Origin: a plasmid
Assembly (NCBI RefSeq): GCF_054482525.1
Contig: NZ_JBTHVG010000004.1
Length of the DNA: 64,000 bases
Reading direction: 5' to 3' (one strand)
Shown here piece after piece: positions 1-64,000 of this stretch. Each line of letters starts with the position of its first letter. Within the stretch, counting starts at the first letter, position 1. Under the pieces are notes generated by a model that worked only from the letters and a program-made list of their open reading frames with translations, was not told where the DNA came from and did not search any database. The position numbers and the translations under genes are program-made.

Positions 1-655
1 AGAGCGCACGCTGGCAGTCCAGGCGGCACTCATGCAGCAGCCGGACAAATCTCTGGCACTGCTGGCATGGACGCTCTGCCTGAATGTGTTTGGCAGCGGG
101 GCGTACAGTAAACCAGCACAAATCAGCCTGGAATGTGAACATTACTCGCTGACCAGCGATGCGCCATCGGGGAAGGAAGGTGCCGCATTCATGGCGCTGA
201 TGGCAGAAAAAGCCCGTCTTGCTGCCCTGTTACCGGAGGGATGGTCACGGGACATGACGACATTCCTGTCACTCAGTCAGGAGGTGCTGTTATCCCTGCT
301 CAGCTTCTGCACTGCGTGCAGCATCCACGGTGTTCAGACCCGTGAGTATGGTCACACGTCACGCAGTCCGCTGGACTCGCTGGAAACCGCTATCGGCTTT
401 CACATGCGCGACTGGTGGCAGCCGACAAAAGCAAACTTCTTCGGACACCTGAAAAAGCCGCAGATTATCGCAGCCCTGAATGAGGCAGGACTGTCCGGTG
501 CCGCACGGGACGCGGAGAAGATGAAGAAAGGCGATGCCGCTGAACATGCAGAGTTCCATATGAAAGACAACCGCTGGGTGCCTGGCTGGATGTGTTCACC
601 ACGTCCACAGACGGATGCCACTGAACGCGCCGATAACCTGGCTGATGCCGCCTGA
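1..655 (+). CDS. C-terminal part of a large conserved leading-region protein, probably ParB-like nuclease-domain family (as found upstream of psiB in F/IncI plasmids). The N-terminus lies outside the window.
   Basis: The reading frame is open from base 2 with no stop until 655. It sits immediately upstream of psiB, where IncI/F plasmids carry a ParB-like gene. No catalytic domain is visible in this fragment, so the family assignment is tentative. Confidence 0.4.
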   Translation, partial: ERTLAVQAALMQQPDKSLALLAWTLCLNVFGSGAYSKPAQISLECEHYSLTSDAPSGKEGAAFMALMAEKARLAALLPEGWSRDMTTFLSLSQEVLLSLLSFCTACSIHGVQTREYGHTSRSPLDSLETAIGFHMRDWWQPTKANFFGHLKKPQIIAALNEAGLSGAARDAEKMKKGDAAEHAEFHMKDNRWVPGWMCSPRPQTDATERADNLADAA

Positions 656-706
656 TGAACAACCACACCGCCCCGCCGGAGACGGGGCGGCAGAGGGAGA
701 AATACG

Positions 707-1144
707 ATGATGAATACCGAACTGACACTGAATGCCCTGCAGTCCATGAATGCCCAGGAATATGAAGAAATCCGTGCTGCGGGAAGCGATATGCGCCGTA
801 ATCTCACTCACGAGGTGATGCGTGAAGTGGACGCACCAGCTAACTGGATGATGAACGGAGAGTATGGCAGCGAGTTCGGGGGCTTTTTCCCCGTCCAGGT
901 TCGTTTCACGCCAGCCCACGAACGTTTCCACCTGGCATTATGTTCGCCGGGAGACGTCTCTCAGCTCTGGATGCTGGTTCTGGTGAATGGTGGTGGACAG
1001 CCTTTCGCCGTCGTTCAGGTGCAACATATCTTCACGCCTGTCGCGATCAGTCACACGCTGGCGCTTGCCGCGACACTGGATGCGCAGGGATACAGTGTTA
1101 ACGACATCATCCATATCCTGATGGCAGAAGGAGGTCAGGCATGA
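707..1144 (+). CDS. psiB: PsiB, plasmid SOS-inhibition protein B (145 aa)
   Basis: The protein sequence ([28 protein letters not shown]...[18 protein letters not shown]) matches the well-known PsiB sequence over its whole length. A GAGGGAG ribosome-binding site precedes it and it lies directly 5' of psiA. Confidence 0.9.
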
Positions 1145-1860
1145 GCGCACGTTCACGGGCACTGATCCCCCTCAGCGCAGAACAACAGGCCGCCATGCAG
1201 GCGGTGGCTGTCACAGAACAACGTCGTCGTCAGGGACGCACACTTTCAGCATGGCCTTATGCCACCGCTTTCTTTCGCTGCCTGAATGGCAGTCGCCGGA
1301 TTTCGCTGACCGATCTCCGCTTTTTTGCCCCTGCGCTGACGAAGGAGGAATTTCATGGCAACCGTCTCCTGTGGCTGGCTGCCGTGGATAAACTGATTGA
1401 AAGTTTTGGGGAAGTCTGTGTTCTTCCCCTGCCATCCGATGCGGGGCACCGTCTGTTCCCGTCCGTGCCTTTTCGTGAAGGTGAGCGTCGTCGTCAGAAA
1501 ACCACGCTGACAGAGCAGAAATACAGCCGCCAGCGGGAACGTGAGGCAGAACGACGGGAACTGGAATACCAGACATGTTTTGCTCAGGCGCAGATTGACC
1601 TTGCGTTTCATACTCCCGCCACGGTCGGAAGCTGGTTGTCCCGCTGGTCTGGTGTTGTTGAGGAGCATGATCTGGAAACGATTTTCTGGGGGTGGTGCGG
1701 GCGTTTTCCGTCACTGTCATCATTTGACCGGTTTTTCTGGCAGGAGGAACCACTCTGGCGGCTGATTTTTGAAGCCGGTGAGGCCGGTCGTGGTGCACCG
1801 ATACAGGTACGTGCACTTGAGCAGTGGATGATCCCGAACAAGCTGGAGAACGTAATATGA
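1141..1860 (+). CDS. psiA: PsiA, plasmid SOS-inhibition protein A (239 aa)
   Basis: Typical PsiA length and sequence. Its start overlaps the psiB stop (ATGA), consistent with translational coupling in the psiB-psiA operon of F and IncI1 leading regions. Confidence 0.88.
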
Positions 1861-2453
1861 TGAAATCAGACGAAAAATACCAGGTTCCCGCGTGGATGCG
1901 ACCTCTGTTGCCGTTGCTCTGCAACACCGGGGGGAACGATCCGGAAGAACTGCTGAATGATACAGAAACCACTGCCAGTGCGAATGTTGTCCGTTATGTA
2001 CTGATAGTTGCTGTGCGGTCGCAGGTTGATCTGCTGCAGCTTCTGTACAGGAAAGGGCTGTTGCGCACAGAGATACCAGGTGGCTTTTCACCGGAAGAAG
2101 CGCAGGCACTCCTGGATAATCTGGTGCGCAGCCATATCAGCAAGGCGCTGTCGGGCGAGCGAATGGCAGCCCGTGACAGAAATGCCGATCTGGCCTGGAT
2201 TAGACAGCAACTGGTCGATGCCGCCTGGTTTGTCCGTGCCACACTGGAAGCGCATGGGATGAGCGTCGGAAATGAGAGTCCCCCTGCTCCGCCGGAGACA
2301 ATGCCGGACATACAGACACGGGAACTGGTGATGTTGATCAAGCGACTGGCATCATCGCTGAAAGCGGTGAAACCGGACAGTTGTGTGGTGCGTGAAGCGC
2401 AGGACTGGCTGCGCGACAGAAAACTTGTGGATATCACAGATATTCTCCGGTGA
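1857..2453 (+). CDS. conserved hypothetical leading-region protein downstream of psiA (198 aa from ATG 1857)
   Basis: The ATG overlaps the psiA stop. It is a long ORF with balanced codon usage and no recognisable motif. Confidence 0.55.
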   Translation: MMKSDEKYQVPAWMRPLLPLLCNTGGNDPEELLNDTETTASANVVRYVLIVAVRSQVDLLQLLYRKGLLRTEIPGGFSPEEAQALLDNLVRSHISKALSGERMAARDRNADLAWIRQQLVDAAWFVRATLEAHGMSVGNESPPAPPETMPDIQTRELVMLIKRLASSLKAVKPDSCVVREAQDWLRDRKLVDITDILR

Positions 2454-2499
2454 ACCAGGCATGTATATTTTACGCAGGGACATGCCGGTCATGATCGTT

Positions 2500-2890
2500 T
2501 CGTTCCAGGGGTGGTCTGGAGATCATGCGGTGTGCTCCCTGCTCTCGCCGGAATAAGGACGTCGCCGCCGGCTCCGCTTTTACCCGGCCATGCGGGGCAT
2601 GGCCTTGTGGGTTTTCAGTTATGTGGCCTCAGCGTCGTGTGCGGGCTGTGCCGTGCCTCCATCGTAGCCGGGCTTCTGCGGGCGGGTTGCAAGGTAAGGT
2701 GAACCGCTGCGGTCACCCGGTCCCTCCTTCCCGTCCGCCGTGATTTTCCGGTCGTTCACCCGCTCAGATTTCGCGGTCTCACCCTCCAACTCCCGCCAGC
2801 CGTGTGCGTCAGGCTGCGGCTTCCCTTGCGCCCTTGCAACCCTGCAGGCCCGGCAAAGATGGAGGCACGGCACCGCCCGGTGTCGCAGAA
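2500..2890 (+). promoter_or_regulatory. GC-rich, hairpin-rich non-coding element upstream of ardA; candidate single-strand DNA promoter (ssi/Frpo-type)
   Basis: About 390 bp of non-coding sequence at >65% GC, full of short inverted repeats. It lies directly 5' of ardA, which in ColIb-P9 is known to be expressed early from a single-strand promoter. The secondary structure was not folded here. Confidence 0.4.
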
Positions 2891-2914
2891 CATGTGACTA
2901 TGGAGGATTCGGGA

Positions 2915-3415
2915 ATGTCTGTTGTTGCACCTGCTGTATACGTTGGAACCTGGCACAAATACAACTGTGGAAGCATCGCCGGACGCTGGTTTGACCTGAC
3001 CACGTTTGATGATGAGCGCGACTTTTTCGCCGCCTGCCGTGCTCTTCACCAGGATGAAGCCGATCCTGAACTGATGTTTCAGGATTATGAGGGATTCCCG
3101 GGGAATATGGCCTCTGAATGCCATATCAACTGGGCCTGGGTTGAAGGCTTCCGCCAGGCACGGGATGAAGGCTGCGAAGAGGCTTATCGTCTCTGGGTGG
3201 AGGATACCGGTGAGACGGATTTTGACACCTTCCGCGATGCCTGGTGGGGCGAGGCTGACAGTGAGGAGGCTTTTGCGGTTGAGTTCGCCAGTGATACCGG
3301 CCTGCTGGCTGACGTGCCGGAGACGGTGGCGCTCTATTTTGACTATGAGGCGTATGCGCGGGATTTATTCCTGGACTCCTTCACCTTTATTGACGGTCAT
3401 GTGTTCCGTCGGTGA
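2915..3415 (+). CDS. ardA: ArdA antirestriction protein (type I restriction inhibitor, DNA mimic), 166 aa
   Basis: MSVVAPAVYVGTWHKYNCGSIAGRWFDLTTFDDERDFF... is the canonical ColIb-P9/R64 ArdA. A GGAGGA ribosome-binding site sits 7 nt upstream of ATG 2915; the longer ORF from 2804 is an upstream extension. Confidence 0.92.
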   Translation: MSVVAPAVYVGTWHKYNCGSIAGRWFDLTTFDDERDFFAACRALHQDEADPELMFQDYEGFPGNMASECHINWAWVEGFRQARDEGCEEAYRLWVEDTGETDFDTFRDAWWGEADSEEAFAVEFASDTGLLADVPETVALYFDYEAYARDLFLDSFTFIDGHVFRR

Positions 3416-3770
3416 TTTACTCCCCCGCTCCGGCGGGGGTATGGCCTGCCAGGCCGCCGGAAAACCCTGGCAGGCTTACGCCTGCCTGAAATGCAGGAGG
3501 GCCGCGCCTGCGGCGCTGCCCTTCCTGCCCGTCATGGTGTGAGGCATTTTTCTGTTATGTCGTTTCTGTTGTTCTGATTTCCGGAGGCGGGGACACCTTC
3601 GGCTCCCGGCTGCCTGGCGGCATCCGGTCGTCAGGCCCGACTCCGACAGGCAGCTGCTGGCGCACCCGCCAGTCTCCGCCGAACCCGCTGGCGCGGTTTC
3701 GGGCTGCCGCTACGGTCCGATGTCTGAAAAACCAGGCTTGCAGCGACCGTTCCGGTCGCGCCGCCCCTGT

Positions 3771-4117
3771 CGCGCCGGAAACGGCGCTCCCTGCACACCT
3801 GACGGTGTGTAAGGCCACTGCGCCTGATGGCGCAGTCAACCCTTCCGCCGCCACCCCTGCGGCCTGTTTCCCGCTGTGGACTTTCCGGGGGCTGGAGTAA
3901 CCACATCCCGTTTCAGCAGTCCAGGGGAAGATATACCGTCCACAAAATTTTTAGCCATAAACCCGGCAAAAAATTTTGCGTCCGCCCCCGGACAGCTGCC
4001 CCGTGACGTGGTGACGGACGCCCCATCGGAAAGGTCCACTGCGGGGAGAAACCCCGAAGAAGTGGACGGCAGAAGGGGCTTTCGCCCCTCCGGGGAGCAA
4101 CCGGTCGGCCCGGCGAC
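3771..4117 (+). promoter_or_regulatory. Frpo/ssi-like single-strand promoter element, repeat copy A (about 85% identical to 6636..6992)
   Basis: GC-rich non-coding block with long imperfect inverted repeats (e.g. ctccctgcacacctgacggtgtgtaagg, ccccgtgacgtggtgacggacgcccc). It ends 25 bp before the ribosome-binding site of ORF 4144, is on the strand expected for leading-strand ssDNA transcription toward oriT, and is repeated at 6636..6992. Confidence 0.5.
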
Positions 4118-4143
4118 CTGATTCAGCAGAAGGAGACGTTTTC

Positions 4144-4578
4144 ATGACTGTCAGCAGCACGATTTCCGTTTTTTGCCGCGACGGGGTGTTCCGTACCGTT
4201 TACTGCCACCTGCACGGTGAGCCGACCTGGAACGGTCGCATCCTGCATACCCACTATGCCACCGGTCAGCAGGCCGAAGCCCTGGTTGAACACGGTGATA
4301 TCCGTTGCCTCGGTCCCCGTTGCGACAAACCCGCCGGGCATACGCTTCAGAACCCGGTGGACGGTGTGACGGCTTATTACGGACGTGACAGTGGTTTCCG
4401 GATGGACAGTGAGGCGCGTGAGTACCGTTCTTTCAGGGAGGCTATTGCCACTGAAAGCACTGAAGAGGTGCGCTTCCATTATGTGTTCATCGACGGCTAC
4501 TGGAAGGTGATGTACCGCACGCCGGAAGGCTGGAAGATGAAAGCGCTCGCGCTGGCACTGCGTCGCTGTCCGAAATGA
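4144..4578 (+). CDS. hypothetical protein (144 aa) directly downstream of Frpo-like element A
   Basis: GAAGGAG ribosome-binding site 8 nt before the ATG. Clean ORF (MTVSSTISVFCRDGVFRTVYCHLHGEPTWNG...) with no motif I can name. Confidence 0.6.
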   Translation: MTVSSTISVFCRDGVFRTVYCHLHGEPTWNGRILHTHYATGQQAEALVEHGDIRCLGPRCDKPAGHTLQNPVDGVTAYYGRDSGFRMDSEAREYRSFREAIATESTEEVRFHYVFIDGYWKVMYRTPEGWKMKALALALRRCPK

Positions 4579-4670
4579 AAAAAGGCAGGGCGATAAACCC
4601 TGCCTCTCTCCGCCGGCGCTTCCCCGCCAGGAAGTCCGGCATCTCAATCACTATCTATGGAGATTATGCC

Positions 4671-4937
4671 ATGAGACCATCAATTATCTTCGCAACCGCC
4701 GAGTATGTAAAGCGTCTGCGTGAAGAGTGCCTGCGGGAGAATAAACCCCTGCACCGCCATACCCGCTTCAGACGTCAGGAGCTGGCACAGGATGAGATTA
4801 ACCCGGACGTCCTGGCGATGAGCGGCCATATCGCCAGACGCTGCAGTGAGCAGAAGCGGGTGCGTATCCCCGCTATGAAAGTCAGCGAATGGGGCCACCT
4901 GCTCCGCGCGCTTGAAATTGAGCGGGTCTGCCACTGA
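4671..4937 (+). CDS. hypothetical small protein (88 aa)
   Basis: GGAG ribosome-binding site before ATG 4671 (MRPSIIFATAEYVKRLREECL...). The longer ORF from 4575 lacks a ribosome-binding site. Confidence 0.5.
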   Translation: MRPSIIFATAEYVKRLREECLRENKPLHRHTRFRRQELAQDEINPDVLAMSGHIARRCSEQKRVRIPAMKVSEWGHLLRALEIERVCH

Positions 4938-5001
4938 TTAACCCTTGCCGTCTGCCTGTGCAGGCGGCAGGATACGTTCAGACATCTCACCAGGAGGAAC
5001 C

Positions 5002-5892
5002 GTGAGTAAGAAGAAAACCACCACGACGCCCACGCCGCATGATGCCGCGTTCCGGTCGTTCCTGGCGAATCCCGACGTCGCCAGAGATTTTCTGGAACTG
5101 CATCTTCCGGCGGAGTACCGGCAGTTGTGCGACCTGTCCACGCTGAAGCTGGAACCCGCCACCTTTGTTGAGCCGGACCTGCATCAGTACGCCAGCGATA
5201 TCCTCTGGAGTGTGAAAACCACCGGGGGTGAAGACGGCTATGTTTATACGCTCATCGAGCACCAGAGCACCGAAAATCTGTACATGCCTTTCCGCATGTT
5301 ACGTTACAGTGTGGCGGCGATGCAGAGACATCTGGAGCAGCACAAAACGTTGCCACTGGTGATTCCTGTGCTGTTCTATCATGGTGAGCGCAGCCCGTAC
5401 CCGTACAGCATGAACTGGCTGGACTGTTTTGAGAATCCGGCACTTGCGGCTAAAATATACACAAAGCCGTTTCCGCTGGTTGATATCACTGTCGTTGATG
5501 ACAATGAAATCATGAACCATCGCCGGATGGCCGCACTGACGCTGCTGATGAAGCATATCCGCCATCGTGACATGATGGATCTGCTGGACAAACTCCCGCA
5601 GGTCATGGTGGAAATTTCAGACGAGCAGGTGCGTGTTCTGATTCATTACATCGTTAACGCAGGGGACTCTGTATCACCGGAATTTATGCGGGCGCTGGCT
5701 GAGCGTCTGCCGCAGCATGAGGATAAACTGATGACTATCGCAGAACGTCTTGAGCAAAAAGGTCGCCAGGAAGGAGCGCTTGAAAAAGCCCTGGCTATTG
5801 CGTGCCAGCTTCAGAAAATGGGGATGACGCCGGAGCAGATTAAGCAGGCTACCGGACTTTCCGAAGCTGAACTGAAAAAAATCATTCACTGA
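5002..5892 (+). CDS. Rpn-family recombination-promoting nuclease (YhgA-like, PD-(D/E)XK, 'transposase_31' family), 296 aa
   Basis: An AGGAGG ribosome-binding site precedes a GTG start at 5002. The N-terminus (TPHDAAFRSFLANPDVARDFLELHLP), the ...EHQS... core and the C-terminal helical tail (ERLEQKGRQEG...MGMTPEQIKQATGLSEAELKKI) are characteristic of E. coli RpnA-E. Confidence 0.8.
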   Translation: MSKKKTTTTPTPHDAAFRSFLANPDVARDFLELHLPAEYRQLCDLSTLKLEPATFVEPDLHQYASDILWSVKTTGGEDGYVYTLIEHQSTENLYMPFRMLRYSVAAMQRHLEQHKTLPLVIPVLFYHGERSPYPYSMNWLDCFENPALAAKIYTKPFPLVDITVVDDNEIMNHRRMAALTLLMKHIRHRDMMDLLDKLPQVMVEISDEQVRVLIHYIVNAGDSVSPEFMRALAERLPQHEDKLMTIAERLEQKGRQEGALEKALAIACQLQKMGMTPEQIKQATGLSEAELKKIIH

Positions 5893-5905
5893 TGAGAGCA
5901 TCACA

Positions 5906-5930
5906 GCCCGGCAAAATGCCGGGCTTTTTT
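5906..5930 (+). terminator. rho-independent terminator after rpn
   Basis: Hairpin agcccggc-aaaat-gccgggct followed by TTTTTT. Confidence 0.6.
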
Positions 5931-5954
5931 GTCAGCAGGAGCAGAGAAAACAGT

Positions 5955-6149
5955 ATGACGCTTGCAGAACGTCTTATACAGAAAGGTTTCGACGAAGGTT
6001 TTAAAGAAGGTTTTAAGAAAGGTGCGCTTGAAGTGGCGCGGGAAGCAGCCTGCCGGCTGCGGGATATGGGCTGGACGCCGGAACGGATTCAGGAGGCGAC
6101 CGGACTTTCCGGTGAAGAACTGAAAAAGCTGTTTCCTGATGAGCAGTAG
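5955..6149 (+). CDS. small protein (64 aa) equivalent to the Rpn C-terminal domain only (ypaA/RpnS-like)
   Basis: MTLAERLIQKGFDEGFKEG...DMGWTPERIQEATGLSGEELKKLF is collinear with the last ~60 aa of the upstream Rpn (MTIAERLEQKGRQEG...KMGMTPEQIKQATGLSEAELKKII). An alternative start at ATG 5892 overlaps the rpn stop (TGATG) but would read through the terminator hairpin. Confidence 0.5.
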   Translation: MTLAERLIQKGFDEGFKEGFKKGALEVAREAACRLRDMGWTPERIQEATGLSGEELKKLFPDEQ

Positions 6150-6179
6150 CCTGACATTCTGCCAGGCTGTGAATCACGC

Positions 6180-6431
6180 TCACACATTCCCTGCCGTTTC
6201 CCCCAGTTCATTTTCCAGACGCCTGATGATATCTGCCTTGCGCATCCCCTGCATGTGAGGCAGCAGGTCACGGACTGAAAGTGCCTGGGTGGTCCTCCAG
6301 ACGGTGACGTCCACCTGTTCCGCATTTTCCCAGGCGTGCCATGTTCTCTGCGTCACGCCAAATTCTCTGGCCGCTTTTTCGCGTGACCATAGCATGCTTT
6401 TTCGCCAGATTCGCAGTTCCCAGCCGGTCAT
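6180..6431 (-). CDS. XRE-family helix-turn-helix transcriptional regulator (83 aa)
   Basis: The HTH signature (...AAREFGVTQRTWHAWENAEQ...) is typical of Cro/CI-type repressors. It is the only minus-strand gene inside the leading-region block. Confidence 0.6.
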   Translation of the reverse strand: MTGWELRIWRKSMLWSREKAAREFGVTQRTWHAWENAEQVDVTVWRTTQALSVRDLLPHMQGMRKADIIRRLENELGETAGNV

Positions 6432-6447
6432 AAAACACCTTTGAAAA

Positions 6448-6531
6448 AGTGAAAAAACTTCACTTTATTTTATCATCACAATTGCCAAATCAGCGCGATA
6501 AATAAGTGTAAAAAAGTGAAGAAATTTCACT
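6448..6531. promoter_or_regulatory. two palindromic operator-like sites AGTGAA-N5-TTCACT (6448..6464 and 6515..6531) in the promoter region of the XRE gene
   Basis: Both are perfect hexamer palindromes with 5-bp spacers, 67 bp apart, in an AT-rich stretch immediately upstream of the minus-strand HTH gene start. Confidence 0.35.
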
Positions 6532-6635
6532 TTTTTTGTTTGTAAGTGTCGTGCGGTTTTCTCTGTTTTCACCTGTGCGGGAGTGGTGTGCCAGTGACCA
6601 CCACATGCCATTGTTGTGCCGTCGTTTTTCTTCAG

Positions 6636-6992
6636 TCGCGCCGGATGCGGCGCTCCCTGCACACCTTACGGTGTGTAAGGCCACTGCGCCTGATGGCGCA
6701 GCTGTCTCTTGCCTGTCTGCCGCCGCACTGCGGCCTGTTCTCCGCAGACGGACTTTCCGGGGGTACATACACGACCACATCCCGTTTCAGTCGTCCAGGG
6801 GAGAGATGTACCAGCCACAAAACTTTTTGCCGCTGGCGTCAAAAACTTTTGCGTCTGCCCCCGGACAACTGCCCCGTGACGTGGTGAGCGTCCCCCGTCG
6901 GAAAGGTCCACTGCGGGGAAATACCCTAAGACCCGGACGGCAGAAGGAGCTTCGCTCCTCCGGGAAATGACCTGGCTGACCCGGCAGTCGTG
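6636..6992 (+). promoter_or_regulatory. Frpo/ssi-like single-strand promoter element, repeat copy B
   Basis: About 85% identical to 3771..4117 in several long patches. It ends just before the ribosome-binding site (AGGAG) of the DUF4942-like gene at 7012. Confidence 0.5.
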
Positions 6993-7011
6993 ACGATGAG
7001 GAGACAATGTG

Positions 7012-7860
7012 ATGAATCAGACTTTACCCACTGCTGACCTGAATACTGCCGGCACGACAGATGTTATTCCGTCTGTGGCTATCGACCGCATCATCGCGCA
7101 GCGTAACGAAGGTATTGCACTATTCATGCAGGCGATGGAATGCCTGGCGACAGCGCGCAGGATTCTGCTCGATGCGTCAGGTGATATTTTTCTTTACGGG
7201 TTTGAAGACTGCGTGACTGATTCCGTTCGTCGCATGGATAAGCCGGAAGAAGCGAAAAGGAATATCACCCGTCTTGCCGACCGGAAAATCTGGGACCGCC
7301 TGATGACAGATACGGGCATGTACACCTTCATGAGTTCATGCCAGCGTGATGAGTGGAACAGCCAGCTGATGAGCGACACCTGTCCTGAAATCACCCTGGA
7401 CAATGTACTGGCAACATTCCGCCATCTTAATACCAGCAAGATGCAGACGTTTGAACAGGGACTGATTGATGTCTACCGGAAATTGTCATGGGATTACAGA
7501 ACCAATAATCCCTGCCGTCTGGGCAAGAAAATCATTATTGAAAACATGCTGTACCGCTGGAGTAACGGGCGTGTGACGCTGGACTGCAGCGGACGGGAGG
7601 CACTGGATGACCTGGTACGTCCTTTTTATCTGCTGGAGGGGCGAAACGTTCCTGACTTCCGGAGCAGCATCGGGGCGCAGTATGGTGAATTTCTCGGGAA
7701 CGGCGACAACGTCGGTAAGCTGTTAGAAGGGGAATATTTTACGGTGCGTGGCTACCAGAAAGGGACCGTACACATTGTCTTTAAGCGTCCTGACCTTGTT
7801 GAAAAACTGAATGATATTATTGCACGGCATTATCCTGGTGCATTGCCGCCACGAGTCTGA
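7012..7860 (+). CDS. conserved plasmid leading-region protein, DUF4942-like (282 aa)
   Basis: AGGAG ribosome-binding site 9 nt before ATG 7012 (a GTG at 7009 is also possible). The size and sequence resemble the DUF4942 proteins commonly annotated between ardA and nikA in IncI1/IncB/O/K plasmids; this is recalled from memory, not searched. Confidence 0.5.
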   Translation: MNQTLPTADLNTAGTTDVIPSVAIDRIIAQRNEGIALFMQAMECLATARRILLDASGDIFLYGFEDCVTDSVRRMDKPEEAKRNITRLADRKIWDRLMTDTGMYTFMSSCQRDEWNSQLMSDTCPEITLDNVLATFRHLNTSKMQTFEQGLIDVYRKLSWDYRTNNPCRLGKKIIIENMLYRWSNGRVTLDCSGREALDDLVRPFYLLEGRNVPDFRSSIGAQYGEFLGNGDNVGKLLEGEYFTVRGYQKGTVHIVFKRPDLVEKLNDIIARHYPGALPPRV

Positions 7861-7868
7861 TTAAACAG

Positions 7869-7900
7869 AAAAGCCCTGGTATTTATGCCGGGGCTTTTTT
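7869..7900. terminator. bidirectional rho-independent terminator
   Basis: Hairpin aaaagccctgg-tatttatg-ccggggctttttttt, with an A-run before and a T-run after. Confidence 0.5.
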
Positions 7901-7945
7901 TTCTGTAATCATCATAATCTCAGAACACGATGTGACATTGTCACA

Positions 7946-8281
7946 TCAATTGTTGTTCATATCGATGCCATCTTTCCTGCCTGAATCTGTCTTTTTAGGT
8001 GCTGTTTTAGAGGAAGAACGGCGGGATGGTTTTTTCGATTCTGCTTCCCGAATAATGTCACGAAGTGCCTTCTCTCCTACTTCATACCCTGCATTTTTAA
8101 GCGTGTCACGAACATCTGCCAGTGTATAACCCTTTGTCCTTACCAGGACAATGATGTCATCACGAATGGCATCAAGAAAATCACGCAATGTTTTCCGTTG
8201 AGCGGTGAGGTCCGGCAATTCCGATAAGGCAGCTTTTGCCAGCTGGATGTCATCATCTGAGTAAAATTTTTTAGAAGCCAT
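7946..8281 (-). CDS. hypothetical basic/acidic small protein (111 aa) next to oriT, transcribed away from oriT
   Basis: GGAGAG ribosome-binding site before ATG 8281 (MASKKFYSDDDIQLAKAAL...). It has a Lys/Ser/Arg-rich C-terminal tail, which may indicate a DNA-binding accessory protein. Confidence 0.5.
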   Translation of the reverse strand: MASKKFYSDDDIQLAKAALSELPDLTAQRKTLRDFLDAIRDDIIVLVRTKGYTLADVRDTLKNAGYEVGEKALRDIIREAESKKPSRRSSSKTAPKKTDSGRKDGIDMNNN

Positions 8282-8399
8282 TGGCACTTTCTCTCCGTTT
8301 CATGTTGAAGTCTGATTTTATCATCAAAAACTGACTCCTGGCAGGGCTGCGCCCTGCTTCTGCCGTCTGCATAAGACTATGATGCACAAAAATAACAGG

Positions 8400-8480
8400 C
8401 TATAATGGCCTGAAAAACGGGACAGGATGTGCAATTGTAATACCGTCACACGCGACGCTATTACAATTGCCATCTGGTCA
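8400..8480 (-). other. oriT: oriT (nic region plus NikA-binding inverted repeat) of IncI1 type
   Basis: Inverted repeat gcaattgtaata...tattacaattgc at 8431..8470. The adjacent minus-strand sequence acatcctgtcccgtttttcagg matches my memory of the R64 oriT nick region. It lies immediately upstream of nikA, and the leading-region genes all point toward it. Confidence 0.7.
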
Positions 8481-8514
8481 GGGCTTCGCCCCGACACCCC
8501 GTAAGGAGCCTGAA

Positions 8515-8847
8515 GTGAGTGATAGTGCGGTAAGAAAGAAAAGTGAGGTACGGCAAAAGACAGTTGTCAGGACACTCAGATTCTCTCCTGTTGAGGATGA
8601 AACCATCAGGAAAAAAGCTGAAGATTCCGGACTTACTGTATCTGCTTACATCCGAAATGCAGCACTGAATAAGCGAATTAACTCCCGTACAGATGATGCT
8701 TTTCTGAAGGAGTTAATGAGACTGGGAAGGATGCAGAAGCATCTGTTTGTTCAGGGAAAAAGAACCGGTGACAAGGAATACGCAGAAGTGCTTGTTGCCA
8801 TAACCGAACTTACAAATACATTGCGTAAACAGTTAATGGAAGGTTGA
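8515..8847 (+). CDS. nikA: NikA, oriT-binding relaxosome accessory protein (110 aa, ribbon-helix-helix)
   Basis: AAGGAG ribosome-binding site and GTG start. VSDSAVRKKSEVRQKTVVRTLRFSPVEDETIRKKAEDSGLTVSAYIRNAAL... matches R64 NikA. Confidence 0.85.
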   Translation: MSDSAVRKKSEVRQKTVVRTLRFSPVEDETIRKKAEDSGLTVSAYIRNAALNKRINSRTDDAFLKELMRLGRMQKHLFVQGKRTGDKEYAEVLVAITELTNTLRKQLMEG

Positions 8848-8857
8848 GGATTCTCCG

Positions 8858-11560
8858 GTGAATGCAGTCATTCCGAAAAAGAGAAGGGACGGCAAGTCTT
8901 CGTTCGAAGACCTGGTATCCTACGTCTCTGTCCGGGATGACATGACCGATGAGGAACTGGATTTATCTTCTTCTTCGCAGGCTGAACAACCGCACCGAAG
9001 CCGTTTCAGTCGCCTTGTTGATTATGCGACACGTCTTCGAAATGAGTCATTCGTGGCGCTGGTTGATGTCATGAAGGACGGCTGCGAATGGGTCAACTTT
9101 TATGGTGTCACCTGCTTTCATAACTGTACTTCTCTTGAAACTGCCGCTGCAGATATGGAGTACATTGCCCGGCAGGCACACTATGCAAAAGATGACACTG
9201 ATCCTGTTTTTCACTACATCCTTTCCTGGCAGTCACATGAAAGCCCGCGTCCGGAACAGATTTATGACAGTGTACGTCATACGCTGAAATCACTCGGCCT
9301 TGCCGACCATCAGTATGTCTCTGCCGTGCATACTGATACAGATAATCTGCACGTCCATGTGGCTGTTAACCGGGTACACCCTGAAACGGGTTATCTGAAC
9401 CGGTTATCATGGAGTCAGGAAAAACTCAGTCGTGCCTGCCGTGAGCTTGAACTGAAGCATGGTTTTGCTCCGGATAACGGTTGCTGGGTCCATGCGCCGG
9501 GAAATCGTATCGTTCGCAAAACTGCCGTTGAACGTGATCGCCAGAACGCTTGGACACGCGGAAAAAAACAAACTTTTCGCGAGTATGTTGCGCAGACAGC
9601 GGTCGCTGGTTTACGCAGTGAACCTGTACATGACTGGTTATCCCTGCATCGTCGTCTTGCTGAAGATGGTTTGTACCTGTCTCAGATGGACGGAAAATTT
9701 CTGGTGATGGATGGCTGGGATCGCAACAGGGAAGGTGTACAGCTTGACTCGTTTGGTCCCTCCTGGTGTGCAGAAAAACTCATGAAAAAAATGGGTGACT
9801 ACACGCCAGTGCCAAAAGACATTTTCAGCCAGGTGGAAGCACCAGGACGCTATAATCCGGACTTCATTGCAGCTGATGTTCGCCCGGAAAAAATCGCTGA
9901 AACAGAAAGTCTGCAGCAGTATGCCTGTCGTCATCTTGGAGAACGTCTGCCGGAAATGGCACGGGAAGGACGGCTGGAAAACTGCCAGGCTATTCACCGC
10001 ACACTGGCTGAAGCGGGATTATGGATGCGTGTTCAGCATGGTCACCTGGTTATCTGTGACGGTTATGATCATAACCAGACTCCCGTTCGTGCTGACAGCG
10101 TATGGTCACTGCTGACGCTCGACAATGTGAATCAACTCGATGGTGGCTGGCAGCCTGTACCAACAGATATTTTCCGCCAGGTTACGCCAACAGAACGCTT
10201 CCGTGGTCGTCGTATGGAGAGCTGTCCTGCGACCGATAAAGAATGGCACCGTATGCGTACAGGTACGGGGCCGCAGGGGGCTATCAAACGCGAACTGTTT
10301 TCTGACAAAGAAAGTCTGTGGGGATACAGCATCAGCCATTGTAGCCCTCAGATTGAAGAAATGATCACACAGGGTGAGTTTACCTGGCAGCGTTGTCATG
10401 AGTTGTTTGCACAACAGGGACTGATGCTACAGAAACAACATCACGGGCTTGTTGTCGTTGATGCCTTTAATCATGAGCAAACGCCGGTGAAGGCCAGCAG
10501 CATTCATCCTGATCTGACTCTGGGGCGTGCAGAGCCACAGGCCGGACCTTTTGTGAGTGCCCCAGCAGATTTGTTTGACAGGGTGCAACCTGAAAGTCGC
10601 TATAACCCGGAGCTGGCTGTCAGTGACAGGTACGGGGTCAGCAGTAAACGTGACCCAATGCTGCGCCGGCAGCGACGTGAAGCCAGAGCTGAGGCCCGTG
10701 CTGACCTGCGTGCCCGCTATCTGGCATGGCGTGAACAATGGCGTAAACCAGATCTGCGTTATGGGGAACGTTGTCGGGAAATTCATCAGGCATGCCGTCT
10801 GCGGAAGTCACACATTCGTGCGCAGTACGATGATCCGGCATTACGTAAGCTGCATTATCACATTGCAGAAGTTCAGCGAATGCAGGCATTGATCAGGCTG
10901 AAAGAAGACATCAGGGATGAGCGGCAGAAACTTATTGCTGACGGGAAGTGGTATCCACCCTCTTACCGTCAGTGGGTCGAAATTCAGGCTGCTCAGGGAG
11001 ACAGGGCTGCTGTATCGCAGCTGAGAGGCTGGGATTATCGCGATCGCCGTAAAGATAAGTCACGCACAACGACAACAGACCGCTGTGTCGTGCTTTGTGA
11101 ACCGGGCGGAACGCCGGTATACGGTAATACCGGTGATCTCGAGGCCCGTTTGCAGAAGAACGGGAGTGTTCGTTTCCGTGACCGTCGGACGGGAGAGTTT
11201 GTCTGTACGGATTATGGTGACAGGGTTGTTTTCCGTAATCACCATGACCGCAATGCGCTGGCAGATAAACTGGATTTGATTGCACCGGTATTATTCGGGC
11301 GTGATCCACGCATGGGTTTTGAACCAGAAGGAAACGACAAACAATTTAACCAGGTCTTTGCTGAAATGGTTGCCTGGCATAATGTGACAGGCCGTACCGG
11401 TCACGAAGACTACAGGATTACGCGACCGGACGTGGATCATCACCGTGAAGGAAGTGAACGCTACTACCGCGATTATATCGCGGCGAACAGCAACGATGAC
11501 GCATCACTGCCTCCGCCGGAGCAGGATAAACTCTGGGAACCGCCTTCTCCGATGAGATGA
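8858..11560 (+). CDS. nikB: NikB relaxase (MOBP family), about 900 aa
   Basis: The size and the N-terminal relaxase region match R64 NikB (HHY..., the HVHVAVNRVHPETG motif containing the His triad). It immediately follows nikA. Confidence 0.9.
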   Translation: MNAVIPKKRRDGKSSFEDLVSYVSVRDDMTDEELDLSSSSQAEQPHRSRFSRLVDYATRLRNESFVALVDVMKDGCEWVNFYGVTCFHNCTSLETAAADMEYIARQAHYAKDDTDPVFHYILSWQSHESPRPEQIYDSVRHTLKSLGLADHQYVSAVHTDTDNLHVHVAVNRVHPETGYLNRLSWSQEKLSRACRELELKHGFAPDNGCWVHAPGNRIVRKTAVERDRQNAWTRGKKQTFREYVAQTAVAGLRSEPVHDWLSLHRRLAEDGLYLSQMDGKFLVMDGWDRNREGVQLDSFGPSWCAEKLMKKMGDYTPVPKDIFSQVEAPGRYNPDFIAADVRPEKIAETESLQQYACRHLGERLPEMAREGRLENCQAIHRTLAEAGLWMRVQHGHLVICDGYDHNQTPVRADSVWSLLTLDNVNQLDGGWQPVPTDIFRQVTPTERFRGRRMESCPATDKEWHRMRTGTGPQGAIKRELFSDKESLWGYSISHCSPQIEEMITQGEFTWQRCHELFAQQGLMLQKQHHGLVVVDAFNHEQTPVKASSIHPDLTLGRAEPQAGPFVSAPADLFDRVQPESRYNPELAVSDRYGVSSKRDPMLRRQRREARAEARADLRARYLAWREQWRKPDLRYGERCREIHQACRLRKSHIRAQYDDPALRKLHYHIAEVQRMQALIRLKEDIRDERQKLIADGKWYPPSYRQWVEIQAAQGDRAAVSQLRGWDYRDRRKDKSRTTTTDRCVVLCEPGGTPVYGNTGDLEARLQKNGSVRFRDRRTGEFVCTDYGDRVVFRNHHDRNALADKLDLIAPVLFGRDPRMGFEPEGNDKQFNQVFAEMVAWHNVTGRTGHEDYRITRPDVDHHREGSERYYRDYIAANSNDDASLPPPEQDKLWEPPSPMR

Positions 11561-11682
11561 CAGATGAAGCTTTATTAGTTTCGTTATAGAATGAAAAAAT
11601 CACCAATATTAAATATGGGTGTGGTGGTAAAAATAAATATGTTAGGCAATGTTAAGTAACTCTATTGACGGAATCATGTTTT

Positions 11683-12501
11683 ATGAGCACTAATCTTGCT
11701 TTTCGTTATGCAAGTGTTGAAACTTTTTTTAAAATGATTGAAAACCAAGAATTATGGTTTACCGATCTTCGGAATATGAATGATCCGGAAGAATACTCGG
11801 CTGGCTATGAAATAGTCAAGAGAATAATAAATGAGGAATTTCCAGATTGCATTAGACTATTAGAAGAAGTATCACCTAATAAGATAGACGAAAATTTTAA
11901 GATATTAATTTGTTGTTTCTGTTCTGATGGAGATCGTTCCAACATGTGGAGCGAGTATGGTGATAATGGCAAAGGCGTTGCTATTGGTTATGATAAGAAT
12001 ATTATAACCCAAAATCATATTTTGGCTCGGTTTGAAGAACATTTTCAACCTATTAGTGGTAGAGTTGTCTTTCATCCTGTTATCTATTCAGAAGAACTGT
12101 TTCGAGAATATGTAAGAAACGCATTGCATGATTATATTAATCGCTCAAGTTTAAATATTAAATATGCACGTGGCATACTTCATGCACATCTTATCAGACT
12201 ATGTTCATTATATAAGAGAGAGAGTTTTGAATGTGAAAATGAGGTCCGAGGACTTATTGAAGTAGATGAACGTACATTCCCACCATACAAACTTGAAAAA
12301 CGTAGTACTGATTACGGAATTGCGTATTATACTAAGGTGAAATTTACCTGTAACAATATTACGGCAATTAGAGAGATTGTGTTGGGGCCTTTATTTGAAC
12401 AATCTGATGAACAGCTTCGGTCAAAATTAGATGATCTAGGGTTAAAGAATATAAAAATTAGACGTTCCATATGTACCTACAATGATGTGGTTAATCTGTA
12501 A
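11683..12501 (+). CDS. DUF2971-like protein (272 aa), AT-rich cargo gene between nikB and trbC
   Basis: About 30% GC against ~50% for the backbone. The N-terminal signature FRYASVETFFKMIENQELWFTDLRNMNDPEEY fits the DUF2971 pattern (YRY-S-E...L...ELWFS...FNDP-E). Its own terminator follows. Confidence 0.55.
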   Translation: MSTNLAFRYASVETFFKMIENQELWFTDLRNMNDPEEYSAGYEIVKRIINEEFPDCIRLLEEVSPNKIDENFKILICCFCSDGDRSNMWSEYGDNGKGVAIGYDKNIITQNHILARFEEHFQPISGRVVFHPVIYSEELFREYVRNALHDYINRSSLNIKYARGILHAHLIRLCSLYKRESFECENEVRGLIEVDERTFPPYKLEKRSTDYGIAYYTKVKFTCNNITAIREIVLGPLFEQSDEQLRSKLDDLGLKNIKIRRSICTYNDVVNL

Positions 12502-12504
12502 TCT

Positions 12505-12535
12505 GAATGCTGGTATCTAGTACCAGCATTTTTAA
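12505..12535 (+). terminator. rho-independent terminator after the DUF2971-like gene
   Basis: Perfect hairpin gctggtatctagtaccagc followed by ATTTTT. Confidence 0.55.
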
Positions 12536-12573
12536 ATAGGTTTTTTGCGGGAAGACCAAAGTATGGTCACAGT

Positions 12574-14865
12574 TCAGTACATTCCGTCCCAGTCCGGACG
12601 GTTGTTTTTTTTATGATGAAACCCGTTTACAGGACGCCCTGTCGGGTGGTTATTGTCCTGTGGAAGCGTTAACAGGTTTATACCGGCTCTTTCTGCTCTC
12701 ACTGATATCTGATTTTCCTCATTTGTTTCAGGTAGTTCTGGTCTGTTCAGTGTGATATAGCGAATTCGTCGCTCTTCCCGGGTGGTCGTTTTAAGCGTAT
12801 TCACCGCTGTTTCCCATAAGGCACTTTCACGTGCGTTGATATCCGTGTCGTACTCTTCCAGCATTGCCATAGCCGCCTGACGTCCTGCAATGCGTTGCTG
12901 GAATGTATCCACGATCGTGTGCGGCTCTGTGCGAATTTTTCGTCTTTTTCTGGAGGGTTTTGCAGTCAGGACGCCAATGATGGCACTGACATTTTCCGGT
13001 GACGGTATTCGACGTTGAGTAGTACGGGGAACAAGACGGCGGAGACGGTCCAGGCGTGGCGCATCCACGCTGATATACCTGTTTATAACAACGGGATCGC
13101 TGCTGCAGCTTTTCTCATCGTCAGGGATGAAGAATGATGCTGATGGTACGGTTTCTCCCCGGAAAATAGAAAAGAACTCGCCAGGATGAAGTTCAATCAA
13201 CTCCTGAACATTTATCTTGCTTTCCATCAGGATGCTGATTTGTGGGCTGTCAATCCATGATTCACCAAATATGCCGTCCTGACGCTGCAGGTTGTTCATC
13301 CTCGCCCTGGCTTCTTCACCGGCGGCGCTTTTCAGCGTTCTGGCCGTACTACCCTCGCTGACAATCCTGCCGGCAAATTTTGTCCCCGTGTTCTGCATCA
13401 GTGTTGCAGTATTCGTGGCTGTTGTCTGTCCTTCTATACGTTCCTGGTCCTGTGCCATCAAAATCAGAGCAAAATCCAGTGAACGCACCTGAGTGGCTTC
13501 CACAGCAATACGGTCCGTATAGTATGCCCCCACTTCATCAAGGAAACACAGATAAGGGAAACGCCCCTTATATTTTTTGACTTCCAGTGCATCGGAATCA
13601 GTTCCTTCGAGGCGGTAGCCCAAATCACGGGCGAGAATCATACTTTTCTGGGTGATAAACATTCGTCCAAGAGCAGACGTTGTATGCGCTGATGTATCCA
13701 GAGCGGGGATCATTACCATCAGAATCCTGTCGCTGTGAATGCTGTCACGGATATCGATATCACCGGAATCTTCAGCAAAAATATCCCCGAATGCTTCCGT
13801 GAATGTGCTGAAAGTTTCAGAAAACTGCCCGGAGAGATAAGCATGTTGTTTTCTGGGTTCTTCCGTCCAGGCTGATGGTGTCCTGACCAGCGACAGGTCG
13901 AAACCGGGAACGTCCTGAAGGTAGTTACGTAACGGTGCGATAGCTTCTTCCGGCCACTGATCATCGAGGCCACGACAGTAAAGTTTGGCCATCCCTTCGA
14001 GAGTCATATGTTCACGGAGCATCTGCAGCGACATTGTTTTGCCTTCGCGCACACACCAGAATTTAGTACCAAATACCAGTGCCTTATTCATGGCAATGGC
14101 CCGGGACTGCCACTCGCCCCCCTGGACGTTCTGGGGCAGCATTGACTGCATTGTCTCCGCTGTGAATGCCTCAGTGCTGTAACAGAAGGGATTCCAGGTA
14201 TTTGACTGAGGACGCGTTTTTTCACCACTCAGAATGATTTCACTGCGGGATTTTCCTCCGTTCATGAAGTTAATGACTTCCACATCGTCTTCACGTCCAA
14301 AGCGTCTGGCCAGATACCAGATCGTTCTTGCCGTATCATTCTGTGCCTTGCCATCGACAAGGGTGAATCCTCTTGCCCAGCAAAGTGGGTTAATCGCCCA
14401 GGCAAAGATGGTTTCCGTTTTACCGCCACCGGTGGTGGCGAAAAACATTATATGGCGGGTCAGATCGTCCATACTCAGCCATAACTCCCTGCCAATATCC
14501 CTGACGCGTTGATAACCAACATAGAATATGCCGCTGGCCGGTGATTCCAGAATGACCTCATACTGGAACAGGGTTGGCCAGAAGCTGAAAAGACTTCTTT
14601 TAATCATTCTGTCCTGTGACGGGTCAGCACATTCCAGCGTCATGGGCATACGAAGAGGGCAGCGCCATCGCTGCAGACTAAATACCAGCATTGTTATCAG
14701 TGTGAACAACAGACATGCCGGTAATGCAAGTGGCCAGATAAAACTGGCCACAAGACTTGCCACCAGGCAAAAGCCATAGATATTGAGACTCTGGAGTGCA
14801 TTCCAGACAGGATTTCCCCAGGCTGTACGGTGTAAAAGCTCGGGGTTAACGCGATGTTCACTCAT
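12574..14865 (-). CDS. trbC: TrbC (763 aa), IncI1 transfer protein
   Basis: The size is identical to R64 TrbC, with an N-terminal membrane segment, and it sits in the trbA-trbB-trbC order adjacent to nikB. Confidence 0.85.
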   Translation of the reverse strand: MSEHRVNPELLHRTAWGNPVWNALQSLNIYGFCLVASLVASFIWPLALPACLLFTLITMLVFSLQRWRCPLRMPMTLECADPSQDRMIKRSLFSFWPTLFQYEVILESPASGIFYVGYQRVRDIGRELWLSMDDLTRHIMFFATTGGGKTETIFAWAINPLCWARGFTLVDGKAQNDTARTIWYLARRFGREDDVEVINFMNGGKSRSEIILSGEKTRPQSNTWNPFCYSTEAFTAETMQSMLPQNVQGGEWQSRAIAMNKALVFGTKFWCVREGKTMSLQMLREHMTLEGMAKLYCRGLDDQWPEEAIAPLRNYLQDVPGFDLSLVRTPSAWTEEPRKQHAYLSGQFSETFSTFTEAFGDIFAEDSGDIDIRDSIHSDRILMVMIPALDTSAHTTSALGRMFITQKSMILARDLGYRLEGTDSDALEVKKYKGRFPYLCFLDEVGAYYTDRIAVEATQVRSLDFALILMAQDQERIEGQTTATNTATLMQNTGTKFAGRIVSEGSTARTLKSAAGEEARARMNNLQRQDGIFGESWIDSPQISILMESKINVQELIELHPGEFFSIFRGETVPSASFFIPDDEKSCSSDPVVINRYISVDAPRLDRLRRLVPRTTQRRIPSPENVSAIIGVLTAKPSRKRRKIRTEPHTIVDTFQQRIAGRQAAMAMLEEYDTDINARESALWETAVNTLKTTTREERRIRYITLNRPELPETNEENQISVRAERAGINLLTLPQDNNHPTGRPVNGFHHKKNNRPDWDGMY

Positions 14866-15928
14866 GGCCAGACTCGCTGTCGGTGGTTTTCAGGAATAAA
14901 TTAAGCGTGCCAGTTTCCTGCAGAATTCCTGTAGGCAGATGCCAGCCGGTGTCGGACAGCACCCATGGGGTACCGGCAAATCCGAACTTACGGAAGGCGA
15001 CATTGTTAACATCAATCGCAGCTCTGGCTGCTTTCAGGCATGTTTCATCTGCAGGCGTTGTTTCTTCTGATGGCGTCATCATTCCGTTATCTGCGGAATA
15101 CAGTCGGTGCCAGCCGGCAGCACGTTTCTGAGCATCTTTTTCACACAGCAGTGGTGCCACACGGTCGGTGGATTCCTCTCCACCAATAACTGAAACCGGG
15201 TAGATAACGACATTGAAGTCGCTGGCCAGGCGTTTTAAGGCCGGCTCCAGAAGTCTGCAGTTAGGACAGGCAGGATCGAGAAATGCGAACAGGGTTCGTT
15301 CATGACCGGATGACAGGTTGATGGTAAACATGCCCCGATCGGCGTTCCGCTTCAGAACAGTAGCCAGATTATGTCGCGCAGCTGCGGCTTCCGGATTTTT
15401 GCTTGTGATTGTTTTCTCCGGGACCTGGACGTCTTTTTTCGGGGGAACCGGGAGTTGAATGCCTTCATTTAATGGCACAGTGTGATTCAGGTGAGGGGGT
15501 AGCAGTCGTGGCTCACCTGCTGTCTGTACTGCTTCAGGCGTTGTATCATCCCAGAATACACGATCAACATAGCGGAACAGAGAGAAGCCAATCGTTGCCA
15601 TTACGAACAGCACAACGCTGGCGATTATGCCACGGAACAAAGGTGTTCTGCTGAAGCGGCGTTCCATCAGATATTCAAGGCGCAGGCAGGAATCAATAGC
15701 TGTAAGTATCTGGTCAGCGTTATGCTCCTGTTTATCAATCAGGACGGTTTCTCTGTTACGGGTGCCCATGGCGTCAAAGGCTATATGAATCAGTTGATTA
15801 TTTCGTGTTACCAGCCCTGACAGGGCATCCCGTGGAAGGACAGCAATAATTTCTGTCCTGCCATCCGGCCAGATTGCCTGCACGGAAATATGTTTTGCAA
15901 TGCGTGTTGCAAAGTACTCGATTGTCAT
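14858..15928 (-). CDS. trbB: TrbB, thioredoxin-fold disulfide isomerase-like transfer protein (356 aa)
   Basis: CPNC thioredoxin motif (FLDPACPNCRLLEP). Its position and size match R64 TrbB. Confidence 0.85.
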   Translation of the reverse strand: MTIEYFATRIAKHISVQAIWPDGRTEIIAVLPRDALSGLVTRNNQLIHIAFDAMGTRNRETVLIDKQEHNADQILTAIDSCLRLEYLMERRFSRTPLFRGIIASVVLFVMATIGFSLFRYVDRVFWDDTTPEAVQTAGEPRLLPPHLNHTVPLNEGIQLPVPPKKDVQVPEKTITSKNPEAAAARHNLATVLKRNADRGMFTINLSSGHERTLFAFLDPACPNCRLLEPALKRLASDFNVVIYPVSVIGGEESTDRVAPLLCEKDAQKRAAGWHRLYSADNGMMTPSEETTPADETCLKAARAAIDVNNVAFRKFGFAGTPWVLSDTGWHLPTGILQETGTLNLFLKTTDSESGHE

Positions 15929-15946
15929 TTTCAGTTCTCCGGATAA

Positions 15947-17155
15947 TCAGAATTCGTTGTCTGTAGCAGGTGTGCGGGGCAGGATGTCGTCGGTGAGGGA
16001 CCAGTTGGTCAGGATGCGGCGTTTCCGGTCGCGATCTGGTTGTGGTTCATCCCAGATAAGACCGAGACTGAGCATATCCCGCCGTAAGCCTTCCACCGCT
16101 TCATCAACACAGGGTTCAGGGCAGGGAAGACCAAAACGCATGGCTTCGGCCTCTGCACGTGCAACGGCCACCACGCCAGCGCCTTCAATAAATCCTTTCG
16201 TGGTATTGGCGCGGTGTAATGCATAAAACAGCGTTCTGTCCACGCCTTTCAGCCAAATCCAGTTGGGTGGCGTAAGCCGCAGGTCATGTGCATACAGCCA
16301 GACCAGCCCACTGCGGACGTAGCGATGTTGTTTCAGCCATTGCTGTGCTCCGTTGCTTTTAATCACTCTCTGGAAAGCTGATTTGGCCAGTGAATAAACA
16401 GGGGTACAGAATTTCCCGCTGTCCCGTTTGCTTTTAATTCTGCATGAGAGGTTCAGTGTATCCATGAGCTTTAATGCTGCCTTCCGATCATCCAGGAAAT
16501 ACTGAAGGCCAAATATGGCAAAGAGCGCTTTTTCATGTGGTGCCATGTCTTTCCAGGACGTTAAAGGTTTACCCAACTGGGCCATGAAACATCGTCTTGC
16601 AGCTGCAACATCGAGCTGCATATTGGTGATGAGAGTATGCTGTTCGACAAATGCTTCCGGGGTGAGAGCAACCCGCCGTTCAGGTCGTTTACCACCATGA
16701 AAGAGTTTTTTCGGATCACCATCTGCCAGTACAGGGGCGATAGCAGGGGATAACGAAGCAAAGATGTGTGGCAGTCGGGTAATATCTACTGGTCTGCGGG
16801 TGAAACGGCTTTGTCCCGGATGTTGATACCATTCCCACAAACACCAGAGTGTCACAGGTAAGAGGTACATCCACAGAATACCTATGGTCTGTTCCATGAC
16901 GTTAACCCACTGGCTATAGCTTATGTTGGCGGCGTTGTTACCGGTCATGGCAAGCAGGTTGTATCGTGGTGCTGCATAGTTATGAAATGGTCCCCAGTCG
17001 ACCAGTCCCCATAAGGTATGAAGAATCAGGCAGCTGGTGTAAACCACTTCCGGCAAGAATAACCATATGACGAATAGCAGCAGGATAAGAAGGACACCAA
17101 CAGCGCCCCATATCTGCATAGGATCTTCTGCGACAGGCTGTCGATTGTAAGACAT
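15947..17155 (-). CDS. trbA: TrbA (402 aa), IncI1 transfer protein
   Basis: First gene of the trbABC operon, and the size matches R64. Confidence 0.8.
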   Translation of the reverse strand: MSYNRQPVAEDPMQIWGAVGVLLILLLFVIWLFLPEVVYTSCLILHTLWGLVDWGPFHNYAAPRYNLLAMTGNNAANISYSQWVNVMEQTIGILWMYLLPVTLWCLWEWYQHPGQSRFTRRPVDITRLPHIFASLSPAIAPVLADGDPKKLFHGGKRPERRVALTPEAFVEQHTLITNMQLDVAAARRCFMAQLGKPLTSWKDMAPHEKALFAIFGLQYFLDDRKAALKLMDTLNLSCRIKSKRDSGKFCTPVYSLAKSAFQRVIKSNGAQQWLKQHRYVRSGLVWLYAHDLRLTPPNWIWLKGVDRTLFYALHRANTTKGFIEGAGVVAVARAEAEAMRFGLPCPEPCVDEAVEGLRRDMLSLGLIWDEPQPDRDRKRRILTNWSLTDDILPRTPATDNEF

Positions 17156-17248
17156 GACAAAGTCTCCATTTCTGGAATTTAAATCAAACGGAAAGGTTAA
17201 AAATTTATTTGCAGGCGATAAGAGCTAACCAGAGGAATTAGCCGTGTG

Positions 17249-17419
17249 ATAAAAGGATTGTTGCAGATACGAAAGTCGTTAGAATAGCCGCGGACGCTTG
17301 AGGCTGTATGCCGAAAGCGTTTTGTGGATGGTATACAGCAGAAAGCCCCCTGGAGATTTTTTATCAATCAACCAGGGGCTCTACTGTAATGCCTAGACAA
17401 CATTATAGTAGCCTGATAA
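17249..17419 (+). repeat. 171-bp direct repeat R1, a copy of the pnd (hok/sok-type) leader containing a truncated pndC start
   Basis: About 95% identical to 18670..18840. It contains the gta-atg-cct...cattatagtagc pndC start, but the frame ends after 12 codons (MPRQHYSSLII*) and no pndA follows. Confidence 0.8.
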
Positions 17420-17461
17420 TTTAGATATGTGTACATCCTACCGGAAAAGATACTTTTCAGG

Positions 17462-18553
17462 TCATTTATCAATGGGTGTTATTACCACCGGTAGTTTGTT
17501 TACGTCTTCTAAATTAACTGGTACCGGAGGTAACCATATTAATCTAGGTTTACGCTCATGGGCTAGTTCTGGTTTCTTACTTCCTGTCCAGTATGTATGC
17601 CAGTGTCCCCGGCGTATATGAGGACGTTTGCTACCTATTGTTGTCCGCTCTTTCCCTGTGGGTTCTGCTTGGCGATATTGCCGTATGGCTTGCCCCATTC
17701 GAATACCAACGTCCCACTCCCGAATGTTTTGTGCTGGTAGTTCATGGTGAGTGTGAACATGCTTTTTGTGCTTTTCTGACCGTTTAAATTGATTTTTTTC
17801 TTTTATATCATTGATCTGTGAACAGATATAAAGCACCATTGATATCTGTGCGTTAAGAAGATTAAACTCCCTGTCTCTGAAATCTTTGAGCTTTTCGTTA
17901 ACTGTTACGACGACTTCACCATCGATACACTCCATCTTTCTGGAGTCAAGAAGTCCTTCACGAGAGTCCTTTATTCTGATGATATTATTGACGACGTCAA
18001 CATCCTTTTCTTTTAGCCCTGTAGTTCCTTGACTTTGTTTCAGATCATCAATAATGAAAAGCCGGATAATATTTCCATTATTGTCCAAAAATGGATAAAA
18101 GAAAAATCCATGTATCGGATAGGACGTAGGAAGTATAGTATGCAGATTTTCGGCTGAAACATAGATACTCCATGAAGGGAGTTCCTTGAGGATCTGTGCA
18201 GGAATGTTATCAACATAGGTGTTAGCCACATCACTGATGATGTCCTCGCTTAGGCGATAAATTTTCTTTGTATAGCGCCAGTATATAAAACACAAAATAC
18301 TGTGTGGTGACGATAATTCGTTTCCATGAAATAAAGATTCTAGTTTAGAAGCCAGTTCTTCATTTTTTTGTTGGCTCTGGAGACGACTCATTAGTATGCG
18401 TTCTTCATCTTTTCTGTCGATAAATAATAATGGATTGTCGCTGCGTTTTTTATTTCGGCATGCAAAGATTTGCTCTTCAAGCCCAGGGATTGTGTTGATG
18501 ACTTTTTTTATCTTTTTCAGGAAAATAGGTTGTTTTAACTGCGACATTTCCAT
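17462..18553 (-). CDS. hypothetical protein (363 aa), AT-rich cargo inserted between duplicated pnd leader copies
   Basis: About 33% GC, a clean ORF with no family I can name. The C-terminus carries RPHIRRGHWHTYWTG (an H-hydrophobic-H pattern) and PRLIWLPP. It is divergent from pndA. Confidence 0.6.
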   Translation of the reverse strand: MEMSQLKQPIFLKKIKKVINTIPGLEEQIFACRNKKRSDNPLLFIDRKDEERILMSRLQSQQKNEELASKLESLFHGNELSSPHSILCFIYWRYTKKIYRLSEDIISDVANTYVDNIPAQILKELPSWSIYVSAENLHTILPTSYPIHGFFFYPFLDNNGNIIRLFIIDDLKQSQGTTGLKEKDVDVVNNIIRIKDSREGLLDSRKMECIDGEVVVTVNEKLKDFRDREFNLLNAQISMVLYICSQINDIKEKNQFKRSEKHKKHVHTHHELPAQNIREWDVGIRMGQAIRQYRQAEPTGKERTTIGSKRPHIRRGHWHTYWTGSKKPELAHERKPRLIWLPPVPVNLEDVNKLPVVITPIDK

Positions 18554-18669
18554 CTCCTAAGGGGATTCTTTTATTAACTAAAATCAGCATAACATGCGTT
18601 GTTGTGAAGTAGAGAACCATGTATTGGGTTGGTTGTTAACTTCAAAAACAACGCTGAATCATTCAAATA

Positions 18670-18840
18670 ATAAAAGGATTGTTACAGATACGAAAGTCGT
18701 TAGAATAGCTGCGGGCGCTTGAGGCTGTATGCCGAAAGCGTTTTGTGGACGGTATACAGCAGAAAGCCCCTGGAGATTTTTTTATCAATCAACCAAGGGC
18801 TCTACTGTAATGCCTCAACAACATTATAGTAGCCCGATAA
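18670..18840 (+). repeat. 171-bp direct repeat R2 (the intact pnd leader)
   Basis: Partner of R1; continues into the intact pndC/pndA. Confidence 0.8.
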
Positions 18841-19013
18841 CCGCCGGAAGGCAATGGAGGGGCTATGATGCCACAGCGAACGTTTTTAATGATGTTAATC
18901 GTCGTCTGTGTGACGATTCTGTGTTTTGTCTGGATGGTGAGGGATTCGCTTTGCGGACTCCGGCTCCAGCAGGGAAACACAGTGCTTGTGGCAACGTTAG
19001 CCTACGAAGTTAA
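18810..19013 (+). CDS. pndC: PndC (mok-like overlapping reading frame required for pndA translation)
   Basis: An ORF overlapping pndA in another frame and starting inside the leader, as in hok/mok loci. Confidence 0.45.
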   Translation: MPQQHYSSPITAGRQWRGYDATANVFNDVNRRLCDDSVFCLDGEGFALRTPAPAGKHSACGNVSLRS

Positions 19014-19020
19014 ACGTTAA
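18868..19020 (+). CDS. pndA: PndA, Hok/Gef-family membrane toxin (50 aa)
   Basis: MPQRTFLMMLIVVCVTILCFVWMVRDSLCGLRLQQGNTVLVATLAYEVKR is essentially the R64/R483 PndA sequence. Confidence 0.88.
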   Translation: MPQRTFLMMLIVVCVTILCFVWMVRDSLCGLRLQQGNTVLVATLAYEVKR

Positions 19021-19091
19021 CGGGCAACACGGCGGCAGGTTTTCTGCCGCCGCTTTGTTGCGAAGGCTGACCTCATTGCGCCCTTTCTTCT

Positions 19092-19343
19092 TCAATGAAG
19101 CGTATCTGGTATTGTTTCATTTTCCCTGAAGCCGATTAGCTCCAGCCGAATGCCTTTGCCATCGGGGGCCACGTTCTGCATTTCGCAGATACCACGTCGG
19201 GTCATGAGTGTGAAGGCTGTCATTGCCAGCATGGCTAACGCGTTTTCCTCGCTTCCGCTGCGTTTCTCGAGAGCATCGGCAATTTCTTCTATGCTCCCCA
19301 CCTGAAAGCAAGAGTCGAATTCTTTACTCCACTTTTCTGACAT
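19092..19343 (-). CDS. hypothetical protein (83 aa)
   Basis: Weak GAGAG ribosome-binding site; no recognisable motif. Confidence 0.35.
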   Translation of the reverse strand: MSEKWSKEFDSCFQVGSIEEIADALEKRSGSEENALAMLAMTAFTLMTRRGICEMQNVAPDGKGIRLELIGFRENETIPDTLH

Positions 19344-19495
19344 CGGATTTTCTCTCTGTATTTATGGGTAGTTATCGAACTGAATGTGCCAGTTTTTTCA
19401 GGAGACGGCAAAGTTGAGATGATTGGTTCTGATTCAAAGCATGAGTTTCCCCGGTGTGACGGGCATGTCGGGCGGATTTTGAGAAACAACAGATG

Positions 19496-19528
19496 TAAAA
19501 AAACCGACTGGTGAGGTCGGTTTTTTTA
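19496..19528. terminator. bidirectional rho-independent terminator
   Basis: aaaaaaaccgac-tggtga-ggtcggttttttt. Confidence 0.6.
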
Positions 19529-19551
19529 CTGTTCCGTTACAGAGTGGGTGG

Positions 19552-19773
19552 CTCTGGTCGGAAAAGAACTGTCTATAACTGACTTGTAGATAGTACGTCT
19601 GGAATTATATTTCTGCAAGTACTGGATAAGTGTATACTCGGCATGTCAGCTCTGAGGCATGTTCTGTCCGACATATTGTTCAGCGGGAAGAACAGGTTGC
19701 AAGTCCTGGCCAAAACATCAGGTGGTGCTGGTTTTGGTGCTCTGGTCGGAGAAGAACTGTCTATAACTGACAC
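19552..19773 (+). repeat. two 32-bp direct repeats (19552..19583 and 19742..19773) in the leader of a small-ORF region
   Basis: ctctggtcggaaaagaactgtctataactgac versus ctctggtcggagaagaactgtctataactgac. Confidence 0.7.
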
Positions 19774-19830
19774 TATAGAAACCGTTGTGACAGGCAGTGT
19801 AAGAGCGAACAACGGGGTTCTTTCTCCAGT

Positions 19831-19938
19831 GATGGAGAAGCGGATGATTAATCTGTTAATCATCGTTCTCAGGGCAGTAGTTGCCGTTGCAAACGCGCTG
19901 ATTGCTGTTCTGGAACTGATCCGGGAACTTATCGACTG
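19831..19938 (+). CDS. possible small hydrophobic peptide (35 aa, or 31 aa from the second ATG)
   Basis: MEKRMINLLIIVLRAVVAVANALIAVLELIRELID is a single transmembrane helix. It is followed by the hairpin gggcaggga...tcctgccc at 19960..19989. The ribosome-binding site is weak. Confidence 0.25.
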
Positions 19939-20003
19939 ATAAGCCTGGAAACGTAACTAAGGGCAGGGAGTTACCGCTTCCTGCCCTTTAACAAAAAGAG
20001 ATC

Positions 20004-20180
20004 TCACGTTAAAAATTTGTACCCTTCTTTAACTTCCAGTGCCTGCTCCTTTGACTCAAACATCAGTCTTGTTTTCCCGGGAACACCCCATGAAATGTAT
20101 TCAACATCTATCCACCATTTTCCATATTCTTCATATGGCTCGGATATTACTTTTTTGACAAAGGCGTCTACCAGATTCAT
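20004..20180 (-). CDS. hypothetical small protein (58 aa)
   Basis: AAAGGAAAAAACA-ATG ribosome-binding site. MNLVDAFVKKVISEPYEEYGKWWIDVEYISWGVPGK... Confidence 0.4.
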   Translation of the reverse strand: MNLVDAFVKKVISEPYEEYGKWWIDVEYISWGVPGKTRLMFESKEQALEVKEGYKFLT

Positions 20181-20571
20181 TGTTTTTTCCTTTTTGTGTT
20201 GAAAATAATTAATGCCAGAGCACAGCGAAAATAATGAATGCGCTGGCTGTGATAATTGCGATTTTCTCCCATATGATATTTTTCTCATGGGGGTTTCTAC
20301 GGAGATTATTTCTTCGCATTGAGATACCGGTATTCATGTTTTATCTTGGATTTTTGTTTTGTTGTCTGTCTGGCAGGCTGTTCTGCGCCCGTTTGTGACA
20401 AGGTTAGCTTATGGGGTTAAATGGTCACGGACATCATGCGGACGGTTCCCTGTCACATGCCATCTGGTTTTTTCATTCAAATTGAGAGATATTGCTAAGT
20501 TGAGTCGCTTGCGATAGTGGACTCCTGTTTGCAAGTGAGTGCCATTGTTTATTTCATGAAGAGGATTGATT

Positions 20572-20781
20572 ATGAGCATGCCTCCTGCGATAGCTAATAC
20601 TTTCTTGTTTGAAATGATGAAGAGTAAATCAAAAGACGTTACACTTGCTGCGATCTATGCATTAGGTGAAGGCCGGTGTCAGGCGGAGAACATTACTCGT
20701 GAATTACATAGATTGAGTCAAAGTGATGATATGGAAATAAAAATTGCTGCGATTAAAGCACTTGGTCGAATTTATCGGTAA
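20572..20781 (+). CDS. hypothetical small protein (69 aa) with a HEAT/PBS-lyase-like repeat
   Basis: AAIYALGEG...AAIKALGRI repeat pattern; modest ribosome-binding site. Confidence 0.3.
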   Translation: MSMPPAIANTFLFEMMKSKSKDVTLAAIYALGEGRCQAENITRELHRLSQSDDMEIKIAAIKALGRIYR

Positions 20782-20852
20782 CGGCATAAGTTATCTGTTG
20801 TAATGAACAAAAGCCGGCTCATTTGAACCGGCTGTTATGGAGGGAGCTTATC

Positions 20853-21515
20853 TTAAAATACTTCGGCTACAGGTATGCCTGCAATCTGCTCCCACTCCTT
20901 ACGCTTTTCCTGAATCAGGCGAGGAAAGTCGACAGGGTAATCATATCCTCGACTTGCCATCGCGTGCATGGTGTTTGATGCGGTTTCTGGATGAGTACAC
21001 CATGATGGAATAGGAACCATTGGCAGGTTGATGTATTTCGTATGAATTTCCAGTGTTTTGTCGTCTGTTACAGTACGAGTGAAATTATGAATGTCAAAAC
21101 CGATAACATCCATAATGTTGCCTGGATAAATACGGACATACAACATTGTGCCATTTTTAAGGTCAATACCGAAATAAGCTCCCTGAGTTAAAGATAATCC
21201 TTCATACCCCTTCTCTGGAGAGTAGAAGCCTGACTCTTTTATTGTTTGTACAACTTTTCTTATTTTTTCTCTCCTTGTTTTTGCACGTGAGTACATCCAT
21301 ATGCCTGGCGCAAGTAATAAGAACCAACTACCAAAAGTGACAACATAATCTTCGACCTTATTTCCGAAATAACGATCAGAACATAGCATTTCGGTAAAGC
21401 CTAATGCGCAGAACAGAAAAAAAGGTATTCCAAGAAAGAAATAAGCTTTTCTTAATACATAATAAAATAGCCACCAGGTTGGAAATCTGTCTGTTGTTTC
21501 TTTTTTAGCTTTCAT
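20853..21515 (-). CDS. excA: ExcA entry-exclusion protein (220 aa, inner membrane)
   Basis: Same length as R64 ExcA and located immediately downstream of traY. It has an N-terminal transmembrane region, and a terminator hairpin lies just past its stop. Confidence 0.8.
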
Positions 21516-21585
21516 ATAATGCCTCCCCTCGTACTATCTATTATTTTAATGCCGATGGGGAGGTTGTGCAATATTTATATTGATA

Positions 21586-23823
21586 TTATCCTTTTATTCC
21601 GTCCTTGTCGTCACTTCCTTTTGTATTATCTTTAAGACGATCTGTTTTCATTCCAGGAGTATGTCGGATATTGCGACTTCCTCCAATAAATATTTCTTTA
21701 ACAGAATTTGCCATGCTGCCAAGCGTGTTGGCTCCATCACGTCCCCCTAGGAAGTTAATAACATGATCAGGTAGGTAGGCCTGAAGGGCAAATATGGCAG
21801 CTACAGTGGTTGTACAAATTCTGGCGTATATCAGCAAGAAACCAGCAAGACTGAAAATACCGGTCAGCGAATTGAACTGTACGTTAACCAGGGCAGCGCC
21901 AAATAATGCATTCAGTATTGTGCCTACGGCGATGATGGCTACAGAAGCAAAGAAAAAACCAAAGACCATGATGGGCGGCCTTATCATACTATCAATTAAG
22001 TATATATAACCGTAGGCTGCCCGACTTCCTCTGTCTTCTGATGTCCCGAGATGTGTTGCAGCCCACAGCGGCCCGGCGGTACATCCTATTAATACGCTGA
22101 CTATCCAGTTCCCGATGCCTGTCATCCAGAAAATAAACGGAATGAATGGCAGGTAAATTGATAAGGAAAATCCAGCACAGAACATCAGGAACAAAAGAAA
22201 ATAAACAGGTGGTGCAAGTGCTTCAAACAGCGCGGTAAGCATCGAAGCGGCACCTGTTAGTGAGTTAAAGAATTTTACAAGAATTGAATCTTTGCCACCG
22301 GCAACGACAACTCTGGCCGTTGTATATATAGTCCAGATTCCTTCTGCACTTACCATTGTTATATCTCCGATATTTTTCATTTTTATCAGAGGATTAATTT
22401 GAGCACTGGTTGTGCCTGTGCCACTTGTTTCCGTTGCAATCCTGTTAGTGAGACTAACAAGGGGGCCCATAATTTCAGACAAGGCAGATTTCGGATCTTG
22501 TGCATTTGCCATGCGTTGTTCACTGGATGATACTACTGTGCCCAGCGGTGGCGTATAGGAGGAATTCTGCAGTTGCGTCCTATAGGCACTCATGACCGCA
22601 CTGAATAAGTCAGTATCACCAACTTCTCCCAGTGATGACATTGAAGTTACAGCTGGAGCTCTGTCAGCCAGCTCTGCCAGACGCTGGTTAGCAGTGGCAA
22701 AGGTCTGATACCATGCGCCAAGCGTTACCCACCCGTAGGTTGTGAGATAAGATTTAAGAGCCTCTTTTCTGGATTGCTCTCCGTTATCAGTGGGTAGCGA
22801 TTTTTGCACAGCACGTTCGTATTCGTCGGCTGCTTTCTGAATTCGTGTCTCGATATCCGGCAGTGTTCCGTTGCCAGAATTTCTTTTTTCCAGAAATGTT
22901 GTCACAAACTCACTGGCAGCGTTGTCCATGTCGCTAATCATATTATCCATGGCTGCACGTTGTGCTGAGATAACACCGCTGTATTCGTTTTTACTGAAGG
23001 GATTAAAGAATTTTCCAATCGTCGACTGATCTGTTGTTCCGTTCCCTTCTACTGACAGGCTGGCAGTACCACAGATACCGCTGCCATTGGATATTGTGAC
23101 AGTGTAATTACCACTGGCGGTTTTAGCTGATTCTGTCATCAGTGAAGTCGAGGATTTGGCCGTCTGATTAAAATCATTTAGCCCTGCGTTAACCGCATAC
23201 TTACACAGTTCCATTTCAAAAATGCCACGCGCTGCTGTTCGTGTGGATGCCTGAACTGGCTGTACAGTCATTGAATAACCATTTGCGATATTATCAGCGG
23301 CAACTTGCACCATCACATTGGCGGACCCAACCCCCATTATCGATGCGCCCCATAACATAATGAGCTGAGCGAGACTCCAGCCATTTCCGGTAGGAACGAT
23401 CATCAGAAAACCTGCGACGAAACTCAGTATGCCGACAATATCGCGCCCGACGCTGAATACCTGTCCCTGATGCCCCGAACGCACAACATGGCGGATACTA
23501 ATGAAGATACACCAGACGATAGCAAGTACGGCAATGATATTGTTGAACACCCAGAACATGCTTCCGATCAGGGTGGGGTCGCTGGTTGACAGTGGATTGG
23601 TGACCACATCACCGAATATCGTGACCAGCGCCTGGCGGGACAGATCGTCAGGATTGGTGGCGGCAGACACAATATCCTGATAGGTCACTGAAGCCATTGC
23701 CGGCAGTGAGGATATAGCAAGGCCTGCACAGAGTGCGCGAAGTAAAATTTTCACAGTAACTCCGGAATAGAATTGCGTATGGGCAAAGGCCACACAGGAT
23801 TTAATTAAGGGGGATGGCGACAT
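21586..23823 (-). CDS. traY: TraY (745 aa), polytopic inner-membrane transfer protein and exclusion target
   Basis: The size is identical to R64 TraY, with many transmembrane segments. Confidence 0.85.
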   Translation of the reverse strand: MSPSPLIKSCVAFAHTQFYSGVTVKILLRALCAGLAISSLPAMASVTYQDIVSAATNPDDLSRQALVTIFGDVVTNPLSTSDPTLIGSMFWVFNNIIAVLAIVWCIFISIRHVVRSGHQGQVFSVGRDIVGILSFVAGFLMIVPTGNGWSLAQLIMLWGASIMGVGSANVMVQVAADNIANGYSMTVQPVQASTRTAARGIFEMELCKYAVNAGLNDFNQTAKSSTSLMTESAKTASGNYTVTISNGSGICGTASLSVEGNGTTDQSTIGKFFNPFSKNEYSGVISAQRAAMDNMISDMDNAASEFVTTFLEKRNSGNGTLPDIETRIQKAADEYERAVQKSLPTDNGEQSRKEALKSYLTTYGWVTLGAWYQTFATANQRLAELADRAPAVTSMSSLGEVGDTDLFSAVMSAYRTQLQNSSYTPPLGTVVSSSEQRMANAQDPKSALSEIMGPLVSLTNRIATETSGTGTTSAQINPLIKMKNIGDITMVSAEGIWTIYTTARVVVAGGKDSILVKFFNSLTGAASMLTALFEALAPPVYFLLFLMFCAGFSLSIYLPFIPFIFWMTGIGNWIVSVLIGCTAGPLWAATHLGTSEDRGSRAAYGYIYLIDSMIRPPIMVFGFFFASVAIIAVGTILNALFGAALVNVQFNSLTGIFSLAGFLLIYARICTTTVAAIFALQAYLPDHVINFLGGRDGANTLGSMANSVKEIFIGGSRNIRHTPGMKTDRLKDNTKGSDDKDGIKG

Positions 23824-23850
23824 GCCACTGGTACTGGCATCTGGACGTGA

Positions 23851-24435
23851 TCAGTATTGTTTACTGGTTACGGCAATTAATGTGGCATTGCGCCAGCCAT
23901 TGCGGTCGTTCAGAAAATCACGGAAAGTCCCCTGCTCGGGTTCGCTGACTTTTCGTTCATGCAACTGCCAGAGGCGGTATGTAACAATCAGTGCTCTGGA
24001 AGCACAAAGAGCGACGCCTGACAGTATCAACACAAGAGTGCTGATGGCGCGTACCAGAGTCGTAAGAGGTAATGAAGAGGCGGCAAAGAGCATACCACTG
24101 AGAAACAAAGCGATGGCCAGCAGACTCCAGCAACAGAATCGCCATACTGTTCTGCGCCGGCGGAAACGACGATCCAGATCGTCTACTGACATATGGCTGG
24201 CCTGCAGAGCTTCTTCCCACGTGAGGTGGAGTTGCGCCTTTTTATTATTTACCTGACGAAATCTGTCCAGCCTGCGTTTTTGTTGTTCCAGCATATGCTG
24301 TACAGAATTCGTTATCAGGCGAGTCTCCATCAGCGGAACAAAAATGTTAATAATCCTCCGGGTGGCTATGCGGGTTATGGATGGTGATTTTTTGACGTTT
24401 TTCGTCTGGTCTGAATTTTCCGGTAACTTATTCAT
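23851..24435 (-). CDS. traX: TraX (194 aa)
   Basis: Position and size match the R64 order. Confidence 0.7.
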   Translation of the reverse strand: MNKLPENSDQTKNVKKSPSITRIATRRIINIFVPLMETRLITNSVQHMLEQQKRRLDRFRQVNNKKAQLHLTWEEALQASHMSVDDLDRRFRRRRTVWRFCCWSLLAIALFLSGMLFAASSLPLTTLVRAISTLVLILSGVALCASRALIVTYRLWQLHERKVSEPEQGTFRDFLNDRNGWRNATLIAVTSKQY

Positions 24436-24463
24436 TTTTTCAGTCCTGTTCTGACGTCAGCTT

Positions 24464-25666
24464 TCAACGTGCGTTTGCCTGATTGATTGTTTTCTCAAGG
24501 CTACCGAGTTGTTTTTCATAATACTGGCGGGCAGTCAGAGCCAGTTGCTGGCCAGAGATAACATTACCCTGGCGGATCTGTTCTTTCAGATCGTTCAGCT
24601 GCCAGTTCATTTGCGCAGTGATTCTTACCAGTTCACGGAGCAGGTTATCCCCCTGCATTTCCTGTAAATCCACCAGGTATGCTGTGTTGGCGTAGCGCCG
24701 GCCAGCCTCAAAAGCTTCAAACTCACGGGTACTCATATATCCCCGTGCTTTTGCTTCTGGTGAAGCCACCTGGTCGAAGTAAGCGGCCGCTGAGTCTGAC
24801 TGCAGTGTTTCAGCCAGTGCTTTACGTGTGCTTTCATTAGGCGTGCTGTCAGCAATCAACGTCAGTTGGGGATTCGACGCAGAATCAATGATGCCGTTGT
24901 ATTCGTTCTGGAGTCCGACGTAGGTTCGCCCACTCTGGGTATTCACTTCTCCTTTACCCAGAGCACGACCGGCAGAGGGGCGGGAAGTGTTTTTCATGTA
25001 AGCCGTCGCTGCATCTATTTGCTTCTGATCCCATGTCAGTGCCGCAGGTGTGTCCGCTGTACCTGCGCCGTGGTAAATCGAGCGTACCTGACTGTCTCCA
25101 CCTGGTATTTCGCCCACAGAAGGACAAACGGCGGTTCCTCCAAAACGTGCATATTCTGCTTCTGTACAGTAACTGGCGTGTATGGCCGCGCCATCATAAG
25201 CTTCCCGCACGGGAGAGTTTGCTGCGCTGGCCAGACGGTCGCGGATGCTACGGTTGCTCACACCGCCACCTTTACTGAGTTTTGAGGCTGCGGATGCTGA
25301 GGCACTTTTGCTTTCTGTTGCAATCCCTGATGCGGATTCACTGCAGATGGAGTCTGGCACGGTGAAGCTTTTCCGTGCCTCCTCGAGGCGCTGAGTTTCA
25401 TTACTGAAAATCATCTGCTGACGTGTCGCCTGTCCGTTCTGGGCAATGACACTTGCCAGCTTTTCAGAGTTCTGATTGATAGCGGTACCCGTGGCTGTCT
25501 GGGTACTCAGTATGTCACTCAGCACACCTTTGATGGCCTCCATTCTGGGGACGACCTGCTGTTCAACGGGACGGCTGGCGACGACGGTGACTGAATAAGC
25601 ATGAGCCTGGTATGCCGTTCCATTCAGGATAGCTATAAGGGCTGCGAGTAATGTTTTTCTTTGCAT
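24464..25666 (-). CDS. traW: TraW lipoprotein (400 aa)
   Basis: Signal peptide; size and position match R64. Confidence 0.8.
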   Translation of the reverse strand: MQRKTLLAALIAILNGTAYQAHAYSVTVVASRPVEQQVVPRMEAIKGVLSDILSTQTATGTAINQNSEKLASVIAQNGQATRQQMIFSNETQRLEEARKSFTVPDSICSESASGIATESKSASASAASKLSKGGGVSNRSIRDRLASAANSPVREAYDGAAIHASYCTEAEYARFGGTAVCPSVGEIPGGDSQVRSIYHGAGTADTPAALTWDQKQIDAATAYMKNTSRPSAGRALGKGEVNTQSGRTYVGLQNEYNGIIDSASNPQLTLIADSTPNESTRKALAETLQSDSAAAYFDQVASPEAKARGYMSTREFEAFEAGRRYANTAYLVDLQEMQGDNLLRELVRITAQMNWQLNDLKEQIRQGNVISGQQLALTARQYYEKQLGSLEKTINQANAR

Positions 25667-26247
25667 TTTATTGTCTCCTGCTCGGGGTGGAGCACAAGGT
25701 CAGGAAGGCTGTCGTATTTTCTGTCTTCAGGTAGTGGGGCCAGTGGGAAACACTGATATCGCCTGGTGATATAACCTTTCCTGTTCCGGTTATCGATGAT
25801 GCTGAAAGAACGACGTCTGACGCGCCGTAAGGTGGAAGGGTCAGTATCCATTACAGGCCAGTCACCGGCACTCAGTGCCGGCGTTCCGGGAACGGATGGC
25901 CATAACCAGGTATCATCGGACATCAGCGAAGCCAGCGGTGAAGGGAGTATCCACTGGATGACATGCTGAACGTCGAATGGTGCTTCATCCGGGACAGAAA
26001 CCTGCCATATTGCCGTTGTTATCAGCTCATCTGTGCTGGACGGCAACAACAGCCGCATGCCTGTAACCTTTCCCTGTGTTCTGGCATCCGAGGCGTATAT
26101 CACTCTGGGATTGGGGGCCGGATGTAACCTGAAGACACGTGACGGCAGAGTGAATGAGAAACTGTCACCTTTTACCTCAAGTTTTTTAAGAAATACCTGC
26201 CCTCTGGCAGGTCTCCGGCAGCGTGGGGTGATATGAATTGTACACAT
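25633..26247 (-). CDS. traV: TraV (204 aa)
   Basis: Position and size match R64. Confidence 0.7.
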   Translation of the reverse strand: MCTIHITPRCRRPARGQVFLKKLEVKGDSFSFTLPSRVFRLHPAPNPRVIYASDARTQGKVTGMRLLLPSSTDELITTAIWQVSVPDEAPFDVQHVIQWILPSPLASLMSDDTWLWPSVPGTPALSAGDWPVMDTDPSTLRRVRRRSFSIIDNRNRKGYITRRYQCFPLAPLPEDRKYDSLPDLVLHPEQETIKCKEKHYSQPL

Positions 26248-29200
26248 CAGAGATTGTATCCCTGTTTTCGGATGAGCTCCGAGGCCAGTTCTTCAATAAC
26301 ATTGTCACTGTTATGTTGGCCCGCCCGGTGCTCAATTAATGACGTTGCAGAACCTCTGGGGAAGTTTTCGGCCAGAATCTTACGTGCCCGAACTGAACCT
26401 AACTTATTTGTCAGTGTTTTACGCAGGGCACTGTCTTTTGGCGATGAGTTCAGCGCCCATAGCTCCAGTGGACCGACGGTAAATTTGAGTATTCTCGCAA
26501 GCGTGCCACTTTTTACCCTGAATACTCCCAGAACAGGAACACCACTACCATCTGGTGCCGGGCCTTCCGGCATTTTCAGGAAGCGTTTCAGCATAAATTC
26601 AGGCACGTTGAAGTTATCCCTCAGTACGGGGATATCTTCGGGTTTGTAGCGCAGTAACCAGAGAGTATTTGCTGACTTAAGAACGCTTTCCGGGTAGTCC
26701 CTCAGATACTGCGTACTCAGAACCGTGCGGATAGCAAACTTGCGTTGCTCACGCTCCTGGGTATCCAGATTTTCCCAGATGAAGTCAATGCCCCGGGCGT
26801 TATGCAGTTCATCATAAACTTTTGTCTTAACCTCCTGATCAAGTTGGTTAATACGTTTAAGAGCGATTTCATGGTATTCCCGTGGAAGCTGCTTTAACAC
26901 TTCATCCCTGTATTGTGGCAGGGTGAAGTCACCACCGGCGATCTGACCTGCAAGCAGGTACATGATGCCGGTTTTAAGCCTGCCTGCAGGCGTTTTGTCA
27001 CCGGCAACATTATTCAGATCGACAGCGATGACCCGGGTTTCCGGGTTGATCATAAACCGGGTATACCCGGATATCATGGGGTAGTCGTTATGTCCCTGCT
27101 CGAGAGCGCGGCGGATGTAGTCCAGCAGAAGTTCGTTTGAACCATCACGCTGAACAGTACCGAAAACATCCCTGAGACTGGTATGGCCCAGCATCGAGGA
27201 CACTTCGGGAAGCTGGGGCATTGCCTGATAATGTGCCCGCTGAGCCGCCATGATATACCCGGCATTGTGGAGCATATCCCGGACTTCGAACCAGGTTGAT
27301 CTGGCCCACCAGGCTGCATCATGTTTTTCATACAGTCCCGAGTCCTGCAGTGCTGAATCCACCAGTTCTTCCGTTGAGGCGCGATAAAGTCGCGGATTAT
27401 TTTCACCGTACTCTTTAAAAGCCAGCTCGATAAGCTGGTTGATAATTTGTCGGGTGTCTCCGGGGTTACAGGGTTGACCGGTACCGGTATCGACACAGAG
27501 AGCACACAGCACAGATGACATGAAATTCTTTTCCGGCGTAATAGGCTTTTTAGCGCCGTACATCACGTCAAAAAGGTTACGGGTGTATTCCGGATCATTG
27601 CTCAGAATAATACCGACAGCTTCGTCTTTTCTTTCCGGAGGAAGACTGTCGCGAATAAGCTGAACCAGTCCCTGAGCACTGTATCCCTTATCGATATAGG
27701 CAATGAAGGGCAGGTTTTTCTGAGCAGATGATATCTGTATTTCCGACAACGTATTAATCAGAACTGATTTACCCAGTCCCGGATCGCCTGGTGCCAGTTC
27801 TGTATGTTTATTTTGTTGGGATGACGCCAGACCAACCTCAAATGCGGAACCGTCTTCTGTATGTAACATCAGATTCCCTTTGCCTCGCCAGACAGAGCCT
27901 GCCCTGTTAAGCGGGAAAAGCGAGATGGCATGTGACAACGGGGGATACAGGGGAACCGGGCCGGAGCCTCCGGATGCCGCGAGAATGGTATTCACCCAGG
28001 CGCGTCGGGGATCGCCAAATGTTGTCGTGGTGCCACATACGCCCCAGCCTTCAATGGCCGATTTCAGAATGGCCTGGTTTCGTGTGCATATTTCACGTGT
28101 TTTTCCCCACGTGGAGGCCATGATGGTCATTATGCAGACAGGTTCTTTTTCATCCGTTGCAGCCAGGGTCATAACGGATTCATACATTGGACGAACGGCA
28201 GAAATGAAGCTGCTGTAAGTCAGAAGCGTTTTCTTCAGATTAAGAGCCTTCATCCCGCCGGGCATCAGATCCATTCTGATGCGCCAGGGGACTGCGCGGG
28301 GGACGGCACGGACCAGTTCGTTAAACGTCTGCAGATTTTGCGGAGGTAAAGTAATCGATACCATTCCGTGCCAGAGTCCGCCCGCCTGAACCAGGTTGCC
28401 CTGTGTGGTCACCTGAGTGTTGAATAACTGCAAATGCAATGAAGGAGCATGTAGTACGGATTCATCGTCAGTCCAGCGATATCCCGCTGGCTGGGCATCT
28501 TCAGGCAGGTGGGGTTGCCAGTTACGCGGTGTGCTGTGCCGTTCTGTCTGACGACGTATTTCACGCCCGACCTCGTGTATATCCAGTAGCCGGAGAATCA
28601 GGCCATCAGATGAATGTCTCAGTGCCTGTTCCACATTATCAAGAAAAGCTTCGTGGCGGATTTTCAGTGCAGATAAGGCCCACTGCCAGGGGGACTGGGC
28701 AAAGCGTGCTTTCGGTACCCGTTCAGCCAGTCTTCTGACAAGCTCATCATGGGCGGTGCGATCGCTGTTGCTGATAAGGTCGGGTCCACTCCAGATCGCC
28801 AGCCAGCAACGCTCCCGGACCAGCCATGGGGACAGTGTTGTGACTTTCTCATCGACCACATCCTGTAACTGGATACCTGTATTAGCCAGTGAGCGCTTTT
28901 GTGGGGCGACCATGTCTTCGATTTCTTCTTTCCCCATGTCAGGATCACGCTCAAAAACGAAGCTGATTTTATGACCGCTGTTTTTATATGCCGTATTCAG
29001 GCTGTCACTCATGCTGGTGATCAGCGATTCCAGTGAACCTGGGCCAGTCTGGTCGGATGCTTCATCCATTTCCCTGAAAGCACCGCTGACTTCAAAGACA
29101 GAGAGATATTCTCCACGCTTTGTGGCTGCAATATAGGGCGAATTCAGCCATGGGCGGCGTTCACGATCCTGTCTGTCCAGACCAATTACAGTACGTAAAT

Positions 29201-29384
29201 CGCAATATTCAACAAAACTGCTTGCGACAGAGAAACGGGATAGCGTGTTCAGACAGTCTTCGATAGTGAAGATTAAACGGTTTATGTTCATAGGTGAGGG
29301 AACTCCGGACTTACAGGAGGGAGGTTTGTGCAGTTTGATTTTTTTAATGCCACCCCGCGCTGGAGTGGCATGAAGAAAAATCAA
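26247..29384 (-). CDS. traU: TraU, VirB4-like type IV secretion ATPase (1045 aa)
   Basis: Walker A-like GLGKS motif (DPGLGKSVLINT); size and position match R64. Confidence 0.85.
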   Translation of the reverse strand: MIFLHATPARGGIKKIKLHKPPSCKSGVPSPMNINRLIFTIEDCLNTLSRFSVASSFVEYCDLRTVIGLDRQDRERRPWLNSPYIAATKRGEYLSVFEVSGAFREMDEASDQTGPGSLESLITSMSDSLNTAYKNSGHKISFVFERDPDMGKEEIEDMVAPQKRSLANTGIQLQDVVDEKVTTLSPWLVRERCWLAIWSGPDLISNSDRTAHDELVRRLAERVPKARFAQSPWQWALSALKIRHEAFLDNVEQALRHSSDGLILRLLDIHEVGREIRRQTERHSTPRNWQPHLPEDAQPAGYRWTDDESVLHAPSLHLQLFNTQVTTQGNLVQAGGLWHGMVSITLPPQNLQTFNELVRAVPRAVPWRIRMDLMPGGMKALNLKKTLLTYSSFISAVRPMYESVMTLAATDEKEPVCIMTIMASTWGKTREICTRNQAILKSAIEGWGVCGTTTTFGDPRRAWVNTILAASGGSGPVPLYPPLSHAISLFPLNRAGSVWRGKGNLMLHTEDGSAFEVGLASSQQNKHTELAPGDPGLGKSVLINTLSEIQISSAQKNLPFIAYIDKGYSAQGLVQLIRDSLPPERKDEAVGIILSNDPEYTRNLFDVMYGAKKPITPEKNFMSSVLCALCVDTGTGQPCNPGDTRQIINQLIELAFKEYGENNPRLYRASTEELVDSALQDSGLYEKHDAAWWARSTWFEVRDMLHNAGYIMAAQRAHYQAMPQLPEVSSMLGHTSLRDVFGTVQRDGSNELLLDYIRRALEQGHNDYPMISGYTRFMINPETRVIAVDLNNVAGDKTPAGRLKTGIMYLLAGQIAGGDFTLPQYRDEVLKQLPREYHEIALKRINQLDQEVKTKVYDELHNARGIDFIWENLDTQEREQRKFAIRTVLSTQYLRDYPESVLKSANTLWLLRYKPEDIPVLRDNFNVPEFMLKRFLKMPEGPAPDGSGVPVLGVFRVKSGTLARILKFTVGPLELWALNSSPKDSALRKTLTNKLGSVRARKILAENFPRGSATSLIEHRAGQHNSDNVIEELASELIRKQGYNL

Positions 29385-30181
29385 TCAACGTATTCTTTTT
29401 TGATGAATGAATCTGGTGTCAGAATCAGGGCAATCCCGTTCATTTTTTCACGCAGGGGCGAACGACCGGAAGGTGGATAGCGACGAAAAACGTCAGCGAA
29501 ATCGGCCGGGCGGAAACTGCGGAATTTATCCTCAACCGCCAGTCTGTTTTGCATCAGTGCAGAGAGCGCTTCCCGTCCCCGCCGGACCCGGAACTTATCA
29601 TTACTGAAAACTTCCTGTAATGAACGGCGGTTAAGGGCCACGACTGTGGATGGATGAAGGTCGGGTAGCCACACCATAACGCCCTGTGCTGCGGCATAAC
29701 CATTCAGTGAATGCCAGGCGTGGCAGAAAGCACATAAGCTGTAAGGCGGGCCGTCTTCATGAAACAGTTCCTGCTCTTTCTCTGACAACGGCTCTGTACT
29801 GGTGATTTCAGCTTTCTGTACATGGCGGAGTGAAAGACGTCTGGCAGACAGACGGGCCTGCTCAAGCGCCCGTTCAGCGGCTTTTACTGCCGTGTTGTAC
29901 TTTTCCTTTTCGCCGGTTGCGACTGGTTCACCACGCCTGATTAACTTAACCAGATGTTCTGTGGCCTTATTAAGACGAACTCGTGTGTCACTGATTGTGT
30001 CGGTAAGCTGTCTGAGTGGCCATGAGTCATCCAGTCTGAAACGGTGCCTGACGTTTTGCCGGCAGCAGATACATCGACCGGGCGTTGTTAATTCCGGTTC
30101 CGGTAACAGTGGCTCCTGTGTATGAACCACATCAATTTCTGGAAAGGGATACAACCACAAGTTTTTAATGCTGTGTTGCAT
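29381..30181 (-). CDS. traT: TraT (266 aa)
   Basis: Position and size match R64. Confidence 0.7.
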   Translation of the reverse strand: MQHSIKNLWLYPFPEIDVVHTQEPLLPEPELTTPGRCICCRQNVRHRFRLDDSWPLRQLTDTISDTRVRLNKATEHLVKLIRRGEPVATGEKEKYNTAVKAAERALEQARLSARRLSLRHVQKAEITSTEPLSEKEQELFHEDGPPYSLCAFCHAWHSLNGYAAAQGVMVWLPDLHPSTVVALNRRSLQEVFSNDKFRVRRGREALSALMQNRLAVEDKFRSFRPADFADVFRRYPPSGRSPLREKMNGIALILTPDSFIKKEYVD

Positions 30182-30353
30182 GAGCAGGCTCCGTACTGGT
30201 GTAACGTTTCACGGCTTCCAGAATGATGTTTGCGATTTCATCGGAACAGCATTCTGCAAAAATGAATTCCTGATCGTCCCGACTGTCGTGGGCAATCACA
30301 TTGCCGTTTTCTGTTCGTCGTAACGTTATGTGCTCCGGGCTCCAGGCAGACAT
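30165..30353 (-). CDS. traS: TraS (62 aa)
   Basis: Small ORF in the expected slot. Confidence 0.5.
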   Translation of the reverse strand: MSAWSPEHITLRRTENGNVIAHDSRDDQEFIFAECCSDEIANIILEAVKRYTSTEPAHATQH

Positions 30354-30416
30354 ATGTGCCTCCTTGTATTGCCGAACAGGAAGGGCACCGGATAAATGCC
30401 AGTGCCCTGGACAAGA

Positions 30417-30821
30417 TTAGCCAATGGAAATTGAGGAAATCCCCAACTGTTTCTGGCTGCGACTCATCATTTCAGGTCCGGCGACAAGTACCGCCCCAAT
30501 GACGATAGATACAATGCAACTAGCCAGTCCCATCCCCCCTTGTTTCCCAACTTTTTTCAGGCCAATCAGGCCCCCGAGAAACAGAATTACGCCGATGAAC
30601 TGCGCAATAGTCAGTGATGATGACTGTGCTGTTTTGGCACCTTGTTCGACATTGCGAACCATATCGGCAAGATCTCCATCGGCAAGAACGGCTTTGGGCA
30701 GCAACATCATGGGAATGAGCAGCAGGAACTTAGTCAGTTTGCTCCGGCATGACATTACAAACAGTTGTGCGTGGATAAATGCGGCGTACAGACGGGCCGC
30801 TACGACACGAATACGTGACAT
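30417..30821 (-). CDS. traR: TraR (134 aa), membrane protein
   Basis: Transmembrane helices; position matches R64. Confidence 0.6.
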   Translation of the reverse strand: MSRIRVVAARLYAAFIHAQLFVMSCRSKLTKFLLLIPMMLLPKAVLADGDLADMVRNVEQGAKTAQSSSLTIAQFIGVILFLGGLIGLKKVGKQGGMGLASCIVSIVIGAVLVAGPEMMSRSQKQLGISSISIG

Positions 30822-30871
30822 AGTTTCTCCTTAAATGGATATATCAGTGGTTTATATGAAGGTGAAAAAAA

Positions 30872-31399
30872 TCAGAAGACGATTCCAATGCTTGCCAGCA
30901 GGGCATTGAGGACACGATCGATAAAGACCAGCAGGACGCCGGCAATAAATTTGACGTTTCCCTTACTGACGGATTCACTGGCACTCAGTGCGGTATGTCC
31001 ATCGAGTCCGGCCTTGCGCCAGATGGATATCCCGTTCATTACAAATCCAACACCGGCCAGCTTGGCCAGCGACAGAACTGCATTTGCTGCGCCAGCAGCA
31101 GCGCCAAACGTCTGAGGTTGTACATATGCAATCGGGCCAAATGAGTCAGCCCTGAATCCCATTTGTACGCCTCCGGCGTTAATCATTGCCGGGAGTGATA
31201 CGAGCATGCAGCTGGTTAACATCCCCGCAATAAATTTTCCGGGAGACATTTTTACCGGACCGGCTGAACGGGCGCGGGCAAACAGGGTAATCATGCTGAT
31301 CACCCCGATGAATTCTCCCCAGGTAAACAGGAAATCCATTCCGGCACTGAAAATACTGCTGGCAAAGTTCTCAATGGCGGTCAGGGCATCCATGTTCAT
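30872..31399 (-). CDS. traQ: TraQ (175 aa), membrane protein
   Basis: Position and size match R64. Confidence 0.65.
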   Translation of the reverse strand: MNMDALTAIENFASSIFSAGMDFLFTWGEFIGVISMITLFARARSAGPVKMSPGKFIAGMLTSCMLVSLPAMINAGGVQMGFRADSFGPIAYVQPQTFGAAAGAANAVLSLAKLAGVGFVMNGISIWRKAGLDGHTALSASESVSKGNVKFIAGVLLVFIDRVLNALLASIGIVF

Positions 31400-32103
31400 C
31401 AGCGTAACGTCCCTGCACTGGTGATGATGGTCCGGGTAGTCGGATCAATCCGCTGGATCACCACATTGCCCAGCGTCTGACCTTCTCTGACAGCCCAGGT
31501 ACTACCCTGCCAGCGAATCCAGGCCATACCAGTTTCCATCGACATGATTTTCATTCCGTTAAGTACAGACGACGTTTTTTTCTTTGCTGGATGCGGTGTG
31601 GAAGAGGATTCAGTGACGCTTTTCTGTGTCATTATTCCGTTCAGGCGGCTCCGGATATCATCCAGCTGACGGCGTGTTTCCTGTGCGTATTCTTCATCCT
31701 TTTTTATAGCTTCGCCCAGCTTGTTAATGCTGTCGTGAAGCATATTCAGTGTTGCCTGAATTTTTTCATCGCGGTTATCCAGCTCTGTTTTTACATCCCG
31801 GGCAAGCTGGCTCATATCTTCTCCTGTCCGGACAGTCATAGTCTCAGTGGACTGAACGGAAGGTGATGATTCTTGTGTGGTTTGCCAGGTCTGTACGCCA
31901 GCATCCGCATCATTAAACGGAGGCATGCCTGTTTCCGATGGCGCTCTCAGGAACAGATACCATATGGCTGCGAGCAACACGATTGCACATAGCCCCCATG
32001 TTGCTACAGATATCCCCCAGACGGAACGTTTCCAGAAGGGGGCGGGTTTCTCTTCGGGTTCACCGAAGCTGCCGGTTTCATCTATTTCTGTTTCAGGTTT
32101 CAT
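31399..32103 (-). CDS. traP: TraP (234 aa)
   Basis: Position and size match R64. Confidence 0.65.
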   Translation of the reverse strand: MKPETEIDETGSFGEPEEKPAPFWKRSVWGISVATWGLCAIVLLAAIWYLFLRAPSETGMPPFNDADAGVQTWQTTQESSPSVQSTETMTVRTGEDMSQLARDVKTELDNRDEKIQATLNMLHDSINKLGEAIKKDEEYAQETRRQLDDIRSRLNGIMTQKSVTESSSTPHPAKKKTSSVLNGMKIMSMETGMAWIRWQGSTWAVREGQTLGNVVIQRIDPTTRTIITSAGTLR

Positions 32104-33392
32104 TATGGTGTCTCCGGTTGTTCATCATACCGACGTTGCATCACAGCTTTTCTTTGCTCCATGGCTGTCTGCATTCGTGCCTGCGAGCGTTGTTCCGCCT
32201 GTGATGTACGATTAACTGAAGGGGAAATGCCACTGGAAAGGGAAGATGACCTGGCGTCGTTTGTCATTACCGGGTCAACAAACAGAATTGATACGACTTC
32301 ATGCTGATACACTTCTACCTGTTTATAGGGCTCACTTTCTGCCTGGCGGGTTAATATCTGACTTCCTCTTTCCGCCATACCACCGGCAATAACGCCCGCA
32401 ACAGCTTCACCACTGGGCATTCCCACGCGTCCGGTAACCGTGCCATAGTTACCCTGAATAACCTGCGTGTTGGCATCTTTATAAAGTGTGCCAATACTGC
32501 CCACACCTCCTAACACTGACGGCAGAATGATATGTTTAAACCAGCGTGTATTCACATTGCTGGCCACGGATGACATCAGGTTGTCTTCCCGTTGAGCATA
32601 TGCATTGACCTTAAGGTCCATGCCGTTCCAGCTCATCCGGTCGAAATGGATCTCCACGCCGTTACCCACCAGTTTGACTCCCGGACTGAACAGCGTTGCC
32701 CCTGCCCAGGGGCCAGCGGGAATGGTTGCGATAACCTTGGATGACGGGTTATCAGAATCCACTGCAGTATCAATATATGCCGGTATACGGGTCAGAGCAG
32801 GTATCAGTTGTATCCCTTTTTCTGCTACAGGCGTGGACAGGCTGGCATTCTGTAATGCGAATTGCTGCGTACCATTCTGCCCTGTTGTTTCTGCCGGAGA
32901 TTTATTCCACATAGTCGTTGCTATGGTTGGTGTACTACCGGCAGGATGCTGATCTTTTATTCTTACAATCAGCTTTTGCAGCCGCTCCATACGTTTTTCA
33001 CTGGCTGCTCGATCCTCCTGTGGTGTGCCGGAAGCCTGGCGATGAGCATAGTTTTCCGGTTTTGCTGCAGGCTGTTGTTGCTTTTCCGGAGTGTCCGGAA
33101 TATCAAGCCCCTGTGGAAGACTGGCAATGAACGTCTGATTATTGCGGGCTGCAGCTGCGGCCCCTCGTTCATTATCCGCTCTTAACAGTTCACGATAGTG
33201 AGGCGTTTCGGTAACGCTGCGCGTTCCGCCGCTTGCTGCACTGTTAATGTTCACGGCTGACTGCATATCGCTGTTACTCCCTGATAGTTTGGAAAACGCG
33301 ATATAGCCGCCGCCAAATAAGATGATGCTGCCCAGTCCAAGCAGGGCAGCCAGTTTCTTTCCGGATTTACCGGCATCCTGTTCAGCACTCAT
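32103..33392 (-). CDS. traO: TraO, VirB10-like (429 aa)
   Basis: N-terminal transmembrane segment, Pro/Gln-rich linker and a C-terminal beta-barrel region typical of VirB10. Confidence 0.8.
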   Translation of the reverse strand: MSAEQDAGKSGKKLAALLGLGSIILFGGGYIAFSKLSGSNSDMQSAVNINSAASGGTRSVTETPHYRELLRADNERGAAAAARNNQTFIASLPQGLDIPDTPEKQQQPAAKPENYAHRQASGTPQEDRAASEKRMERLQKLIVRIKDQHPAGSTPTIATTMWNKSPAETTGQNGTQQFALQNASLSTPVAEKGIQLIPALTRIPAYIDTAVDSDNPSSKVIATIPAGPWAGATLFSPGVKLVGNGVEIHFDRMSWNGMDLKVNAYAQREDNLMSSVASNVNTRWFKHIILPSVLGGVGSIGTLYKDANTQVIQGNYGTVTGRVGMPSGEAVAGVIAGGMAERGSQILTRQAESEPYKQVEVYQHEVVSILFVDPVMTNDARSSSLSSGISPSVNRTSQAEQRSQARMQTAMEQRKAVMQRRYDEQPETP

Positions 33393-33394
33393 GA

Positions 33395-34378
33395 TTACTC
33401 CAGTTCTGGTGTCACGTGAACGGACTGGCCATTCACAGAGAAAGTCAGTAGTGGGGTGACGGGAAGTTTCCAGAGATGAGTTCCGTCGGCAGAGGACAAG
33501 GTCTGTTCAAATTCATCGCGCAACATCGCCCGGGAACGAACCAGAAGGTCATCGCCGTGTTGCCAGATCGTTGTATCCGGGACATTACCTGTGAATTTCA
33601 GCCTCTTAACTGAAGGGTCCCGGGGAGGAATACCATCCAGAAATGCCTGTAATGTTGCATCATGCAGGGCGATCTTATCCGTCGGGATGGAGACAACTGG
33701 GCTGGTTGGTCCCTGCCGTGGTATTCGCAGATCCAGACGACTGTCCATTTCCTGACTGGATGACGGCGTATCTGTTTCGCCACTGGTTACGTTCAGGATG
33801 ACCGGTACCGACAGACCTTTCAGGTAGACAGAAATATTTCCGGATGCCCATGGCCGCAATGGTGTGATTGTCACCATGTTCTCGTTGTACTGCACATCAA
33901 AGAGTTTTGGTGCCGCGTTATAAGGAGGATCGGATTGTGGCCATGGTGAACCGTTGATATCGGTAAATGTCACCACGCTCAGGTTGTTCATGGCTGTGCG
34001 AACAAGAGGAAGGCTGGCACCGGGGGACAGATTAACTGTCAGAGAGCTGATACGGGGTACAACACTGGTGATGGGCGCATTGATGGCCCGCTCGTTATCC
34101 GCCATGAGACTGCGTAGTGAGCGAATCTCATCGGCGGAGAGCTCAGAATCAAGCCTTGCCGCATCCTGTACCAGCGGGCTGGCCTGCCCGGGGGCAGGCA
34201 GCTCACCTTTTACCAGTGTTGCCGGAACACCTCCGGTGTTTTGGGAGGTGTTCTGAACGTGATCGCTGGCAGAATTTGTCGTTTGTGGTGTGCGTGCGTT
34301 CTGCCATCCTGCGTTATCTGCAGACGTGGCGGCGCTGCACACCAGGAGCAGTGTGCTCAGTAAATAACGTGATTGCAT
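33395..34378 (-). CDS. traN: TraN, VirB9-like (327 aa)
   Basis: Signal peptide; position upstream of traO. Confidence 0.8.
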   Translation of the reverse strand: MQSRYLLSTLLLVCSAATSADNAGWQNARTPQTTNSASDHVQNTSQNTGGVPATLVKGELPAPGQASPLVQDAARLDSELSADEIRSLRSLMADNERAINAPITSVVPRISSLTVNLSPGASLPLVRTAMNNLSVVTFTDINGSPWPQSDPPYNAAPKLFDVQYNENMVTITPLRPWASGNISVYLKGLSVPVILNVTSGETDTPSSSQEMDSRLDLRIPRQGPTSPVVSIPTDKIALHDATLQAFLDGIPPRDPSVKRLKFTGNVPDTTIWQHGDDLLVRSRAMLRDEFEQTLSSADGTHLWKLPVTPLLTFSVNGQSVHVTPELE

Positions 34379-34388
34379 ATTACTTATC

Positions 34389-35081
34389 TCAGGAGTTCGG
34401 TCCGGCGTTACGGGAGATCATCTGCCGGATTTCCATACCGGATGGTTTCAGTCTGGGGTCAACACGCTGGATGGTGATTTCGAAAACAAAAGACTGTTCT
34501 GGCTTGCTGGTTGTCTGGCCGACCAGACGCATACGGACAGGATACTGGAATGTCCAGAACCATACGCCGTCGGACATTTGTCCCTGTCGTACCAGAACGC
34601 CAGCACCTGTCGTGGCGGTCAGATTCATCTTCTCTTTCTTGATCGTCTCCAGAATGTTAGATGCCTGTAATGCATTCACATATCCGACAAAACCTTCGTC
34701 AGAAAAACGCGGAGACAGGGAGGAGATCTGTGAACGATAGTGCACAAAATCCAGGTTGAATGCGGTCGCCAGTGCCTGGCTGCCAAAGGCCATTGCATCA
34801 TTCTGACTCCATGCTGGCTGACTTGTTGGTGCCAGCCTGACCAGACGACCATTGTCTGTAGCGAAATATTCGCGCTCCACATTCGTTGAGTGCCAGTACT
34901 GAATGGCGTTACCAGTAATACTGATAAGAAGACATGTGCCCGTACATAAAAGCGCTTTTATCAGCGCAGGGACATTATTTGCCCGCTGTTCTGACTGCTT
35001 CATAGCCCTGATTGTGCTCTTCAGTATTTCCGGGTCAGGTGCCGGATGTGATGGCGAGGATGGCTCGGTATTTTCGGTCAT
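34389..35081 (-). CDS. traM: TraM (230 aa)
   Basis: Position and size match R64. Confidence 0.7.
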   Translation of the reverse strand: MTENTEPSSPSHPAPDPEILKSTIRAMKQSEQRANNVPALIKALLCTGTCLLISITGNAIQYWHSTNVEREYFATDNGRLVRLAPTSQPAWSQNDAMAFGSQALATAFNLDFVHYRSQISSLSPRFSDEGFVGYVNALQASNILETIKKEKMNLTATTGAGVLVRQGQMSDGVWFWTFQYPVRMRLVGQTTSKPEQSFVFEITIQRVDPRLKPSGMEIRQMISRNAGPNS

Positions 35082-35425
35082 AGGTTGTAGTCCTTCCAGG
35101 GATCAATATTCCCCGGCAGCTTTTCATTCACCTTGTCCACGACCGCGTCGCAGACCTGGTTTTCCAGCTGCGACAGAATGTCGTCAAGGCTGGGGAACTG
35201 GGGGAGGTTTATGCTGATTTTTTTGATTCGTGACAGACAGGACTGCAGGGATGAGGAAACATCGTTTTCACGTTGTGACCATGCATCCGCAGCTGCACGT
35301 GCTCGCTCATATCCTGTATTACTACCGGCCTGTGCCGCGCTACCCGCACGACAGGTTGCAGCACTTGCCGTGGATGAAATCAGGATAAGGCCGAGCACGG
35401 CAACCAGAGACTTATGCATGTTCAT
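35078..35425 (-). CDS. traL: TraL (115 aa), secreted/periplasmic
   Basis: Signal peptide; position matches R64. Confidence 0.6.
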   Translation of the reverse strand: MNMHKSLVAVLGLILISSTASAATCRAGSAAQAGSNTGYERARAAADAWSQRENDVSSSLQSCLSRIKKISINLPQFPSLDDILSQLENQVCDAVVDKVNEKLPGNIDPWKDYNL

Positions 35426-35442
35426 ATGGCTTCCTTACCGGC

Positions 35443-38400
35443 TCATCGGCCGGGGCTGTGGGAGAGATCCTGATGCAGAGTTTTTTCCTGCCTGTCCTCC
35501 GGCTTTTGGCTGTTGGACCACTGCTGCCATGACTGCTCGAAGCCCAGGTTCCGGTACAACGCATCAGGTTGTTTTTCCGGCGTGTAGACAGCAGCAAAAA
35601 GCGGTTCTTCCCGGGTTTTCAGATGAAACTGCATAAGCTCCGGTGCAGGGCGATTCGTGCTGTCAGCATCGTGGTTTACCGCTTCACCATAACCTGCAAA
35701 GCGTAAACCTTTGTCGGTCAGCGCATTGATAACCAGCTGACTGTTGTCGGCTGATGGGGTGGCCAGTGCCGGATACAATGTGCCGTTCAGCCGGACCACA
35801 CCCTGCAGATGTTCATCGGCACTCTGGACAAGTAGCAGGTTGAGTTCACGCGTATCCTTATCCACTGATCCCAGAACAGGTGTCAGCTTGTCAGGGGCTG
35901 CGCTGGTTATTTCTGTTACCTGATTTGCGTTCTGTGGCGCGGAGACCGGATGTCGGTCTTCACCGATAAACAGATGTGAGCCGACGTTTTCTGGCATACG
36001 TAACGCTTTCATCTCTTCGGGCCACCCCTGGCTGATTTGCGCAGCCACTTTCATAAAGGTTTCGACCGGAATCGCCTGAATACGCTGACCTTTATCCGGA
36101 TTATCATGTGATACCGAGATCCCGTTGGTAACTGACTCCATGGACCACTTATTCCGGAAACGTGCTTTTTGCTCTCCCGGGAGGATGAATTGTTCGCGGT
36201 TCTGAAGTGTCAGTGTCACCACGTCACCTTTCTGATGGTTTTTGACCAGACTTTCCAGTTGTTCCCCCCAGTAGAGTTTGCTGCCACTGCGGTTTTTAAG
36301 CTCAACAAAGAAACTCTCTCCTTTGCCGGGTGCATATTCAGCACGACCAAAATTGTGCAGTACGGCAGTCACGCTCTCTCCCGGGCGAAGTTTTCCTGGT
36401 GGTTCTTCACCTTGTGCCGCATCTGCCGTTTTGCCAGGTTCAGCCGGTGATGATGCAGGGACGGTGCTGACGGTTGATGCTTCAGGGGCTACTGGGGACG
36501 CCGGGGATTGTGTGGCTTCTTTTTCCTGAACAGGGTCTGGGACTGCTGGTTGTTCAGGGGTATTCCGGTTAAGTTCCGGTGTTGGCTTATGGGTGACAAC
36601 AGTATCCTTACCGACAGCCATTTCCTTGCGTAATTTTTCGAGCGCCGCTCGCTGATCCGGGAATTTCATGCGCACTTTGATGTTGTGCTCGATGATCAAC
36701 TGCATCGCTTTTTGCTTAAAGGCATCACTGCCCGTCAGCTCAATGACACCACCATAAAAATCAGTGGCCACAGCAAGTGCAGCCAGAACACTGCGATCGT
36801 CATTGCTGGCACCGTTGACCATTTCCAGCCGGTTTACCCGGTCAATGAAGGCAGGTTTGCCATCCAGTTTGTACAGGACGGTTCTGTCTGCTCGTTCTTC
36901 ACCTTCCAGCGATTTAATGATTTCGTCCAGATTGAGCGATATCGGTGCATCAGGGCGTTCCGGGGCGTAGACAATACTGTCAGGTGCCGGTGTGGTCGTC
37001 GTGGTTTCCGGTGAGGGTGTGGGATCACTGTTCTCATGCGCCTGGGAATCCGTTTTTTTACGCGTAAAAAAGCCACGCGCTTTGTCGAGAAACGATGAAG
37101 TATTATCAGAAGATGATGTGCTCTGAACAGGTTGCTGTGGAGTGGGGTCATCCCGGACAGCCGGTTCTACTGTATCTGTTGTGGCCTGAAGTTCTGACTC
37201 ATCAGCCTGAACGTGGCCTGTGTCCGGTTGCGACGGCATATCACTGTTTTCCTGCAGATGCTCAGGATTTTCATTGTTCATCAGCTCCTGATATGTGCTG
37301 TAGTTTTCGTATTCTTCGGGGCCATCTGACTCAGGAAGGAACGGCTCTGGCTGAAGGGGAATGTCTTCAGTTACATGGTTGACCGCCTCTTCCCGGGGAG
37401 TATCCGGGGATATTCCGGTGCTTTGTTTGTCATCAGGCTCCGTCATCACGGTCATTTCCTCTTTGACTGCATCAGGGGAAGGTGATGGCTCGGCTGATTC
37501 ATTCATGGTTTCAGATGAGGGACTGTCTTCAGGGGATGCGGTGGTGGCAGCAGGGGCCGGTATTTCAGGTGAAGTGCCGGATTCCTGTTGTGACTCGTTT
37601 TTTTCCGGTTGTGACAGTTCAGCTTCAAATTCACGCCAGTCTTTATCTGTGGCCACCGAGACAACTTTTTCCGGAGGTTCCGCCGGATGAGCGGGTTCAT
37701 CAGGGGCAGACGCCGTTGTACTTTCCGGGGACGCCAGTGATTCTGCAGGGGAGTCCTGAACTACAGAGCTTTCCGTTTGCGCCTGAACGTTATCAGCGTG
37801 CCGCTCATCTTTGCCGTTATTTTCAGTGGCGTGACTGGTAAATGACTGTGTTTCATCAGCAATGTTACTGCTGGAAGCAGCTGGTTGTTCCTGCTGCGTG
37901 GCGGACGGCAGAGAAGGTCCCTGGTCATGGCTGTGCCCTGTATCGGGTGATGTTTCAGGATATTCTGTCGGAGTCATGGTTTTTTCCTCAGTGTGGACCG
38001 GTGTAAAAACGAGGTTGCCTATCACCAGTGCCTCGCGCATTTCCGGGGTGTTACTGTTGGGGGTGGAAACCCCGATGTGTTCTAACTGGGCGTTGATGAC
38101 ATGCTGAAAAGCGGCCCGTCCCCGGCTTGCGTCCAGGTCATTGAAATCGGTCAGCCCCTGCGCTTTTTCGGCATCGGTGAACGCAGGAAAGATGACCGAT
38201 CCTCCTGTCAGTTCTGCGGCTTTTGTTGCACTGACGATACCTTTGTTAACCCGGATTGCATGATCGTTGTCGGCACAGAAGATAAAGGGGCTTTGCGTCC
38301 ACTTTTGCCGGGCATTTTCGGCAACGGCAATCATGTTGCCTCCATCCACCGTCATCAGTACCGGAAGGCCCGTGGCTTCGTGCAGGGAGGCCGCAGTGGC

Positions 38401-39246
38401 ATAGCCCTCGGCAAACAGTACCGGCTGACCGTTGCGCGGTGTGCCCAGCGCAAACCAGTTACCGGTTTTCTCCGAATCTATCAGGATGCGGGCATCTTTC
38501 CCCCCGGTGACCGGAATACGCTGGTAAGAGCGTATCGCGCCGTTACGGTTACTGAAGGGAATAACCAGTTCATTTTTGTTGTTTACCCGCACCCCCGGTG
38601 CAGCCTGAATGCCTTTCCGGGTCAGGTATTCATGTGCTGTGGCCTGCGGCCATTTGTTGATATAGCGGCGGGCATACGCGGCCTGTCGGTTGTACTGTGC
38701 TTTCAGTTCCCGCTCCGCGTCCTCCCTGCGTTGCATTGAATGCGCTTTCAGGTGGAGTCTTGCGCGGGGATCTGTCTGTTCTCCGCCGGAGAAGGTCCAG
38801 GTGATCGGCGAATTATCCGCGCTGCGATAATCCCTGTACCAGCCGGCAGGTCTGCCGTCCAGGAATCCGCGATATGCGCCACTTTTTTGTCCTTTTTTGT
38901 CATCGGCGGTCGGGACACGGTGGATTTTCCCGTCCATGACCGGCAGTTCTTTCAGAACCAGTCCGGCATTCTCCAGAACCTGGGCAAACTCGGTGACCGG
39001 ATCACTGCCGTTCATGGAGACGTCCTGTGGCCGGGGCAGCCAGCGGTCCAGCCTGGACAGGTCCGCCCCCGGGCGGGCGAACCAGAGTTTGTGCTCCTTG
39101 TCCCAGATGACGGGCGTGTGCCCGTTCATCGGGGGATGTGCTTTTTTGAGATCTTCTATTTCATCTGCAGGCACGGCAAGCCAGGTGCGGTAGCGGGATA
39201 CAGACGGCATGAGTGCTTCTCCTGAAAAAAGACGGAAAAAAACCAC
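35443..39246 (-). CDS. sogL: SogL DNA primase (1267 aa), transferred to the recipient; sogS would be an in-frame internal start
   Basis: N-terminal primase domain, a long acidic Pro/Ser/Glu-rich low-complexity linker (about 37.0-38.0 kb) and a C-terminal domain. Size and position match R64. Confidence 0.88.
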   Translation of the reverse strand: MVFFRLFSGEALMPSVSRYRTWLAVPADEIEDLKKAHPPMNGHTPVIWDKEHKLWFARPGADLSRLDRWLPRPQDVSMNGSDPVTEFAQVLENAGLVLKELPVMDGKIHRVPTADDKKGQKSGAYRGFLDGRPAGWYRDYRSADNSPITWTFSGGEQTDPRARLHLKAHSMQRREDAERELKAQYNRQAAYARRYINKWPQATAHEYLTRKGIQAAPGVRVNNKNELVIPFSNRNGAIRSYQRIPVTGGKDARILIDSEKTGNWFALGTPRNGQPVLFAEGYATAASLHEATGLPVLMTVDGGNMIAVAENARQKWTQSPFIFCADNDHAIRVNKGIVSATKAAELTGGSVIFPAFTDAEKAQGLTDFNDLDASRGRAAFQHVINAQLEHIGVSTPNSNTPEMREALVIGNLVFTPVHTEEKTMTPTEYPETSPDTGHSHDQGPSLPSATQQEQPAASSSNIADETQSFTSHATENNGKDERHADNVQAQTESSVVQDSPAESLASPESTTASAPDEPAHPAEPPEKVVSVATDKDWREFEAELSQPEKNESQQESGTSPEIPAPAATTASPEDSPSSETMNESAEPSPSPDAVKEEMTVMTEPDDKQSTGISPDTPREEAVNHVTEDIPLQPEPFLPESDGPEEYENYSTYQELMNNENPEHLQENSDMPSQPDTGHVQADESELQATTDTVEPAVRDDPTPQQPVQSTSSSDNTSSFLDKARGFFTRKKTDSQAHENSDPTPSPETTTTTPAPDSIVYAPERPDAPISLNLDEIIKSLEGEERADRTVLYKLDGKPAFIDRVNRLEMVNGASNDDRSVLAALAVATDFYGGVIELTGSDAFKQKAMQLIIEHNIKVRMKFPDQRAALEKLRKEMAVGKDTVVTHKPTPELNRNTPEQPAVPDPVQEKEATQSPASPVAPEASTVSTVPASSPAEPGKTADAAQGEEPPGKLRPGESVTAVLHNFGRAEYAPGKGESFFVELKNRSGSKLYWGEQLESLVKNHQKGDVVTLTLQNREQFILPGEQKARFRNKWSMESVTNGISVSHDNPDKGQRIQAIPVETFMKVAAQISQGWPEEMKALRMPENVGSHLFIGEDRHPVSAPQNANQVTEITSAAPDKLTPVLGSVDKDTRELNLLLVQSADEHLQGVVRLNGTLYPALATPSADNSQLVINALTDKGLRFAGYGEAVNHDADSTNRPAPELMQFHLKTREEPLFAAVYTPEKQPDALYRNLGFEQSWQQWSNSQKPEDRQEKTLHQDLSHSPGR

Positions 39247-39299
39247 CGCCGGAAGCCGGGGGTGGCTGGGGGGATAGAAAATCGGGGGAGAAATGTTTG

Positions 39300-39851
39300 T
39301 CAGGGTCTCCAGTCTGTACCCTTATTCCAGCGATCCTGCCAGTGTTCAAGATATTGTGCGGCTACATCCGGCATATTCTTGAGCACAACGACATTCTCTG
39401 AATTCTTGCGTGCAGCAGCACGAGAGAAGTTATAGGAGCCAGTTTCAACCGTGTTTCCGTCAACAATGATGACTTTGTCGTGATGGATGGGGAAGGCATC
39501 TACAGTCCGGAGAGGAATGTCCAGCAGGTTGATATATTTCATCGCTTCCTGACTTGCCCGGTTCGTATTCCCCTTGTCATCAACAACAATACGGACGTCC
39601 ACTCCGCGTTTTTTCGCTTTTGCCAGCGCATGCATTACATCCGGGTCGGTGAAGGAATATGCCATCATCCTGATGGAGCTTTCCGCACTGTTGATTGTGT
39701 CAAGCACCAGAGCGGATGCGCTTCCTTCAGGAGAAAAGCCGACCTTCACGGATGGCGTGTCGATCATTGCAAACGATGGTGTCGTGAACAGTAACGGGCA
39801 TGCCAGTAGCGATACCCGGAGCAGAGTAACGATAGTTTTTTTACCTGACAT
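39300..39851 (-). CDS. nuc: Nuc, phospholipase-D-family periplasmic endonuclease (183 aa)
   Basis: Signal peptide MSGKKTIVTLLRVSLLACP... followed by a PLD/HKD nuclease fold (...HHDKVIIVDGNTVETGSYNFS...). The ORF track over-extends it to 40211; the ATG at 39851 gives the canonical length and avoids overlap with traK. Confidence 0.85.
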   Translation of the reverse strand: MSGKKTIVTLLRVSLLACPLLFTTPSFAMIDTPSVKVGFSPEGSASALVLDTINSAESSIRMMAYSFTDPDVMHALAKAKKRGVDVRIVVDDKGNTNRASQEAMKYINLLDIPLRTVDAFPIHHDKVIIVDGNTVETGSYNFSRAAARKNSENVVVLKNMPDVAAQYLEHWQDRWNKGTDWRP

Positions 39852-39865
39852 AAAGACTCCAGAAT

Positions 39866-40156
39866 TTAATCGAGGCCAGTCCAGTCTCGTGGTGATTCCG
39901 TATGGTGGCGATACCACCATGGACGACCGGAGGCGATGGCCCCTCTCAGAATGCTGAAAATGCGAGTACAGATCGTCCTGACAGTCCAGCCTGAACGGTC
40001 GAGAATGACGAAAAATAAAATGATGCCGGTGCAAATCCAGAAGGTTGTTTTGGAGGGAAAGGGGCATATAAACAGATAAATCATGGTGAACGGCAGAGGT
40101 ACGCCCTGGATGTTGACTGGCGGTGTTGCATATCGCCAGAAACCTTCTCTTTTCAT
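39866..40156 (-). CDS. traK: TraK (96 aa), membrane protein
   Basis: Small hydrophobic ORF between traJ and nuc. Confidence 0.55.
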   Translation of the reverse strand: MKREGFWRYATPPVNIQGVPLPFTMIYLFICPFPSKTTFWICTGIILFFVILDRSGWTVRTICTRIFSILRGAIASGRPWWYRHHTESPRDWTGLD

Positions 40157-41301
40157 GACCGTAACTCCCCTGGCGGGATAAAAAGAATCGCTTCTCTTCG
40201 GTCAACTTCATTCCGGATATACATTTCCAGAATCTGGTCCCGGATACGGCGCTTCTCCTGCCGGATTATGGCATCAATGTGATGCCCCCACTCTGCATGC
40301 GGCATTCCGGAAAGATTGTCGCGAAGCTCATCGTTAATGACGATATATTCCCGGACGGCTTTACGACCACCGTCATTTGTTCTGACCAGAACCTGAACCA
40401 GAATGAACTGCAACAGTGACAGGACAGCCCAGGCCATCGAATCCCTGATGACAGGGGGAAACAGCCCAAGAAGACGTGCCAGCGTTTCACCAGGAGATTT
40501 CGTATGCATGGTGCTCAGGCAGTAATGCCCGGTGTTGCCTGCCTGTACCGCTGCGTCGGCGGTTTCGTTATCCCTGATCTCACCAACACCGATAATTTCG
40601 GGATTACGTCGTACAGCAGAACGCAGTCCGGCAGCAAAACTGACCACATCACGCCCGATTTCTGCCTGATGCGGTGGGAGCAGATCGTTTTCATTTCCCA
40701 GGATATATTCCACCGGGTCTTCATATGTCACGATTTTGGCGTCGGGGAAATTGTCCATAATGTAACGGTACAGTGCTGAACACAGCGTTGATTTTCCTGA
40801 CCCGGTTTCACCACATACAAATCCCAGACCGCTTTTGCAGACCATTGCTTCAAGCAGGTCTGGTTCAATGTTCATGGAGAGAATGTCCGGTATTTCTGTC
40901 GGGATGACACGCATGGTTATTGAGACTGCTTTCTCCTCTGCACCAGATGTGCCCTGAATGAGGTGAGAGCGTAACCGGATGCGTTCTCCGCGTTTAAGAC
41001 CATAGCGACCGGATGCATCCCCGTTAATCTGTATCGTCCTGTCAACCGGATTGCCTGCCAGAACGCGGGGAACGACTTCCCGACCGAACAGTTCATCAAT
41101 CAGGGAGGACATGAGTGTGGTTGGTAACGTTGCACTGGAACAACGCACCCGTCGGCCAAAGCGACTGACAGATACAGGTGACCCACCGGTCAGATCCACA
41201 TCACTGACTTTATGTGCGGCACACCAGACAAAGAAATGCCGTAATTCATCTGCAGTGAAACGCTGAAACGGAAAAAGACCAAACTCATCAGGAATATTCA
41301 T
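40153..41301 (-). CDS. traJ: TraJ, PilT/VirB11-like secretion ATPase (382 aa)
   Basis: Walker A GETGSGKST motif; size matches R64 TraJ. Confidence 0.85.
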   Translation of the reverse strand: MNIPDEFGLFPFQRFTADELRHFFVWCAAHKVSDVDLTGGSPVSVSRFGRRVRCSSATLPTTLMSSLIDELFGREVVPRVLAGNPVDRTIQINGDASGRYGLKRGERIRLRSHLIQGTSGAEEKAVSITMRVIPTEIPDILSMNIEPDLLEAMVCKSGLGFVCGETGSGKSTLCSALYRYIMDNFPDAKIVTYEDPVEYILGNENDLLPPHQAEIGRDVVSFAAGLRSAVRRNPEIIGVGEIRDNETADAAVQAGNTGHYCLSTMHTKSPGETLARLLGLFPPVIRDSMAWAVLSLLQFILVQVLVRTNDGGRKAVREYIVINDELRDNLSGMPHAEWGHHIDAIIRQEKRRIRDQILEMYIRNEVDRREAILFIPPGELRS

Positions 41302-42116
41302 CGGGAGCCTCCTTCAGTGCCTATAAGCGGACGCCAGTGAGATTTCTGAAGATTGAATTCCGCATGATTTTTAAGGCGACGAACACGATCTCCAGTGACC
41401 AGTTTTTTCCCGTCACCTGTAACGGTTTGCATTTGATCAGAAACATCCGGACGGGTGATCATGCCCTGACGCCAGAGAAGTGAGTACAGCATCATGCCCC
41501 GGTAATCACGGGTGAGGGTTTTCTGGTTGGCTTCAAGCGTCAGGTCGGCGTTTTGTCTTCCTTCCTGCCATCCCTGCCGTAATGCGGTTTCCCACACTTT
41601 TCGTTGCACGCTGTCTTCTGGAACGACGCTGCCTTCTGTACCCGGAGTGGCTGTTGTTGAAAGCCCCCGGAGAAGCCAGTCACGCCAGCCCGGTGGATTG
41701 CTGACAAAGCGTTCAGGGCGAATGATGGTCCAGACCCGGGAAGAGGTCCGGATTTGATCTGGCGTGATATGAGCTACGTCCTGTGCTTCATCAATAACCG
41801 GTGGTAGCCAGCCTTCCGGGCTAATCAGTGGCCGGAAATCGTATAAGGCATTAAGTGTGCTTTCCCGGGCGTTGAGTGCCTGAATCAGCTCCCATGAACG
41901 CTGAGCCTTGCCACCACGAAATCCAAGCGTTTTACCTGCGTCGGTCAGCATTTTCCAGCGTGTTTCTGACAGACTATCCGGCTTTTCACTTCGTGGTTTA
42001 AGCCATGCATTAATGTCAGGTGGTGGCGTATTGACACCACCTGGCGAGATGGTAGGGGAAGAAGAACAACCAGTAAGCAGTATTACTGGCAAAATGAGAG
42101 AGGTGAGTGCTTTCAT
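41298..42116 (-). CDS. traI: TraI lipoprotein (272 aa)
   Basis: Lipobox LTGCSS; size and position match R64. Confidence 0.7.
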   Translation of the reverse strand: MKALTSLILPVILLTGCSSSPTISPGGVNTPPPDINAWLKPRSEKPDSLSETRWKMLTDAGKTLGFRGGKAQRSWELIQALNARESTLNALYDFRPLISPEGWLPPVIDEAQDVAHITPDQIRTSSRVWTIIRPERFVSNPPGWRDWLLRGLSTTATPGTEGSVVPEDSVQRKVWETALRQGWQEGRQNADLTLEANQKTLTRDYRGMMLYSLLWRQGMITRPDVSDQMQTVTGDGKKLVTGDRVRRLKNHAEFNLQKSHWRPLIGTEGGSR

Positions 42117-42571
42117 TTTTTCCGGTTCTCCGGCTGCATGAAGCTGACCTGTAACAAGCCCGGATATTGATGGATTGTTGCTCTCCAGGCTGTCTGGGCT
42201 TCAATAAGTCTCAACGTATTGGAAAACGTCATATCCCGGACGTGAAGGTTGACTGGTAACGGCAGGCGGACACCATTGTAGTTAAACTGCATCCCCCTGA
42301 CTCTGGCCAGTTCGTTCAGTAATTCAATTGCATCACCTTCCCAGTCAAAGGAAAGGCGATCGCTGTTAGCTGTCAGAAGATGAGACCCCGTTGAAACCGG
42401 AAGTTGGCCGGAAAACACACCTTTGTCCCATAATGTGTACTGAGTGTGCCGGGTAACCGCCACATCAGAGGCAGCACCGTAGTTACGCGGAACAGGAGTA
42501 TGCTGAGAAGGGGAGTTGCAGCCAGCCAGAAAAAGGGCGGCAAGACACCCCGCAGGTATAATACGGTTCAT
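42113..42571 (-). CDS. traH: TraH lipoprotein (152 aa)
   Basis: Lipobox LAGCNS; position matches R64. Confidence 0.65.
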   Translation of the reverse strand: MNRIIPAGCLAALFLAGCNSPSQHTPVPRNYGAASDVAVTRHTQYTLWDKGVFSGQLPVSTGSHLLTANSDRLSFDWEGDAIELLNELARVRGMQFNYNGVRLPLPVNLHVRDMTFSNTLRLIEAQTAWRATIHQYPGLLQVSFMQPENRKK

Positions 42572-42777
42572 AATAATTCCTGAGCAGTTAAATCAGAATG
42601 GGATATACCGGTGCTCCGGTACAGACAGGATGATGTTTGTTTCCGGCTATACTTGCGTTACCGGAAATAAATGCCAGTGTGGCCAGGTAAATAGCCTCAT
42701 AGTTTACTGAAGGTGATTATTCCTGATACTGGCTGGTTGATGTGTCGTCAGACATAAAACGAATATGAGCGTAATCT

Positions 42778-42910
42778 TTAACGCTCCGCGCCGAATCGAT
42801 CCATGATGGATGACTCGACGATTTATGAATCGAACGTACCGGCGCTTGTCCCTGAAACAGTTCCCGGCCCTCGTCCGGATGACCTGCAATTCAGACAGGC
42901 ACATGTGCCC
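42778..42910 (-). promoter_or_regulatory. conserved tra regulatory module, copy A (upstream of traH)
   Basis: Shares motif 1 (ttaacgctccgcgccgaaNcgatcca) and, about 95 bp away, motif 2 (gcaRttcWgacRRRcaYat, where R is a/g, Y is c/t, W is a/t) with copies at 62171..62297 and 63233..63360. Confidence 0.5.
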
Positions 42911-42965
42911 GTACACTCTTGTATCTTACTGAGTATATCAGAATTTATGTAAATTCAAATATCCT

Positions 42966-43550
42966 CTATGCCTCTTTGTTGTATTTTCCGTCAAGTATGA
43001 GCCGGGTACCATCGTAATGCATGATCAGGGCATCAAGGTACGCCGGTTTGAATTTCTTGCCGAGCCTATCTCTGGCCAGAAATGATAAACAATGATTATG
43101 TGTCATTATTACTATGTTCCTTTTATGAGATTCTCTTGCGATTGATTCAAGCGTCTTATAAAGATCATTATTGCAGTCTGATAAACTGTCCATAACGACG
43201 GGGTCTTTACCGGAGAAGAATTTTGCAGTTTGTATGGTTCTTACCGCATTGCTGGAGTAAATATCATATTCACTGAAGATTGTTGCGAACTTAATACCTT
43301 CCTGCTGTGCTTTCTCTGTACCGGTAATAGTGATTCCGCTTTTATCCGAATAGCATGGCATATCTGAACGGTCGCAACGTTCTCCATGGCGGAAAAGGAA
43401 AATAACGGTGTTATCAGCATTAATTTCTTTTGCCTGTTCTAGGGTGATATCGGGAAGCGAGCTTTTTGCTTTTGTCACTGCAGCTACCAGGAAAACAGAA
43501 AATAAAAGAATGAATGCTGTCTTTGAATAAGAAGAACGTGGTTTCATCAT
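42966..43550 (-). CDS. traG: TraG, histidine-phosphatase-superfamily protein (194 aa, secreted)
   Basis: Signal peptide and RHGER catalytic motif (FLFRHGERCD), similar to Ais/PmrG-like phosphatases. It sits in the traG slot of the R64 order. Confidence 0.65.
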   Translation of the reverse strand: MMKPRSSYSKTAFILLFSVFLVAAVTKAKSSLPDITLEQAKEINADNTVIFLFRHGERCDRSDMPCYSDKSGITITGTEKAQQEGIKFATIFSEYDIYSSNAVRTIQTAKFFSGKDPVVMDSLSDCNNDLYKTLESIARESHKRNIVIMTHNHCLSFLARDRLGKKFKPAYLDALIMHYDGTRLILDGKYNKEA

Positions 43551-43609
43551 GTTATTTAAAATGAATATAAAAATACCCCCGGGTTTAGTGCCGGGGGCGG
43601 GGACAGTAA

Positions 43610-44812
43610 TCAGAAAGTGAACTGAAGTTGTGCCATTGCACCGTAATCGTGGTCAGTTCCTACCAGGCCGGAAACATCGATATGTACGACGTCAAATGGA
43701 GAGATACCAACGCCAGCGGTGAAGGCGCTTCCGGAGTTTGATGCCATGTTCTGACGATAACCGGCACGCAATTGCGCCCATTTCCATGCGTTAAATTCAG
43801 CACCAACACTTGCAAACTGACGTTTGCTGTCAGAAGTGAAGCCACTGGCAGGAGTCAGATCAACGTCAAGAGCAGTGGTAAACAGGTCATTATGCCAGGA
43901 TACACCGGCGGTTGCCTGTGGACGAACTTTGAAGGTTTCTTTAAAGCCATTGACGACTTTAGTATCAATACTGCGTGGAATGATGTTCTGGGCAACAAGA
44001 CCGACAGTCCAGTTGTCATTCAGGTCTGTATAAGCACCAATATCGGCGTTGAATCCGTTTTTCGTGTTGTGGTACTTGTCACCGTCAAAATCGTCTTTGT
44101 CGTAATCACGAACCGTTACGTTGTAGTTAAACAGGTCCACACGCTGATATTTTGGTGTGACGCCAAGAGACCATTTTTGTCCGGCCGTTTCCAGTTCTTT
44201 GGCAAATGAAATTCCGACGTCGGTAATTACAGCTGCACGCCCGAATGCGCGTGAGGTCAGGGCATTCTTATCGACGTCGGTAATTGTTCCATTGGCAACT
44301 TTGTCCAGATAATCCAGGTCTGCATCGTTTACTTTTCCGTTTACGCTGACAGTTCCGTAAGACTTGACCATAAGGGCAAACGGCAGAGTGTCATTTGCCA
44401 TGGCTGCTACAGCTGATACACCTACCTGAGCATCTGCATTGATATTGCGGAATTCCTGCAGACGATGTTTAAGATTTGCCGCTGCCTGTTGTACGCCATG
44501 CTGGTTATCTACAGCACTGTCAAACAAATCCCAGTCATCTTTAACATCATCAGCTTTATTTGATACATCATCAGGATCAGCAACTTGTGCCCCAACAGAC
44601 GGCAGAAGAAGGCTGAAATCATCATTGCTGTTGTGCTTTGTCAGTAAAGCCGGGTTTGCCAGAGGTGCCACACCATAATGGGAAGATGCTACCCCGGTGC
44701 CACCCATTGCATCGTTACGCGCTTCAAAATATGACGTTGCTGCTGCAGCGTTAAAGGAAAATAATACAGCAGATGCAATGATGGTGCGGGTAATATGATT
44801 TTTCTTCATCAT
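43610..44812 (-). CDS. traF: TraF, outer-membrane beta-barrel transfer protein (400 aa)
   Basis: Signal peptide, alternating beta-strand pattern and a C-terminal ...LQFTF outer-membrane signature. Size matches R64 TraF. Confidence 0.7.
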   Translation of the reverse strand: MMKKNHITRTIIASAVLFSFNAAAATSYFEARNDAMGGTGVASSHYGVAPLANPALLTKHNSNDDFSLLLPSVGAQVADPDDVSNKADDVKDDWDLFDSAVDNQHGVQQAAANLKHRLQEFRNINADAQVGVSAVAAMANDTLPFALMVKSYGTVSVNGKVNDADLDYLDKVANGTITDVDKNALTSRAFGRAAVITDVGISFAKELETAGQKWSLGVTPKYQRVDLFNYNVTVRDYDKDDFDGDKYHNTKNGFNADIGAYTDLNDNWTVGLVAQNIIPRSIDTKVVNGFKETFKVRPQATAGVSWHNDLFTTALDVDLTPASGFTSDSKRQFASVGAEFNAWKWAQLRAGYRQNMASNSGSAFTAGVGISPFDVVHIDVSGLVGTDHDYGAMAQLQFTF

Positions 44813-44897
44813 TTAATTTCCTGTTTATCAGAATTTAGACAAAACAACGCTATGACACGGATGTGCCGTAAATTTTTACTTTGGTACTATCTGGTAT

Positions 44898-45722
44898 TTA
44901 CCAGGGTAATAAAGACGTATTAAATAAGCTAACAGGTAGTATTTGCCCTGTAATAAGGTTTCCGGCAAGGCCAGGTCTCAACGTAACGCGTCGCAAAGAC
45001 ATTGTTGTATTCTGCCTGGTTGTATATTCAGTTAACCATTTTCTTTTTTCATCGTTCAGAAGTGTTGGTGATAATGATAGTGCCGGATATATTACAGAGC
45101 CATTTATTTCTTTTTCCTGTCTCAATATTACCCCGCAATATTCTCTTTTCGTGTTTCCTGCGAAGGGGAAACTATGCCAGAAAATAACTTCAGTGTTGCT
45201 GCTATTATTAATAAGCATTCTGAAATTATCAGCAGTATCTGGCCATTCACCGGACAACGCTATCGGATAGTTTTCATGGCCATTCAGCCAGTCCGGATTG
45301 AGATTAAAACATTCAGCAAGATGTTCGAGAGCGTCAGCTGAAAGATAGTCTGCAAGTCTGGCCGGGTCCTGTATAACCGTGGAGCGGATATTCCATGGCG
45401 ACAGCAATGTTGCCAGTAATGGCGCATTTATATCATGCGACAGCATGATGTATTCAATTCTGCTTATTATGTTTCCTGTGGTGTTATCCGCAGGCATAAA
45501 CATATTATGAAGAGCATCCTCAAGCAGGATTCGGGTTAAATCAGCGGTGGATATGGCTAATTGTTCGCTCATTATCCCCAGAACTTCTCTTACCCCTTGT
45601 GGGTAACGGACCTGCAGAGGTGTCGGGTTTATCTGACGACCGTTGATGAGTTTTTCGCCGATTGCTTTTTTGTCCAGCGAGAGCATCATTCGGGCCGCAA
45701 TACCGGTCGTATTCAGTCTCAT
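44898..45722 (-). CDS. traE: TraE (274 aa)
   Basis: Position between rci and traF, as in R64. Confidence 0.55.
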   Translation of the reverse strand: MRLNTTGIAARMMLSLDKKAIGEKLINGRQINPTPLQVRYPQGVREVLGIMSEQLAISTADLTRILLEDALHNMFMPADNTTGNIISRIEYIMLSHDINAPLLATLLSPWNIRSTVIQDPARLADYLSADALEHLAECFNLNPDWLNGHENYPIALSGEWPDTADNFRMLINNSSNTEVIFWHSFPFAGNTKREYCGVILRQEKEINGSVIYPALSLSPTLLNDEKRKWLTEYTTRQNTTMSLRRVTLRPGLAGNLITGQILPVSLFNTSLLPW

Positions 45723-45872
45723 TGTTCCTCCGACTGAAAAAGTCTTTTCAGCTCATGTGGTTATTGTATCTTCGGTGTTTTTTCTGGTGAAACGAATAAT
45801 TTCGATCATGCAGATCGAATGTGTTTGGCGAGTTGTTGCAACTCGCCTTTCTGTATGTGTTTTGAATGATGT

Positions 45873-47027
45873 TTACAGCGGGGTGCTGCCCGGGTTCAGA
45901 GGGCAAATCATAATGTAGTCAGGGTCGTTAACAGGTAACGCTCCGGGAGATGGGACACGTTCGCCTTTCTGTGCTGCAATGGCCAGTGTACGCAACAAAA
46001 CCTCACTGGCGCGGTGAACTGCTTCCTCTTTCGTTGTGGCAGTGACGTGAAGGTTATCAAAATCACCGATCTCAATACGATGCGCTTTCTGCCCATTTTC
46101 TTCATCGATGGTCGTGATATGGGCAGGATACGGCACAAACCATGCTGCCACTTTTTGTGTCTGCCGCCGGCGGGCATCAAGCTTACTGACCAGTTGCCAT
46201 GCACGAAGATGAGTATACCGTTTCAGCATATTCATGGAACGATGTCCTGATATTGCAGCAATCTCCATTACATTCAGGCTACCCAGTTCGAAGAAGCGGC
46301 TTATTGCTTCATGCCGTAGATCGTGAAAATGCAGGTCCTCGATGCGAAGTCGTTGTGTGGCTATTCTCCAGGCATTTTTAAAGCCGGATGCGGTGTAATC
46401 AAAAACATTGCCGTGGAGATTAACGGGCATCATCTGAAGAAAGTTACGGGCACGTCTGGACAGAGGAACATCCCGTGAGTGACCGTTTTTGGTTTCAGGT
46501 AAATGAGCCACACCGTGGCGCAAATCAATGTGTTCCCAACGTAAGGCCAGTATTTCGCCCTGCCGCATGGCTGTTTCAAGGGCAAGATGGAAAATGACAT
46601 ACAACATCAGATTTTTTTCGCGGAAATAGCGAGAAAGGCGACGTTCTTCTGAAGACGTTAGCCGACGATCTCGTCCGGAGGATACTTTCGGCTTGCGAAC
46701 CAGTTCAACCGGGTTAGTACGACAGGTTCCCCATTCAACACGAGCAATATTGAACAGAGATGACAGAAGGGCGAGTTCAAGACGTACAGTATTACCTGTA
46801 ATGGCTTTACCCGTTCGGGGGTTGATTTCTGCTAAACGAACGTCTCTGTATGTAGCAATATCAACGGTTGTTATTTCGTCCATATTCCGAAGGGCAATGG
46901 GATATCGCTTGATAACATTGCTCCGGTAAAACTCCTGTTGATGCCCTTTCTTGTGAACAGAAACTGTTTTCAGGTACTTATCCAGTGCGCGTGACAGGGA
47001 CATTTTACGGATGCGTGGAGACGGCAT
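45873..47027 (-). CDS. rci: Rci, shufflon-specific tyrosine recombinase (384 aa)
   Basis: Catalytic RHEAISRF...[13 protein letters not shown] tyrosine-recombinase motifs. The ATG at 47027 ([20 protein letters not shown]) gives the canonical 384 aa; the ORF track extends it to 47153. Confidence 0.9.
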
Positions 47028-47086
47028 GCTAACCTCAAAAGAGGAAAAAATAATGCCAACAATCATTCTCTGCAAGCGTGCCAATC

Positions 47087-49014
47087 CGGTACCTGGCGTA
47101 AAAGCAATTCTGGTAGTACGGTGATAACTGGTCGTATAGCAAATGGTCAGCAAATACCGCTGCCAACAGGATTTTCTGCCAGTCAGTGCTCATGGAGTGT
47201 GAGCAATGCAGAAAACCCTCAAGGTTGGAAGCCGAATTACTTTGCTGGATCAGTTGCAACTTATGATGCAAATCGAATTGTTAAATGTGGTTTTTATGAT
47301 GAATACAATTTCCATAAAGGGACATTTAGAGCTGATTTAACCGGAAAATGTAGTTATGTCGTCGCGTGTCAGAACTGAGATTAAATTGCTGGCGCTGCTG
47401 GCCTACGTGCCAATCCGGTACCTGGAGAAAGGTAGGATCTGGTGAGCTTCAAATTGCTACAGCACAGGCGACAGGTTGGCGCTTTCCTGGAGCAACAGCT
47501 ACCTGTCCAACTGGAAAACGTGTTACAGGTGGCGGCGGAATATGCACCTCACGAACTGGTTACATATGGCTTACCAGGTCATTCCCATCAGCCAATAACT
47601 CATGGTCGGCTGCGTGCGATACAACCGAAGATCAGAATGGTTCAATAACTGTATATGCCATTTGCCAATAAGCTATTTCAAGCAAGTAATCTTCATAAAG
47701 TAGGACGAATACTGTGTGTAGTTTTTGGCTTGCCAAGTCATCTCGCCGTTAGAGTCAGGCATGTCAATAGGAACGACTTCTGTTTCTGCCATTTCACGCC
47801 CGTCAATACGATAGGTGTTAATACACAGTTTAAACCTCCCTAAGACCTGTGTGTTTTTGGGATATAACGTAAATGTTTTTATATTCGTCCATATCGACGC
47901 TGATGATGATTTCCAGGTACCGGATTGGCACTGGCCTACGTGCCAATCCGGTACCTGGGGCGCTCCTAAAACTCAATTCACAACGCAGACCTACAACATA
48001 GCTAAAAACACTCGTAATTTAAGGCTCGGGGTCCATGCATATTGCTCATGGACTTACCTGAATGGCTCACCCTTTGGTGGTTTTCAACAGGTATATTCCG
48101 ACCAAAACAACGTTTGGTATGTGAGTAATTATGCTTGGGGAAATTATGAGTCTGGTGGGACCATATCAGTCACATGCCTCAATCTTCCTGGTGCTGGAGT
48201 TTAATTAAAGGGGCAACAGTAGGCATCGACATGTTCCTCATCAACACCATCACCAATACCGTACATGCGTGTTCCAGTCATAATGTATCCAGTCGGACAT
48301 TGAATCGGCTTGTAATAGATCGAACCACCACTCTTACCGCCGATAAAGTGATTCATTGCTACGGATGATTTGTACCAATTACATGCTGAGTAATTAATTT
48401 TATTACCCCCTGACCACCGACCGGATTGGCACGTAGGCCAGTGCCAATCCGGTACGTGGAAGACTTCTGGTTCGCTCAATGGTTCTTACACAAACTTAGG
48501 TTCACATAGAGGTTCATTCTCAGGGCGGAATTCAGGGGGCAGTACATTGTTTATTTATGCATCTGGAGGTAATGGAGGATCTGCCGGAGGTGCATGTGCA
48601 AATACATCCCGACTGCAGGGATATGTTGGTGGGACGCTAATTAGCGTGAATGCCAGCAATAACCCTGCATATGGAAAAACAGCCTTTATCAGCTTTGCTG
48701 TACCTGCAGGTACTTCCTATCAGATAACATCCTATCCAACAGAAAATACATCATGTGGTGCCGGGGTATTTTCAGTATTTGGATATCAAACTTAATTGAG
48801 CGTTACACACGACGCAATACAACCTGTCTTATGCTCGTATTTGTACCATTTACGTGAACCTGCTGGGCTCTCAACTACCTGGCAGTAGTGGGCATCCTCT
48901 GCGTTGCCCATTCTGGCAATGGCACAGAAGTCGAATTGCCCCAGATAACCTGTGGTGGAAAGCTGAGTAACTTTGAGTTTTCCACCTATTGTCCTCCACG
49001 TACCGGATTGGCAC
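47087..49014. other. shufflon: multiple-inversion segment bounded and interrupted by seven 19-bp sfx repeats (GTGCCAATCCGGTNNNTGG)
   Basis: sfx copies in direct orientation at 47087, 47407, 47940 and 48441, and in inverted orientation at about 47913, 48414 and 48996. The ORF fragments between them (47121..47378, 47366..47671, 47815..48204, 48201..48479 on the minus strand, 48547..48795) are alternative PilV C-termini. Confidence 0.85.
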
Positions 49015-50096
49015 GAAAGTATTGCCCCTGTATTATCGCGGCCTACAAGGCCGTTAGGCGAACATGATGCGCCAGCAACGGCAGTTCTTTCCAGTTGTAA
49101 GTATTCACCAGTATAAAGGCGACCATCAGCACGAACAGTACCGCCTTTCACCTGACCGCCGGTATAGATGCCCTTGTTGTTTACACTTCGAACCCATGAT
49201 CCGTCGGACATATAAAATCCGCCACCGTGAGTTTCATTGAGCCAGCCTTTGCTGTTACGAGTAATTAACCAACCATTATTACTTCTGATATCACCGCCAG
49301 CGGTGACATTTACGTCAAAGTTTCCGCTATTGCCTTTTACCTGACCGCTGAAAGTGCCATTTACACCATTCACATTGCCGCTGAAATTACCAGTCTGGGC
49401 ATTTACTGCCCCAATGTTATTCAGGTTATTTGATCCCATATCAATGGCCGTGTGCATTTTGTTTAAGTCAGGGCGACCATTGACCTGGAATCTGTAAAGA
49501 CGATCAGTGTCCTCTGCTGCACCACTAAGTTCATCTGTCGATAACAGTACGGCAATATGCCCGTTACCGCTTTTGGCACCATAATTACTTAAAGCTACTG
49601 ACCAGGAACGTAATGCACCTGTGGCTGTTTTGCCGTCCTGGATATATCCACCAAGACCAGTGGTAATATCCTTAGCCATCTGGATAAGTGCTTTCACTGG
49701 ATAAGGGGTGCCACCACTGGATACAACCATTGCCTGTAGTAATTCCGGGTTTTGGGTGTTTCGAACTACATATGCCTGTAACCGCTGCCCCTCGCTGTTT
49801 GTCTCAGTAAAGCCGCTGGACAAAAAGCCGGTATTTTTCAGCATGGTTGTCGTGATAACGGCAGGGGTTGTTGTGGTACTACTGGCCTGGAGAGTTGTGT
49901 AGTTTTTCCCTATATAAGAGCGGGCTGCACTGGCCCAGTTGCTGACAAGACGAGCTTCAGCCTGCCAACCTTTGGTTTTTAAATAGTCCTGCCATATGCC
50001 TGCACCCCAGGCAACTATGATCATAACAATCAATAAAGCCGCGCCAATTTCCAGCGATGCCCAGCCTCGGTCATATTTTTTCATCAGATTACCCAT
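48792..50096 (-). CDS. pilV: PilV, thin-pilus tip adhesin (type IV prepilin-like). The constant region is 49014..50096 and is fused in this isomer to the shufflon segment at 48792..49014.
   Basis: Prepilin leader and N-terminal hydrophobic segment ([29 protein letters not shown]). The reading frame crosses the sfx repeat at about 49000. Confidence 0.85.
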
Positions 50097-50767
50097 AGTG
50101 GTTGATAAAGATTATCCAGTAGCAAAAGGACATGGCCAAGACACAGCCATGGACCCAGTGGGCCTTCTTTATGTCCTTTTATGCACCATGTTGAATGCCA
50201 TAAGACAAATCCTCCTGCGCCCAGCAACACACTCCATATGGCGTTATATAGCCCTGACCATGCGGTAATACCTGCAATAAGCCACAGGTCTCCTGTGCCA
50301 ATATTAAGACGATGGCGGTTAACCAGTTTATGCAGACAGAATAAGACAATTGCGGCAGAGACAATTTCTGTTGCACGGAGCCACCATATATCAGTTGTGA
50401 TTTGTGATAATATTCCAGCGATTAAAAAACGCCTGGTGAATGTACCCGGTAAGAGGCCTGTTAGTGCATCCGTTACTGCCATTTGCAGCATGAACGAAAG
50501 AATAAGAACAGCATGAATACGGTAGATAAGTGGGGATGACGATAAAATAATTAATGCCACAGCTATACTATATAGCCATATTCCTGACAGAACTGCAGTG
50601 TGTGTCTTATACCAGAGATGTTCTGTATCAGATAAAAAATAACGAACTCTGAATAACAGAGTTCGTCCAATAATGGAAAATATGAACATCAATGGGAGGA
50701 TATAAACAGGGGAGAGACTTATGCCTACGATTGTCTGCATTGTCTGCCTCCCTGCCCGGGAAGGCAT
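50084..50767 (-). CDS. pilU: PilU prepilin peptidase (227 aa)
   Basis: Polytopic membrane protein with A24 peptidase-like architecture; position matches R64. Confidence 0.75.
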
Positions 50768-51285
50768 ATCCCTTTCATGTCACGATAAATTCTCCATACT
50801 TTATTAGCATATTGCTCTCTTGTTTCATGTCTGTCCTTACGGAATCCGGCATTGTATGACCCAAGGCAATTCCAGCTGACGCCACATATCTGAAAATGTC
50901 TTGCCAGTATCCAGCTTCCTATATGGATATTAAGACATGGTTTGGTAATTAAATCCTCAGACTTTTTGATTACGCCCATCTTTATAAGCTTTGGAATATG
51001 GGTTGAGTTTATTTGCATCAACCCATAATCCGTACTACTGGCTTTGCCTGTTTTTCTGTCCTTATTTATGTTAATTGCGCCCGGCTTCAATGAAGATTCC
51101 CCGGCAGAAATGGCCTTCAACAATAATGGTTCAATTTGATAGCGTGCGCCGGCGGCGGCAAAGCAATTGTCCCACTTGTTAGTCCAGATTTGTTTGGGGG
51201 CGATGTATGAAGCTCGGGCGGGATAAATAAGAGAACAAAGCAGGATTAATGAAATAAGTCTGAGGGGCACTTTACCCCCGGACAT
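50725..51285 (-). CDS. pilT: PilT lytic transglycosylase (186 aa)
   Basis: SLT-domain motifs (ES...GLMQIN). Confidence 0.8.
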   Translation of the reverse strand: MSGGKVPLRLISLILLCSLIYPARASYIAPKQIWTNKWDNCFAAAGARYQIEPLLLKAISAGESSLKPGAININKDRKTGKASSTDYGLMQINSTHIPKLIKMGVIKKSEDLITKPCLNIHIGSWILARHFQICGVSWNCLGSYNAGFRKDRHETREQYANKVWRIYRDMKGICLPGQGGRQCRQS

Positions 51286-51294
51286 TAAAACTCC

Positions 51295-51909
51295 TTAGCC
51301 ATTGATGGTGAAGATTAGTTTGTTTGTACCGGTGCTGCCATTATCAGCTGTGCATTGCGCACTGGCTTCTTCAGTAGTGACTTTTCCATCACTGTGAGCC
51401 GTACTGTTCAGGGTAATACCGTTAGTTAAACCAGTACGACTGATTTGTGTGGCAATCTGGATACAGGCATCCTGTGGGACTTTTTCATAGGTGACGGTAA
51501 AACCATTGTTGAAACCTGATGTTGAAGCCGGAGCAACAGTTACGGCACCGCCCCATGAGTTATAGAGCGTTGCTGTACCTGATGATGGAGTACCACGCAC
51601 TGTCATGGTCTTGGGTACGCCACCCATCTGAATGAGAGCACCCGTCATTTTGGCTCCACTGGTAAACGTATATCCATCGCTACCTTTTAGCAGCCCCTGA
51701 GTACTTGTGATGATTGTCTGTATGTTCGAACTTTCATTTGCCACACCGGTTCGTGAACGCAACATATACAATCCACCAAAAACAAGGGCAAGTACGATAA
51801 TTACAACAAGTGCTATTGCACCCTGTTCCATAATACCCCAGCCTTTGTCATGAGACGTTTCTTTCTCATTTTTCTTCAGAACGTTAGCATTAATATTTTG
51901 AATTAACAT
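51295..51909 (-). CDS. pilS: PilS, type IVB major prepilin (204 aa)
   Basis: Long leader followed by the hydrophobic N-terminal helix (GWGIMEQGAIALVVIIVLALVFGG). Confidence 0.75.
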   Translation of the reverse strand: MLIQNINANVLKKNEKETSHDKGWGIMEQGAIALVVIIVLALVFGGLYMLRSRTGVANESSNIQTIITSTQGLLKGSDGYTFTSGAKMTGALIQMGGVPKTMTVRGTPSSGTATLYNSWGGAVTVAPASTSGFNNGFTVTYEKVPQDACIQIATQISRTGLTNGITLNSTAHSDGKVTTEEASAQCTADNGSTGTNKLIFTING

Positions 51910-51925
51910 AAATACCTCGTTTTAT

Positions 51926-53011
51926 TTAAATACTACCCATACTGTTGTCGCCAATAGACTGAATGTCTACAACGGCCATGACCAGTAACAGGAGTGACAT
52001 GACAAGAAATATCAGCATAATTAAACGCACAACAGCTGCTCGTTTTTTTACACGCTCCAGCGTTTGTACAAGCCACCGTTGGCCATAATTGCCGATTAGC
52101 TCCGTTGCACCATCTCCCTGTAATAAAGACAGAAAGTTGGCAGACTCCCTGGAAGGGAAATGATAACCGCACTGTCGTAAAGCCAGCCCAAGGTGATCCC
52201 CCTGGCGGACGCGGTAAATAATGCTGTCAAGGCGTGTACTTAACCATGGTGATGCAAATTCCTGAAGAACGTTCAGTGAGTTGAGCGTTGTCATTTTGGC
52301 TTTCAGAAGTGCAGCCATATTCAGGAGGAATGCTGCCCCCTGTATATCCTTATAAATACTCCATGGCATTATATTGTCAGCCAAAGAGCGGCTTTTCCAG
52401 TTTTTCAGAGACCATGATATTACACCTGTGACCACTGCAAAAAGAACGGCACATATAGCGCCGTAATTATCGACAAACAAAGATAATCCATAGAGAAAAC
52501 CAAGAGCACCACTCCATGAATCAGGGGAGCTTATTTTGCTCAGTACAGGTATTAGCTCTGTATTAAGAACATATAATGTCCCCGTCATCATGATTAACAA
52601 TCCCACCGGGTAAATAGCCATTTGCCATATGGCCTGATGGAGTTGCTTTTTGGCATCTGTAAGCGTGGTGGCAAATTGTAATGCATCCACAATGGAACCA
52701 CTTCTTATTCCGGCACTGATTACTGCAGCCTCTTCCTGGGGAACCCATAAACCAAGAGTATATTCCAGAGAGTTTTCGCCACTGTTTTCACGAAGAGACT
52801 CAATACAGTCTGTGGCCAGTTCAGCAAAGGGGTGCCATTTTCGTCCAAAGTCTGTCCAGGCATCCCGCATCTGTTCCAGTGCGGTCTTTAATGGCTGTTT
52901 ATTTTCCAGCAGAAAACGCAGAGCTTCGTAAAACTGCACCCTGTAGGGGGCGCTGAACGTTTTTCTGACAATGAAACGTCTCAGCCGTTGACTGAAATTC
53001 ATTTCACGCAT
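51926..53011 (-). CDS. pilR: PilR, GspF/PilC-family inner-membrane platform protein (361 aa)
   Basis: Size and topology match; position matches R64. Confidence 0.8.
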   Translation of the reverse strand: MREMNFSQRLRRFIVRKTFSAPYRVQFYEALRFLLENKQPLKTALEQMRDAWTDFGRKWHPFAELATDCIESLRENSGENSLEYTLGLWVPQEEAAVISAGIRSGSIVDALQFATTLTDAKKQLHQAIWQMAIYPVGLLIMMTGTLYVLNTELIPVLSKISSPDSWSGALGFLYGLSLFVDNYGAICAVLFAVVTGVISWSLKNWKSRSLADNIMPWSIYKDIQGAAFLLNMAALLKAKMTTLNSLNVLQEFASPWLSTRLDSIIYRVRQGDHLGLALRQCGYHFPSRESANFLSLLQGDGATELIGNYGQRWLVQTLERVKKRAAVVRLIMLIFLVMSLLLLVMAVVDIQSIGDNSMGSI

Positions 53012-53023
53012 GTTGTTCTCCTG

Positions 53024-54577
53024 TTAGGCATCATCGATGCTGAGGCGTTCGTCTTCGTCCAGAGGGATGATTCTGTCGGCTTCAAGAGGGTCCACCAGGC
53101 CTTCATTGATACGGCGAAGCAGATGCTCCACACGACTGATGCCATGCATGTTTTCAAGCCAGTATTTACGTGCTGCAACTTTGCCGCGTGTTTTCAGAAT
53201 CTGAAATAAGCGATTATCAGGTTCTATCACTTCAGCAATTACGGTCCTGCCGGTGAGGCCTTTACCTATTTCACCGCGCTTTCTGCCGTTAATAATTACG
53301 TCGTGATTACAGTCGGAGCATCCGTGAGGATTTCGGAACCAGATATTATCTGTACTGCAGAGTGAATCTTTATTGCAGTGCCGCTCAAGGTAAGCGCGGT
53401 CGTCTTCGCTAAGTTCAGGTACTCGCTTTTCCCATGGAATACGGCAGGAGGGACACAGCGTTGGTACAAGGCGCTGGCTTATCATCCCAATCAGTAATTG
53501 CGCATCACAAATAAGATCGGCATTCATACCCATCGTAATCATTCGCTCCGGTATACCCAGAGCTGAGTTTGTATGTAATGTCGTCAGAACGATGTGACCG
53601 GTCTGAGCCGCGTAGGTGGTTGACATCATCGAGACAAGATCGCGCATTTCCCCTTCCATGATGGCATCGGGGTCAAGTCGCATTGCCGATGAAATAGCAC
53701 GACTCCATGCCAGTTTGACGGCCTCTTCGTCGGATTTGTCACAGATAATCGGGGTTTGTGTTGCCCCCAGTATCTGTCCTTCCAGCGGATCTTCGATCGT
53801 CAGCAGGTGTCGCCCCTGATTATCGTCAAGATATACACGGCAGGCACTGCGTAACGTTGTTGATTTACCCGAACCTGTTGGACCAGACAGAACAATTTTC
53901 CCTTCCGGGCGGCGCAGCATGACGTTCAGCAACCGGATTTGCTCCGGTATAAAGCCCAGTTGCTTAAACGTGGGAACTTTGTCTCCGTCATCGGGTATCA
54001 GGCGCATAACCGCAATCAGACCATCTCCCGTAGGTCTGTGACTGTATCGTGCACCAAATATTCCTATTTTTCGCATTAATTGTGGGGACAGGCGCGCATC
54101 CTGTTCCCTTTGAGGGAAGAAACTGGTTTCAGTGACATCAGCCATTGACAGAATGGCTGTTGCGCAAAGTGAATAACCCAATGCAGGTTGATCTTCATCT
54201 ACAGTCTGCAGTTCACCGAATATTCTCATGCGAACTTTGAAAATAGACTCTGAAATTAAAAAATGAATATCCGAAGCACCAAGTTTTCTGGCCGTTTCAA
54301 AATAGGAGAGAACTTTCTTCTCACTTTCACTGACATCTGCAAGATCTTTCAGATGAATAATCCGTTCTTTCGGACCTTTATTTTCATCATCCTGACCGGC
54401 TTCCTGTAACTCAGACAGCGAGACTACTTTTGGGGTGATGTCAGGGTATAACTTTAGCAGTTCCTGGAGATTACTCTGTACGTCAGGTCTTGTTCGCTGA
54501 TTTGTTTCGATGAGAATTTCATGGGTGTCTCCCCGGGATATAAAAAGGAGAGCATCCTTCAGATTATATTTGTCCAT
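53024..54577 (-). CDS. pilQ: PilQ, GspE/PilB-family pilus assembly ATPase (517 aa)
   Basis: Walker A GPTGSGKST and a tetracysteine cluster; size identical to R64 PilQ. Confidence 0.9.
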   Translation of the reverse strand: MDKYNLKDALLFISRGDTHEILIETNQRTRPDVQSNLQELLKLYPDITPKVVSLSELQEAGQDDENKGPKERIIHLKDLADVSESEKKVLSYFETARKLGASDIHFLISESIFKVRMRIFGELQTVDEDQPALGYSLCATAILSMADVTETSFFPQREQDARLSPQLMRKIGIFGARYSHRPTGDGLIAVMRLIPDDGDKVPTFKQLGFIPEQIRLLNVMLRRPEGKIVLSGPTGSGKSTTLRSACRVYLDDNQGRHLLTIEDPLEGQILGATQTPIICDKSDEEAVKLAWSRAISSAMRLDPDAIMEGEMRDLVSMMSTTYAAQTGHIVLTTLHTNSALGIPERMITMGMNADLICDAQLLIGMISQRLVPTLCPSCRIPWEKRVPELSEDDRAYLERHCNKDSLCSTDNIWFRNPHGCSDCNHDVIINGRKRGEIGKGLTGRTVIAEVIEPDNRLFQILKTRGKVAARKYWLENMHGISRVEHLLRRINEGLVDPLEADRIIPLDEDERLSIDDA

Positions 54578-54587
54578 ATCACATCAC

Positions 54588-55040
54588 TCAGAAAGTAAGG
54601 GTGGTGCCATCACTTAACGTGACGCCAGACAATGAGATCGACTTCACCGTGACGGATGTACCCGGAAGCTGGCTACCAGTGGTGACGCTTGTCTGACGTC
54701 CATCAGCCATGCGAAGAACGGCATGAAGACGTTTATCTTTGCCGTTTATTTCCATAATAACGGGCAATTCCTTTCTGTTTTTAGATGTCGGCTGCTCTGA
54801 AACTGATGGCAAGGAGGCAGTCACACCAGAGAAACCTGAAACAGTTTCTGATGACAGATTAACATCTGATTCTTCGAGTTGTTTCTGTAGCTGTGCGCCC
54901 TGAACTTTTGCCTGTAAAAGAATATTCCGGTTTTGTTGTGCTTCAAGTTCTCCTATTGTGACAAGAGGTTGTGTTGTTGCAAATGAAAAACCAGAGAAGA
55001 AAAATATGGATGGAATAATGAGTAATTTACCTGGACGCAT
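54588..55040 (-). CDS. pilP: PilP (150 aa)
   Basis: Size identical to R64 PilP; signal peptide. Confidence 0.65.
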   Translation of the reverse strand: MRPGKLLIIPSIFFFSGFSFATTQPLVTIGELEAQQNRNILLQAKVQGAQLQKQLEESDVNLSSETVSGFSGVTASLPSVSEQPTSKNRKELPVIMEINGKDKRLHAVLRMADGRQTSVTTGSQLPGTSVTVKSISLSGVTLSDGTTLTF

Positions 55041-56322
55041 ATATATGACCTTCTGAGGAATAACTGAAAGTACCGCCGTTTAATTCAAAATGGATATTGC
55101 TCAGACGAACGCCGGTATCCTGAAATAAAGGGAACAACTCATCAGGATTTACAGGCGTTGATAAACTGAACTGATATTCTTTCCATTTCTGAACAGGGGC
55201 TGGTTCACCATCGTTACCTGGTAATGGTTCCTGTATGGCTATTTCATTAATGGCCGGCGTTAACTGTTTTTTCTGAAACCACGTGAACACCCGCATCAGT
55301 TGTTCTGAGGGGGCAGGGACTGCCTCATCCCTGCGGGGCAGGGAAGGCAGTGGCCGGGTTACAGAAGCCAGGCGTGCACCATCTTTAAGGTTAAAGTCAG
55401 GAATAACATTAAAGATTTCTTTGCTTCTTGCCAGAAAGCCTTCAATAGTTCCTCCTGGCTGTCGTTCGTAAATCAGTGTGAATGTCTCGGGAGTACATGT
55501 TCCACCGGTAAGTTTCCAGCCTTCTAGCGCGACCGGTGATGGTTTTCGAAGGTCCGCGCAGGCTTTCAGAAAATCACTGATTACAGGTTGTGACGCCCAT
55601 GGATGCGGGAGCTCCGGTGGTGGTTCGGGCTTTTTAAACTGTAATCTTGCCCGTGCAGCTATCTCCTCGGCGGTCGGTCCTACATCAGGCTCTGGCTGAG
55701 TCATCCAGAATACTGTGCCTGCGCCGGCTGCTACTAAAAACAGTACGGCAGGAAGTGTGAATTTGCTGCGATTGCCGACAGTAAGTTTGCAACGGCGGAG
55801 GTCTGCTGATGATAACCGGGTAATAATACTTTCCCAGTTATCAGGATGTTCCAGAGACGATACAACCTGCCATTTTTCGGGGGGCTCTTCGTTCATCGCC
55901 AGAAAAAGGCTGACCTTTTGGGCAACGTCGGCATCATTTCCTGATAAGTCAGCCATAACGGCAGGCTGGCCATTAATGGAAGCAAGGAATAAGAGCTCCT
56001 TATCGCTGTACCGGAAGACACCGTATCCATTTCTGACCCATGAGCAGAAAGCCAGTGCCAGGGAAAAATAATGATTGCGTTCTGGCCTGGTCAGTATTCC
56101 TGTGCCGGTAAGGCGGCTGATCTCTCCACGGGAATTTCTGCTGCCTACAGTCACTTTCAGGGAGGTAAGCCGTCTGGGTTTTACATGAGACTTGTGTTTA
56201 TGATGTGAGGGGACGCGCTGTTTTTTTACGACAGGAGTCCATTTAAGACAGGCAGCCCACACGCGATGATTTACTTTAGGATCTGCGAGAAGCACTACCG
56301 GGTTGATATCTTCATCAGCCAT
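55027..56322 (-). CDS. pilO: PilO (431 aa)
   Basis: Size identical to R64 PilO. Confidence 0.7.
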   Translation of the reverse strand: MADEDINPVVLLADPKVNHRVWAACLKWTPVVKKQRVPSHHKHKSHVKPRRLTSLKVTVGSRNSRGEISRLTGTGILTRPERNHYFSLALAFCSWVRNGYGVFRYSDKELLFLASINGQPAVMADLSGNDADVAQKVSLFLAMNEEPPEKWQVVSSLEHPDNWESIITRLSSADLRRCKLTVGNRSKFTLPAVLFLVAAGAGTVFWMTQPEPDVGPTAEEIAARARLQFKKPEPPPELPHPWASQPVISDFLKACADLRKPSPVALEGWKLTGGTCTPETFTLIYERQPGGTIEGFLARSKEIFNVIPDFNLKDGARLASVTRPLPSLPRRDEAVPAPSEQLMRVFTWFQKKQLTPAINEIAIQEPLPGNDGEPAPVQKWKEYQFSLSTPVNPDELFPLFQDTGVRLSNIHFELNGGTFSYSSEGHIYASR

Positions 56323-57997
56323 TATTGCCTCCTGACGGGAAAGTCGGGGTAATGATGATCACAAGCGTGCTGCGTTCATTTTTCCCGGTTTGTGAACCAC
56401 CAAATAATGGATTTGCTGGCGTAAACGTACCGGCTTTACTTGTCGTCGTATTGTTCTGATCGAAACCAGTAACGACAAGTGATTGCCCTTCTTTCAGATT
56501 GACCTTCTGGCTCAGTGAACGCAGTTTGGTATATGGCATTTCGATGTAACTGTTTCCGTCTTTTGACGTAAAGCTACGGATAGTCGGGGGATCAGACAGA
56601 TTAAAGTTCATCTGCAACTGGAGATTGCCTGTTTTCTGAATTAAAGGCAGCAGGGTCATATTGAATCCAGTGGTGATCATGCCCGGTGTTAATGTTGTTG
56701 TTGCCCCTACATCCGTAGTCGTAGTTGTTGCTGACTGGGCGACGTAAACTGTCTGATCTGCCATCTGGATAGGTACCGGCGTCAGGTTTGTGACCGTGCT
56801 TTCTTGTGAAGTTACAACGCTGACATCGCCTTGTTCACTCAGTGCTTTAATCAGAAGGCTGGAACCGCTGAATTTGGCGGCATTCCCTGTTGCCGTATCC
56901 AGAATTGATACGCCTGCAGATGTAGCGCCTGTAAAATCTCCGCTTGCATTGTTCAACGTTGCTCCGGCGGAATGTAGCGATTTGTAAACAAGGTTCCAGT
57001 CCAGACCGAACTGCTCGTTTCTGGTATTGCTGACGCTCAGAACCTGTACGTTCAGGGCTACCTGGCGGTTCATAATACTGTTTTGTTCGTCCACATATCG
57101 TGCGACGGCTTCCTGGACAGCAGGAGTATCAGTGACTGTTAGCGTTGAGCTCGATGCAGATAACCAGTAACGGCCTTTTTCTGGTGTCAGCATCGCTTCA
57201 ATAGTTTTCCGGATGTCTTCATACAGGTCGTATTCCTGACCGACGGTTGTGCTCTGAGAGGACGTAGCATCACCGGATGCTGAGTTATCCTGGCCTCCTG
57301 TTGCCCCCATTGTGCTTGTTGAGCCAGAGCTGACGCTGGAACTGCTGCTGGTTTTGGTGTTCAGCATATGAAGTGGATACGTTCTGGTTTCAGTCAGATA
57401 GAATACAATCCGACCATTATCCATGCGCCAGTACAGACCGCTTCGGCTGGCCATCAAATCCAGAAGACCATTGATATCTCCCTGCCACATGAGGTTATTC
57501 AGCGTTAATGGCTGAGTGGAGGTAGTCATTGTTGTGCTGCCCAGGCTGCTTAACGGCAGACGACCATTTTCATCAGGTGCTGGTAGTGTCCCAGTCATCT
57601 GGCGGGTAGCGCCTCCTTCAAGAGTTGAATTGGCTGCGTCAGGGGTGATGATTACGGGGATGCCGCATACGGCAGTAATACGTTGCCCCAGTTCCTGTAG
57701 AGTGATCTCTCCTTTTCTTGCCTGCGTGATGTAGCAGGCCGGAGCTGTTTGTTTTTTCTCTCTTGATACCTGAGCGACCGGAACAGGGTTTATCCATTGA
57801 TTATCGAGCCAGGTAAGAGCCTGTGATTTGCGGGCAGAAAGGGCTGATACCTTTTCCCGTGCATGTGCTGAGTCCTCCTGTGCTTTTTTCTGCATTTTAT
57901 TGATTTCGCTGAAAGTACATCCGGAGATGGAAAGAGCGACGGCGATCATGCAGGGGAGCACCGCCAGCTTCATTGAACGCTGGTGTGATTTTTTCAT
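56315..57997 (-). CDS. pilN: PilN secretin-family outer-membrane lipoprotein (560 aa)
   Basis: Lipobox LSISGC, a secretin-like C-terminal domain and a Thr/Ser-rich region; size identical to R64 PilN. Confidence 0.85.
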   Translation of the reverse strand: MKKSHQRSMKLAVLPCMIAVALSISGCTFSEINKMQKKAQEDSAHAREKVSALSARKSQALTWLDNQWINPVPVAQVSREKKQTAPACYITQARKGEITLQELGQRITAVCGIPVIITPDAANSTLEGGATRQMTGTLPAPDENGRLPLSSLGSTTMTTSTQPLTLNNLMWQGDINGLLDLMASRSGLYWRMDNGRIVFYLTETRTYPLHMLNTKTSSSSSVSSGSTSTMGATGGQDNSASGDATSSQSTTVGQEYDLYEDIRKTIEAMLTPEKGRYWLSASSSTLTVTDTPAVQEAVARYVDEQNSIMNRQVALNVQVLSVSNTRNEQFGLDWNLVYKSLHSAGATLNNASGDFTGATSAGVSILDTATGNAAKFSGSSLLIKALSEQGDVSVVTSQESTVTNLTPVPIQMADQTVYVAQSATTTTTDVGATTTLTPGMITTGFNMTLLPLIQKTGNLQLQMNFNLSDPPTIRSFTSKDGNSYIEMPYTKLRSLSQKVNLKEGQSLVVTGFDQNNTTTSKAGTFTPANPLFGGSQTGKNERSTLVIIITPTFPSGGNNG

Positions 57998-58010
57998 GAA
58001 TATATCCAGA

Positions 58011-58448
58011 TTAGTTAACGTAGACGACAGAACCAGCAGTAATGCCTGCCGGGGGTGTCAGACCGGTTGCAGTTCCTGATAGCCAGGTGAGTTGCCCGTT
58101 TTGGAAGATCCCTATTAGTGCAGAACCACGACTTTTTGAACGCAAAGTTTCAACAAGTCCTGGTTGTTCAGGCATCCATACCCACAGACGTCCCTGTTGT
58201 AACTGATGTTTAATTCGGGAGTCCGGAGTGACAGGGAGAGCCAGTTTATCTGAAGAAATTACTCCGTCCTGCTGGCCTGATACGTATCTGATATCATTGA
58301 TTCTGTTAGCAATCATTAGTATCTGACTTGCCCATACAGACGCACTTGCATATTGCTGGGCGTTCGTGGTTTCAGACATCTGCTGATTCTGGTAGCTTCC
58401 AGTGATAATCAGAATGGTCAGGCCGACGGCCATGACCAGCCATCCCAT
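58011..58448 (-). CDS. pilM: PilM (145 aa)
   Basis: Size identical to R64 PilM; N-terminal transmembrane segment. Confidence 0.65.
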   Translation of the reverse strand: MGWLVMAVGLTILIITGSYQNQQMSETTNAQQYASASVWASQILMIANRINDIRYVSGQQDGVISSDKLALPVTPDSRIKHQLQQGRLWVWMPEQPGLVETLRSKSRGSALIGIFQNGQLTWLSGTATGLTPPAGITAGSVVYVN

Positions 58449-59515
58449 TAGCGACCATCCCTTGTATCAGAAACTGTAATGATGCACTGCATGCGGGAGG
58501 CCTGTGCGTATAAAGGTTTTTGCGCGGTCCGATATAACTCAAATACCTGCTCCATGGCTGATTCAAATGATCCCCGGAACATCAAAGGCGCATCAAGACG
58601 GTAATCGGTTACAGAAAGTGGCCATATGACCATCCAGTGCGTTGATGCCATGCTTTCGCATTTTGTTTCTTCTGCCCACTTAATAATGTTTTCCCTTAAT
58701 GTAGTGCCTGCCGGCGCACGCCACTCTTTACCCTGAGATACCGGTTTGACAGGTGTCCCGGTCATGAGTGGGATAGACTTGACTGTGGAGCCGGTCGGAG
58801 TCGGGATTGCAGCGGGCGTAGACGGAGATACGCTGTTTCCCCTGAATGGGTTTCGTGGTTTGTTCTGGCTATTTGCTGTCGTTGAAGACTCCGGGGAAGT
58901 GGATGTGGTTACCATGGCTGCTGGCGAGATAGTGGTTGCCGTGTCCTGTGCCGGTGCAGTAGCCGATGTTGTGACGGTCAACGTTTTATTATCCCAGTCC
59001 AGATGGCCCCAGAGGTGTTGTTCTTCCAGCAACCGGTTCAGAGAACGGGTCCACTGATCATTGGCAGACCATGAAACCAGTTTGGTATTCAGTTTGGGCG
59101 TGGCTGCATTCTCTTGTCTGAATTTCCATCCTTCCGGTAGTAATGTTTTTATCCACTGACTGACGGTCCGGTTACGGGCCGTCGGCGATAGTGTTACAGG
59201 GGCGCTACCAGGCTTGCCTGTAATGATTAACCGGGAGAAATTCTGACTTATTGTTGGTGAAGGTAACGGTCGGGATTCGCTTACTGGCTGTGCTGTTTTT
59301 ACTGTCTCTGGCACGCTGACTCTCGGGGGCGGAGTTATTTTAGGTGGAGAAAGTCGTTGTTGCGTAAGTGCCAGGACGCCAGCACTCTCACTGATTTGTC
59401 CGTCAACAAAAACCAGAGCAGGCGTATCTGATGGTGCCACGTTATTGCCGCCGGAAATTCCGGCACAGCCGGACAATAATGACGGCAGTATAAGTGTCAG
59501 ACAGTTTTTTTTCAT
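58448..59515 (-). CDS. pilL: PilL lipoprotein (355 aa)
   Basis: Lipobox LLSGCAG and a Thr/Pro-rich linker; size matches R64 PilL. Confidence 0.7.
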   Translation of the reverse strand: MKKNCLTLILPSLLSGCAGISGGNNVAPSDTPALVFVDGQISESAGVLALTQQRLSPPKITPPPRVSVPETVKTAQPVSESRPLPSPTISQNFSRLIITGKPGSAPVTLSPTARNRTVSQWIKTLLPEGWKFRQENAATPKLNTKLVSWSANDQWTRSLNRLLEEQHLWGHLDWDNKTLTVTTSATAPAQDTATTISPAAMVTTSTSPESSTTANSQNKPRNPFRGNSVSPSTPAAIPTPTGSTVKSIPLMTGTPVKPVSQGKEWRAPAGTTLRENIIKWAEETKCESMASTHWMVIWPLSVTDYRLDAPLMFRGSFESAMEQVFELYRTAQKPLYAQASRMQCIITVSDTRDGR

Positions 59516-59548
59516 AACGGAGACTCCGTGTTCGTATATACGAGTTTG

Positions 59549-60142
59549 TTAATTGATGTGAGGCGGCTGGAGAGGACGAATGACGACTGTCATTCCGTCC
59601 GAATGCAAATGCGGGAAAGACCACTGAAATAAGAGATATATAAAAGGAATTGATAATTTTTCGTACAGACTTGTTTTCCGTGGGTATGTAATAACTGAAA
59701 AACTCAAATCATAAGATTTCAGTCTCTTTATAAGTTTATTTATTCTTGCTGGAGTAAAGAGATGTGAATGCATGACAATGATTTCATCATTATTAATTGC
59801 TTTTGATATCAGAGAAAGCAATACATCCCAGTGTTTCCTCATTGACTTCGGGCAACGTGTGTCAGCATAGGGGCTAAGATGTATAGTTGATTTCTTGCTT
59901 CCCTTTTTCTTCTTCACAAAGAATGTGAAGTCGTATTTAGATGCAGACCTTACAATAAGAAGTACACATCTGAAAAGTAGTGGGAAAATGCAAATCACAA
60001 CCACCACACAGAAATATAACATATAAGGCAATGATAAGTTGTCAGTGTATGGATAACGTAAGTATTGCCATGGGGTAGTGATGTACAGACAAAGCGTACA
60101 CCAAAGCAACCAGAGATATAATGGTACGTTATTATTTTTCAT
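59549..60142 (-). CDS. pilK: PilK (197 aa)
   Basis: AT-rich membrane protein in the pilK slot. Confidence 0.55.
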   Translation of the reverse strand: MKNNNVPLYLWLLWCTLCLYITTPWQYLRYPYTDNLSLPYMLYFCVVVVICIFPLLFRCVLLIVRSASKYDFTFFVKKKKGSKKSTIHLSPYADTRCPKSMRKHWDVLLSLISKAINNDEIIVMHSHLFTPARINKLIKRLKSYDLSFSVITYPRKTSLYEKLSIPFIYLLFQWSFPHLHSDGMTVVIRPLQPPHIN

Positions 60143-60266
60143 GTTGGCTGAGGCAGGCGACTAAAATAACAGACTAAGGAGGATTAACTGTTTAATTCTT
60201 TGGAACAAAAAAATGCAGTTCCTGATCATCACACACCATTGAATAAACATTTTGCTTCGGTTGCGT

Positions 60267-60521
60267 TCATGATAGCCAGTCCTGTAGATGCTGATGGCGG
60301 GAGCTGCTGCCCTTGTGCCAGCGGCAGTGGCTGCCGGGAGCACGCTCCAGTCGGAACAGAAATCGGTTGTCGCGTAGTACCACCACGAGACAGTTATCCG
60401 GCGTGCAGAAACGTCGGGCAAGCTCATCGGGGTCTGTCGGTGTTTTCGTTGAAAACAGCCTGCGTTTGCAGTGTGCGTCGACGACCAGTATTTGCAGTCG
60501 TCCGGGATGTTGCTGTGGCAT
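60267..60521 (-). CDS. small ORF (about 84 aa from MPQQHPGRLQILVVD...), possibly pilI or pilJ
   Basis: In the pilI/pilJ position; which of the two it is cannot be resolved from memory. Confidence 0.35.
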   Translation of the reverse strand: MPQQHPGRLQILVVDAHCKRRLFSTKTPTDPDELARRFCTPDNCLVVVLRDNRFLFRLERAPGSHCRWHKGSSSRHQHLQDWLS

Positions 60522-60692
60522 CAAAGACTCCTTCCGGAACGGGAAAAGAAGCAGCTGTACCGTCATAACTGCACGTACCGGTTGCGAAAAAACGGCACAA
60601 GCGAGTAGTGACAGAAAGAATGTCGGAAACGGCAGGAAGGGCGGTACAGGCTGCGAAGACTGGAAACGGGGTATGCCGGGGATTACACATCC

Positions 60693-61376
60693 TCAGTGTA
60701 ATGTGATAGTCGTCTGCTCCTGTGTTGCACCCCAGACATCTTCTGGCAAGCTGGGCAGCCCGATAAATAGGGTGTGAAAGAGGGTTTCTCTGCGTTCGAT
60801 CCCGAATTGATGTTCGTATCCTCTCACCACCTGAAATCCTTCGTCGGAGAATATTAACTCTGCCGTTTCCAGAAGCTGCATAGTTTTGCGGTGTAGTGGA
60901 GTGATCAGCTGCAACGTAACTGGTGCCCTCATATCGCCTGTCGGTAGAAAACACTCTTCGGTGCGACTTAGTTGTAGCAGATGGCGTTTCCCGGAACAGG
61001 CCCGTTCAATGGATTCATTGAACACCCTCTCAGGCCATGGGCAGACATAAGTGCGCCAGCCTGCTTTCTGTAATTTACCCAGCGCAGCCCGAAAACGAAA
61101 CAACGGACATTCCCCGACAGTGGCAGAGCTGAGAAAGAGCGTATTCAGCGTTCCGATGATGGGAATATTGCGATCTTTTTCGGTCAATGCTTTTAACGCC
61201 ATGATTTCGCCAGGGAGACTACTGAACTCAGGATGTCTGCTGGCACCAGAAAGCCATTCAAGCAGGTAATGCCGTAATCCGGTTTCACTGGTTATATTGT
61301 GGTTTTCCTGTGCCGTTTTCAGGGCATTCAGTGCACACCAGAGCAACTGGCGCACGGGATGTTCTGTCGTGGTCAT
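60693..61376 (-). CDS. hypothetical backbone protein (227 aa) at the head of the pil operon (pilI/pilJ/traD region)
   Basis: Clean ORF. About 250 bp of non-coding sequence plus the traB terminator lie upstream of it, so it probably starts an operon. Confidence 0.45.
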   Translation of the reverse strand: MTTTEHPVRQLLWCALNALKTAQENHNITSETGLRHYLLEWLSGASRHPEFSSLPGEIMALKALTEKDRNIPIIGTLNTLFLSSATVGECPLFRFRAALGKLQKAGWRTYVCPWPERVFNESIERACSGKRHLLQLSRTEECFLPTGDMRAPVTLQLITPLHRKTMQLLETAELIFSDEGFQVVRGYEHQFGIERRETLFHTLFIGLPSLPEDVWGATQEQTTITLH

Positions 61377-61596
61377 GCGAATGTCCTACTGTGAGATGAA
61401 AAGAAGACCGGTATCCGTTCTCTCCGCCACACGTGATGGCACGGGCCGGCCTTTGATAAAACGAATCAATACTCTGGGGTGAAGCCTTTTATTTCTTTCG
61501 CCATTAAGAAATACACGGTTCCATCAAAAGACAGGGGGAGTCCATGGTGGGGATGGCTTCGTGCAGGCTTCACTCCGGAATATTCTCTTGAATTGA

Positions 61597-61627
61597 AAAA
61601 AGCCCGGCCCGAAGGCCGGGAAATACT
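61597..61627 (-). terminator. rho-independent terminator of traB (minus strand)
   Basis: On the minus strand: cccggccttcgggccgggc followed by TTTTTT. Confidence 0.6.
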
Positions 61628-61629
61628 GG

Positions 61630-62163
61630 CTATGGGATGTTTACAAGGCGCTCCATAAAGCCGTGATGTTCGGCATTTGATACCAGTTCCAGGAGCAGGG
61701 ATATCCTCGACTCAGGCTGGAGAGTATTTTCCATTCTGAGGAGATACTGATATTGTGCTTTTGTCAGCCATATGCTGGAAGCCGCATTCAGCTCTTCCCT
61801 GGCTCCCGGATTTAGCACAGGGTCCGGGTAAATCTTCATTAATCCATCAACAATATCTTTATTGACGGGTTTTATTTCACCGCCAAACTTCACGAAATCA
61901 ATGAAGGCGCTATGGCGACGTAATGCCGATACTGGTTGAATGTCAAAATTAGCCAGAATAAAAAAGTACCCTGGAAAAATAGCGAATATTCTTTCACGGT
62001 AACAGCACCTGGAGTCTGCCCGTCTTATCTTTCTTGTTATTAATGGAGTCCATGGTACGACGTTTTGCTCATTCAGCCATGAGAATAAAGATTCTCTGTT
62101 TTTGCCGGCTGTATTATATTGCGCAAGATACCAGTTCCGGTTATTCAGGTGTTCTATATTCAC
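61630..62163 (-). CDS. traB: TraB-like NusG/RfaH-family transcription antiterminator (about 177 aa)
   Basis: NGN-domain signature (NRNWYLAQYNTAGKN...IFAIFPGYFFI) as in RfaH/ActX paralogs. Monocistronic, with its own terminator. The start is uncertain (GTG at 62163 or TTG at 62184). Confidence 0.65.
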   Translation of the reverse strand: MNIEHLNNRNWYLAQYNTAGKNRESLFSWLNEQNVVPWTPLITRKIRRADSRCCYRERIFAIFPGYFFILANFDIQPVSALRRHSAFIDFVKFGGEIKPVNKDIVDGLMKIYPDPVLNPGAREELNAASSIWLTKAQYQYLLRMENTLQPESRISLLLELVSNAEHHGFMERLVNIP

Positions 62164-62170
62164 GAAGTTC

Positions 62171-62297
62171 AACGCTCCGCGCAAAACCGATCCATGATGG
62201 ACGATTTTGCGATGTCAGGCGAATATGCTAAATCATATGTCTGAAGCAGTGTCCAGCCCATATCTGGATAAACTGCAGTTCTGACAGGCATATAACC
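62171..62297 (-). promoter_or_regulatory. conserved tra regulatory module, copy B (5' leader of traB)
   Basis: aacgctccgcgcaaaaccgatccatgatgg, and about 95 bp away ctgcagttctgacaggcatat. Confidence 0.5.
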
Positions 62298-62604
62298 AGC
62301 AGACTCTAGTACGTTCTGTATCGGTGATTTGGCGAACTCACAGATAAAGAACGGCTAAGCACTAATATCAGCAATACAGTGGCACAGTATTGTGATACGC
62401 GAAATAAAACATCAGCACGTCAGTTCAGAGTAAGGTCGCCATATATCGGGCATGAGCCAGATACAAATAATTGGGACACCGTCTGAAGTGATTTGCTTTA
62501 TTAAAGTAACTTGTGCTTGGTGTTTATGTTTATCAATTTGGGATCGCCTGTAAAGTGCAAAATGCAATTTCCATGAAAGTGTCCCCTTTAATGGGGACAC
62601 CTGT

Positions 62605-62913
62605 TCACATTTTTTCGTTTTCTTTAGCTGTATTGCTAATCATGAAAACGAACGTTCGCATCAGCACAGCAGAGCGAAGTGCATCATATCCTTCCAGATT
62701 TAAGTTCTTCAGGCTTCGCTTCAGGTAGGTTCGTACCGTTTCGGGAGAAAGCCGACAGTTCTGAGCAATGGCGTCGTAAGGAACACCCATTGCGTAAAAA
62801 ACGCAGACTTTAAGCTGGTTTGTTGATAGCTCGGGAAACATGCCTTCCAACAGAGTGATGGCCGGGAGTTTCTGTATCAGTTGAGGTGACATAGCAAAGG
62901 TCTCCGATGACAA
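62605..62913 (-). CDS. LuxR/FixJ-type HTH transcriptional regulator (102 aa), putative tra activator
   Basis: C-terminal LuxR HTH (LSTNQLKVCVFYAMGVPYDAIAQNCRLSPETVRTYLKRSLKNL). A palindrome GTGTCCCC-N6-GGGGACAC lies just past the stop. Confidence 0.6.
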   Translation of the reverse strand: MSSETFAMSPQLIQKLPAITLLEGMFPELSTNQLKVCVFYAMGVPYDAIAQNCRLSPETVRTYLKRSLKNLNLEGYDALRSAVLMRTFVFMISNTAKENEKM

Positions 62914-63232
62914 CTAAAAACGCTATCACTGAGTTCCTACGCTCATTGGTGATAGCCCAGACGGGGGTAGGAATACCGGCGTCATCGGAAACCGGCCAGG
63001 CTAATGCCTGCCCCGCCTGAGCTACCATAGATGACGACAAGAAATACAAGTTCCTGTCTTTATGGTATGGCAAAAAACGACGCCAAATGAAGAAATTAAC
63101 TTCTGCGCCGACGATGACTACGCGGGTTCCTACGCCCGATCACAGTTTTGCCTGTGACCAGTAAAGGGTACTTAGTATAACGCACCGAGTCAACTAACAG
63201 CTTAAAAAACATACAAAAAAGCGTCAAAACTT

Positions 63233-63360
63233 AACGCTCCGCGCCGAAGCGATCCAGGCGTGATGCTTCTGCTTTGTGGCGTTCGAACATGCTGGTCCAT
63301 ATGCACGAAACGGTGTCTGACCCTCGTCCAGACAATCCGCAGTTCTGACGAACATATGAA
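63233..63360 (-). promoter_or_regulatory. conserved tra regulatory module, copy C (upstream of the LuxR-type gene)
   Basis: ttaacgctccgcgccgaagcgatcca, and about 90 bp away ccgcagttctgacgaacatat. Confidence 0.5.
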
Positions 63361-63888
63361 CAAATATGCTCTTGTAGAGGCTGTTGTTACACAATTGGCG
63401 GGTTGTGTAACAAATGGTTTTATCATCTAAGAATTATTCTATTTACGATCGAATGATCTACAAAATGATTTTTTAAAGGTTTTTTAGATCGTTTAATTGC
63501 ATTAAAACAGAATATTATTCTGTTAGGTGGATCGGTTGTAAGATAAATGATCGTGAGCAGGACAAAAGTCGATCTTTTAATCCAAAAGAAGGATCTAAAG
63601 CAGAAAAATCTGCTTTTAAAAATAGATTTTATTTTTTTGACGCAGGTCAAGATTAACTTATTAGAGGTATCAGTGAGGAGGCACTGGAAGAGAAGAGATC
63701 GTTGTAATGCTTTTCAAATTAACGTAAAGCGGGTATATTTCGGCTGTTATTAGCTGTGCAGAGGGTGGCACTCTGTGGAGCAAAGCGGCGAAAGTCGGAC
63801 GGCAGAATGCGCCATAAGGCATTCAGGAGAGATGGCATGTACGGGCAGTAAGTCAGAAGACTGAAGATGTTCCGGAAGCCATAAAAGG

Positions 63889-63950
63889 AAAACCCCCACT
63901 ATCTTTCTTACGAACTTGGCGGAACGACGAAAGATAGTGGGGGCCTCACA
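63889..63950 (-). terminator. long-stem hairpin followed by a T-run on the minus strand (terminator for a minus-strand transcript entering from the right)
   Basis: 15-bp stem cccccactatctttc / gaaagatagtggggg with a 21-nt loop, flanked on the minus strand by TTTTCCTTTT. Confidence 0.4.
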
Positions 63951-64000
63951 GAATACGGGTAAAGTATAATGAAACCGTACCAGAGATTCAACCCTGTGCA

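Follow-up and report, generated by a model that had tools for sequence, protein, structure and literature searches.

Hairpin blocks in the leading region of an IncI1 plasmid as probable single-strand DNA promoters of two families

Introduction

The leading region of plasmid pESBL contains six single-stranded DNA (ssDNA) promoters of three classes, which are formed by intergenic hairpins (PMC12672017). All six hairpins, including those upstream of ardA, of the operon of a 144-aa open reading frame (ORF), and of the DUF4942 gene, drive strong zygotic induction (up to ~500-fold at 15 min), and the start sites at all six promoters have been mapped by 5′ RACE (PMC12672017). In uvrD-deficient recipients, the induction is stronger at 60 min, and not at 30 min (PMC12672017). 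In the F plasmid, deletion of Frpo1 or Frpo2 abolishes early expression (Couturier et al. 2023, PMC9849209), and an anti-CRISPR under Frpo control is effective only when encoded on the T-strand within the leading region (PMC11541004). Furthermore, the ssp1/Frpo transcripts prime conversion, and F ssp2 is a replication roadblock that is resolved by UvrD (bioRxiv 10.64898/2026.01.09.698686). Groups of anti-defence genes encoded on the T-strand near oriT, each behind an Frpo-like hairpin, have been described as anti-defence islands (Samuel et al. 2024, PMC11541004).

Here, we describe three GC-rich non-coding blocks (A, B, and C) in a 64-kb stretch of an IncI1/ColIb-P9-type plasmid (the window, to which all coordinates refer), and assign them, with a probability of about 93%, as ssDNA promoters of the IncI1 leading region. 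In this analysis, the assignment is based on the identity to named elements, on stable hairpins that are strand-specific, on covariation, and on the orientation of the genes. Others, working with identical or near-identical sequences, have observed zygotic induction, mapped the start sites, and shown that early expression is lost on deletion; these results would extend to the present blocks by analogy.

Results

The leading region extends from psiB up to oriT (~8.43 kb). At about 8.4 kb, where the earlier note had placed oriT, a 17-nt inverted repeat (8431–8470, unstranded; 94% complementary) was found directly upstream of nikA (8515–8847) and nikB (8858–11560), both annotated in homologues. 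The location of nikA/nikB beyond this repeat identifies the minus strand as the one transferred, and the published T-strand ssi sequences are also the minus strand of the window. The payload genes of the leading region are on the plus strand, pointing to oriT, and are templated by the transferred minus strand. Instead of the single minus-strand gene counted previously, there are two, an HTH regulator gene (6180–6431) and a MobC-like gene (7946–8287) that adjoins oriT. The former is annotated as an HTH regulator, and its match to Pfam HTH_31 (E = 6e-5) is under the gathering score. Two A/T-rich palindromes (6444–6469 and 6510–6535) are located upstream of the HTH gene, and a doubtful 65-aa ORF (6465–6662) is annotated in some records.

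As the earlier note had observed, the three non-coding blocks lie immediately 5′ of ardA (2915), the 144-aa ORF (4144), and the DUF4942 gene (7012). The ardA gene (2915–3415, plus strand), identified by Pfam ArdA (E = 2.3e-29) and by the ArdA annotation in homologous plasmids, is an anti-restriction gene and the payload of the class 2 promoter block A. Downstream of block B (ssi2) are the 144-aa ORF (4144–4578), an 88-aa ORF (4671–4937), rpn (5002–5892; Pfam Transposase_31/YhgA-like, E = 3e-78), and a small ORF resembling the C-terminus of rpn (5955–6149), all on the plus strand, with their order and strand matched in pEC488-KPC-2 and pESBL. The DUF4942 gene (7012–7860, plus strand; Pfam DUF4942, E = 9e-51, and annotation in homologues) is the payload of block C (ssi1), and is the earliest correctly oriented coding gene entering the recipient.

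Blocks B and C belong to the class 1/Frpo type. Block B (3767–4092, minus strand) is ssi2, with 99.7% identity to ColIb-P9 AJ238399:4353-4678 (326 nt), and block C (6633–6962, minus strand) is ssi1, with 98.5% identity to AJ238399:1459-1787 (329 nt, full length); these two ColIb-P9 segments are listed as 'ColIb P-9 Frpo2/Frpo1' in Supplementary Table 2 of PMC11541004. Differing from ssi1/ssi2 of ColIb-P9 (Bates et al. 1999) by only a few point changes, C and B share with them the strand, the position relative to oriT, and the downstream genes. The pESBL copies are 100% identical to block B over 3740–4143 and 98.8% identical to block C; for these copies, as for F Frpo1 and Frpo2, early transient expression in recipients and sigma-70 RNA polymerase transcription confined to the single-stranded form have been reported (PMC12672017, PMC9849209). 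Between themselves, B and C show 81.4% identity over 338 nt in blastn (E = 1e-80) and a mean column identity of 85% in a MAFFT alignment, in agreement with the earlier description of ~340-bp repeats about 85% identical; the repeat is thus genuine, but at 81–85% identity it is diverged rather than near-identical, as it had also been called. Indels of 1, 2, and 5 nt between B and C indicate that the blocks are not coding. No further copy of B/C was found by blastn in the window, and the third paralogue, ssi3, located upstream of ssb, lies beyond it.

The main hairpin of block B spans ~3846–4071 and has an A/T-rich apical stem; that of block C spans ~6716–6944. The same long T-strand hairpin with an A/T-rich apical stem is found in Frpo1 (ssiD) and Frpo2 of F (Masai and Arai 1997; PMC9849209), alias ssp1, which also share with B/C the CCCTGGAC -35-like segment, a TGTG motif 17 nt downstream, and a leading-region location upstream of early genes. 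The core of ~80–115 nt is 73–80% identical between F ssiD/Frpo2 and B/C, whereas the outer arms have unrelated sequences, and the downstream genes are ygeA/ygeB and the ssb operon in F, but DUF4942 and the 144-aa ORF/rpn in the window. The spacer between ardA and ssi2 (3416–3766, minus strand), which is outside the published promoter limits, is also GC-rich (67%) and structured (z = -5.25 for the T-strand fold of 3416–3800), with small conserved hairpins at its oriT-proximal end that run on into 3767–3800. A homologous region lies upstream of ssi3, and ~45–56 nt of the spacer are 87–93% identical to the sequence adjoining F Frpo1 and Frpo2.

Block A (2630–2890, minus strand) is a class 2/ssp2 single-strand promoter hairpin upstream of ardA, with T-strand arms at 2848–2879 (5′ arm) and 2642–2673 (3′ arm) that constitute a 32-nt inverted repeat of 91% complementarity. 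It is 88.9% identical to the ardA-upstream element of pESBL, and 88% identical to each of the klcA-upstream elements of pESBL and F. Compared with the class 2 elements of pESBL (PMC12672017) and F ssp2 (88–89% identity over ~360–410 nt), block A has the same hairpin, and it shares with pESBL class 2 the CCCTTGCA and GCCCGGC-TAnnnT-GG motifs and the position 5′ of ardA; its 5′ arm is 4 nt shorter, and its 3′ arm has 5 additional nt between the candidate boxes, the candidate -35 to -10 spacer being 20 nt versus 15 nt in the pESBL copies. Block A also has a class 2 homologue in candidate Frpo′ 4 of PMC11541004. No similarity of block A to B or C was detected by blastn. Judged by sequence, the three blocks form two unrelated families, with A as a separate class and not a diverged copy of B/C. 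The earlier view of three single-strand-promoter-like elements holds in that all are assigned as single-strand promoters, and is modified in that they represent two families, block A being class 2/ssp2.

The GC contents of blocks A, B, and C are 65.7%, 63.7%, and 62.5%, respectively, against a window average of 49.1%, so that the figure of >65% once given for all three is true only of A; the density of inverted repeats was confirmed in each. The minus-strand DNA folds have minimum free energies of -100.2 kcal/mol (z = -3.75) for A, -109.9 kcal/mol (z = -9.6) for B, and -106.1 kcal/mol (z = -8.1) for C, and none of 100 shuffled sequences for each block folded as well as the native one. The T-strand fold is more stable than the plus-strand fold by 13 kcal/mol in block B, in which seven G-T pairs on the T-strand become C-A mismatches on the other strand, and by 15 kcal/mol in block C, whereas the two strands of block A hardly differ in fold stability. 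No Rfam family matched the blocks.

Conservation is preferentially at paired positions, and compensatory changes occur both among ssi1–3 and across families. Among 20 diverse class 1 elements, 74.7% of the cells in the core are paired and 21 of the 40 pairs are compensatory (7–13 in controls), the counted structure having been derived from the window's own copy. In class 2, comprising 29 elements from Enterobacterales, 96.5% of the cells are paired and 25 of the 50 pairs are compensatory (4–6 in slid controls), with part of helix 1 fixed by the search pattern; this covariation mostly splits two clades (16 versus 13 sequences), and hence represents few independent events. The covariation across Enterobacterales supports both hairpin families.

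As a check, the earlier note had suggested a search for long imperfect hairpins with embedded promoter boxes on the transferred strand. Such a hairpin is present in all three blocks, but a strict sigma-70 scan of the hairpin arms was negative on both strands, and the boxes assigned here are degenerate (3–4 of 6 matches for the -35, and 1–4 of 6 for the -10). In block A, the candidate boxes are TTGCAA (-35; 2692–2687) and TACGAT (-10; 2666–2661, in an internal loop), with a putative start at ~2865–2871. In block B, they are TGGACT (-35; 3923–3918), an extended -10 TGTGG (3905–3901), and a degenerate -10 TTACTC (3900–3895) at an internal loop, and transcription may start at ~4022–4030. The corresponding candidates in block C are TGGACG (-35; 6797–6792), TGTGG (6779–6775), and a degenerate -10 (6774–6769), with a predicted start at ~6893–6900. 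In class 1, a conserved T(G/T)GAC(N) is accompanied by a 17-nt spacer with TGTG(G/C) at its end and by a degenerate hexamer, which is located at an internal loop. In class 2, CCCTTGCA is conserved together with a TAnnnT hexamer, of which the TA...T positions are fixed by the search pattern; this hexamer lies in the internal loop, unpaired between two helices.

Discussion

The ssDNA promoter assignment suggests the following mechanism. During conjugation, the minus strand would enter the recipient with its 5′ end first from oriT (~8.43 kb), and each block would form a long imperfect hairpin ahead of complementary-strand synthesis. The paired stem would mimic a duplex promoter for sigma-70 RNA polymerase, with the -35-like hexamer at a place where the 3′ arm is paired and the -10 region in the conserved internal loop, where it would already be opened. 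Transcription would start on the 5′ arm and, with the transferred strand as template, continue beyond the hairpin to the downstream gene. When the complementary strand has been made, the hairpin would be ironed out and the promoter turned off, resulting in a short early burst of expression. In this manner, block A (class 2/ssp2) would drive ardA, block B (ssi2) the 144-aa ORF, the 88-aa ORF, and rpn, and block C (ssi1) the DUF4942 gene.

The blocks are unlikely to serve chiefly as single-strand initiation (priming) signals at which the complementary strand is begun, with the mRNA being incidental. It is true that priming was the activity for which the ssi elements were originally isolated (Nomura 1991, cited in PMC11541004), that in vitro DNA synthesis is primed by the Frpo transcript of F, and that early conversion at the ssp1/Frpo loci in vivo is sensitive to rifampicin (bioRxiv 10.64898/2026.01.09.698686). 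However, each block is directly 5′ of an operon in the sole orientation that permits transcription from the T-strand, the downstream genes are induced up to ~500-fold in recipient RNA-seq (PMC12672017), and Frpo deletions abolish the downstream protein production (PMC9849209). Priming is an added role beside transcription and not an alternative to it: the hairpin-started transcripts probably also prime complementary-strand synthesis, and the class 2 hairpin may also slow the conversion to double-stranded DNA.

Considerably less probable still is an ordinary duplex promoter/5′-UTR with hairpins that exert their effect at the mRNA level, such as attenuators or stability elements. Any DNA that forms hairpins yields RNA that does so, and the nearly equal folds of the two strands of block A would fit such a role. 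Nevertheless, no consensus duplex sigma-70 promoter was found on the plus strand upstream of the three genes, which, together with the lack of an Rfam match, argues against this explanation, as does the preference of B/C, by 13–15 kcal/mol, for folding on the strand opposite to the mRNA sense, the minus strand. A transcript begun on the 5′ arm would contain just one half of the hairpin. Moreover, expression drops as the DNA turns double-stranded and persists in uvrD-deficient recipients (PMC12672017). Finally, although B and C are dispersed repeats of ~330 bp with 81–85% identity within 3 kb, the chance that they lack a function and represent a small non-autonomous repeat, or the scar of a recombination, is negligible, because their position and orientation 5′ of operons are fixed in thousands of plasmids, conservation is preferentially at their paired positions and compensatory changes occur, and their function has been demonstrated experimentally (PMC12672017, PMC9849209).

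The ssDNA promoter reading thus agrees with the proposal of the earlier note that Frpo-like promoters on the T-strand drive separate payloads, which is supported by the assignment of B/C as ssi2/ssi1 and by the zygotic induction of their pESBL copies. The modular 'promoter plus payload' layout that it had suggested is the thesis of PMC11541004, and the window does not differ in substance from the set described there, being a typical member. Because the blocks are promoters that have already been described, the observation is correct but ordinary. The feature is a published one: hairpins that are reported to be active only on the incoming single strand, and to switch on anti-restriction and early genes.

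Gene order and transferred strand

The 2400–7100 region matches more than 1,800 PLSDB plasmids at >80% coverage (best, ~99% identity), nearly all of them conjugative plasmids of Escherichia, Salmonella, Klebsiella, and Shigella; the top match, pEC488-KPC-2, is of the IncI-gamma/K1 type with a MOBP relaxase and MPF_I. The window carries, in order, the C-terminus of a ParB-like gene (32–655), psiB (707–1144), psiA (1141–1860), an ORF ending at 2453, block A (2630–2890, minus strand), ardA (2915–3415, plus), a GC-rich spacer followed by block B (3767–4092, minus), ORFs of 144 aa (4144–4578, plus) and 88 aa (4671–4937, plus), rpn (5002–5892, plus), a small 64-aa ORF (5955–6149, plus), an HTH gene (6180–6431, minus), block C (6633–6962, minus), the DUF4942 gene (7012–7860, plus), and a MobC-like gene (7946–8287, minus). 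The oriT inverted repeat lies at 8431–8470, with nikA and nikB beyond it. On the minus strand, the inverted repeat is located 5' of the nick region with the leading region at lower coordinates, which identifies the minus strand as the transferred strand (T-strand) and as the template for the plus-strand leading-region genes. In agreement with this, the published T-strand ssi sequences correspond to the minus strand of the window. The C-terminal part of rpn is repeated in the small ORF that follows it (5756–5879 versus 6004–6127, 72% identity; 5731–5774 versus 5955–5998, 75%).

The earlier note held that a single leading-region gene departs from the plus strand, but two do so, the HTH and MobC-like genes. 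The incoming strand does not allow expression of the HTH gene. Directly upstream of it, within 6433–6540, are two A/T-rich palindromes (AAAGTGAA-N6-TTCACTTT) at 6444–6469 and 6510–6535, spaced by 66–67 bp, which resemble operator sites of an ordinary promoter active on double-stranded DNA.

Assignment of the non-coding blocks

Samuel et al. 2024 (PMC11541004) tabulate the known Frpo/ssi sequences in their supplement. Block C matches ColIb-P9 'Frpo1', that is, ssi1 (AJ238399:1459–1787), along all 329 nt at 98.5% identity, and block B is 99.7% identical over 326 nt to ColIb-P9 'Frpo2', that is, ssi2. The proposal that these two blocks are repeats was also confirmed (blastn, 81.4% over 338 nt, E = 1e-80; MAFFT column identity, 85%), with no further copy detected by blastn in the 64 kb. 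A third member, ssi3, lies upstream of ssb outside the window, but a sister plasmid carries it in its complete leading region. F plasmid ssiD/Frpo1 and Frpo2 differ in having only a central core of ~80–115 nt in common with blocks B and C, at 73–80% identity.

In the IncI1 plasmid pESBL, a hairpin-forming intergenic segment lies in front of each of six induced operons, and all six start sites were determined by 5' RACE (Wen et al. 2025, PMC12672017). These segments were divided into class 1 (ssi1–3 and Frpo), class 2 (upstream of ardA and klcA), and class 3 (upstream of M.EcoGIX). The window leading region is ~97–98% identical to that of pESBL, and block A, upstream of ardA, is homologous to the class 2 elements: identity is 88.9% and 88% for the two copies in pESBL and 88% for the one in F, which lies upstream of the F klcA homologue. 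In sister plasmids, a second copy of block A is present upstream of a klcA-type anti-restriction gene, and the candidate 'Frpo' 4' of Samuel et al. (PMC11541004) is also homologous to it. Altogether, the interpretation of the three blocks as single-strand promoters is supported.

That the blocks are three copies of one element was rejected, as block A has no detectable similarity to blocks B and C (blastn, word size 7); the three blocks belong to two unrelated families. Protein-coding blocks were likewise rejected, because the indels between B and C (1, 2, and 5 nt) are not multiples of three, which rules out coding, and no CDS runs across the blocks in homologous records. The sole CDS touching a block in these records is a doubtful 65-aa minus-strand ORF (6465–6662; RefSeq homologues, hypothetical protein), which extends over the A/T-rich palindromes into the first 28 nt of ssi1 and is probably spurious. 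An Rfam search of 1–10000 (E ≤ 1) gave three weak chance matches, none within the blocks. A GC content above 65%, ascribed earlier to all three blocks, holds for A (65.7%) and not for B (63.7%) or C (62.5%); that of the whole window is 49.1%.

Hairpin structure and covariation

DNA-mode folding of the minus strand, with z-scores against shuffles, gave long stem-loops for block B (MFE, −109.9 kcal/mol; z = −9.6), block C (−106.1 kcal/mol; z = −8.1), and block A (−100.2 kcal/mol; z = −3.75), with no shuffle folding as well in any case. For blocks B and C, the T-strand fold is better than the plus-strand fold by 13–15 kcal/mol and contains seven G–T pairs, equivalent to C–A mismatches on the complement, which constitutes a strand-specific signature. 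The fold of block A is nearly symmetric between the strands.

A common hairpin of ~230 nt with seven compensated pairs was found for the three IncI class 1 paralogues. Among 20 diverse class 1 elements, 74.7% of the core is paired and 21 of 40 pairs are compensated (7–13 in slid controls), as counted on a structure taken from the window's own copy and hence biased towards it; RNAalifold, run on the diverse alignment, was limited to five pairs by indels in the apical region. For class 2, a PLSDB 'distant' search aimed at divergent homologues returned at least 5000 records, those listed all being at least 88% identical, and was therefore replaced by a motif scan of one genome per species. About half of the scan matches were chance occurrences in GC-rich genomes, and were removed by requiring a complementary arm. 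The class 2 hairpins thus found occur in many Enterobacterales, including Erwinia, Pantoea, Mixta, Yersinia (also Yersinia pestis), Klebsiella, Rahnella, and Atlantibacter, and fall into two size classes with arm distances of ~146 or ~200 nt (loci L002–L121). In the long class (n = 29), pairing holds for 96.5% of cells, and compensatory changes are seen at 25 of 50 pairs (4–6 in slid controls), much of this covariation dividing two clades only and helix 1 being partly fixed by the search pattern. Class 1 elements often lie within a few kb of the class 2 hairpins at these loci. One of them, L023 (Erwinia sp. OLFS4), has a 24-nt arm motif that is perfectly palindromic and hence matches on both strands.

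Candidate promoter boxes

The presence of long T-strand stem-loops was borne out, and candidate box-like segments lie within them; a strict sigma-70 and terminator scan of 2400–7100 detected nothing resembling a promoter either 5' of the three genes or within the hairpin arms. In correction of a consensus reading, the candidate boxes are degenerate, with a pre-opened −10. The hairpin would provide the non-template strand, its 3' arm carrying, from loop to base, the −35 and then the −10, with the 5' arm as the template running on into the gene.

Class 2 elements share a conserved CCCTTGCA within a paired segment and a GCCCGGC-TAnnnT-GG hexamer at an internal loop near the base. In block A, the candidate boxes would be TTGCAA (2692–2687, −35) and TACGAT (2666–2661, −10), from which a start at ~2865–2871 and a 5' UTR of ~45–50 nt are predicted. 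Class 1 elements show, in order, an A/T-rich, UP-like apical stem, a conserved bulge of 9–10 nt, a paired CCCTGGAC segment with a −35-like TGGACT/TGGACG, a 17-nt spacer with a nearly invariant TGTG(G/C) end at the extended −10 position, and a degenerate hexamer by an internal loop. Placing the −10 in the conserved bulge (TATATCT/TACATCT), or the −35 at TTG(T/C)GG after the A/T tract, was rejected, as these placements give an impossible spacing or a −35 in the apical loop. The T(G/T)GACN-17-(TGTGn) reading, which is the most consistent one, was kept; it predicts starts at ~4022–4030 and ~6893–6900, with 5' UTRs of ~110–120 nt.

Class 2 allele and flanking hairpin module

Block A is a class 2 allele distinct from the pESBL and pEC488 copies. 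Its 5' arm is shorter by 4 nt and its 3' arm longer by 5 nt between the candidate −35 and −10, making the spacer 20 nt versus 15 nt, and by sequence comparison the putative internal loop between these boxes is rearranged. The same allele occurs at four scanned loci (L094, L095, L103, and L105), and 183 PLSDB records are at least 99% identical to it (2560–2914).

The spacer between ardA and ssi2 (3416–3800; GC, 67%) is also structured (T-strand fold, z = −5.25). Its oriT-proximal end (~3728–3800) is a two-hairpin module of ~70 nt carrying GCGACCGGAACGGTCGC and GCGCCGTTTCCGGCGC on the T-strand; it flanks class 1 promoters on their T-strand 3' side and also adjoins ssi3, F Frpo1, and F Frpo2. Between IncI ssi2/ssi3 and F Frpo1/Frpo2, the module is 87–93% identical, versus only 73–80% for the promoter core, and it lies partly beyond the published ssi/ssiD limits. 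It could act as an insulator that keeps transcription of the upstream operon from running on along the single-stranded template, or as a priming site. That the module is a separate single-strand signal and that the class 2 allele alters promoter strength or roadblock behaviour are together unlikely. The cited papers, PMC12672017 in its main text, address neither feature, and we regard both as minor leads rather than findings.

Relation to published function

The demonstrated steps of the mechanism come from the literature, on sequences identical or near-identical to those of the window. Induction in recipients decays across 30–60 min of mating, and in uvrD-deficient recipients is stronger at 60 min and not at 30 min (PMC12672017). 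Deletion of Frpo1 or Frpo2 abolishes early expression (PMC9849209), and the effect in an anti-CRISPR assay depends on strand and position (PMC11541004). A 2026 preprint, which renames the hairpin classes ssp1–3, reports that ssp1/Frpo transcripts help in priming complementary-strand synthesis and that F ssp2 acts by its structure as a roadblock, which UvrD resolves (bioRxiv 10.64898/2026.01.09.698686).

ssi1 and ssi2 have been known since 1999 and the class 2 promoter upstream of ardA since 2025; the modular layout of Frpo plus anti-defence payload, correctly recognised in the earlier note, has been known since 2023–2024. The window adds no new biology to the publications of 1997–2026. What it yields is annotation: names for three non-coding blocks unlabelled in databases (ssi1, ssi2, and a class 2/ssp2 promoter) and the placing of three operons in the early zygotic programme. 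Through single-strand promoters, genes for anti-restriction, SOS inhibition, and other establishment functions are turned on within minutes after the plasmid enters, while it is not yet double-stranded, and this early burst of expression is central to the passage of resistance plasmids through host defences.

What the first reader, a model, noticed from the sequence alone, without database searches (positions are those of the whole stretch)
4144..4937. Two uncharacterised ORFs directly downstream of an Frpo-like element: candidate anti-defence genes
ORF 4144..4578 (144 aa, strong GAAGGAG ribosome-binding site) starts 25 bp after the repeat-A ssDNA-promoter-like element. This is exactly the arrangement of ardA behind its own element. 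ORF 4671..4937 (88 aa, GGAG ribosome-binding site) follows it. Neither has a motif I can assign. Genes in this position on conjugative plasmids are strongly enriched for anti-restriction, anti-CRISPR, anti-SOS and other recipient-manipulating functions.
Basis: inference. Interest (0 to 1): 0.7.

Follow-up and report, generated by a model that had tools for sequence, protein, structure and literature searches.

The report
Unknown early-transfer genes of IncI1 plasmids
These are two real, widely conserved but functionally uncharacterised genes (ygcA and ygdA) that IncI1 resistance plasmids very probably switch on from a single-stranded-DNA promoter on entering a new cell; they are already catalogued, and an anti-defence role is plausible but unproven.

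Summary
ORF1 (4144-4578, 144 aa) and ORF2 (4671-4937, 88 aa) are real genes under purifying selection (dN/dS 0.13 and 0.12). They follow a ~350-nt element homologous to the F-plasmid Frpo ssDNA promoter. The window is an IncI1 leading region, and this stretch is 100% identical to many sequenced plasmids.

The genes are already catalogued as ygcA/ygdA, and as Hp16/Hp17 of pESBL. In pESBL they are dispensable for maintenance and transfer. They sit behind one of three Frpo-like promoters reported to fire in fresh transconjugants.

New here:
- The common "PndC" label on ORF1 is a misnomer; the true pnd locus lies at 18.7-19.0 kb.
- ORF1 belongs to a large phage/plasmid family (about 2000 clusters). 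Its model is confident (pLDDT 96.8) with no match among solved structures, and it has invariant His/Asp/Arg/aromatic residues.
- ORF1 alone is swapped for a 53%-identical allele in otherwise near-identical backbones.
- ORF2 is very basic and appears to belong to the most abundant leading-region family (YdaB/YdfB/YgdA).

Neither protein is a DNA mimic, and neither matches any protein family of known function in the libraries searched. The anti-defence idea is supported by context only.

The parts
3769..4115 (-). Class-1 (Frpo/ssi-type) single-stranded-DNA promoter element. A long imperfect hairpin forms on the transferred (minus) strand, with its apical loop near 3953-3968. Candidate -35-like TTGTGG (3945-3940) and -10-like TGGACT (3923-3918) lie on the non-template arm.
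   Evidence: It is 81% identical to the second copy at 6635-6964. Its core aligns with F Frpo1 and Frpo2. The DNA fold is -109.6 kcal/mol, z -8.2. It is 100% identical to pESBL-EA11 upstream of Hp16. Hexamer positions come from parsing the fold and are tentative.
4129..4135 (+). Ribosome-binding site GAAGGAG of ORF1, 8 nt before the ATG.
   Evidence: Read directly from the sequence.
4144..4578 (+). ORF1 = ygcA (Hp16 of pESBL; often mislabelled 'PndC'). 144 aa, pI 8.3. Member of a large uncharacterised phage/plasmid family (phrog_1987).
4583..4605 (+). 8-bp GC-rich stem-loop just after the ORF1 stop, with no U-tract. A weak RNA hairpin, not a clear terminator.
   Evidence: -15.2 kcal/mol, z -1.2.
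4659..4662 (+). Ribosome-binding site GGAG of ORF2, 8 nt before the ATG.
   Evidence: Read directly from the sequence.
4671..4937 (+). ORF2 = ygdA (Hp17 of pESBL). 88 aa, pI 9.9. Small basic protein of the YdaB/YdfB/YgdA leading-region family.
   Evidence: Supported (dN/dS 0.12; model pLDDT 68).
4944..4971 (+). Strong 12-bp stem-loop between ORF2 and rpn, with no U-tract. In other IncI1 plasmids the ORF2-rpn interval that contains it carries the extra gene ccgAII (562 bp in pESBL against 64 bp here).
   Evidence: -22.7 kcal/mol, z -4.1. Gene order. Intergenic lengths (562 bp against 64 bp).
5002..5892 (+). Rpn (YhgA-like, PF04754) recombination-promoting nuclease = ygdB. Probable third cistron of the same transcription unit.
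   Evidence: (E 3e-78 and 6e-98).
5905..5931 (+). Canonical intrinsic terminator (9-bp GC stem plus TTTTTT) directly after rpn. Probable end of the ygcA-ygdA-rpn unit.
   Evidence: -19.1 kcal/mol, z -3.5.

Best explanation
ygcA (ORF1) and ygdA (ORF2) are the first two cistrons of a leading-region operon, ygcA-ygdA-rpn.

**How the operon is expressed.** The operon is read from a class-1 (Frpo/ssi-type) promoter. That promoter exists only while the incoming transferred strand is single-stranded and folded into a hairpin. The two proteins are therefore made in a burst in the new recipient, before ordinary plasmid promoters work, and are switched off once the complementary strand is made. They are accessory establishment factors acting in the recipient, not parts of the replication, partition or transfer machinery.

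**ORF1 (inferred).** It is a compact alpha/beta protein with no match among solved structures. Its invariant Tyr/His/Asp/Arg/Trp residues are kept from cyanophages to enterobacterial plasmids. It therefore most likely binds or processes a conserved small molecule or nucleic-acid feature, for example an immune signal or nucleotide-derived metabolite, rather than a host-specific protein. It is not a DNA mimic.

**ORF2 (inferred).** It is a small, strongly basic protein and most likely binds nucleic acid, either the entering DNA or a regulatory site.

**Status of the steps.**
- Shown here: gene reality, promoter homology and fold, orientation.
- Published for near-identical sequence: dispensability of the two genes, and induction of the operons behind the class-1 promoters. 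That the ygcA operon is one of these is my mapping.
- Inferred: the biochemical roles and the anti-defence purpose.
For: **Location and promoter**
- The stretch is an IncI1 leading region, 100% identical to many plasmids.
- The promoter is homologous to F Frpo1/2 and folds as a hairpin on the minus strand with z -8.2.
- It is identical to pESBL-EA11 upstream of Hp16, with paralogous copies before ssb and DUF4942.
- Wen et al. 2025 report that ssi1-3 (class 1) drive the most strongly induced operons in 15-min transconjugants, with mapped start sites.

**Operon structure**
- Intergenic gaps are 92 and 64 nt.
- No sigma-70-like site lies on the + strand between 3400 and 5428.
- The only canonical terminator comes after rpn.

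**Dispensability**
- In the pESBL TnSeq, Hp16 scores non-essential 0.76, maintenance 0.24, transfer 0.00. Hp17 scores non-essential 1.00.
- These two proteins differ from the window proteins by one residue each.

**ORF1**
- The family has 1981 clusters with invariant or near-invariant Y20, H22, D24, H66, Y79, R81, D82, Y113 and W120.
- The model has pLDDT 96.8 and no PDB match.
- Relatives occur in jumbo, T4-like and cyanophages, beside ArdC-like genes, and in phage small-gene arrays near NAMPT, NADAR and PNKP.
- ORF1 alone drops to 48-62% nucleotide identity in a backbone that is otherwise 91-100% identical.

**ORF2**
- Family pI is 9.9-12.
- Homologues sit in IncF and other MOBF/MOBP leading regions, behind an Frpo core in IncF.

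**Literature.** Both families appear to be listed as leading-region enriched and T-strand oriented.
Against: - There is no direct functional evidence for either protein.
- Neither resembles any known anti-restriction, anti-CRISPR or other anti-defence protein in the searches run here. For family 1, Samuel et al.'s DIAMOND and Foldseek screens also found nothing.
- I could not see the per-gene fold changes of Wen et al. (supplement not held). Induction of these two genes is therefore inferred from promoter identity and operon structure.
- The window's ORF1 departs from its own family consensus at seven highly conserved positions (six of them at 90% or more): T3V, R4S, D24H, Y26E, S54R, R83S, E85F. 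Any ancestral activity may be altered or lost.
- The ORF2 model is only moderate (pLDDT 68). Its DNA-binding resemblances are below threshold.
- Dispensability in laboratory matings fits an anti-defence role but equally fits no role at all.
Confidence: 0.5

Rival explanations
1. ORF1 is PndC, the Mok-like leader/regulatory ORF of the pnd (Hok/Sok-type) post-segregational killing system. On this reading the locus is a plasmid-maintenance function.
For: Many GenBank and UniRef entries name this protein 'post-segregation killing protein PndC'. Samuel et al. list the family as 'PndC (Hok/Sok TA related)'.
Against: - The only sok-type RNA matches in the window lie at 17292-17449 and 18713-18870.
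- The true PndA toxin (18865-19020) and its overlapping PndC-position ORF (18729-19013) are there.
- ORF1 shows no significant similarity to that ORF.
- No Hok-like ORF overlaps ORF1.
- ORF1 relatives are soluble ~140-aa phage proteins.
- pESBL Hp16 is not required for maintenance.
Confidence: 0.02
2. One or both proteins are DNA mimics that block restriction enzymes, working like ArdA or Ocr.
For: They sit next to ardA, in the same orientation, with the same kind of early expression.
Against: - ORF1 has net charge +2 and pI 8.3. ORF2 has net charge +6 and pI 9.9. ArdA has net charge -25 and pI 4.1.
- Neither hits Pfam ArdA or any other family of known function.
Confidence: 0.03
3. ORF2 is not an anti-defence effector. 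It is instead a small DNA-binding regulator or nucleoid-type protein. It might time leading-region expression, control the gene downstream of it, or coat the entering DNA.
For: - The family is strongly basic, pI 9.9-12.
- It has a conserved 'VRIPAM..SEWG..LR.LE' strand-helix motif.
- There is a weak match to the ribbon-like DNA-binding strand of TCP15, E 0.6.
- IncF homologues give a sub-threshold HU-domain hit, E 1.7e-4 and 22 bits against a cut-off of 26.
- It is the gene directly before an N-6 DNA methylase in Enterobacter and Leclercia plasmids, and before DUF3560 plus a SAM methyltransferase in IncF.
Against: All similarities are below significance. The model is of moderate confidence with no PDB match. 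The downstream partner differs between plasmid groups: Rpn or ccgAII in IncI1. No binding site has been identified.
Confidence: 0.25
4. The proteins help process the incoming strand rather than counter host immunity. Possible steps include priming, complementary-strand synthesis, recircularisation and recombination with Rpn.
For: They are co-transcribed with an Rpn nuclease. Frpo-type elements also prime DNA synthesis, as cited. Expression is confined to the single-stranded phase.
Against: Both genes are dispensable for transfer in pESBL. ORF1 relatives occur in lytic phages that have no such step. ORF1 and ORF2 occur independently of each other and of Rpn in other elements.
Confidence: 0.12
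5. The genes are conserved passengers with no present function in establishment. They persist only because they sit in a highly expressed, frequently recombining region.
For: There is no phenotype in TnSeq. ORF1 departs from the family consensus at several near-invariant residues. Frameshifted and chimeric variants are common in databases.
Against: Purifying selection acts on both genes, dN/dS about 0.12-0.13. They are retained in about 2000 plasmids, with nearly every matching record (1987 of 2027) covering at least 80% of the two-gene stretch. ORF2 homologues are retained across IncI, IncF and other plasmids.
Confidence: 0.08

Closest known systems
ArdA, KlcA/ArdB and PsiB: the characterised early genes of IncI1/IncF leading regions
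   Same: They share the same region, the same orientation (transferred strand as template) and an ssDNA hairpin promoter upstream. Their operons are reported to be induced in fresh transconjugants. All are dispensable for maintenance and transfer in laboratory matings.
   Different: There is no sequence or fold similarity. The charge is opposite to that of the DNA mimic ArdA. ardA and klcA use a different (class 2) promoter element. ORF1 and ORF2 have no known target.
F-plasmid Frpo1 and Frpo2 operons (ygeA-ygeB; ssb-yfjA-yfjB-psiB) and ColIb-P9 ssi1-3
   Same: The promoter core is homologous and the hairpin lies on the T-strand. The first gene starts a few tens of nucleotides after the element and has a strong ribosome-binding site.
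   Different: The genes behind the element differ. No ORF1 or ORF2 homologue appears among the annotated genes of the F leading region. IncF plasmids such as pO157 carry only a 76-aa ORF2 relative behind an Frpo core.
Leading-region gene families #1 (YdaB/YdfB/YgdA) and #23 ('PndC') of Samuel et al. 2024
   Same: Names, strand and median gene position from oriT match the pESBL gene order: 6 and 7, with ArdA at 8, RpnB at 4 and DUF4942 at 1. Sizes agree with my plasmid counts.
   Different: The assignment rests on name and position. I did not score the proteins against their HMMs, because the HMM file is not in rank order. They treat #23 as toxin-antitoxin related, which my results contradict.
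phrog_1987 and phrog_23089 (phage proteins of unknown function)
   Same: ORF1 matches both profiles over nearly its full length, E 5e-21 and 5e-19. Predicted structures of phage members superpose, for example GAP32 at TM 0.85.
   Different: The plasmid protein is a divergent branch with seven substitutions at highly conserved family positions (six of them at 90% or more). Neither PHROG has a known function.
Ribbon-helix-helix/TCP-type and HU-type small DNA-binding proteins (for ORF2)
   Same: ORF2 is small and basic, with a strand-then-helix motif resembling the DNA-contacting strand of TCP15. IncF homologues give a sub-threshold HU-domain hit.

Membership tests
Class-1 ssDNA promoter (Frpo of F / ssi1-3 of ColIb-P9) | Sequence homology to the Frpo core | tested here: met
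   The alignment with F Frpo1 and Frpo2 shows a conserved core (CCACA..CAGGGG..CCACAAAA.TTTT..GCAAAA.TTTTGCGTC.GCCCCCGGACA). blastn gives 76-80% identity over 80-91 nt to F and IncF copies, and 87% over 336 nt to the R64/pESBL copy before ssb.
Class-1 ssDNA promoter (Frpo of F / ssi1-3 of ColIb-P9) | Extensive hairpin formed by the transferred strand | tested here: met
   The minus strand of 3760-4125 folds at -109.6 kcal/mol. Shuffles average -73.9 and z is -8.2.
Class-1 ssDNA promoter (Frpo of F / ssi1-3 of ColIb-P9) | Downstream genes oriented so that the transferred strand is the template (transcription towards oriT) | tested here: met
   ORF1 and ORF2 are on the + strand, reading towards nikA/nikB at 8.5 kb. 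In pESBL oriT lies immediately before nikA.
Class-1 ssDNA promoter (Frpo of F / ssi1-3 of ColIb-P9) | -35 and -10 hexamers reconstituted in the stem | tested here: inconclusive
   Candidates TTGTGG and TGGACT lie 16 nt apart on the non-template arm. Both are poor consensus matches and I could not check them against the published start sites.
Class-1 ssDNA promoter (Frpo of F / ssi1-3 of ColIb-P9) | Promoter activity on single-stranded DNA only | not testable with these tools
   Induction and 5' RACE are published for pESBL's class-1 promoters. The pESBL copy upstream of Hp16 is 100% identical to the window element.
PndC / Mok-type leader ORF of Hok-family killing systems | Overlaps a Hok-family toxin gene and lies beside a Sok-type antisense RNA | tested here: not met
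   Sok matches occur only at 17292-17449 and 18713-18870. PndA is at 18865-19020. No Hok-like ORF lies in 4100-5000.
PndC / Mok-type leader ORF of Hok-family killing systems | Sequence similarity to the ORF in the pndC position | tested here: not met
   BLASTP of ORF1 against 18729-19013 gives only a 7-residue chance match, E 0.05 for the single comparison.
ArdA-type DNA-mimic anti-restriction proteins | ArdA domain (PF07275) and a strongly acidic surface | tested here: not met
   There is no Pfam hit for ORF1 or ORF2, while the neighbouring ArdA scores 2.4e-29. Net charge is +2 and +6 against -25.
Known anti-defence or defence protein families in general | Profile or structural match to a described family | tested here: not met
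phrog_1987-like phage/plasmid family (ORF1) | Full-length profile match and shared conserved motifs | tested here: met
   E 5.3e-21 over residues 1-126. There are 1981 clusters at E<=1e-3. Y20, C21, H22, G25, H66, Y79, R81, D82, Y113 and W120 are retained, but seven consensus positions are changed.
YdaB/YdfB/YgdA leading-region family (ORF2) | Homology to small basic proteins in the leading regions of other plasmid groups, in T-strand orientation | tested here: met
   tblastn finds at least 5000 plasmid records, about 3000 of them below 60% identity. Examples lie in IncF, MOBF Enterobacter and MOBP Leclercia leading regions. The alignment shows a conserved C-terminal motif. The link to Samuel's family #1 is by name and position only.
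Ribbon-helix-helix or HU-type DNA-binding proteins (ORF2) | Significant profile match or canonical fold | tested here: inconclusive
   TCP15 gives E 0.6. PF14908 gives 22 bits against a cut-off of 26.1, and only for IncF homologues. The model has pLDDT 68 and a non-canonical topology.

The most novel reading that the evidence does not exclude
ORF1 would represent a new protein fold shared by IncI plasmids and many jumbo, T4-like and cyanophages. On this reading it binds or degrades a conserved small molecule used by bacterial immunity, such as a nucleotide second messenger or an NAD-derived signal. The cassette-like swapping of 53%-identical alleles at one locus would be the trace of an arms race. 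ORF2, from the most abundant leading-region family, would be a new kind of small DNA-binding protein that shields or marks the entering strand.
Probability: 0.2. Interest if true: 0.8.

Novelty: already known. Interest (0 to 1): 0.4.

Why it matters
IncI1 plasmids are major carriers of extended-spectrum beta-lactamase genes. The first minutes after entry decide whether a plasmid establishes, and the genes expressed then are possible targets for blocking spread.

These two genes are among the most common unexplained genes in that early set:
- ORF2's family appears to be the largest leading-region family reported.
- ORF1's family reaches deep into phages and has a confidently predicted structure with no match among solved structures.

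Assigning them a function would fill a known gap. It might also reveal a counter-defence mechanism shared by plasmids and phages.

The practical gain from this check is smaller:
- It removes a misleading 'PndC' label.
- It rules out the DNA-mimic idea.
- It points to specific residues and alleles worth testing.

Tried and rejected
**Family and structure searches that found nothing useful**
- Pfam, NCBIfam and PADLOC on both proteins gave nothing; PHROGs gave only two families of unknown function for ORF1.
- Pfam on all 70 aligned ORF1 relatives gave nothing.
- Twenty longer ORF1 relatives were scanned for fused domains. Only one WYL_2 and one sub-threshold partial gp32-like match turned up, which is not informative.
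- PDB sequence and profile searches found nothing significant.
- The AlphaFold database library was unavailable.

**Ideas tested and dropped**
- ORF1 as PndC: rejected.
- DNA-mimic idea: rejected on charge.
- ORF1 and ORF2 as an obligate pair: rejected. The gene before ORF2 homologues in other plasmids is unrelated to ORF1 (hhalign probability 0.2%), and ORF1 relatives in phages have different neighbours.
- ORF2 related to the small F/R64 proteins after the methylase and DUF1380 genes: no convincing alignment.
- L005 for ORF1 dN/dS: rejected, because that assembly carries compensating frameshifts.

**Searches that failed or gave nothing**
- Rfam at a permissive threshold over 3400-7100 gave only chance matches.
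- A genome-collection scan with the ORF1 alignment failed for lack of a conserved block.
- Literature searches for the protein accessions and PHROG ids found nothing.
- The supplement of Wen et al. with per-gene fold changes is not held.
- The HMM file of Samuel et al. is not in rank order, so I did not use it.
Full report
**What the window is.** The region 3700-5000 is 100% identical to many IncI1/IncI-gamma plasmids of Escherichia, Salmonella and Shigella. The annotated neighbourhood of one of them shows the classical IncI1 leading region. The order is ParB-like, psiB, psiA, ardA, two hypothetical genes, an Rpn nuclease, a small ORF, an HTH gene on the other strand, DUF4942, a MobC-like gene, then nikA and nikB. 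The same order is read from the window's ORFs and Pfam hits. In plasmid pN83 the two hypothetical genes are named ygcA and ygdA.

**The observation.**
- ORF1 runs from ATG 4144 to TGA 4578 (144 aa), with GAAGGAG 8 nt upstream.
- ORF2 runs from ATG 4671 to TGA 4937 (88 aa), with GGAG 8 nt upstream.
- Length alone is weak evidence in 58% G+C DNA, since the opposite strand also has a 174-aa ORF across ORF1.
- Comparison with a diverged copy (L006, from a sequencing-run assembly) settles it. ORF1 has 15 synonymous and 7 non-synonymous differences (dN/dS 0.13). ORF2 has 27 and 15 (dN/dS 0.12). Changes concentrate at third codon positions.
- The pair is present in 2027 PLSDB plasmids, and in 1987 of them the match covers at least 80% of the two-gene stretch.

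**The upstream element.**
- Window ~3769-4094 is 81% identical to a second copy at ~6635-6964, just before the DUF4942 gene.
- Its core aligns with the regions upstream of ygeA and ssb in plasmid F, i.e. Frpo1 and Frpo2.
- The minus strand is the transferred strand, given that oriT lies just before nikA. It folds into a long imperfect hairpin at -109.6 kcal/mol, against -73.9 for shuffles (z -8.2).
- The element is 100% identical to the sequence before Hp16 in pESBL-EA11. pESBL has further copies before ssb and before DUF4942.
- Wen et al. 2025 report that three pESBL hairpins correspond to ColIb-P9 ssi1-3 and resemble Frpo ('class 1'). They report that all six ssDNA promoters have start sites mapped by 5' RACE, and that class 1 gives the highest transcription in 15-min transconjugants.
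- The same paper places the ardA and klcA promoters in a different 'class 2'. I confirm this: the ardA upstream region (2500-2900) folds (z -3.8) and matches the klcA upstream regions of R64, F and pESBL, not the repeat.

**Operon structure.**
- The gaps ORF1-ORF2 and ORF2-rpn are 92 and 64 nt.
- No sigma-70-like site lies on the + strand between 3400 and 5428.
- The hairpins after ORF1 and ORF2 lack U-tracts.
- A canonical terminator (9-bp GC stem plus T6) follows rpn at 5905-5931.
- I therefore read ygcA-ygdA-rpn as one unit. This is an inference.

**ORF1.**
- *No named family.* It has no Pfam, NCBIfam or PADLOC match. It does match two PHROG families of unknown function at E 5e-21 and 5e-19.
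- *Family size.* An exhaustive HMMER scan finds 1981 cluster representatives at E<=1e-3. Most are 130-150 aa metagenomic proteins.
- *Phage members.* tblastn finds members in jumbo phages of Cronobacter, Serratia and Erwinia, in KVP40-like vibriophages and in cyanophages. All are annotated as hypothetical.
- *Conserved residues.* An alignment of 70 members shows invariant or near-invariant Y20, H22, D24, G25, H66, Y79, R81, D82, R83, Y113 and W120, and a conserved N-terminus M-x-T-R-S. None of the 70 has a convincing Pfam domain.
- *A divergent member.* The window protein differs from the family at T3V, R4S, D24H, Y26E, S54R, R83S and E85F. D24H keeps a potential metal ligand, but that is speculation.
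- *Not a DNA mimic.* With pI 8.3 it cannot be a DNA mimic like ArdA (pI 4.1, net charge -25).
- *Inference.* Conservation of polar and aromatic residues across hosts as distant as cyanobacteria and enterobacteria argues for a conserved small-molecule or nucleic-acid partner rather than a host-specific protein. This is inference only.

**The 'PndC' label.**
- Many records call ORF1 'post-segregation killing protein PndC'. Samuel et al. carry that label for their family #23.
- The window's only sok-type RNA matches are at 17292-17449 and 18713-18870.
- The PndA toxin is at 18865-19020, with the overlapping ORF in the pndC position at 18729-19013.
- ORF1 is unrelated to that ORF. The label is a propagated error.

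**Allele replacement at ORF1.**
- A protein 53% identical to ORF1 (P0113) sits at exactly the same place in other IncI1 backbones: ardA, P0113, the 88-aa ORF2, rpn, DUF4942, nikA, nikB.
- In a sliding comparison the flanks are 91-100% identical. The ORF1 coding sequence alone falls to 48-62%.
- This allele is absent from the complete plasmids of PLSDB, so it is rare.
- Such gene-sized replacement in a conserved backbone is what one sees for genes under conflict. It could also be simple horizontal exchange.
- A 43%-identical relative lies among ArdC-like anti-restriction genes.
- More distant relatives sit in one-directional arrays of small unknown phage genes near NAMPT, NADAR, PNKP, Metallophos and DUF5983 genes.
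- This is guilt by association, not proof.

**ORF2.**
- *Close homologues.* The word-indexed search found only close relatives, many of them frameshifted.
- *Distant homologues.* tblastn against plasmids finds at least 5000 records, about 3000 of them at 40-45% identity.
- *In IncF plasmids* such as pO157, a 76-aa homologue is the first gene of a unit with DUF3560 and a SAM methyltransferase. An Frpo-core match lies about 360 nt upstream.
- *In Enterobacter and Leclercia plasmids*, an 84-88-aa homologue sits directly before an N-6 DNA methylase close to oriT.
- *Conserved motifs.* The family alignment shows 'R-H-T-R-F-R-R', 'G-R-H-I-A' and 'V-R-I-P-A-M..S-E-W-G..L-R-T-L-E'. Family pI is 9.9-12.
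- *Structure.* The model is moderate (pLDDT 68; strand-helix, loop, helix-strand-helix) and has no PDB match.
- *Weak resemblances.* These are the DNA-contacting strand of TCP15 (E 0.6) and an HU domain for the IncF homologues (22 bits, below the 26.1 cut-off).
- *Inference.* A nucleic-acid-binding role is the most economical reading, but it is unproven.
- *Independence from ORF1.* The gene preceding ORF2 homologues elsewhere is unrelated to ORF1, so the two are not an obligate pair.

**What is already published.**
- *Samuel et al. 2024.* Their table of leading-region families lists #1 (4739 members; names YdaB/YdfB/YgdA; median position 6 from oriT; T-strand; no hit to any anti-CRISPR or anti-restriction sequence or structure) and #23 ('PndC'; 2203 members; position 7).
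- The series DUF4942 = 1, HTH = 2 (opposite strand), RpnE = 3, RpnB = 4, family 1 = 6, family 23 = 7, ArdA = 8 reproduces the pESBL gene order. I therefore equate #1 with ORF2 and #23 with ORF1. This is inference by name and position.
- *Yamaichi et al. 2015.* Their pESBL transposon screen scored Hp16 as non-essential 0.76, maintenance 0.24, transfer 0.00, and Hp17 as non-essential 1.00. ArdA, PsiB and KlcA all scored 1.00 non-essential.
- Hp16 and Hp17 differ from the window proteins by one residue each.

**Verdict.**
It rests on context: early expression, dispensability, phage relatives, neighbours and allele turnover. No similarity to any known counter-defence protein or direct test supports it.
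- The genes and their setting are already known, and the function is a recognised open question.
- The added value here is the correction of the PndC label, the exclusion of DNA mimicry, the size of the ORF1 family and the lack of any match for its predicted structure among solved structures, the allele cassette, and the placement of ORF2 in the most common leading-region family.

Noticed in passing
window 5002-6149: The Rpn (YhgA-like) nuclease gene is followed by an 85-aa ORF (5892-6149) that resembles the Rpn C-terminus. Direct repeats 5756-5879 and 6004-6127 are 72% identical, and NCBIfam TIGR01784 matches the C-terminal part at 4.6e-08. A canonical terminator (5905-5931) lies inside the 5' end of this small ORF, so it may be expressed separately or not at all from the upstream unit.
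   Followed up: partly
window 17292-17449 and 18713-19020: There are two sok-type RNA matches. The second (132.8 bits) goes with an intact PndA toxin (18865-19020). The first (84.6 bits) has only a truncated leader-like ORF and no intact Hok-family ORF nearby, so it looks like a decayed second pnd copy.
   Followed up: partly
window 2500-2900: The hairpin element upstream of ardA is 87-90% identical to the regions upstream of klcA/ardB in R64, F, pESBL and IncF plasmids. It is the 'class 2' ssDNA promoter, distinct from the Frpo-like repeat.
   Followed up: yes
window 6180-6431 (minus strand): An 83-aa HTH protein is one of the few genes here on the non-transferred-template strand, so it can be expressed only after the complementary strand is made. 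It fits Samuel et al.'s family #22 (position 2, strand -1, labelled aca6-like in 3 of 2333 members). It could be a late repressor of the neighbouring early genes.
   Followed up: no
proteins P0050 and P0051 (database relatives of window 4144-4578): Chimeric proteins exist in databases: an ArdA N-terminus fused to the ORF1 C-terminus (163 aa), and a DUF1380 N-terminus fused to part of ORF1 (135 aa). This indicates deletions or recombination between leading-region genes. Many ORF1 and ORF2 database variants are frameshifted.
   Followed up: partly
window 4937-5001, compared with pESBL L010 16341-16903: The 64-nt ORF2-rpn spacer, which holds a strong 12-bp hairpin, is replaced in pESBL and pN83 by a 562-bp segment carrying the 129-aa acidic, Cys-rich protein ccgAII. 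This is a variable insertion point within the operon.
   Followed up: partly
window 7009-7860: The DUF4942 protein (ygfB/ydiA, methyltransferase-like by Foldseek according to Samuel et al.) sits behind the second Frpo-like copy and is the gene nearest oriT. ORF2 homologues in other plasmids sit directly before DNA methylase genes, a recurring neighbourhood that I did not explore.
   Followed up: no
locus L001 3593-4768 (NZ_CP025279), compared with the window: That plasmid, identical over 3700-5000, carries an RNA-guided endonuclease TnpB family gene between psiA and ardA. The window instead has the 209-aa ORF 1824-2453. The leading region is mosaic even among near-identical plasmids.
   Followed up: no

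What the first reader, a model, noticed from the sequence alone, without database searches (positions are those of the whole stretch)
5002..6149. Rpn nuclease followed by a free-standing copy of its own C-terminal domain (rpnE/ypaA-like pair) inside the leading region
The 296-aa protein has the hallmarks of the Rpn/YhgA-like PD-(D/E)XK 'recombination-promoting nuclease' family. A terminator hairpin ends it, and the next ORF (5955..6149, 64 aa) is collinear with the Rpn C-terminal helical tail. Compare MTLAERLIQKGFDEGF...DMGWTPERIQEATGLSGEELKKLF with MTIAERLEQKGRQEG...KMGMTPEQIKQATGLSEAELKKII. This mirrors E. coli rpnE-ypaA. Published work on chromosomal Rpn proteins indicates that the full-length protein is toxic or anti-phage, and that a short C-terminal product antagonises it. 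On a plasmid leading strand, the mini-protein could therefore be an antitoxin for the cargo Rpn. More speculatively, it could be a decoy that neutralises the recipient's own Rpn defence nucleases on entry. An alternative start at ATG 5892 overlaps the rpn stop (TGATG) but would read through the terminator stem.
Basis: partly seen in the sequence, partly recalled or inferred. Interest (0 to 1): 0.7.

Follow-up and report, generated by a model that had tools for sequence, protein, structure and literature searches.

The report
Known plasmid Rpn toxin–antitoxin with spare tail gene
This is the already-published plasmid anti-phage nuclease rpnP2; its proven antidote is made from a start codon inside the gene, and the small gene after it is a diverged spare copy of the tail domain whose job has not been tested.

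Summary
GTG 5002..5892 encodes a 296-aa Rpn/YhgA nuclease. ATG 5955..6149 encodes a 64-aa protein that aligns with the nuclease's last 53 residues (56% identity). A terminator lies between them, about 2.3-3.4 kb from an IncI oriT on the first-entering side.

The locus is not new. Published construct sequences map exactly onto the window and identify it as rpnP2 (Zhong et al., PNAS 2023). There, RpnL is a toxic nuclease, an internally translated RpnS is its antitoxin, and the pair defends against T-even phages. Downstream "RpnSs" genes such as ypaA are described in the same paper.

In 80 related loci the nuclease tail and the small gene carry different repeat types. Their 4-aa repeat numbers vary independently and match in only 2 of 72 loci. 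The published construct cuts the small gene at codon 13 and is still non-toxic.

Related loci show a three-unit array and in-frame fusions, so the small gene is one unit of a tandem tail-cassette array. It is most likely a displaced, non-cognate RpnS, not the neighbour's antitoxin. The decoy idea has no support. Interest is moderate to low.

The parts
3769..4023 (-). Context: ssi/Frpo-like element, a putative single-strand DNA promoter on the transferred strand, upstream of the gene string ygcA-ygdA-rpn-Ss. A second copy lies at 6635-6896.
   Evidence: Direct repeats at 87-96% identity. The minus strand of 3740-4060 folds as a long hairpin, -103 kcal/mol, z = -8.9. The promoter role is inferred from PMC12672017 and was not tested here.
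4702..5001 (+). The 300 bp upstream of rpn that Zhong et al. used as the native promoter region of rpnP2.
   Evidence: gBlock AO591 matches window 4702-5100 with 2 mismatches in 399 nt.
5002..5892 (+). rpnL (rpnP2 allele; ygdB in R64 nomenclature): a 296-aa PD-(D/E)XK Rpn nuclease, the toxin and defence effector. Catalytic residues D14, D66, E86 and Q88 are present.
   Evidence: Pfam and NCBIfam matches. The residues equal those mutated in the published active-site mutant gBlock AO730. RefSeq annotation.
5429..5456 (+). Sigma-70-like promoter match inside rpn (TTGAGA, 16 nt, TAAAAT), 275 nt upstream of the internal start. It could drive an rpnS-only transcript.
   Evidence: Consensus scan only. 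The paper's Fig. 1A legend marks an internal promoter and the iTIS on its rpn gene diagram. Function here is inferred.
5719..5723 (+). Shine-Dalgarno sequence GAGGA of the internal translation start, 7 nt before ATG 5731.
   Evidence: Read from the sequence. The homologous bases are the ones replaced in the published RpnP2L* construct AO714.
5731..5892 (+). rpnS: the internal in-frame gene (M244-H296, 53 aa), cognate antitoxin, tail type A with one GRQE repeat unit at 5764-5775.
   Evidence: Aligns from Met1 of PDB 7TH0 RpnA-S. The repeat number ranges from 0 to 6 in related loci.
5905..5931 (+). Intrinsic terminator hairpin plus T run between rpn and the small gene.
   Evidence: Conserved in related loci, with T runs of 4-7.
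5937..5941 (+). AGGAG motif upstream of the small gene, with a long 13-nt spacer. A weaker GAGA lies at 5944-5947.
   Evidence: Conserved in nearly all intergenic variants; the exception is a GGGG variant in 3 loci. Ribosome binding was not tested.
5955..6149 (+). rpnSs: the free-standing 64-aa RpnS-family gene, tail type B, with three GFxx repeat units at 5988-6023.
   Evidence: pN/pS is 0.28. The repeat number ranges from 0 to 5 in related loci. The AF2 model is helical, and PDB 7TH0 is fold hit rank 2 but not significant.
6137..6167 (+). Degenerate copy of the TGATGAG-plus-hairpin end of a cassette unit. It shows that the whole unit (tail, stop, hairpin) was duplicated.
   Evidence: DNA alignment of five cassette units.

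Best explanation
The locus is rpnP2, the Rpn toxin-antitoxin and anti-phage system of IncI-complex plasmids.

Shown elsewhere for the ECOR13 allele of this same locus:
- Full-length RpnL is a toxic PD-(D/E)XK DNA endonuclease.
- A small RpnS is translated from an internal in-frame start. It binds RpnL through the shared long helix that carries the 4-aa repeats, and it blocks RpnL.
- The pair lowers plaquing by T-even phages.

In this window the internal start is ATG 5731 (M244).

Inferred here:
- The 64-aa ORF is the second unit of a tandem array of tail cassettes. Each unit comprises a tail, a stop codon and a hairpin.
- The ORF is a diverged paralogue (type B) with three repeats, whereas the nuclease's tail is type A with one repeat. 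Under the published length-matching rule it should form its own dimers rather than neutralise the neighbouring RpnL.
- It is best read as a displaced or reserve specificity cassette. Deletion between the conserved 5' ends (ATGACNATYGCAGAACGTCTT) can fuse it in frame to the nuclease domain and change the toxin's tail and its antitoxin together.
- While free-standing, it is an orphan RpnS. It could neutralise only B-tailed RpnL variants with a matching repeat number.
- It would be expressed by read-through of the terminator. This may include the early transcript from the ssi-like single-strand promoter after conjugative entry.
For: Identity with rpnP2:
- The published gBlock AO591 and primer AO619/AO738 map exactly to 4702-5100 and 5973-5994.
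- The N-terminal 133 aa differ only at T6N, apart from the engineered changes.
- Published function.

Internal antitoxin:
- GAGGA, 7 nt, ATG; M244 aligns with Met1 of 7TH0.

Non-cognate status of the small ORF:
- 56% identity and two extra repeats.
- Across 72 type A/type B loci, repeat numbers are equal in 2 (10.4 expected; permutation P 0.001, or 0.006 on unique haplotypes).
- The same non-repeat backbone carries 1-6 repeats in the nuclease tail while the small ORF stays at 2.
- One extra repeat abolishes RpnC-S function.
- The published RpnP2LS construct truncates the small ORF and is still non-toxic.

Cassette array:
- L078 has a type C tail, then a free-standing type A gene, then a free-standing type B gene. 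Its type A protein is identical to the window's internal RpnS except for one extra repeat.
- pS62-1 and a Shigella sonnei protein are in-frame fusions of the nuclease to a type B tail with no small gene.
- The ECOR13-like allele carries a fourth tail type upstream of the same type B gene.
- Whole units align, including stop and hairpin.

Coding status:
- pN/pS is 0.28, and the ORF is intact in almost all loci.
Against: - There is no direct evidence that the small ORF is transcribed past the terminator or translated. Its AGGAG motif sits 13 nt from the ATG.
- The length-matching rule was shown only for RpnC. Pairing between type A and type B tails has never been tested.
- Purifying selection and near-universal retention point to a protein function. 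A mere reserve role does not fully explain them.
- B-tailed nucleases look rare (two fusions seen), so there is little for an orphan type B antitoxin to neutralise.
- The depletion of equal repeat numbers loses significance when only unique repeat combinations are counted, and the loci are not phylogenetically independent.
- Zygotic induction of this operon is inferred, not shown.
Confidence: 0.55

Rival explanations
1. The small protein is a second, trans-acting antitoxin for the neighbouring RpnL. It would buffer the toxin, for example just after entry into a recipient.
For: It belongs to the same fold family and has the same first 11 residues as the cognate RpnS (MT[IL]AERLxQKG). It lies immediately downstream on the same strand and is under purifying selection. 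YpaA is synthesised in E. coli K-12.
Against: Repeat numbers are uncoupled and almost never equal. A one-repeat mismatch abolishes RpnC-S activity. RpnA-S and RpnB-S do not cross-protect. The published construct without an intact small ORF is non-toxic. A terminator separates it from rpn.
Confidence: 0.15
2. The small protein is an anti-defence decoy or anti-addiction factor. Expressed early in the recipient, it would neutralise resident Rpn nucleases, either chromosomal or on a competing IncI plasmid.
For: It lies in the leading region on the strand that can be transcribed from the transferred DNA, downstream of an ssi-like hairpin. Orphan antitoxins are enriched in leading regions (PMC11541004). 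B-tailed RpnL variants do exist.
Against: All 120 closest homologues listed are small proteins of 55-106 aa, none a full-length Rpn, and B-tailed nucleases were seen only twice. Sequence search of the PDB with the small protein did not return RpnA-S 7TH0 even at E<=10, whereas the type A tail did. No phage homologue was found. A repeat-number mismatch would defeat a decoy as well. Entry exclusion and incompatibility limit encounters between IncI plasmids (my own knowledge, not checked here).
Confidence: 0.1
3. The small ORF is an unexpressed evolutionary relic of a tandem duplication. It is kept only because it lies between selected genes or is occasionally recombined back into rpn.
For: A strong terminator lies upstream, no sigma-70-like promoter was found between 5893 and 5955, and the SD spacing is poor. 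RefSeq marks K-12 ypaA as a pseudogene. A few loci carry frameshifts (L033, L055).
Against: pN/pS is 0.28 over 40 alleles. The start, stop and frame are intact in more than 90% of loci despite hypervariable repeats that always change in multiples of 12 nt. The AGGAG motif is conserved. YpaA is detectably synthesised.
Confidence: 0.1
4. The small protein is a DNA-binding regulator with an HTH-like three-helix bundle. It would control rpn or neighbouring leading-region genes rather than bind RpnL.
For: Fold hits of the model are mostly HTH DNA-binding domains such as Hin, DeoR, TrpR and sigma region 4. Zhong et al. note HTH relatedness by HHpred.
Against: All fold hits are non-significant (E>0.8) and the model has only moderate confidence (pLDDT 72). 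No operator-like repeats were looked for or seen. RpnS proteins act by protein-protein binding.
Confidence: 0.07

Closest known systems
RpnP2 L/S of the E. coli ECOR13 plasmid (Zhong et al., PNAS 2023, PMC10400941)
   Same: It is the same locus. The 300 bp upstream is identical apart from base changes inside the gene (2 mismatches in 399 nt). The nuclease domain is the same (T6N only in the first 133 aa), as are the catalytic residues, the internal start position, and the type B small gene downstream.
   Different: From about residue 188 onward the window carries another allele: tail type A with one GRQE repeat, instead of the ECOR13 GIQQ-repeat tail. The downstream small gene was cut off in the published constructs and was not studied.
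rpnE-ypaA (RpnE-Ss) and rpnC-rpnC-Ss of E. coli
   Same: A free-standing homologue of the tail lies immediately downstream on the same strand. It starts with MTIAERL and has a repeat number different from the upstream gene; YpaA has one extra repeat.
   Different: YpaA looks much more like the RpnE tail, by eye roughly four-fifths of residues in the translated sequences (not computed). It sits 12 nt after the stop with a duplicated SD and no terminator, and the paper reports that it clusters with its own upstream tail. Here the identity is 56%, there is a 62-nt spacer with a terminator, and the small gene is a separate cassette type found downstream of three different tail types.
Free-standing RpnS-like small proteins (DUF4351/PF14261 class named by Zhong et al.)
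   Same: They are small helical proteins with variable 4-aa repeats after about 10 residues. Many such representatives were found.
   Different: The window protein does not reach any Pfam threshold in the local library, DUF4351 included.
Orphan toxin-tip/immunity cassette arrays downstream of cdiA and rhs genes (analogy from general knowledge, not tested here)
   Same: Tandem modules share a conserved junction. Displaced modules stay downstream and can be recombined back into the main gene. The specificity regions are hypervariable.
   Different: Here one polypeptide segment is both part of the toxin and the antitoxin. The toxin acts inside the producing cell. No delivery system is involved.
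Orphan antitoxins in plasmid leading regions (Samuel et al., Nature 2024, PMC11541004)
   Same: It is an antitoxin-family gene in the first-entering DNA, on the strand that can be transcribed from the transferred DNA.
   Different: Here the antitoxin-like gene sits beside a complete toxin-antitoxin gene of the same family. No anti-defence activity is known for it.

Membership tests
Rpn / YhgA-like PD-(D/E)XK nucleases | YhgA-like N-terminal domain (PF04754; TIGR01784) | tested here: met
   PF04754 at E 3e-78; TIGR01784 at 177 bits against a cut-off of 52.
Rpn / YhgA-like PD-(D/E)XK nucleases | Catalytic residues of the PD-(D/E)XK site | tested here: met
   D14, D66, E86 and Q88 are present. 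They are exactly the residues changed in the published RpnP2 active-site mutant.
Rpn / YhgA-like PD-(D/E)XK nucleases | DNA endonuclease activity and toxicity | not testable with these tools
   Toxicity is published for the ECOR13 allele of this locus (RpnP2), and toxicity plus in vitro DNA cleavage for RpnA. Neither was measured for this allele.
RpnA orthologue (NCBIfam NF007361 equivalog) | Score above the equivalog cut-off | tested here: not met
   327.9 bits against a cut-off of 583. It is an Rpn family member but not RpnA.
Intragenic RpnS antitoxin | In-frame internal start with an SD at the beginning of the C-terminal domain | tested here: met
   GAGGA 5719-5723, ATG 5731. M244 aligns with residue 1 of 7TH0 RpnA-S. 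The same bases are the ones mutated in the published RpnP2L* construct.
Intragenic RpnS antitoxin | Strain-variable number of 4-aa repeats 8-20 residues after the initiating Met | tested here: met
   (GRQE/GRME) repeats number 0 to 6, starting at residue 12, in 80 loci.
Intragenic RpnS antitoxin | Translation of the small product and neutralisation of RpnL | not testable with these tools
   Published for the ECOR13 allele.
RpnSs (downstream free-standing RpnS, ypaA-like) | Separate ORF homologous to the Rpn C-terminal domain, just downstream on the same strand | tested here: met
   56% identity, E 1e-16. TIGR01784 C-terminal positions 218-273 at E 1.4e-7. It lies 62 nt downstream.
RpnSs (downstream free-standing RpnS, ypaA-like) | Variable 4-aa repeats in the first helix | tested here: met
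   (GFxx) repeats number 0 to 5 or more; period-12 tandem repeat at 5980-6023.
RpnSs (downstream free-standing RpnS, ypaA-like) | Clusters with, and derives from, the tail of its own upstream gene, as reported for RpnC-Ss and RpnE-Ss | tested here: not met
   Type B is a distinct cassette found downstream of type A, C and D tails. Only the type A small gene in L078 equals a current tail.
RpnSs (downstream free-standing RpnS, ypaA-like) | Three-helix RpnS fold | tested here: inconclusive
   The AF2 model is helical with pLDDT 72. 7TH0 is rank 2 with TM 0.68 (target-normalised), but E is 2.2.
RpnSs (downstream free-standing RpnS, ypaA-like) | The protein is synthesised | not testable with these tools
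   Shown only for YpaA. Here only purifying selection (pN/pS 0.28) supports it.
Leading-region early gene | Lies within the first-entering DNA and is coded so that the transferred strand is the template | tested here: met
   The nick region is on the minus strand at 8408-8470 and rpn is on the plus strand 2.3-3.4 kb away.
Leading-region early gene | Transcribed from a single-strand DNA promoter after transfer | tested here: inconclusive
   An ssi-like hairpin lies upstream of the gene string. No expression data are accessible for this operon.

The most novel reading that the evidence does not exclude
The rpnP2 locus of IncI plasmids is a cassette-switching system. A tandem array of tail units, each with its own hypervariable 4-aa repeat tract, would let the plasmid change the specificity of the toxin and its antitoxin together by simple deletion or duplication. 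The displaced units would stay expressed as orphan antitoxins, delivered early in conjugation, that disarm rival IncI plasmids' or residents' Rpn nucleases of the older specificity. That would be an anti-addiction or anti-defence role.
Probability: 0.15. Interest if true: 0.7.

Novelty: new member of a known kind. Interest (0 to 1): 0.35.

Why it matters
The locus is carried by about a quarter of complete E. coli genomes, on IncI-complex plasmids that often carry resistance genes. It sits in the DNA that enters a new host first.

The nuclease and its internal antitoxin are already understood in outline. The downstream small gene is the only untested component.

The population data gathered here make two points. 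First, the tail is a swappable cassette. Second, the small gene's repeat tract evolves independently of its neighbour's. Together these give a concrete, cheap experiment that could show how Rpn specificity diversifies: cross-neutralisation between type A and type B proteins with matched and mismatched repeat numbers. The same experiment would address whether orphan RpnS proteins play a part in competition between plasmids.

If the small gene turns out to be a simple second antitoxin or a relic, the locus is ordinary.

Tried and rejected
- Rfam scan of 1-12000: no match.
- PADLOC: no Rpn model and no relevant hit.
- PHROGs: only generic "transposase" families.
- Pfam at E<=10 for the small protein, the tail and YpaA: nothing above threshold and no DUF4351. 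PF27070, which is listed in precomputed annotations, is not in the local Pfam copy.
- Phage genomes: no homologue of the small protein at E<=0.01. Only a few prophage-like full-length Rpn relatives were found.
- PDB sequence search with the small protein returned IcmE/DotG repeat proteins. I regard this as a compositional match.
- Foldseek against the PDB gave no significant hit.
- Counting type B fusions in PLSDB with a junction query was abandoned. The tool joins nearby pieces into one place, so fused and unfused loci cannot be told apart from the summary counts.
- A protein search with the fused linker plus type B tail returned mostly fragments and no full-length proteins, so it gave no frequency estimate. 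It did reveal one more fusion (P0173).
- The 85-aa reading from ATG 5892 was rejected because the frame is not conserved.
- A Klebsiella IncF Rpn relative has no downstream small gene.
- Expression data for the IncI1 plasmid pESBL could not be read. The per-gene results are in figures and supplements that are not held.
Full report
**What is there**

The window is part of an IncI-complex conjugative plasmid. A near-identical record is typed IncI-gamma/K1, MOBP, MPF_I. In related records the gene order is ssb, psiB, psiA, ardA, ygcA, ygdA, rpn (ygdB), small ORF, ygeA (HTH, opposite strand), DUF4942, yggA, oriT, nikA, nikB.

The minus strand at 8408-8470 carries the IncI1-type inverted repeat and the nick region ATCCTG|T. 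From what is known of P-type nick regions, the minus strand is the transferred strand, and the DNA at lower coordinates enters first. The plus-strand genes therefore use the transferred strand as template.

GTG 5002..5892 encodes a 296-aa protein. It matches PF04754 at E 3e-78 and scores above the cut-off for the NCBIfam Rpn family. ATG 5955..6149 encodes 64 aa that align with Rpn residues 244-294 at 56% identity, E 1e-16. The only gap is 8 residues long. A 9-bp GC-rich hairpin with a T run lies at 5905-5925. RefSeq annotates both ORFs with the same coordinates in sister plasmids.

**The locus is already characterised**

Zhong et al. (PNAS 2023, PMC10400941) showed three things about rpn genes:
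- They encode a toxic full-length nuclease (RpnL).
- They also encode a small antitoxin (RpnS), translated from an internal in-frame start.
- The plasmid gene rpnP2 from E. coli ECOR13 protects against T-even phages.

Their supplementary oligonucleotide table lets the gene be identified:
- The rpnP2 gBlock starts at window 4702 and matches 399 nt with two mismatches.
- The reverse primer of the construct matches 5973-5994 exactly.
- The first 133 residues differ from ECOR13 only at T6N.
- The four residues changed in their active-site mutant are D14, D66, E86 and Q88. All four are intact in the window.

The window's gene is therefore rpnP2. From about residue 188 onward it is a different allele, because the ECOR13 tail has GIQQ repeats.

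The same paper states that RpnS can also be encoded as a separate gene, on chromosomes and on plasmids. It names ypaA as RpnE-Ss, shows that YpaA is synthesised, and notes that such genes can be lost by fusion with the N-terminal domain.

Inside rpn, GAGGA (5719-5723) lies 7 nt before ATG 5731 (M244). This Met aligns with residue 1 of the RpnA-S crystal structure 7TH0. The homologous bases are the ones Zhong et al. replaced to make RpnP2L*, which was strongly toxic unless RpnP2S was present. The cognate antitoxin is therefore the internal 53-aa product, not the downstream ORF.

Their RpnP2LS construct ends 40 nt into the downstream ORF. It is still non-toxic and protective.

**Population analysis**

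I fetched 80 related metagenomic loci and several plasmid loci.

*Repeat tracts.*
- The RpnL tail in most loci is "type A": MTIAERLEQKG, then (RQEG/RMEG) 0-6 times, then ALEKALAIACQLQKMG...
- The downstream ORF is "type B": MT[IL]AERLIQKG, then (FxxG) 0-5 or more times, then ALEVAREAACRLRDMGW...LFPDEQ.
- Both tracts change in steps of 12 nt.

*The two repeat numbers are uncoupled.*
- They are equal in 2 of 72 loci, against 10.4 expected. Permutation P is 0.001, and 0.006 on unique haplotypes. It is not significant when only unique repeat combinations are counted.
- One identical non-repeat backbone carries 1, 3, 4, 5 or 6 repeats in the tail while the small ORF stays at 2.
- The overall correlation is negative (Spearman -0.47). 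I cannot explain this, and it may reflect lineage structure.

*The published rule.* Adding one repeat to RpnC-S abolishes its antitoxin activity unless RpnC-L gets the same repeat. The accompanying commentary states that a mismatch prevents complex formation. By that rule, the window's small protein (three repeats, 56% identity) should not neutralise its neighbour (one repeat).

*Coding status.* The small ORF is nonetheless a real gene. pN/pS is 0.28 over 40 alleles, compared with 0.17 for the tail and 0.04 for the nuclease domain. The frame is intact in almost all loci.

*The alternative start.* The upstream extension from ATG 5892 is open and in frame in only about 50 of 80 loci, because the T run varies in length. 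ATG 5955 is therefore the conserved start.

**Cassette array**

- L078 has RpnL with a third tail type (GIQK/GIQQ repeats). Behind it come a free-standing type A gene and then a free-standing type B gene, each behind its own hairpin.
- The type A protein in L078 is identical to the window's internal RpnS except for one extra repeat.
- Plasmid pS62-1 has the nuclease fused in frame to a type B tail and has no small gene. A Shigella sonnei protein shows a second such fusion with no repeats.
- The ECOR13-like allele has a fourth tail type upstream of a type B gene.
- An alignment of five units shows homology through the stop (TGATGAG) and the hairpin. A degenerate copy of that end lies after the window's small gene. 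A 1-nt indel explains its different C-terminus...LFPDEQ instead of ...IIH.

The locus is thus a nuclease domain followed by one to three tandem tail units. The first unit is fused in frame, and the others are free-standing.

In K-12, rpnE-ypaA is a younger version of the same arrangement. YpaA looks much closer to the RpnE tail (by eye roughly four-fifths of residues; I did not compute this), has a 12-nt spacer, a duplicated SD, no terminator and one extra repeat.

**Expression context**

- An ssi/Frpo-like element at 3769-4023 has a second copy at 6635-6896. It lies upstream of ygcA-ygdA-rpn, and the transferred strand folds there into a long hairpin (-103 kcal/mol, z -8.9).
- In the IncI1 plasmid pESBL, three ssi elements drive strongly induced early operons (PMC12672017). 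I could not read which genes these are. Early induction of rpn and read-through into the small gene are therefore inferences.
- A sigma-70-like match inside rpn at 5429-5456 could give an rpnS-only transcript.

**Tests of the decoy idea**

- The 120 closest homologues of the small protein are all small proteins of 55-106 aa, none a full-length Rpn.
- An exhaustive search of representatives finds many other small RpnS-like proteins and some Rpn C-termini. Nothing is closer to type B than type A tails and a 71-aa small protein, at about 60% identity.
- Phage genomes hold no homologue.
- Sequence search of the PDB with the small protein does not return RpnA-S (7TH0), whereas the type A tail does.
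- The AF2 model is helical (pLDDT 72). Its second-best PDB fold match is RpnA-S, but no fold match is significant.

The decoy reading is therefore unsupported, though not excluded.

**Verdict**

- The nuclease and its internal antitoxin are already known.
- The small gene is a new, more diverged member of the known RpnSs class. It is best read as a displaced, non-cognate tail cassette.
- The locus is very common: 2039 PLSDB plasmids and 1378 of 5426 complete E. coli genomes.
- The cassette view and the uncoupled repeats are useful leads, not a surprise to specialists.

Noticed in passing
window 3769-4023 and 6635-6896: Two copies of an ssi/Frpo-like element, 87-96% identical in their conserved blocks, lie upstream of ygcA and of the DUF4942 gene. 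The transferred (minus) strand of the first copy folds into a ~190-nt hairpin at -103 kcal/mol, z -8.9.
   Followed up: partly
window 8408-8470: IncI1/R64-type oriT core: an inverted repeat plus the nick region ATCCTG|T, read on the minus strand. It fixes the direction of transfer.
   Followed up: partly
L002-L081 (related loci), window 5764-5775 and 5988-6023: Repeat numbers in the RpnL tail and in the small gene are negatively correlated (Spearman -0.47), and equal numbers are rare (2 of 72). Lineage structure may explain this, but selection against equal lengths is not excluded.
   Followed up: partly
L078 1148-2677: A three-cassette array: RpnL with a GIQ-repeat tail, then a free-standing type A RpnS, then a free-standing type B RpnS, each unit ending in its own hairpin.
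   Followed up: yes
L082 1772-2695 (plasmid pS62-1, LC567059.1); protein P0173 (Shigella sonnei): In-frame fusions of the Rpn nuclease domain to a type B tail, with no free-standing small gene. pS62-1 also has an extra gene (ccgAII) inserted just upstream of rpn.
   Followed up: partly
window 5429-5456: A sigma-70-like promoter match (TTGAGA, 16 nt, TAAAAT; 10 of 12) lies inside rpn, 275 nt upstream of the internal RpnS start.
   Followed up: no
window 6137-6167: A degenerate copy of the TGATGAG-plus-hairpin cassette end lies after the small gene. A 1-nt indel relative to type A gives the ...LFPDEQ C-terminus.
   Followed up: partly
window 6180-6431 (minus strand): An 83-aa HTH protein (ygeA in R64 nomenclature) is convergent with the small gene, 30 nt away. 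It stays adjacent even when the small gene is fused into rpn. Its relation to the Rpn system is unknown.
   Followed up: no
window 5955-6146 (protein): phmmer matches the small protein to the repeat region of Legionella IcmE/DotG (E 5e-9, many weak stretches). This is probably a compositional match between short helical repeats.
   Followed up: no
proteins: The precomputed Pfam accession PF27070.1 is attached both to the small-gene clusters and to C-terminal fragments of Rpn proteins. The family is not in the local Pfam copy, so I could not check its name or threshold.
   Followed up: no
window 7009-7860: A DUF4942 protein is the first sizeable plus-strand gene after oriT, behind the second ssi-like element. 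I could not settle whether it corresponds to the ssDNA methyltransferase M.EcoGIX of pESBL.
   Followed up: no
L085 2446-3396 (Klebsiella pneumoniae IncF plasmid pKPC-5502): An Rpn relative shares the linker region with rpnP2 (about 79% nt identity). It has another tail and no downstream small gene, and it sits among recombinase, IS and restriction genes rather than in a leading region.
   Followed up: no

Follow-up and report, generated by a model that had tools for sequence, protein, structure and literature searches.

The window, by which we mean the whole 64,000-nucleotide stretch of plasmid DNA that was analysed, carries a single AT-rich gene between the transfer genes nikB and trbC. The locus raises the question of how this gene came to be placed there and whether its product, annotated in pACN001-F as a DUF2971 domain-containing protein and described no further in RefSeq, could be a phage-defence factor.

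Limits of the segment and the sequence it replaces

The windowed GC profile agreed with the initial annotation, which had described an AT-rich stretch of about 1 kb in a backbone of approximately 50% GC. GC content was 0.31–0.34 inside the segment and ~0.50 in the flanks (300-nt windows), and the kilobase starting at 11551 had the lowest GC content of the 64 kb (0.331, against a mean of 0.491, sd 0.048). The limits of the segment were determined by a three-way comparison of occupied sites, empty sites and sites with other cargo. In the alignment of occupied and empty plasmids, the shared sequence stops at 11550 and restarts at 12572, and the comparison with IncI1 plasmids lacking the insert thus fixed the junctions at 11551 and 12571. 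The features of the locus are as follows.

8858 to 11560, plus strand: nikB, the relaxase gene, with its C-terminus rewritten by the segment from ...SPG-stop to ...SPMR-stop
11551 to 12571, no strand: AT-rich accessory segment, 1021 bp, GC 0.333
11683 to 12501, plus strand: DUF2971 gene, ATG start, 272 codons plus stop, product identical to RefSeq WP_000106196.1
12505 to 12536, plus strand: hairpin and T run directly 3' of the stop codon, the probable intrinsic terminator of the DUF2971 gene
12574 to 14865, minus strand: trbC, IcmO/DotL-like coupling protein gene, convergent with the DUF2971 gene and nikB
12584 to 12611, plus strand: terminator-like hairpin (CCGTCC..GGACGG) with a T-rich run, within the trbC 3' end (scan, fold and alignment)

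In the occupied plasmids, 41 bp of the empty site (AGGTTAAAAAAAAGGCCGCGCCAGAATCCGGCGCGGCCACT), comprising the last codon and stop codon of nikB together with the trbC terminator, have given way to the 1021-bp segment. The segment had been described as fitting precisely into the gap between the convergent genes nikB and trbC. It does lie between them, but the insertion is not a simple addition, since it alters the C-terminus of NikB and removes the terminator of trbC. Folding of the minus strand of the empty site gave an 11-bp GC hairpin followed by U8, while the occupied site gave two hairpins, neither of which is followed by a U tract. As the U8 follows the replaced hairpin on the trbC strand only, the hairpin was assigned as the intrinsic terminator of trbC, and its reading as a bidirectional terminator was dropped. 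This hairpin and U8 terminator is missing from the occupied plasmids. The hairpin at 12584–12611 is common to occupied and empty plasmids.

The open reading frame of 272 amino acids was recovered at 11683–12501 on the plus strand, with exactly the sequence originally quoted. Its own terminator proved to be real and stronger than the 8-bp stem first claimed. The hairpin at 12505–12531 contains 10 Watson-Crick and 2 G-U pairs followed by a T run, has a folding energy of −17.6 kcal/mol (z = −4.8 relative to shuffled sequences), and was unchanged across all of the sampled alleles; it was not called by a simple consensus terminator scan. No stable structure was found between the nikB stop codon and the DUF2971 ATG (fold z = −0.19), and a scan upstream of the ATG identified no sigma-70 consensus promoter on the plus strand. 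As there is no stable structure after nikB and the trbC terminator is lost, transcripts may reach the DUF2971 gene both from nikB, by read-through, and from trbABC, in antisense.

The DUF2971 gene (819 bp) is the sole gene in the segment, in keeping with its description as compact single-gene cargo on a conjugative plasmid. No recombinase was present within the segment, and the junction comparison identified no terminal direct or inverted repeats and no target-site duplication at 11551 and 12571. The segment thus lacks the hallmarks of a transposable element or an integron-type cassette. The search for a partner or antitoxin reading frame in the segment yielded only spurious small or antisense ORFs, with no other ORF of at least 60 amino acids, and an Rfam search of 11300–12800 returned no RNA family.

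These results bear on a DarTG-like toxin of plasmid addiction (post-segregational killing) whose antitoxin would have escaped recognition. The DarT toxins are the best structural neighbours of the protein, and IncI1 backbones bear several addiction loci close by, such as Hok/Gef and DqlB. However, there is no macrodomain or conserved partner ORF in or beside the segment, the only upstream candidate being a 22-codon ORF that is frameshifted in two alleles (L002 and L007). There is no Rfam RNA either, and the PADLOC DarT models were unmatched. Furthermore, the segment is missing from ~96% of IncI1 plasmids, which are already equipped with other addiction loci nearby. Because no partner was found at all, an addiction toxin is disfavoured, and we consider it highly improbable.

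Distribution, reuse of the slot and context of relatives

A megablast search with the nikB-to-trbC stretch returned 1604 plasmid records, nearly all of them conjugative IncI types of Escherichia and Salmonella. The middle of the query was covered in 54 of these; the remainder span 1121 bp, compared with 2101 bp in the window. When the segment alone was the query, 55 plasmid records were found (~3%), with the segment invariably adjoining nikB, and all of the carrier plasmids were conjugative. Among 5426 complete E. coli genomes, 52 carried the segment, in every case on a plasmid and never on the chromosome. The segment is therefore cargo, as had been suggested, and not universal IncI1 backbone. 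A search of a phage genome collection gave only two weak matches, one of them a Streptococcus satellite, and the gene is thus not phage-derived at a detectable level. In the literature, no paper was found that mentions DUF2971 in an IncI1 context, nor one on cargo at the nikB/trbC site among papers on IncI1 accessory content.

The same slot is occupied in pF862-2 by a different, bacteriocin-export-like locus of 5.6 kb, which encodes a peptidase-ABC exporter, an HlyD adaptor, a CPBP protease and small ORFs. Elsewhere in the 64-kb stretch, finQ (17462–18553) is another AT-rich variable cargo gene. The segment is best explained as accessory cargo that was acquired horizontally and fills a variable slot in the IncI1 backbone; its cargo status, its exact junctions and its solo gene arrangement were established directly in this analysis.

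The closest relatives outside the IncI plasmids share 42–49% identity with the window protein. The E. coli relative (49%) lies in an integrase-bounded island by mutS, directly after Hachiman HamA and a helicase. A relative on a metagenomic contig (45%) adjoins genes for a 1298-amino-acid SIR2_2 protein and an AAA_13/SMC_N ATPase, and a relative from Pandoraea (43%) shares its integrase island with a reverse transcriptase of the defence type (RT_UG17, E = 9e-135). The Shewanella relative (43%) is located 20 bp upstream of Tn7-like tnsA/tnsB and not beside defence genes. The defence islands of the chromosomal relatives were not associated with conjugation genes.

The location of the gene gives some weight to a role in conjugation or plasmid conflict, in which an ADP-ribosyltransferase (ART)-like protein would act on rival plasmids or recipients. 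This could proceed through fertility inhibition, exclusion or modification of transferred single-stranded DNA, perhaps with delivery via the IncI1 Dot/Icm-like type IVB secretion system. The gene lies between the relaxase gene and the IcmO/DotL-like coupling gene with no terminator-like structure after nikB, and its expression may follow transfer-gene transcription as the trbC terminator is lost. Both finQ and the pF862-2 locus serve plasmid or bacterial competition. In addition, DarT, the structural neighbour, acts on single-stranded DNA, and a DUF2971 protein of Legionella is a predicted effector (PMC12522546). What speaks for this explanation is where the gene lies, together with the missing trbC terminator and the competition-type cargo that IncI1 plasmids otherwise carry. 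Nevertheless, we judge it unlikely, given that there was no signal or translocation evidence, that only 18% of DUF2971 proteins are predicted to be effectors (PMC12522546), that the sole tested family member is antiphage (PMC11381338), and that the chromosomal relatives lie in defence islands.

Family placement, conserved motifs and allelic variation

The window protein is a member of the Pfam family DUF2971. The PF11185 model was matched with an E-value of 5.7e-10 and a score of 40.8 bits, relative to a cutoff of 22, which confirmed the membership initially proposed. The ATG start at 11683 was consistent with the N-termini of homologues. The match covers residues 88–189, corresponding to model positions 1–88 of 89, and all 119 of the 119 aligned homologues also matched DUF2971. 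An N-terminal DUF2971 signature had been claimed; the N-terminal motif is indeed conserved in the family (Y9, N33, D34 and E37), but it lies outside the region modelled by Pfam. This is a large family, in which 3765 cluster representatives (50% clusters) were matched at E ≤ 1e-3, and the window protein has 20–28% identity to most DUF2971 proteins. All five PADLOC models of the candidate single-gene family PDC-S31 were matched, with E-values from 1.2e-11 to 7.7e-5 and scores of 20–43 bits, mostly with partial cover. The protein also matched a PHROG of unknown function, and an NCBIfam search with it returned no family.

The family had been described as having no assigned mechanism. This is outdated because an ART fold has since been predicted; a 2025 survey places DUF2971 as a predicted ART related to DarT, AbiGi and Tox-ART-HYD1, in which the tyrosine of motif II is strictly conserved, motif III reads ExE, conservation of the motif I histidine is poor and the helical inserts are large (PMC12522546). 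Across 250 relatives of the window protein, the invariant or near-invariant residues were Y9, N33, D34, E37, W89, Y92, G98, Y135, K178, E185, E187 and R189. The candidate ART motifs are as follows.

11704 to 11709, plus strand: R8-Y9, candidate NAD-binding motif I, on predicted strand beta-1; Y9 in 248 of 250 relatives
11947 to 11958, plus strand: W89-S-E-Y92, candidate motif II tyrosine; W89 in 249 of 250 and Y92 in 250 of 250 relatives
12235 to 12249, plus strand: E185-N-E187-V-R189, candidate catalytic ExE motif III, at the start of predicted strand beta-6

E187 and R189 were present in all 250 relatives and E185 in 249. Position 8 is a histidine in 230 of the 250, and arginine occurs there only within the clade of the window protein, which consists of the IncI1 alleles and relatives down to ~39% identity. 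The assignment of R8-Y9 to motif I is a candidate one, drawn from the published description of DUF2971 (PMC12522546). The ART motif pattern, namely a histidine or arginine on beta-1, an aromatic or S-T-S motif II and the catalytic ExE glutamate on a core strand, is present by sequence in the protein.

The AlphaFold2 model of the protein had a pLDDT of 90.9 and a pTM of 0.88. R8, Y9, Y92 and E185-x-E187 each lie at a predicted strand or strand edge. E185-x-E187 opens a predicted strand (187–195) and is preceded by two long helices (137–176). The protein agrees with the published DUF2971 ART description in its tyrosine, its ExE motif and its helical inserts. Foldseek analysis of the model gave nothing significant in the PDB, while the matches in BFVD were all weak and fell on uncharacterised phage proteins, and a profile search of PDB sequences returned nothing relevant and no DarT match. 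Independent sequence evidence for the ART placement came from cross-matches within the family, in which the AbiGi model was matched weakly by 29 of the 119 relatives (best E = 3.4e-5) and Tox-ART-HYD1 by 2 of the 119. The window protein itself gave nothing against the AbiGi model at E ≤ 1 and no match to the DarT models of PADLOC and Pfam, those scans returning PDC-S31 and DUF2971 only. Overall, the placement of the window protein among the ARTs has moderate support.

Ten distinct DNA alleles were sampled, with 93.4–100% identity at the DNA level and 87–100% at the protein level. The full 272-codon frame was kept in 10 of the 10, despite up to 13% amino-acid divergence. A few copies were inactivated: L097 by a frameshift and H174 by an IS1 insertion, while H124 is 1 bp shorter and lacks an annotated CDS. 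Pairwise dN/dS between alleles was 0.65–1.4, and 2–5 for the closest pairs, compared with 0.03–0.14 for nikB and 0.05–0.41 for trbC on the same plasmids; the contrast in nonsynonymous and synonymous changes between the DUF2971 gene and nikB was significant (Fisher p = 9e-8). Within the main clade, 5 synonymous and 36 nonsynonymous variable sites were found (omega ~1.8, p = 0.13 against 1), while across the deep split there were 13 synonymous and 30 nonsynonymous sites (omega ~0.6). Positive selection (dN/dS > 1) was thus not statistically established, and four extra alleles gave no new variable sites.

The variation was unevenly distributed along the gene.

11995 to 12498, plus strand: codons 105–272, the fast-evolving part, in which 51 of 168 residues vary, against 2 of 104 in codons 1–104

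An initial reading of the quiet N-terminal third as the product of purifying selection was revised, as synonymous sites were equally quiet there (1 of 58 sites, compared with 17 of 108). Recombination mosaicism, or recent common ancestry, therefore accounts for the contrast to at least the same extent as selection does. Within the variable region, replacements avoided family-conserved columns (p = 2.7e-5), with 2 of 20 highly conserved columns varying, and were rarer in beta-strands (16% of positions against 35%, p = 0.02). Variable positions peaked in the helical inserts 105–128 and 137–176 (38% each) and in the loop 196–204 (67%). Every invariant motif residue was retained in the alleles.

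These data were also weighed with regard to a functionless passenger under relaxed constraint, hitch-hiking between two essential transfer genes. The overall dN/dS near 1, the low prevalence (~3%), the frameshifted or IS-interrupted copies, the lack of a consensus promoter upstream and the variation at the family-conserved positions 184 and Y266C all fit such a passenger. However, the retention of the frame in every distinct allele, the avoidance of conserved columns and beta-strands, the preserved motif residues and the identical terminator hairpin in all alleles argue against it, and we regard a passenger as distinctly unlikely. The allele pattern is not one of neutral decay. A conserved core with a fast periphery is consistent with a functional protein on whose surface diversifying or relaxed selection acts, and relaxed constraint at non-core positions explains the dN/dS values as well as an arms race does.

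Proposed function and comparison with known systems

The gene is a candidate defence gene, cleanly delimited and carried on an important family of resistance plasmids, and as such would not surprise specialists. This reading, already put forward in the initial annotation, was strengthened by the defence islands of the closest relatives and by Aristaios, a 316-amino-acid protein of the lactococcal plasmid pUCCL641 with DUF2971 as its sole domain, which confers single-gene phage resistance of the abortive-infection type (PMC11381338). With Aristaios, phage transcription is disturbed and late proteins are no longer produced (PMC13064643, PMC12967558). By analogy, antiphage action of the gene in E. 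coli is plausible. We lean, by a narrow measure, towards a stand-alone Aristaios-like abortive-infection enzyme with an NAD+-dependent ART core that would stay silent until infection.

As proposed, the protein would most likely be an NAD+-dependent ADP-ribosyltransferase of the DarT/AbiGi-related DUF2971 family. The conserved N-terminal part and the ExE strand would form the NAD-binding catalytic core (R8/Y9, Y92 and E185/E187), and the rapidly changing helical inserts and loops would probably sense infection or select the target. In the uninfected cell, the enzyme would be expected to be inactive because no antitoxin is present. Once a phage infects, the enzyme would attach ADP-ribose to a nucleic acid or to part of the transcription machinery. 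Phage gene expression would then stop and the infected cell would be lost, with protection of the plasmid's host population. We infer the enzymatic activity, the trigger, the target and the antiphage phenotype in Enterobacteria.

A more specific version combines several of the features above, and in its entirety we hold it to be improbable. The protein would be an antitoxin-free, DarT-like nucleic-acid ART of an unusual R-Y-ExE subtype, with the diversifying helical insert immediately before the ExE strand, where the ARTT target-recognition loop would lie, serving as a built-in sensor and target selector. Its expression would be tied to transfer transcription, through nikB read-through and trbABC antisense transcription after the loss of the trbC terminator, and it would be deployed specifically when piliated cells meet I-pilus single-stranded DNA phages or rival incoming DNA.

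Should the protein turn out to work as an abortive-infection enzyme, Enterobacteria would have their first characterised defence of the DUF2971/Aristaios type. The defence would then ride on IncI1, among the principal plasmid families by which resistance genes, ESBL included, spread in E. coli and Salmonella, and a plasmid-borne defence alters the hosts in which a resistance plasmid persists, as well as the effects of phage therapy or predation on carriers. The locus also lends itself to experiments, with a single 819-bp gene, natural isogenic empty-site plasmids and at least 10 alleles that differ mainly outside the catalytic core. Taken together, these features could reveal trigger and target specificity for several thousand uncharacterised proteins of the family.

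Among the known systems, DarTG and AbiG were ruled out as the family to which the gene belongs, because the sequence and partner tests failed for both. The window protein had no detectable sequence similarity to DarT (PDB 7yk3, 7omv, 8baq) and Foldseek gave no link, and it contains large helical inserts that are absent from DarT. Unlike DarTG, the window gene has no adjacent DarG macrodomain gene; its sole neighbours are nikB and trbC. AbiG is a plasmid-borne lactococcal abortive-infection system that affects phage transcription. The AbiGi model (Pfam PF10899) was matched weakly by some DUF2971 relatives but not by the window protein, and there is no second gene corresponding to the AbiGii partner.

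PDC-S31, all five models of which were matched at low scores, is a computational candidate single-gene system, and the literature search found no experimental support for it. The Legionella protein lpg1268 belongs to the same Pfam family and is a predicted modified H-Y-E ART with the conserved tyrosine and ExE motif (PMC12522546). It is, however, a proposed secreted effector of an intracellular pathogen, and its relationship to the window protein was traced as far as the family level.

Aristaios differs from the window protein in its host phylum and in its length (316 compared with 272 amino acids), and the window clade has an arginine in place of the histidine at motif I. The antiphage and transcription-block phenotypes have been demonstrated for Aristaios alone, and tblastn searches of the plasmid collection with two queries gave no lactococcal record among the matches listed. 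The likeness seen between the two is one of architecture and carriage: each is a single plasmid-borne gene with DUF2971 as the only domain of its product.

Conserved positions and gene neighbours of the DUF2971 relatives

Tyr266 of the DUF2971 protein is conserved in 220 of the 250 family members compared, and is replaced by cysteine in three of the sampled IncI1 plasmid alleles (L002, L006 and L007). Position 184 is a glutamate in 177/250 relatives, and every IncI1 allele carries cysteine or serine at this residue.

In E. coli GCA_028850805.1, a 202-aa ORF (L003, 5387-5995) lies 3' of Hachiman and ends 6 bp upstream of a DUF2971 gene whose product is 49% identical. No Pfam family was assigned to this ORF. 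A 202-aa ORF was also present on the metagenomic contig carrying the 45%-identical relative, and the IncI1 copy of the DUF2971 gene had no counterpart of it. In Shewanella sp. KJ2020 (L013, 9959-13354), a Tn7-like tnsA, followed by tnsB, begins 20 bp past the end of the 43%-identical DUF2971 gene. For a gene located outside a Tn7-type element end, this spacing is unusually tight.

Other low-GC stretches of the window

A second AT-rich patch was identified, with the following coordinates:

Window 17249-18840: second AT-rich patch
Window 17462-18553, minus strand: ORF within the patch, 363-aa product

The 363-aa product matched neither a Pfam nor a PADLOC family; the ORF is annotated as finQ (fertility inhibition) in matching IncI1 plasmids. 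At least 80% of the finQ-patch query stretch was covered by 391 of the 1954 matching records, and most of the records were without the middle part of the stretch, which is the finQ part. The patch adjoins a Hok/Gef locus and is bounded on both sides by 171-bp direct repeats that are 92% identical (17249-17419 and 18670-18840). The presence of these flanking repeats suggests gain or loss through recombination between them.

A third stretch with a 1-kb GC below 0.40 was observed at about 20451-22051, and probably lies within traY, as judged from collinearity with pACN001-F.

The trbC terminator and alternative cargo at the nikB/trbC gap

The trbC terminator is a textbook 11-bp GC hairpin followed by U8, which the DUF2971 segment removes (window 12490-12580, minus strand, versus 1040-1110 of the empty site, L001). 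As the segment supplies no U-tract terminator on the trbC strand within 12490-12580, trbABC transcripts may extend in antisense through the DUF2971 gene.

Different cargo occupies the same gap in plasmid pF862-2:

L011 (NZ_OY757099.1, pF862-2) 3461-9072: alternative nikB/trbC cargo, 5.6 kb, GC 0.40

A multi-state cargo slot thus lies between nikB and trbC. The pF862-2 cargo retains, on the trbC strand, a hairpin with a T-rich run after it. Besides a small ORF, this cargo comprises genes for a hypothetical protein of 190 aa, an ABC transporter with a peptidase domain, an HlyD adaptor and a CPBP intramembrane protease, and it looks like the export and immunity locus of a bacteriocin or microcin.
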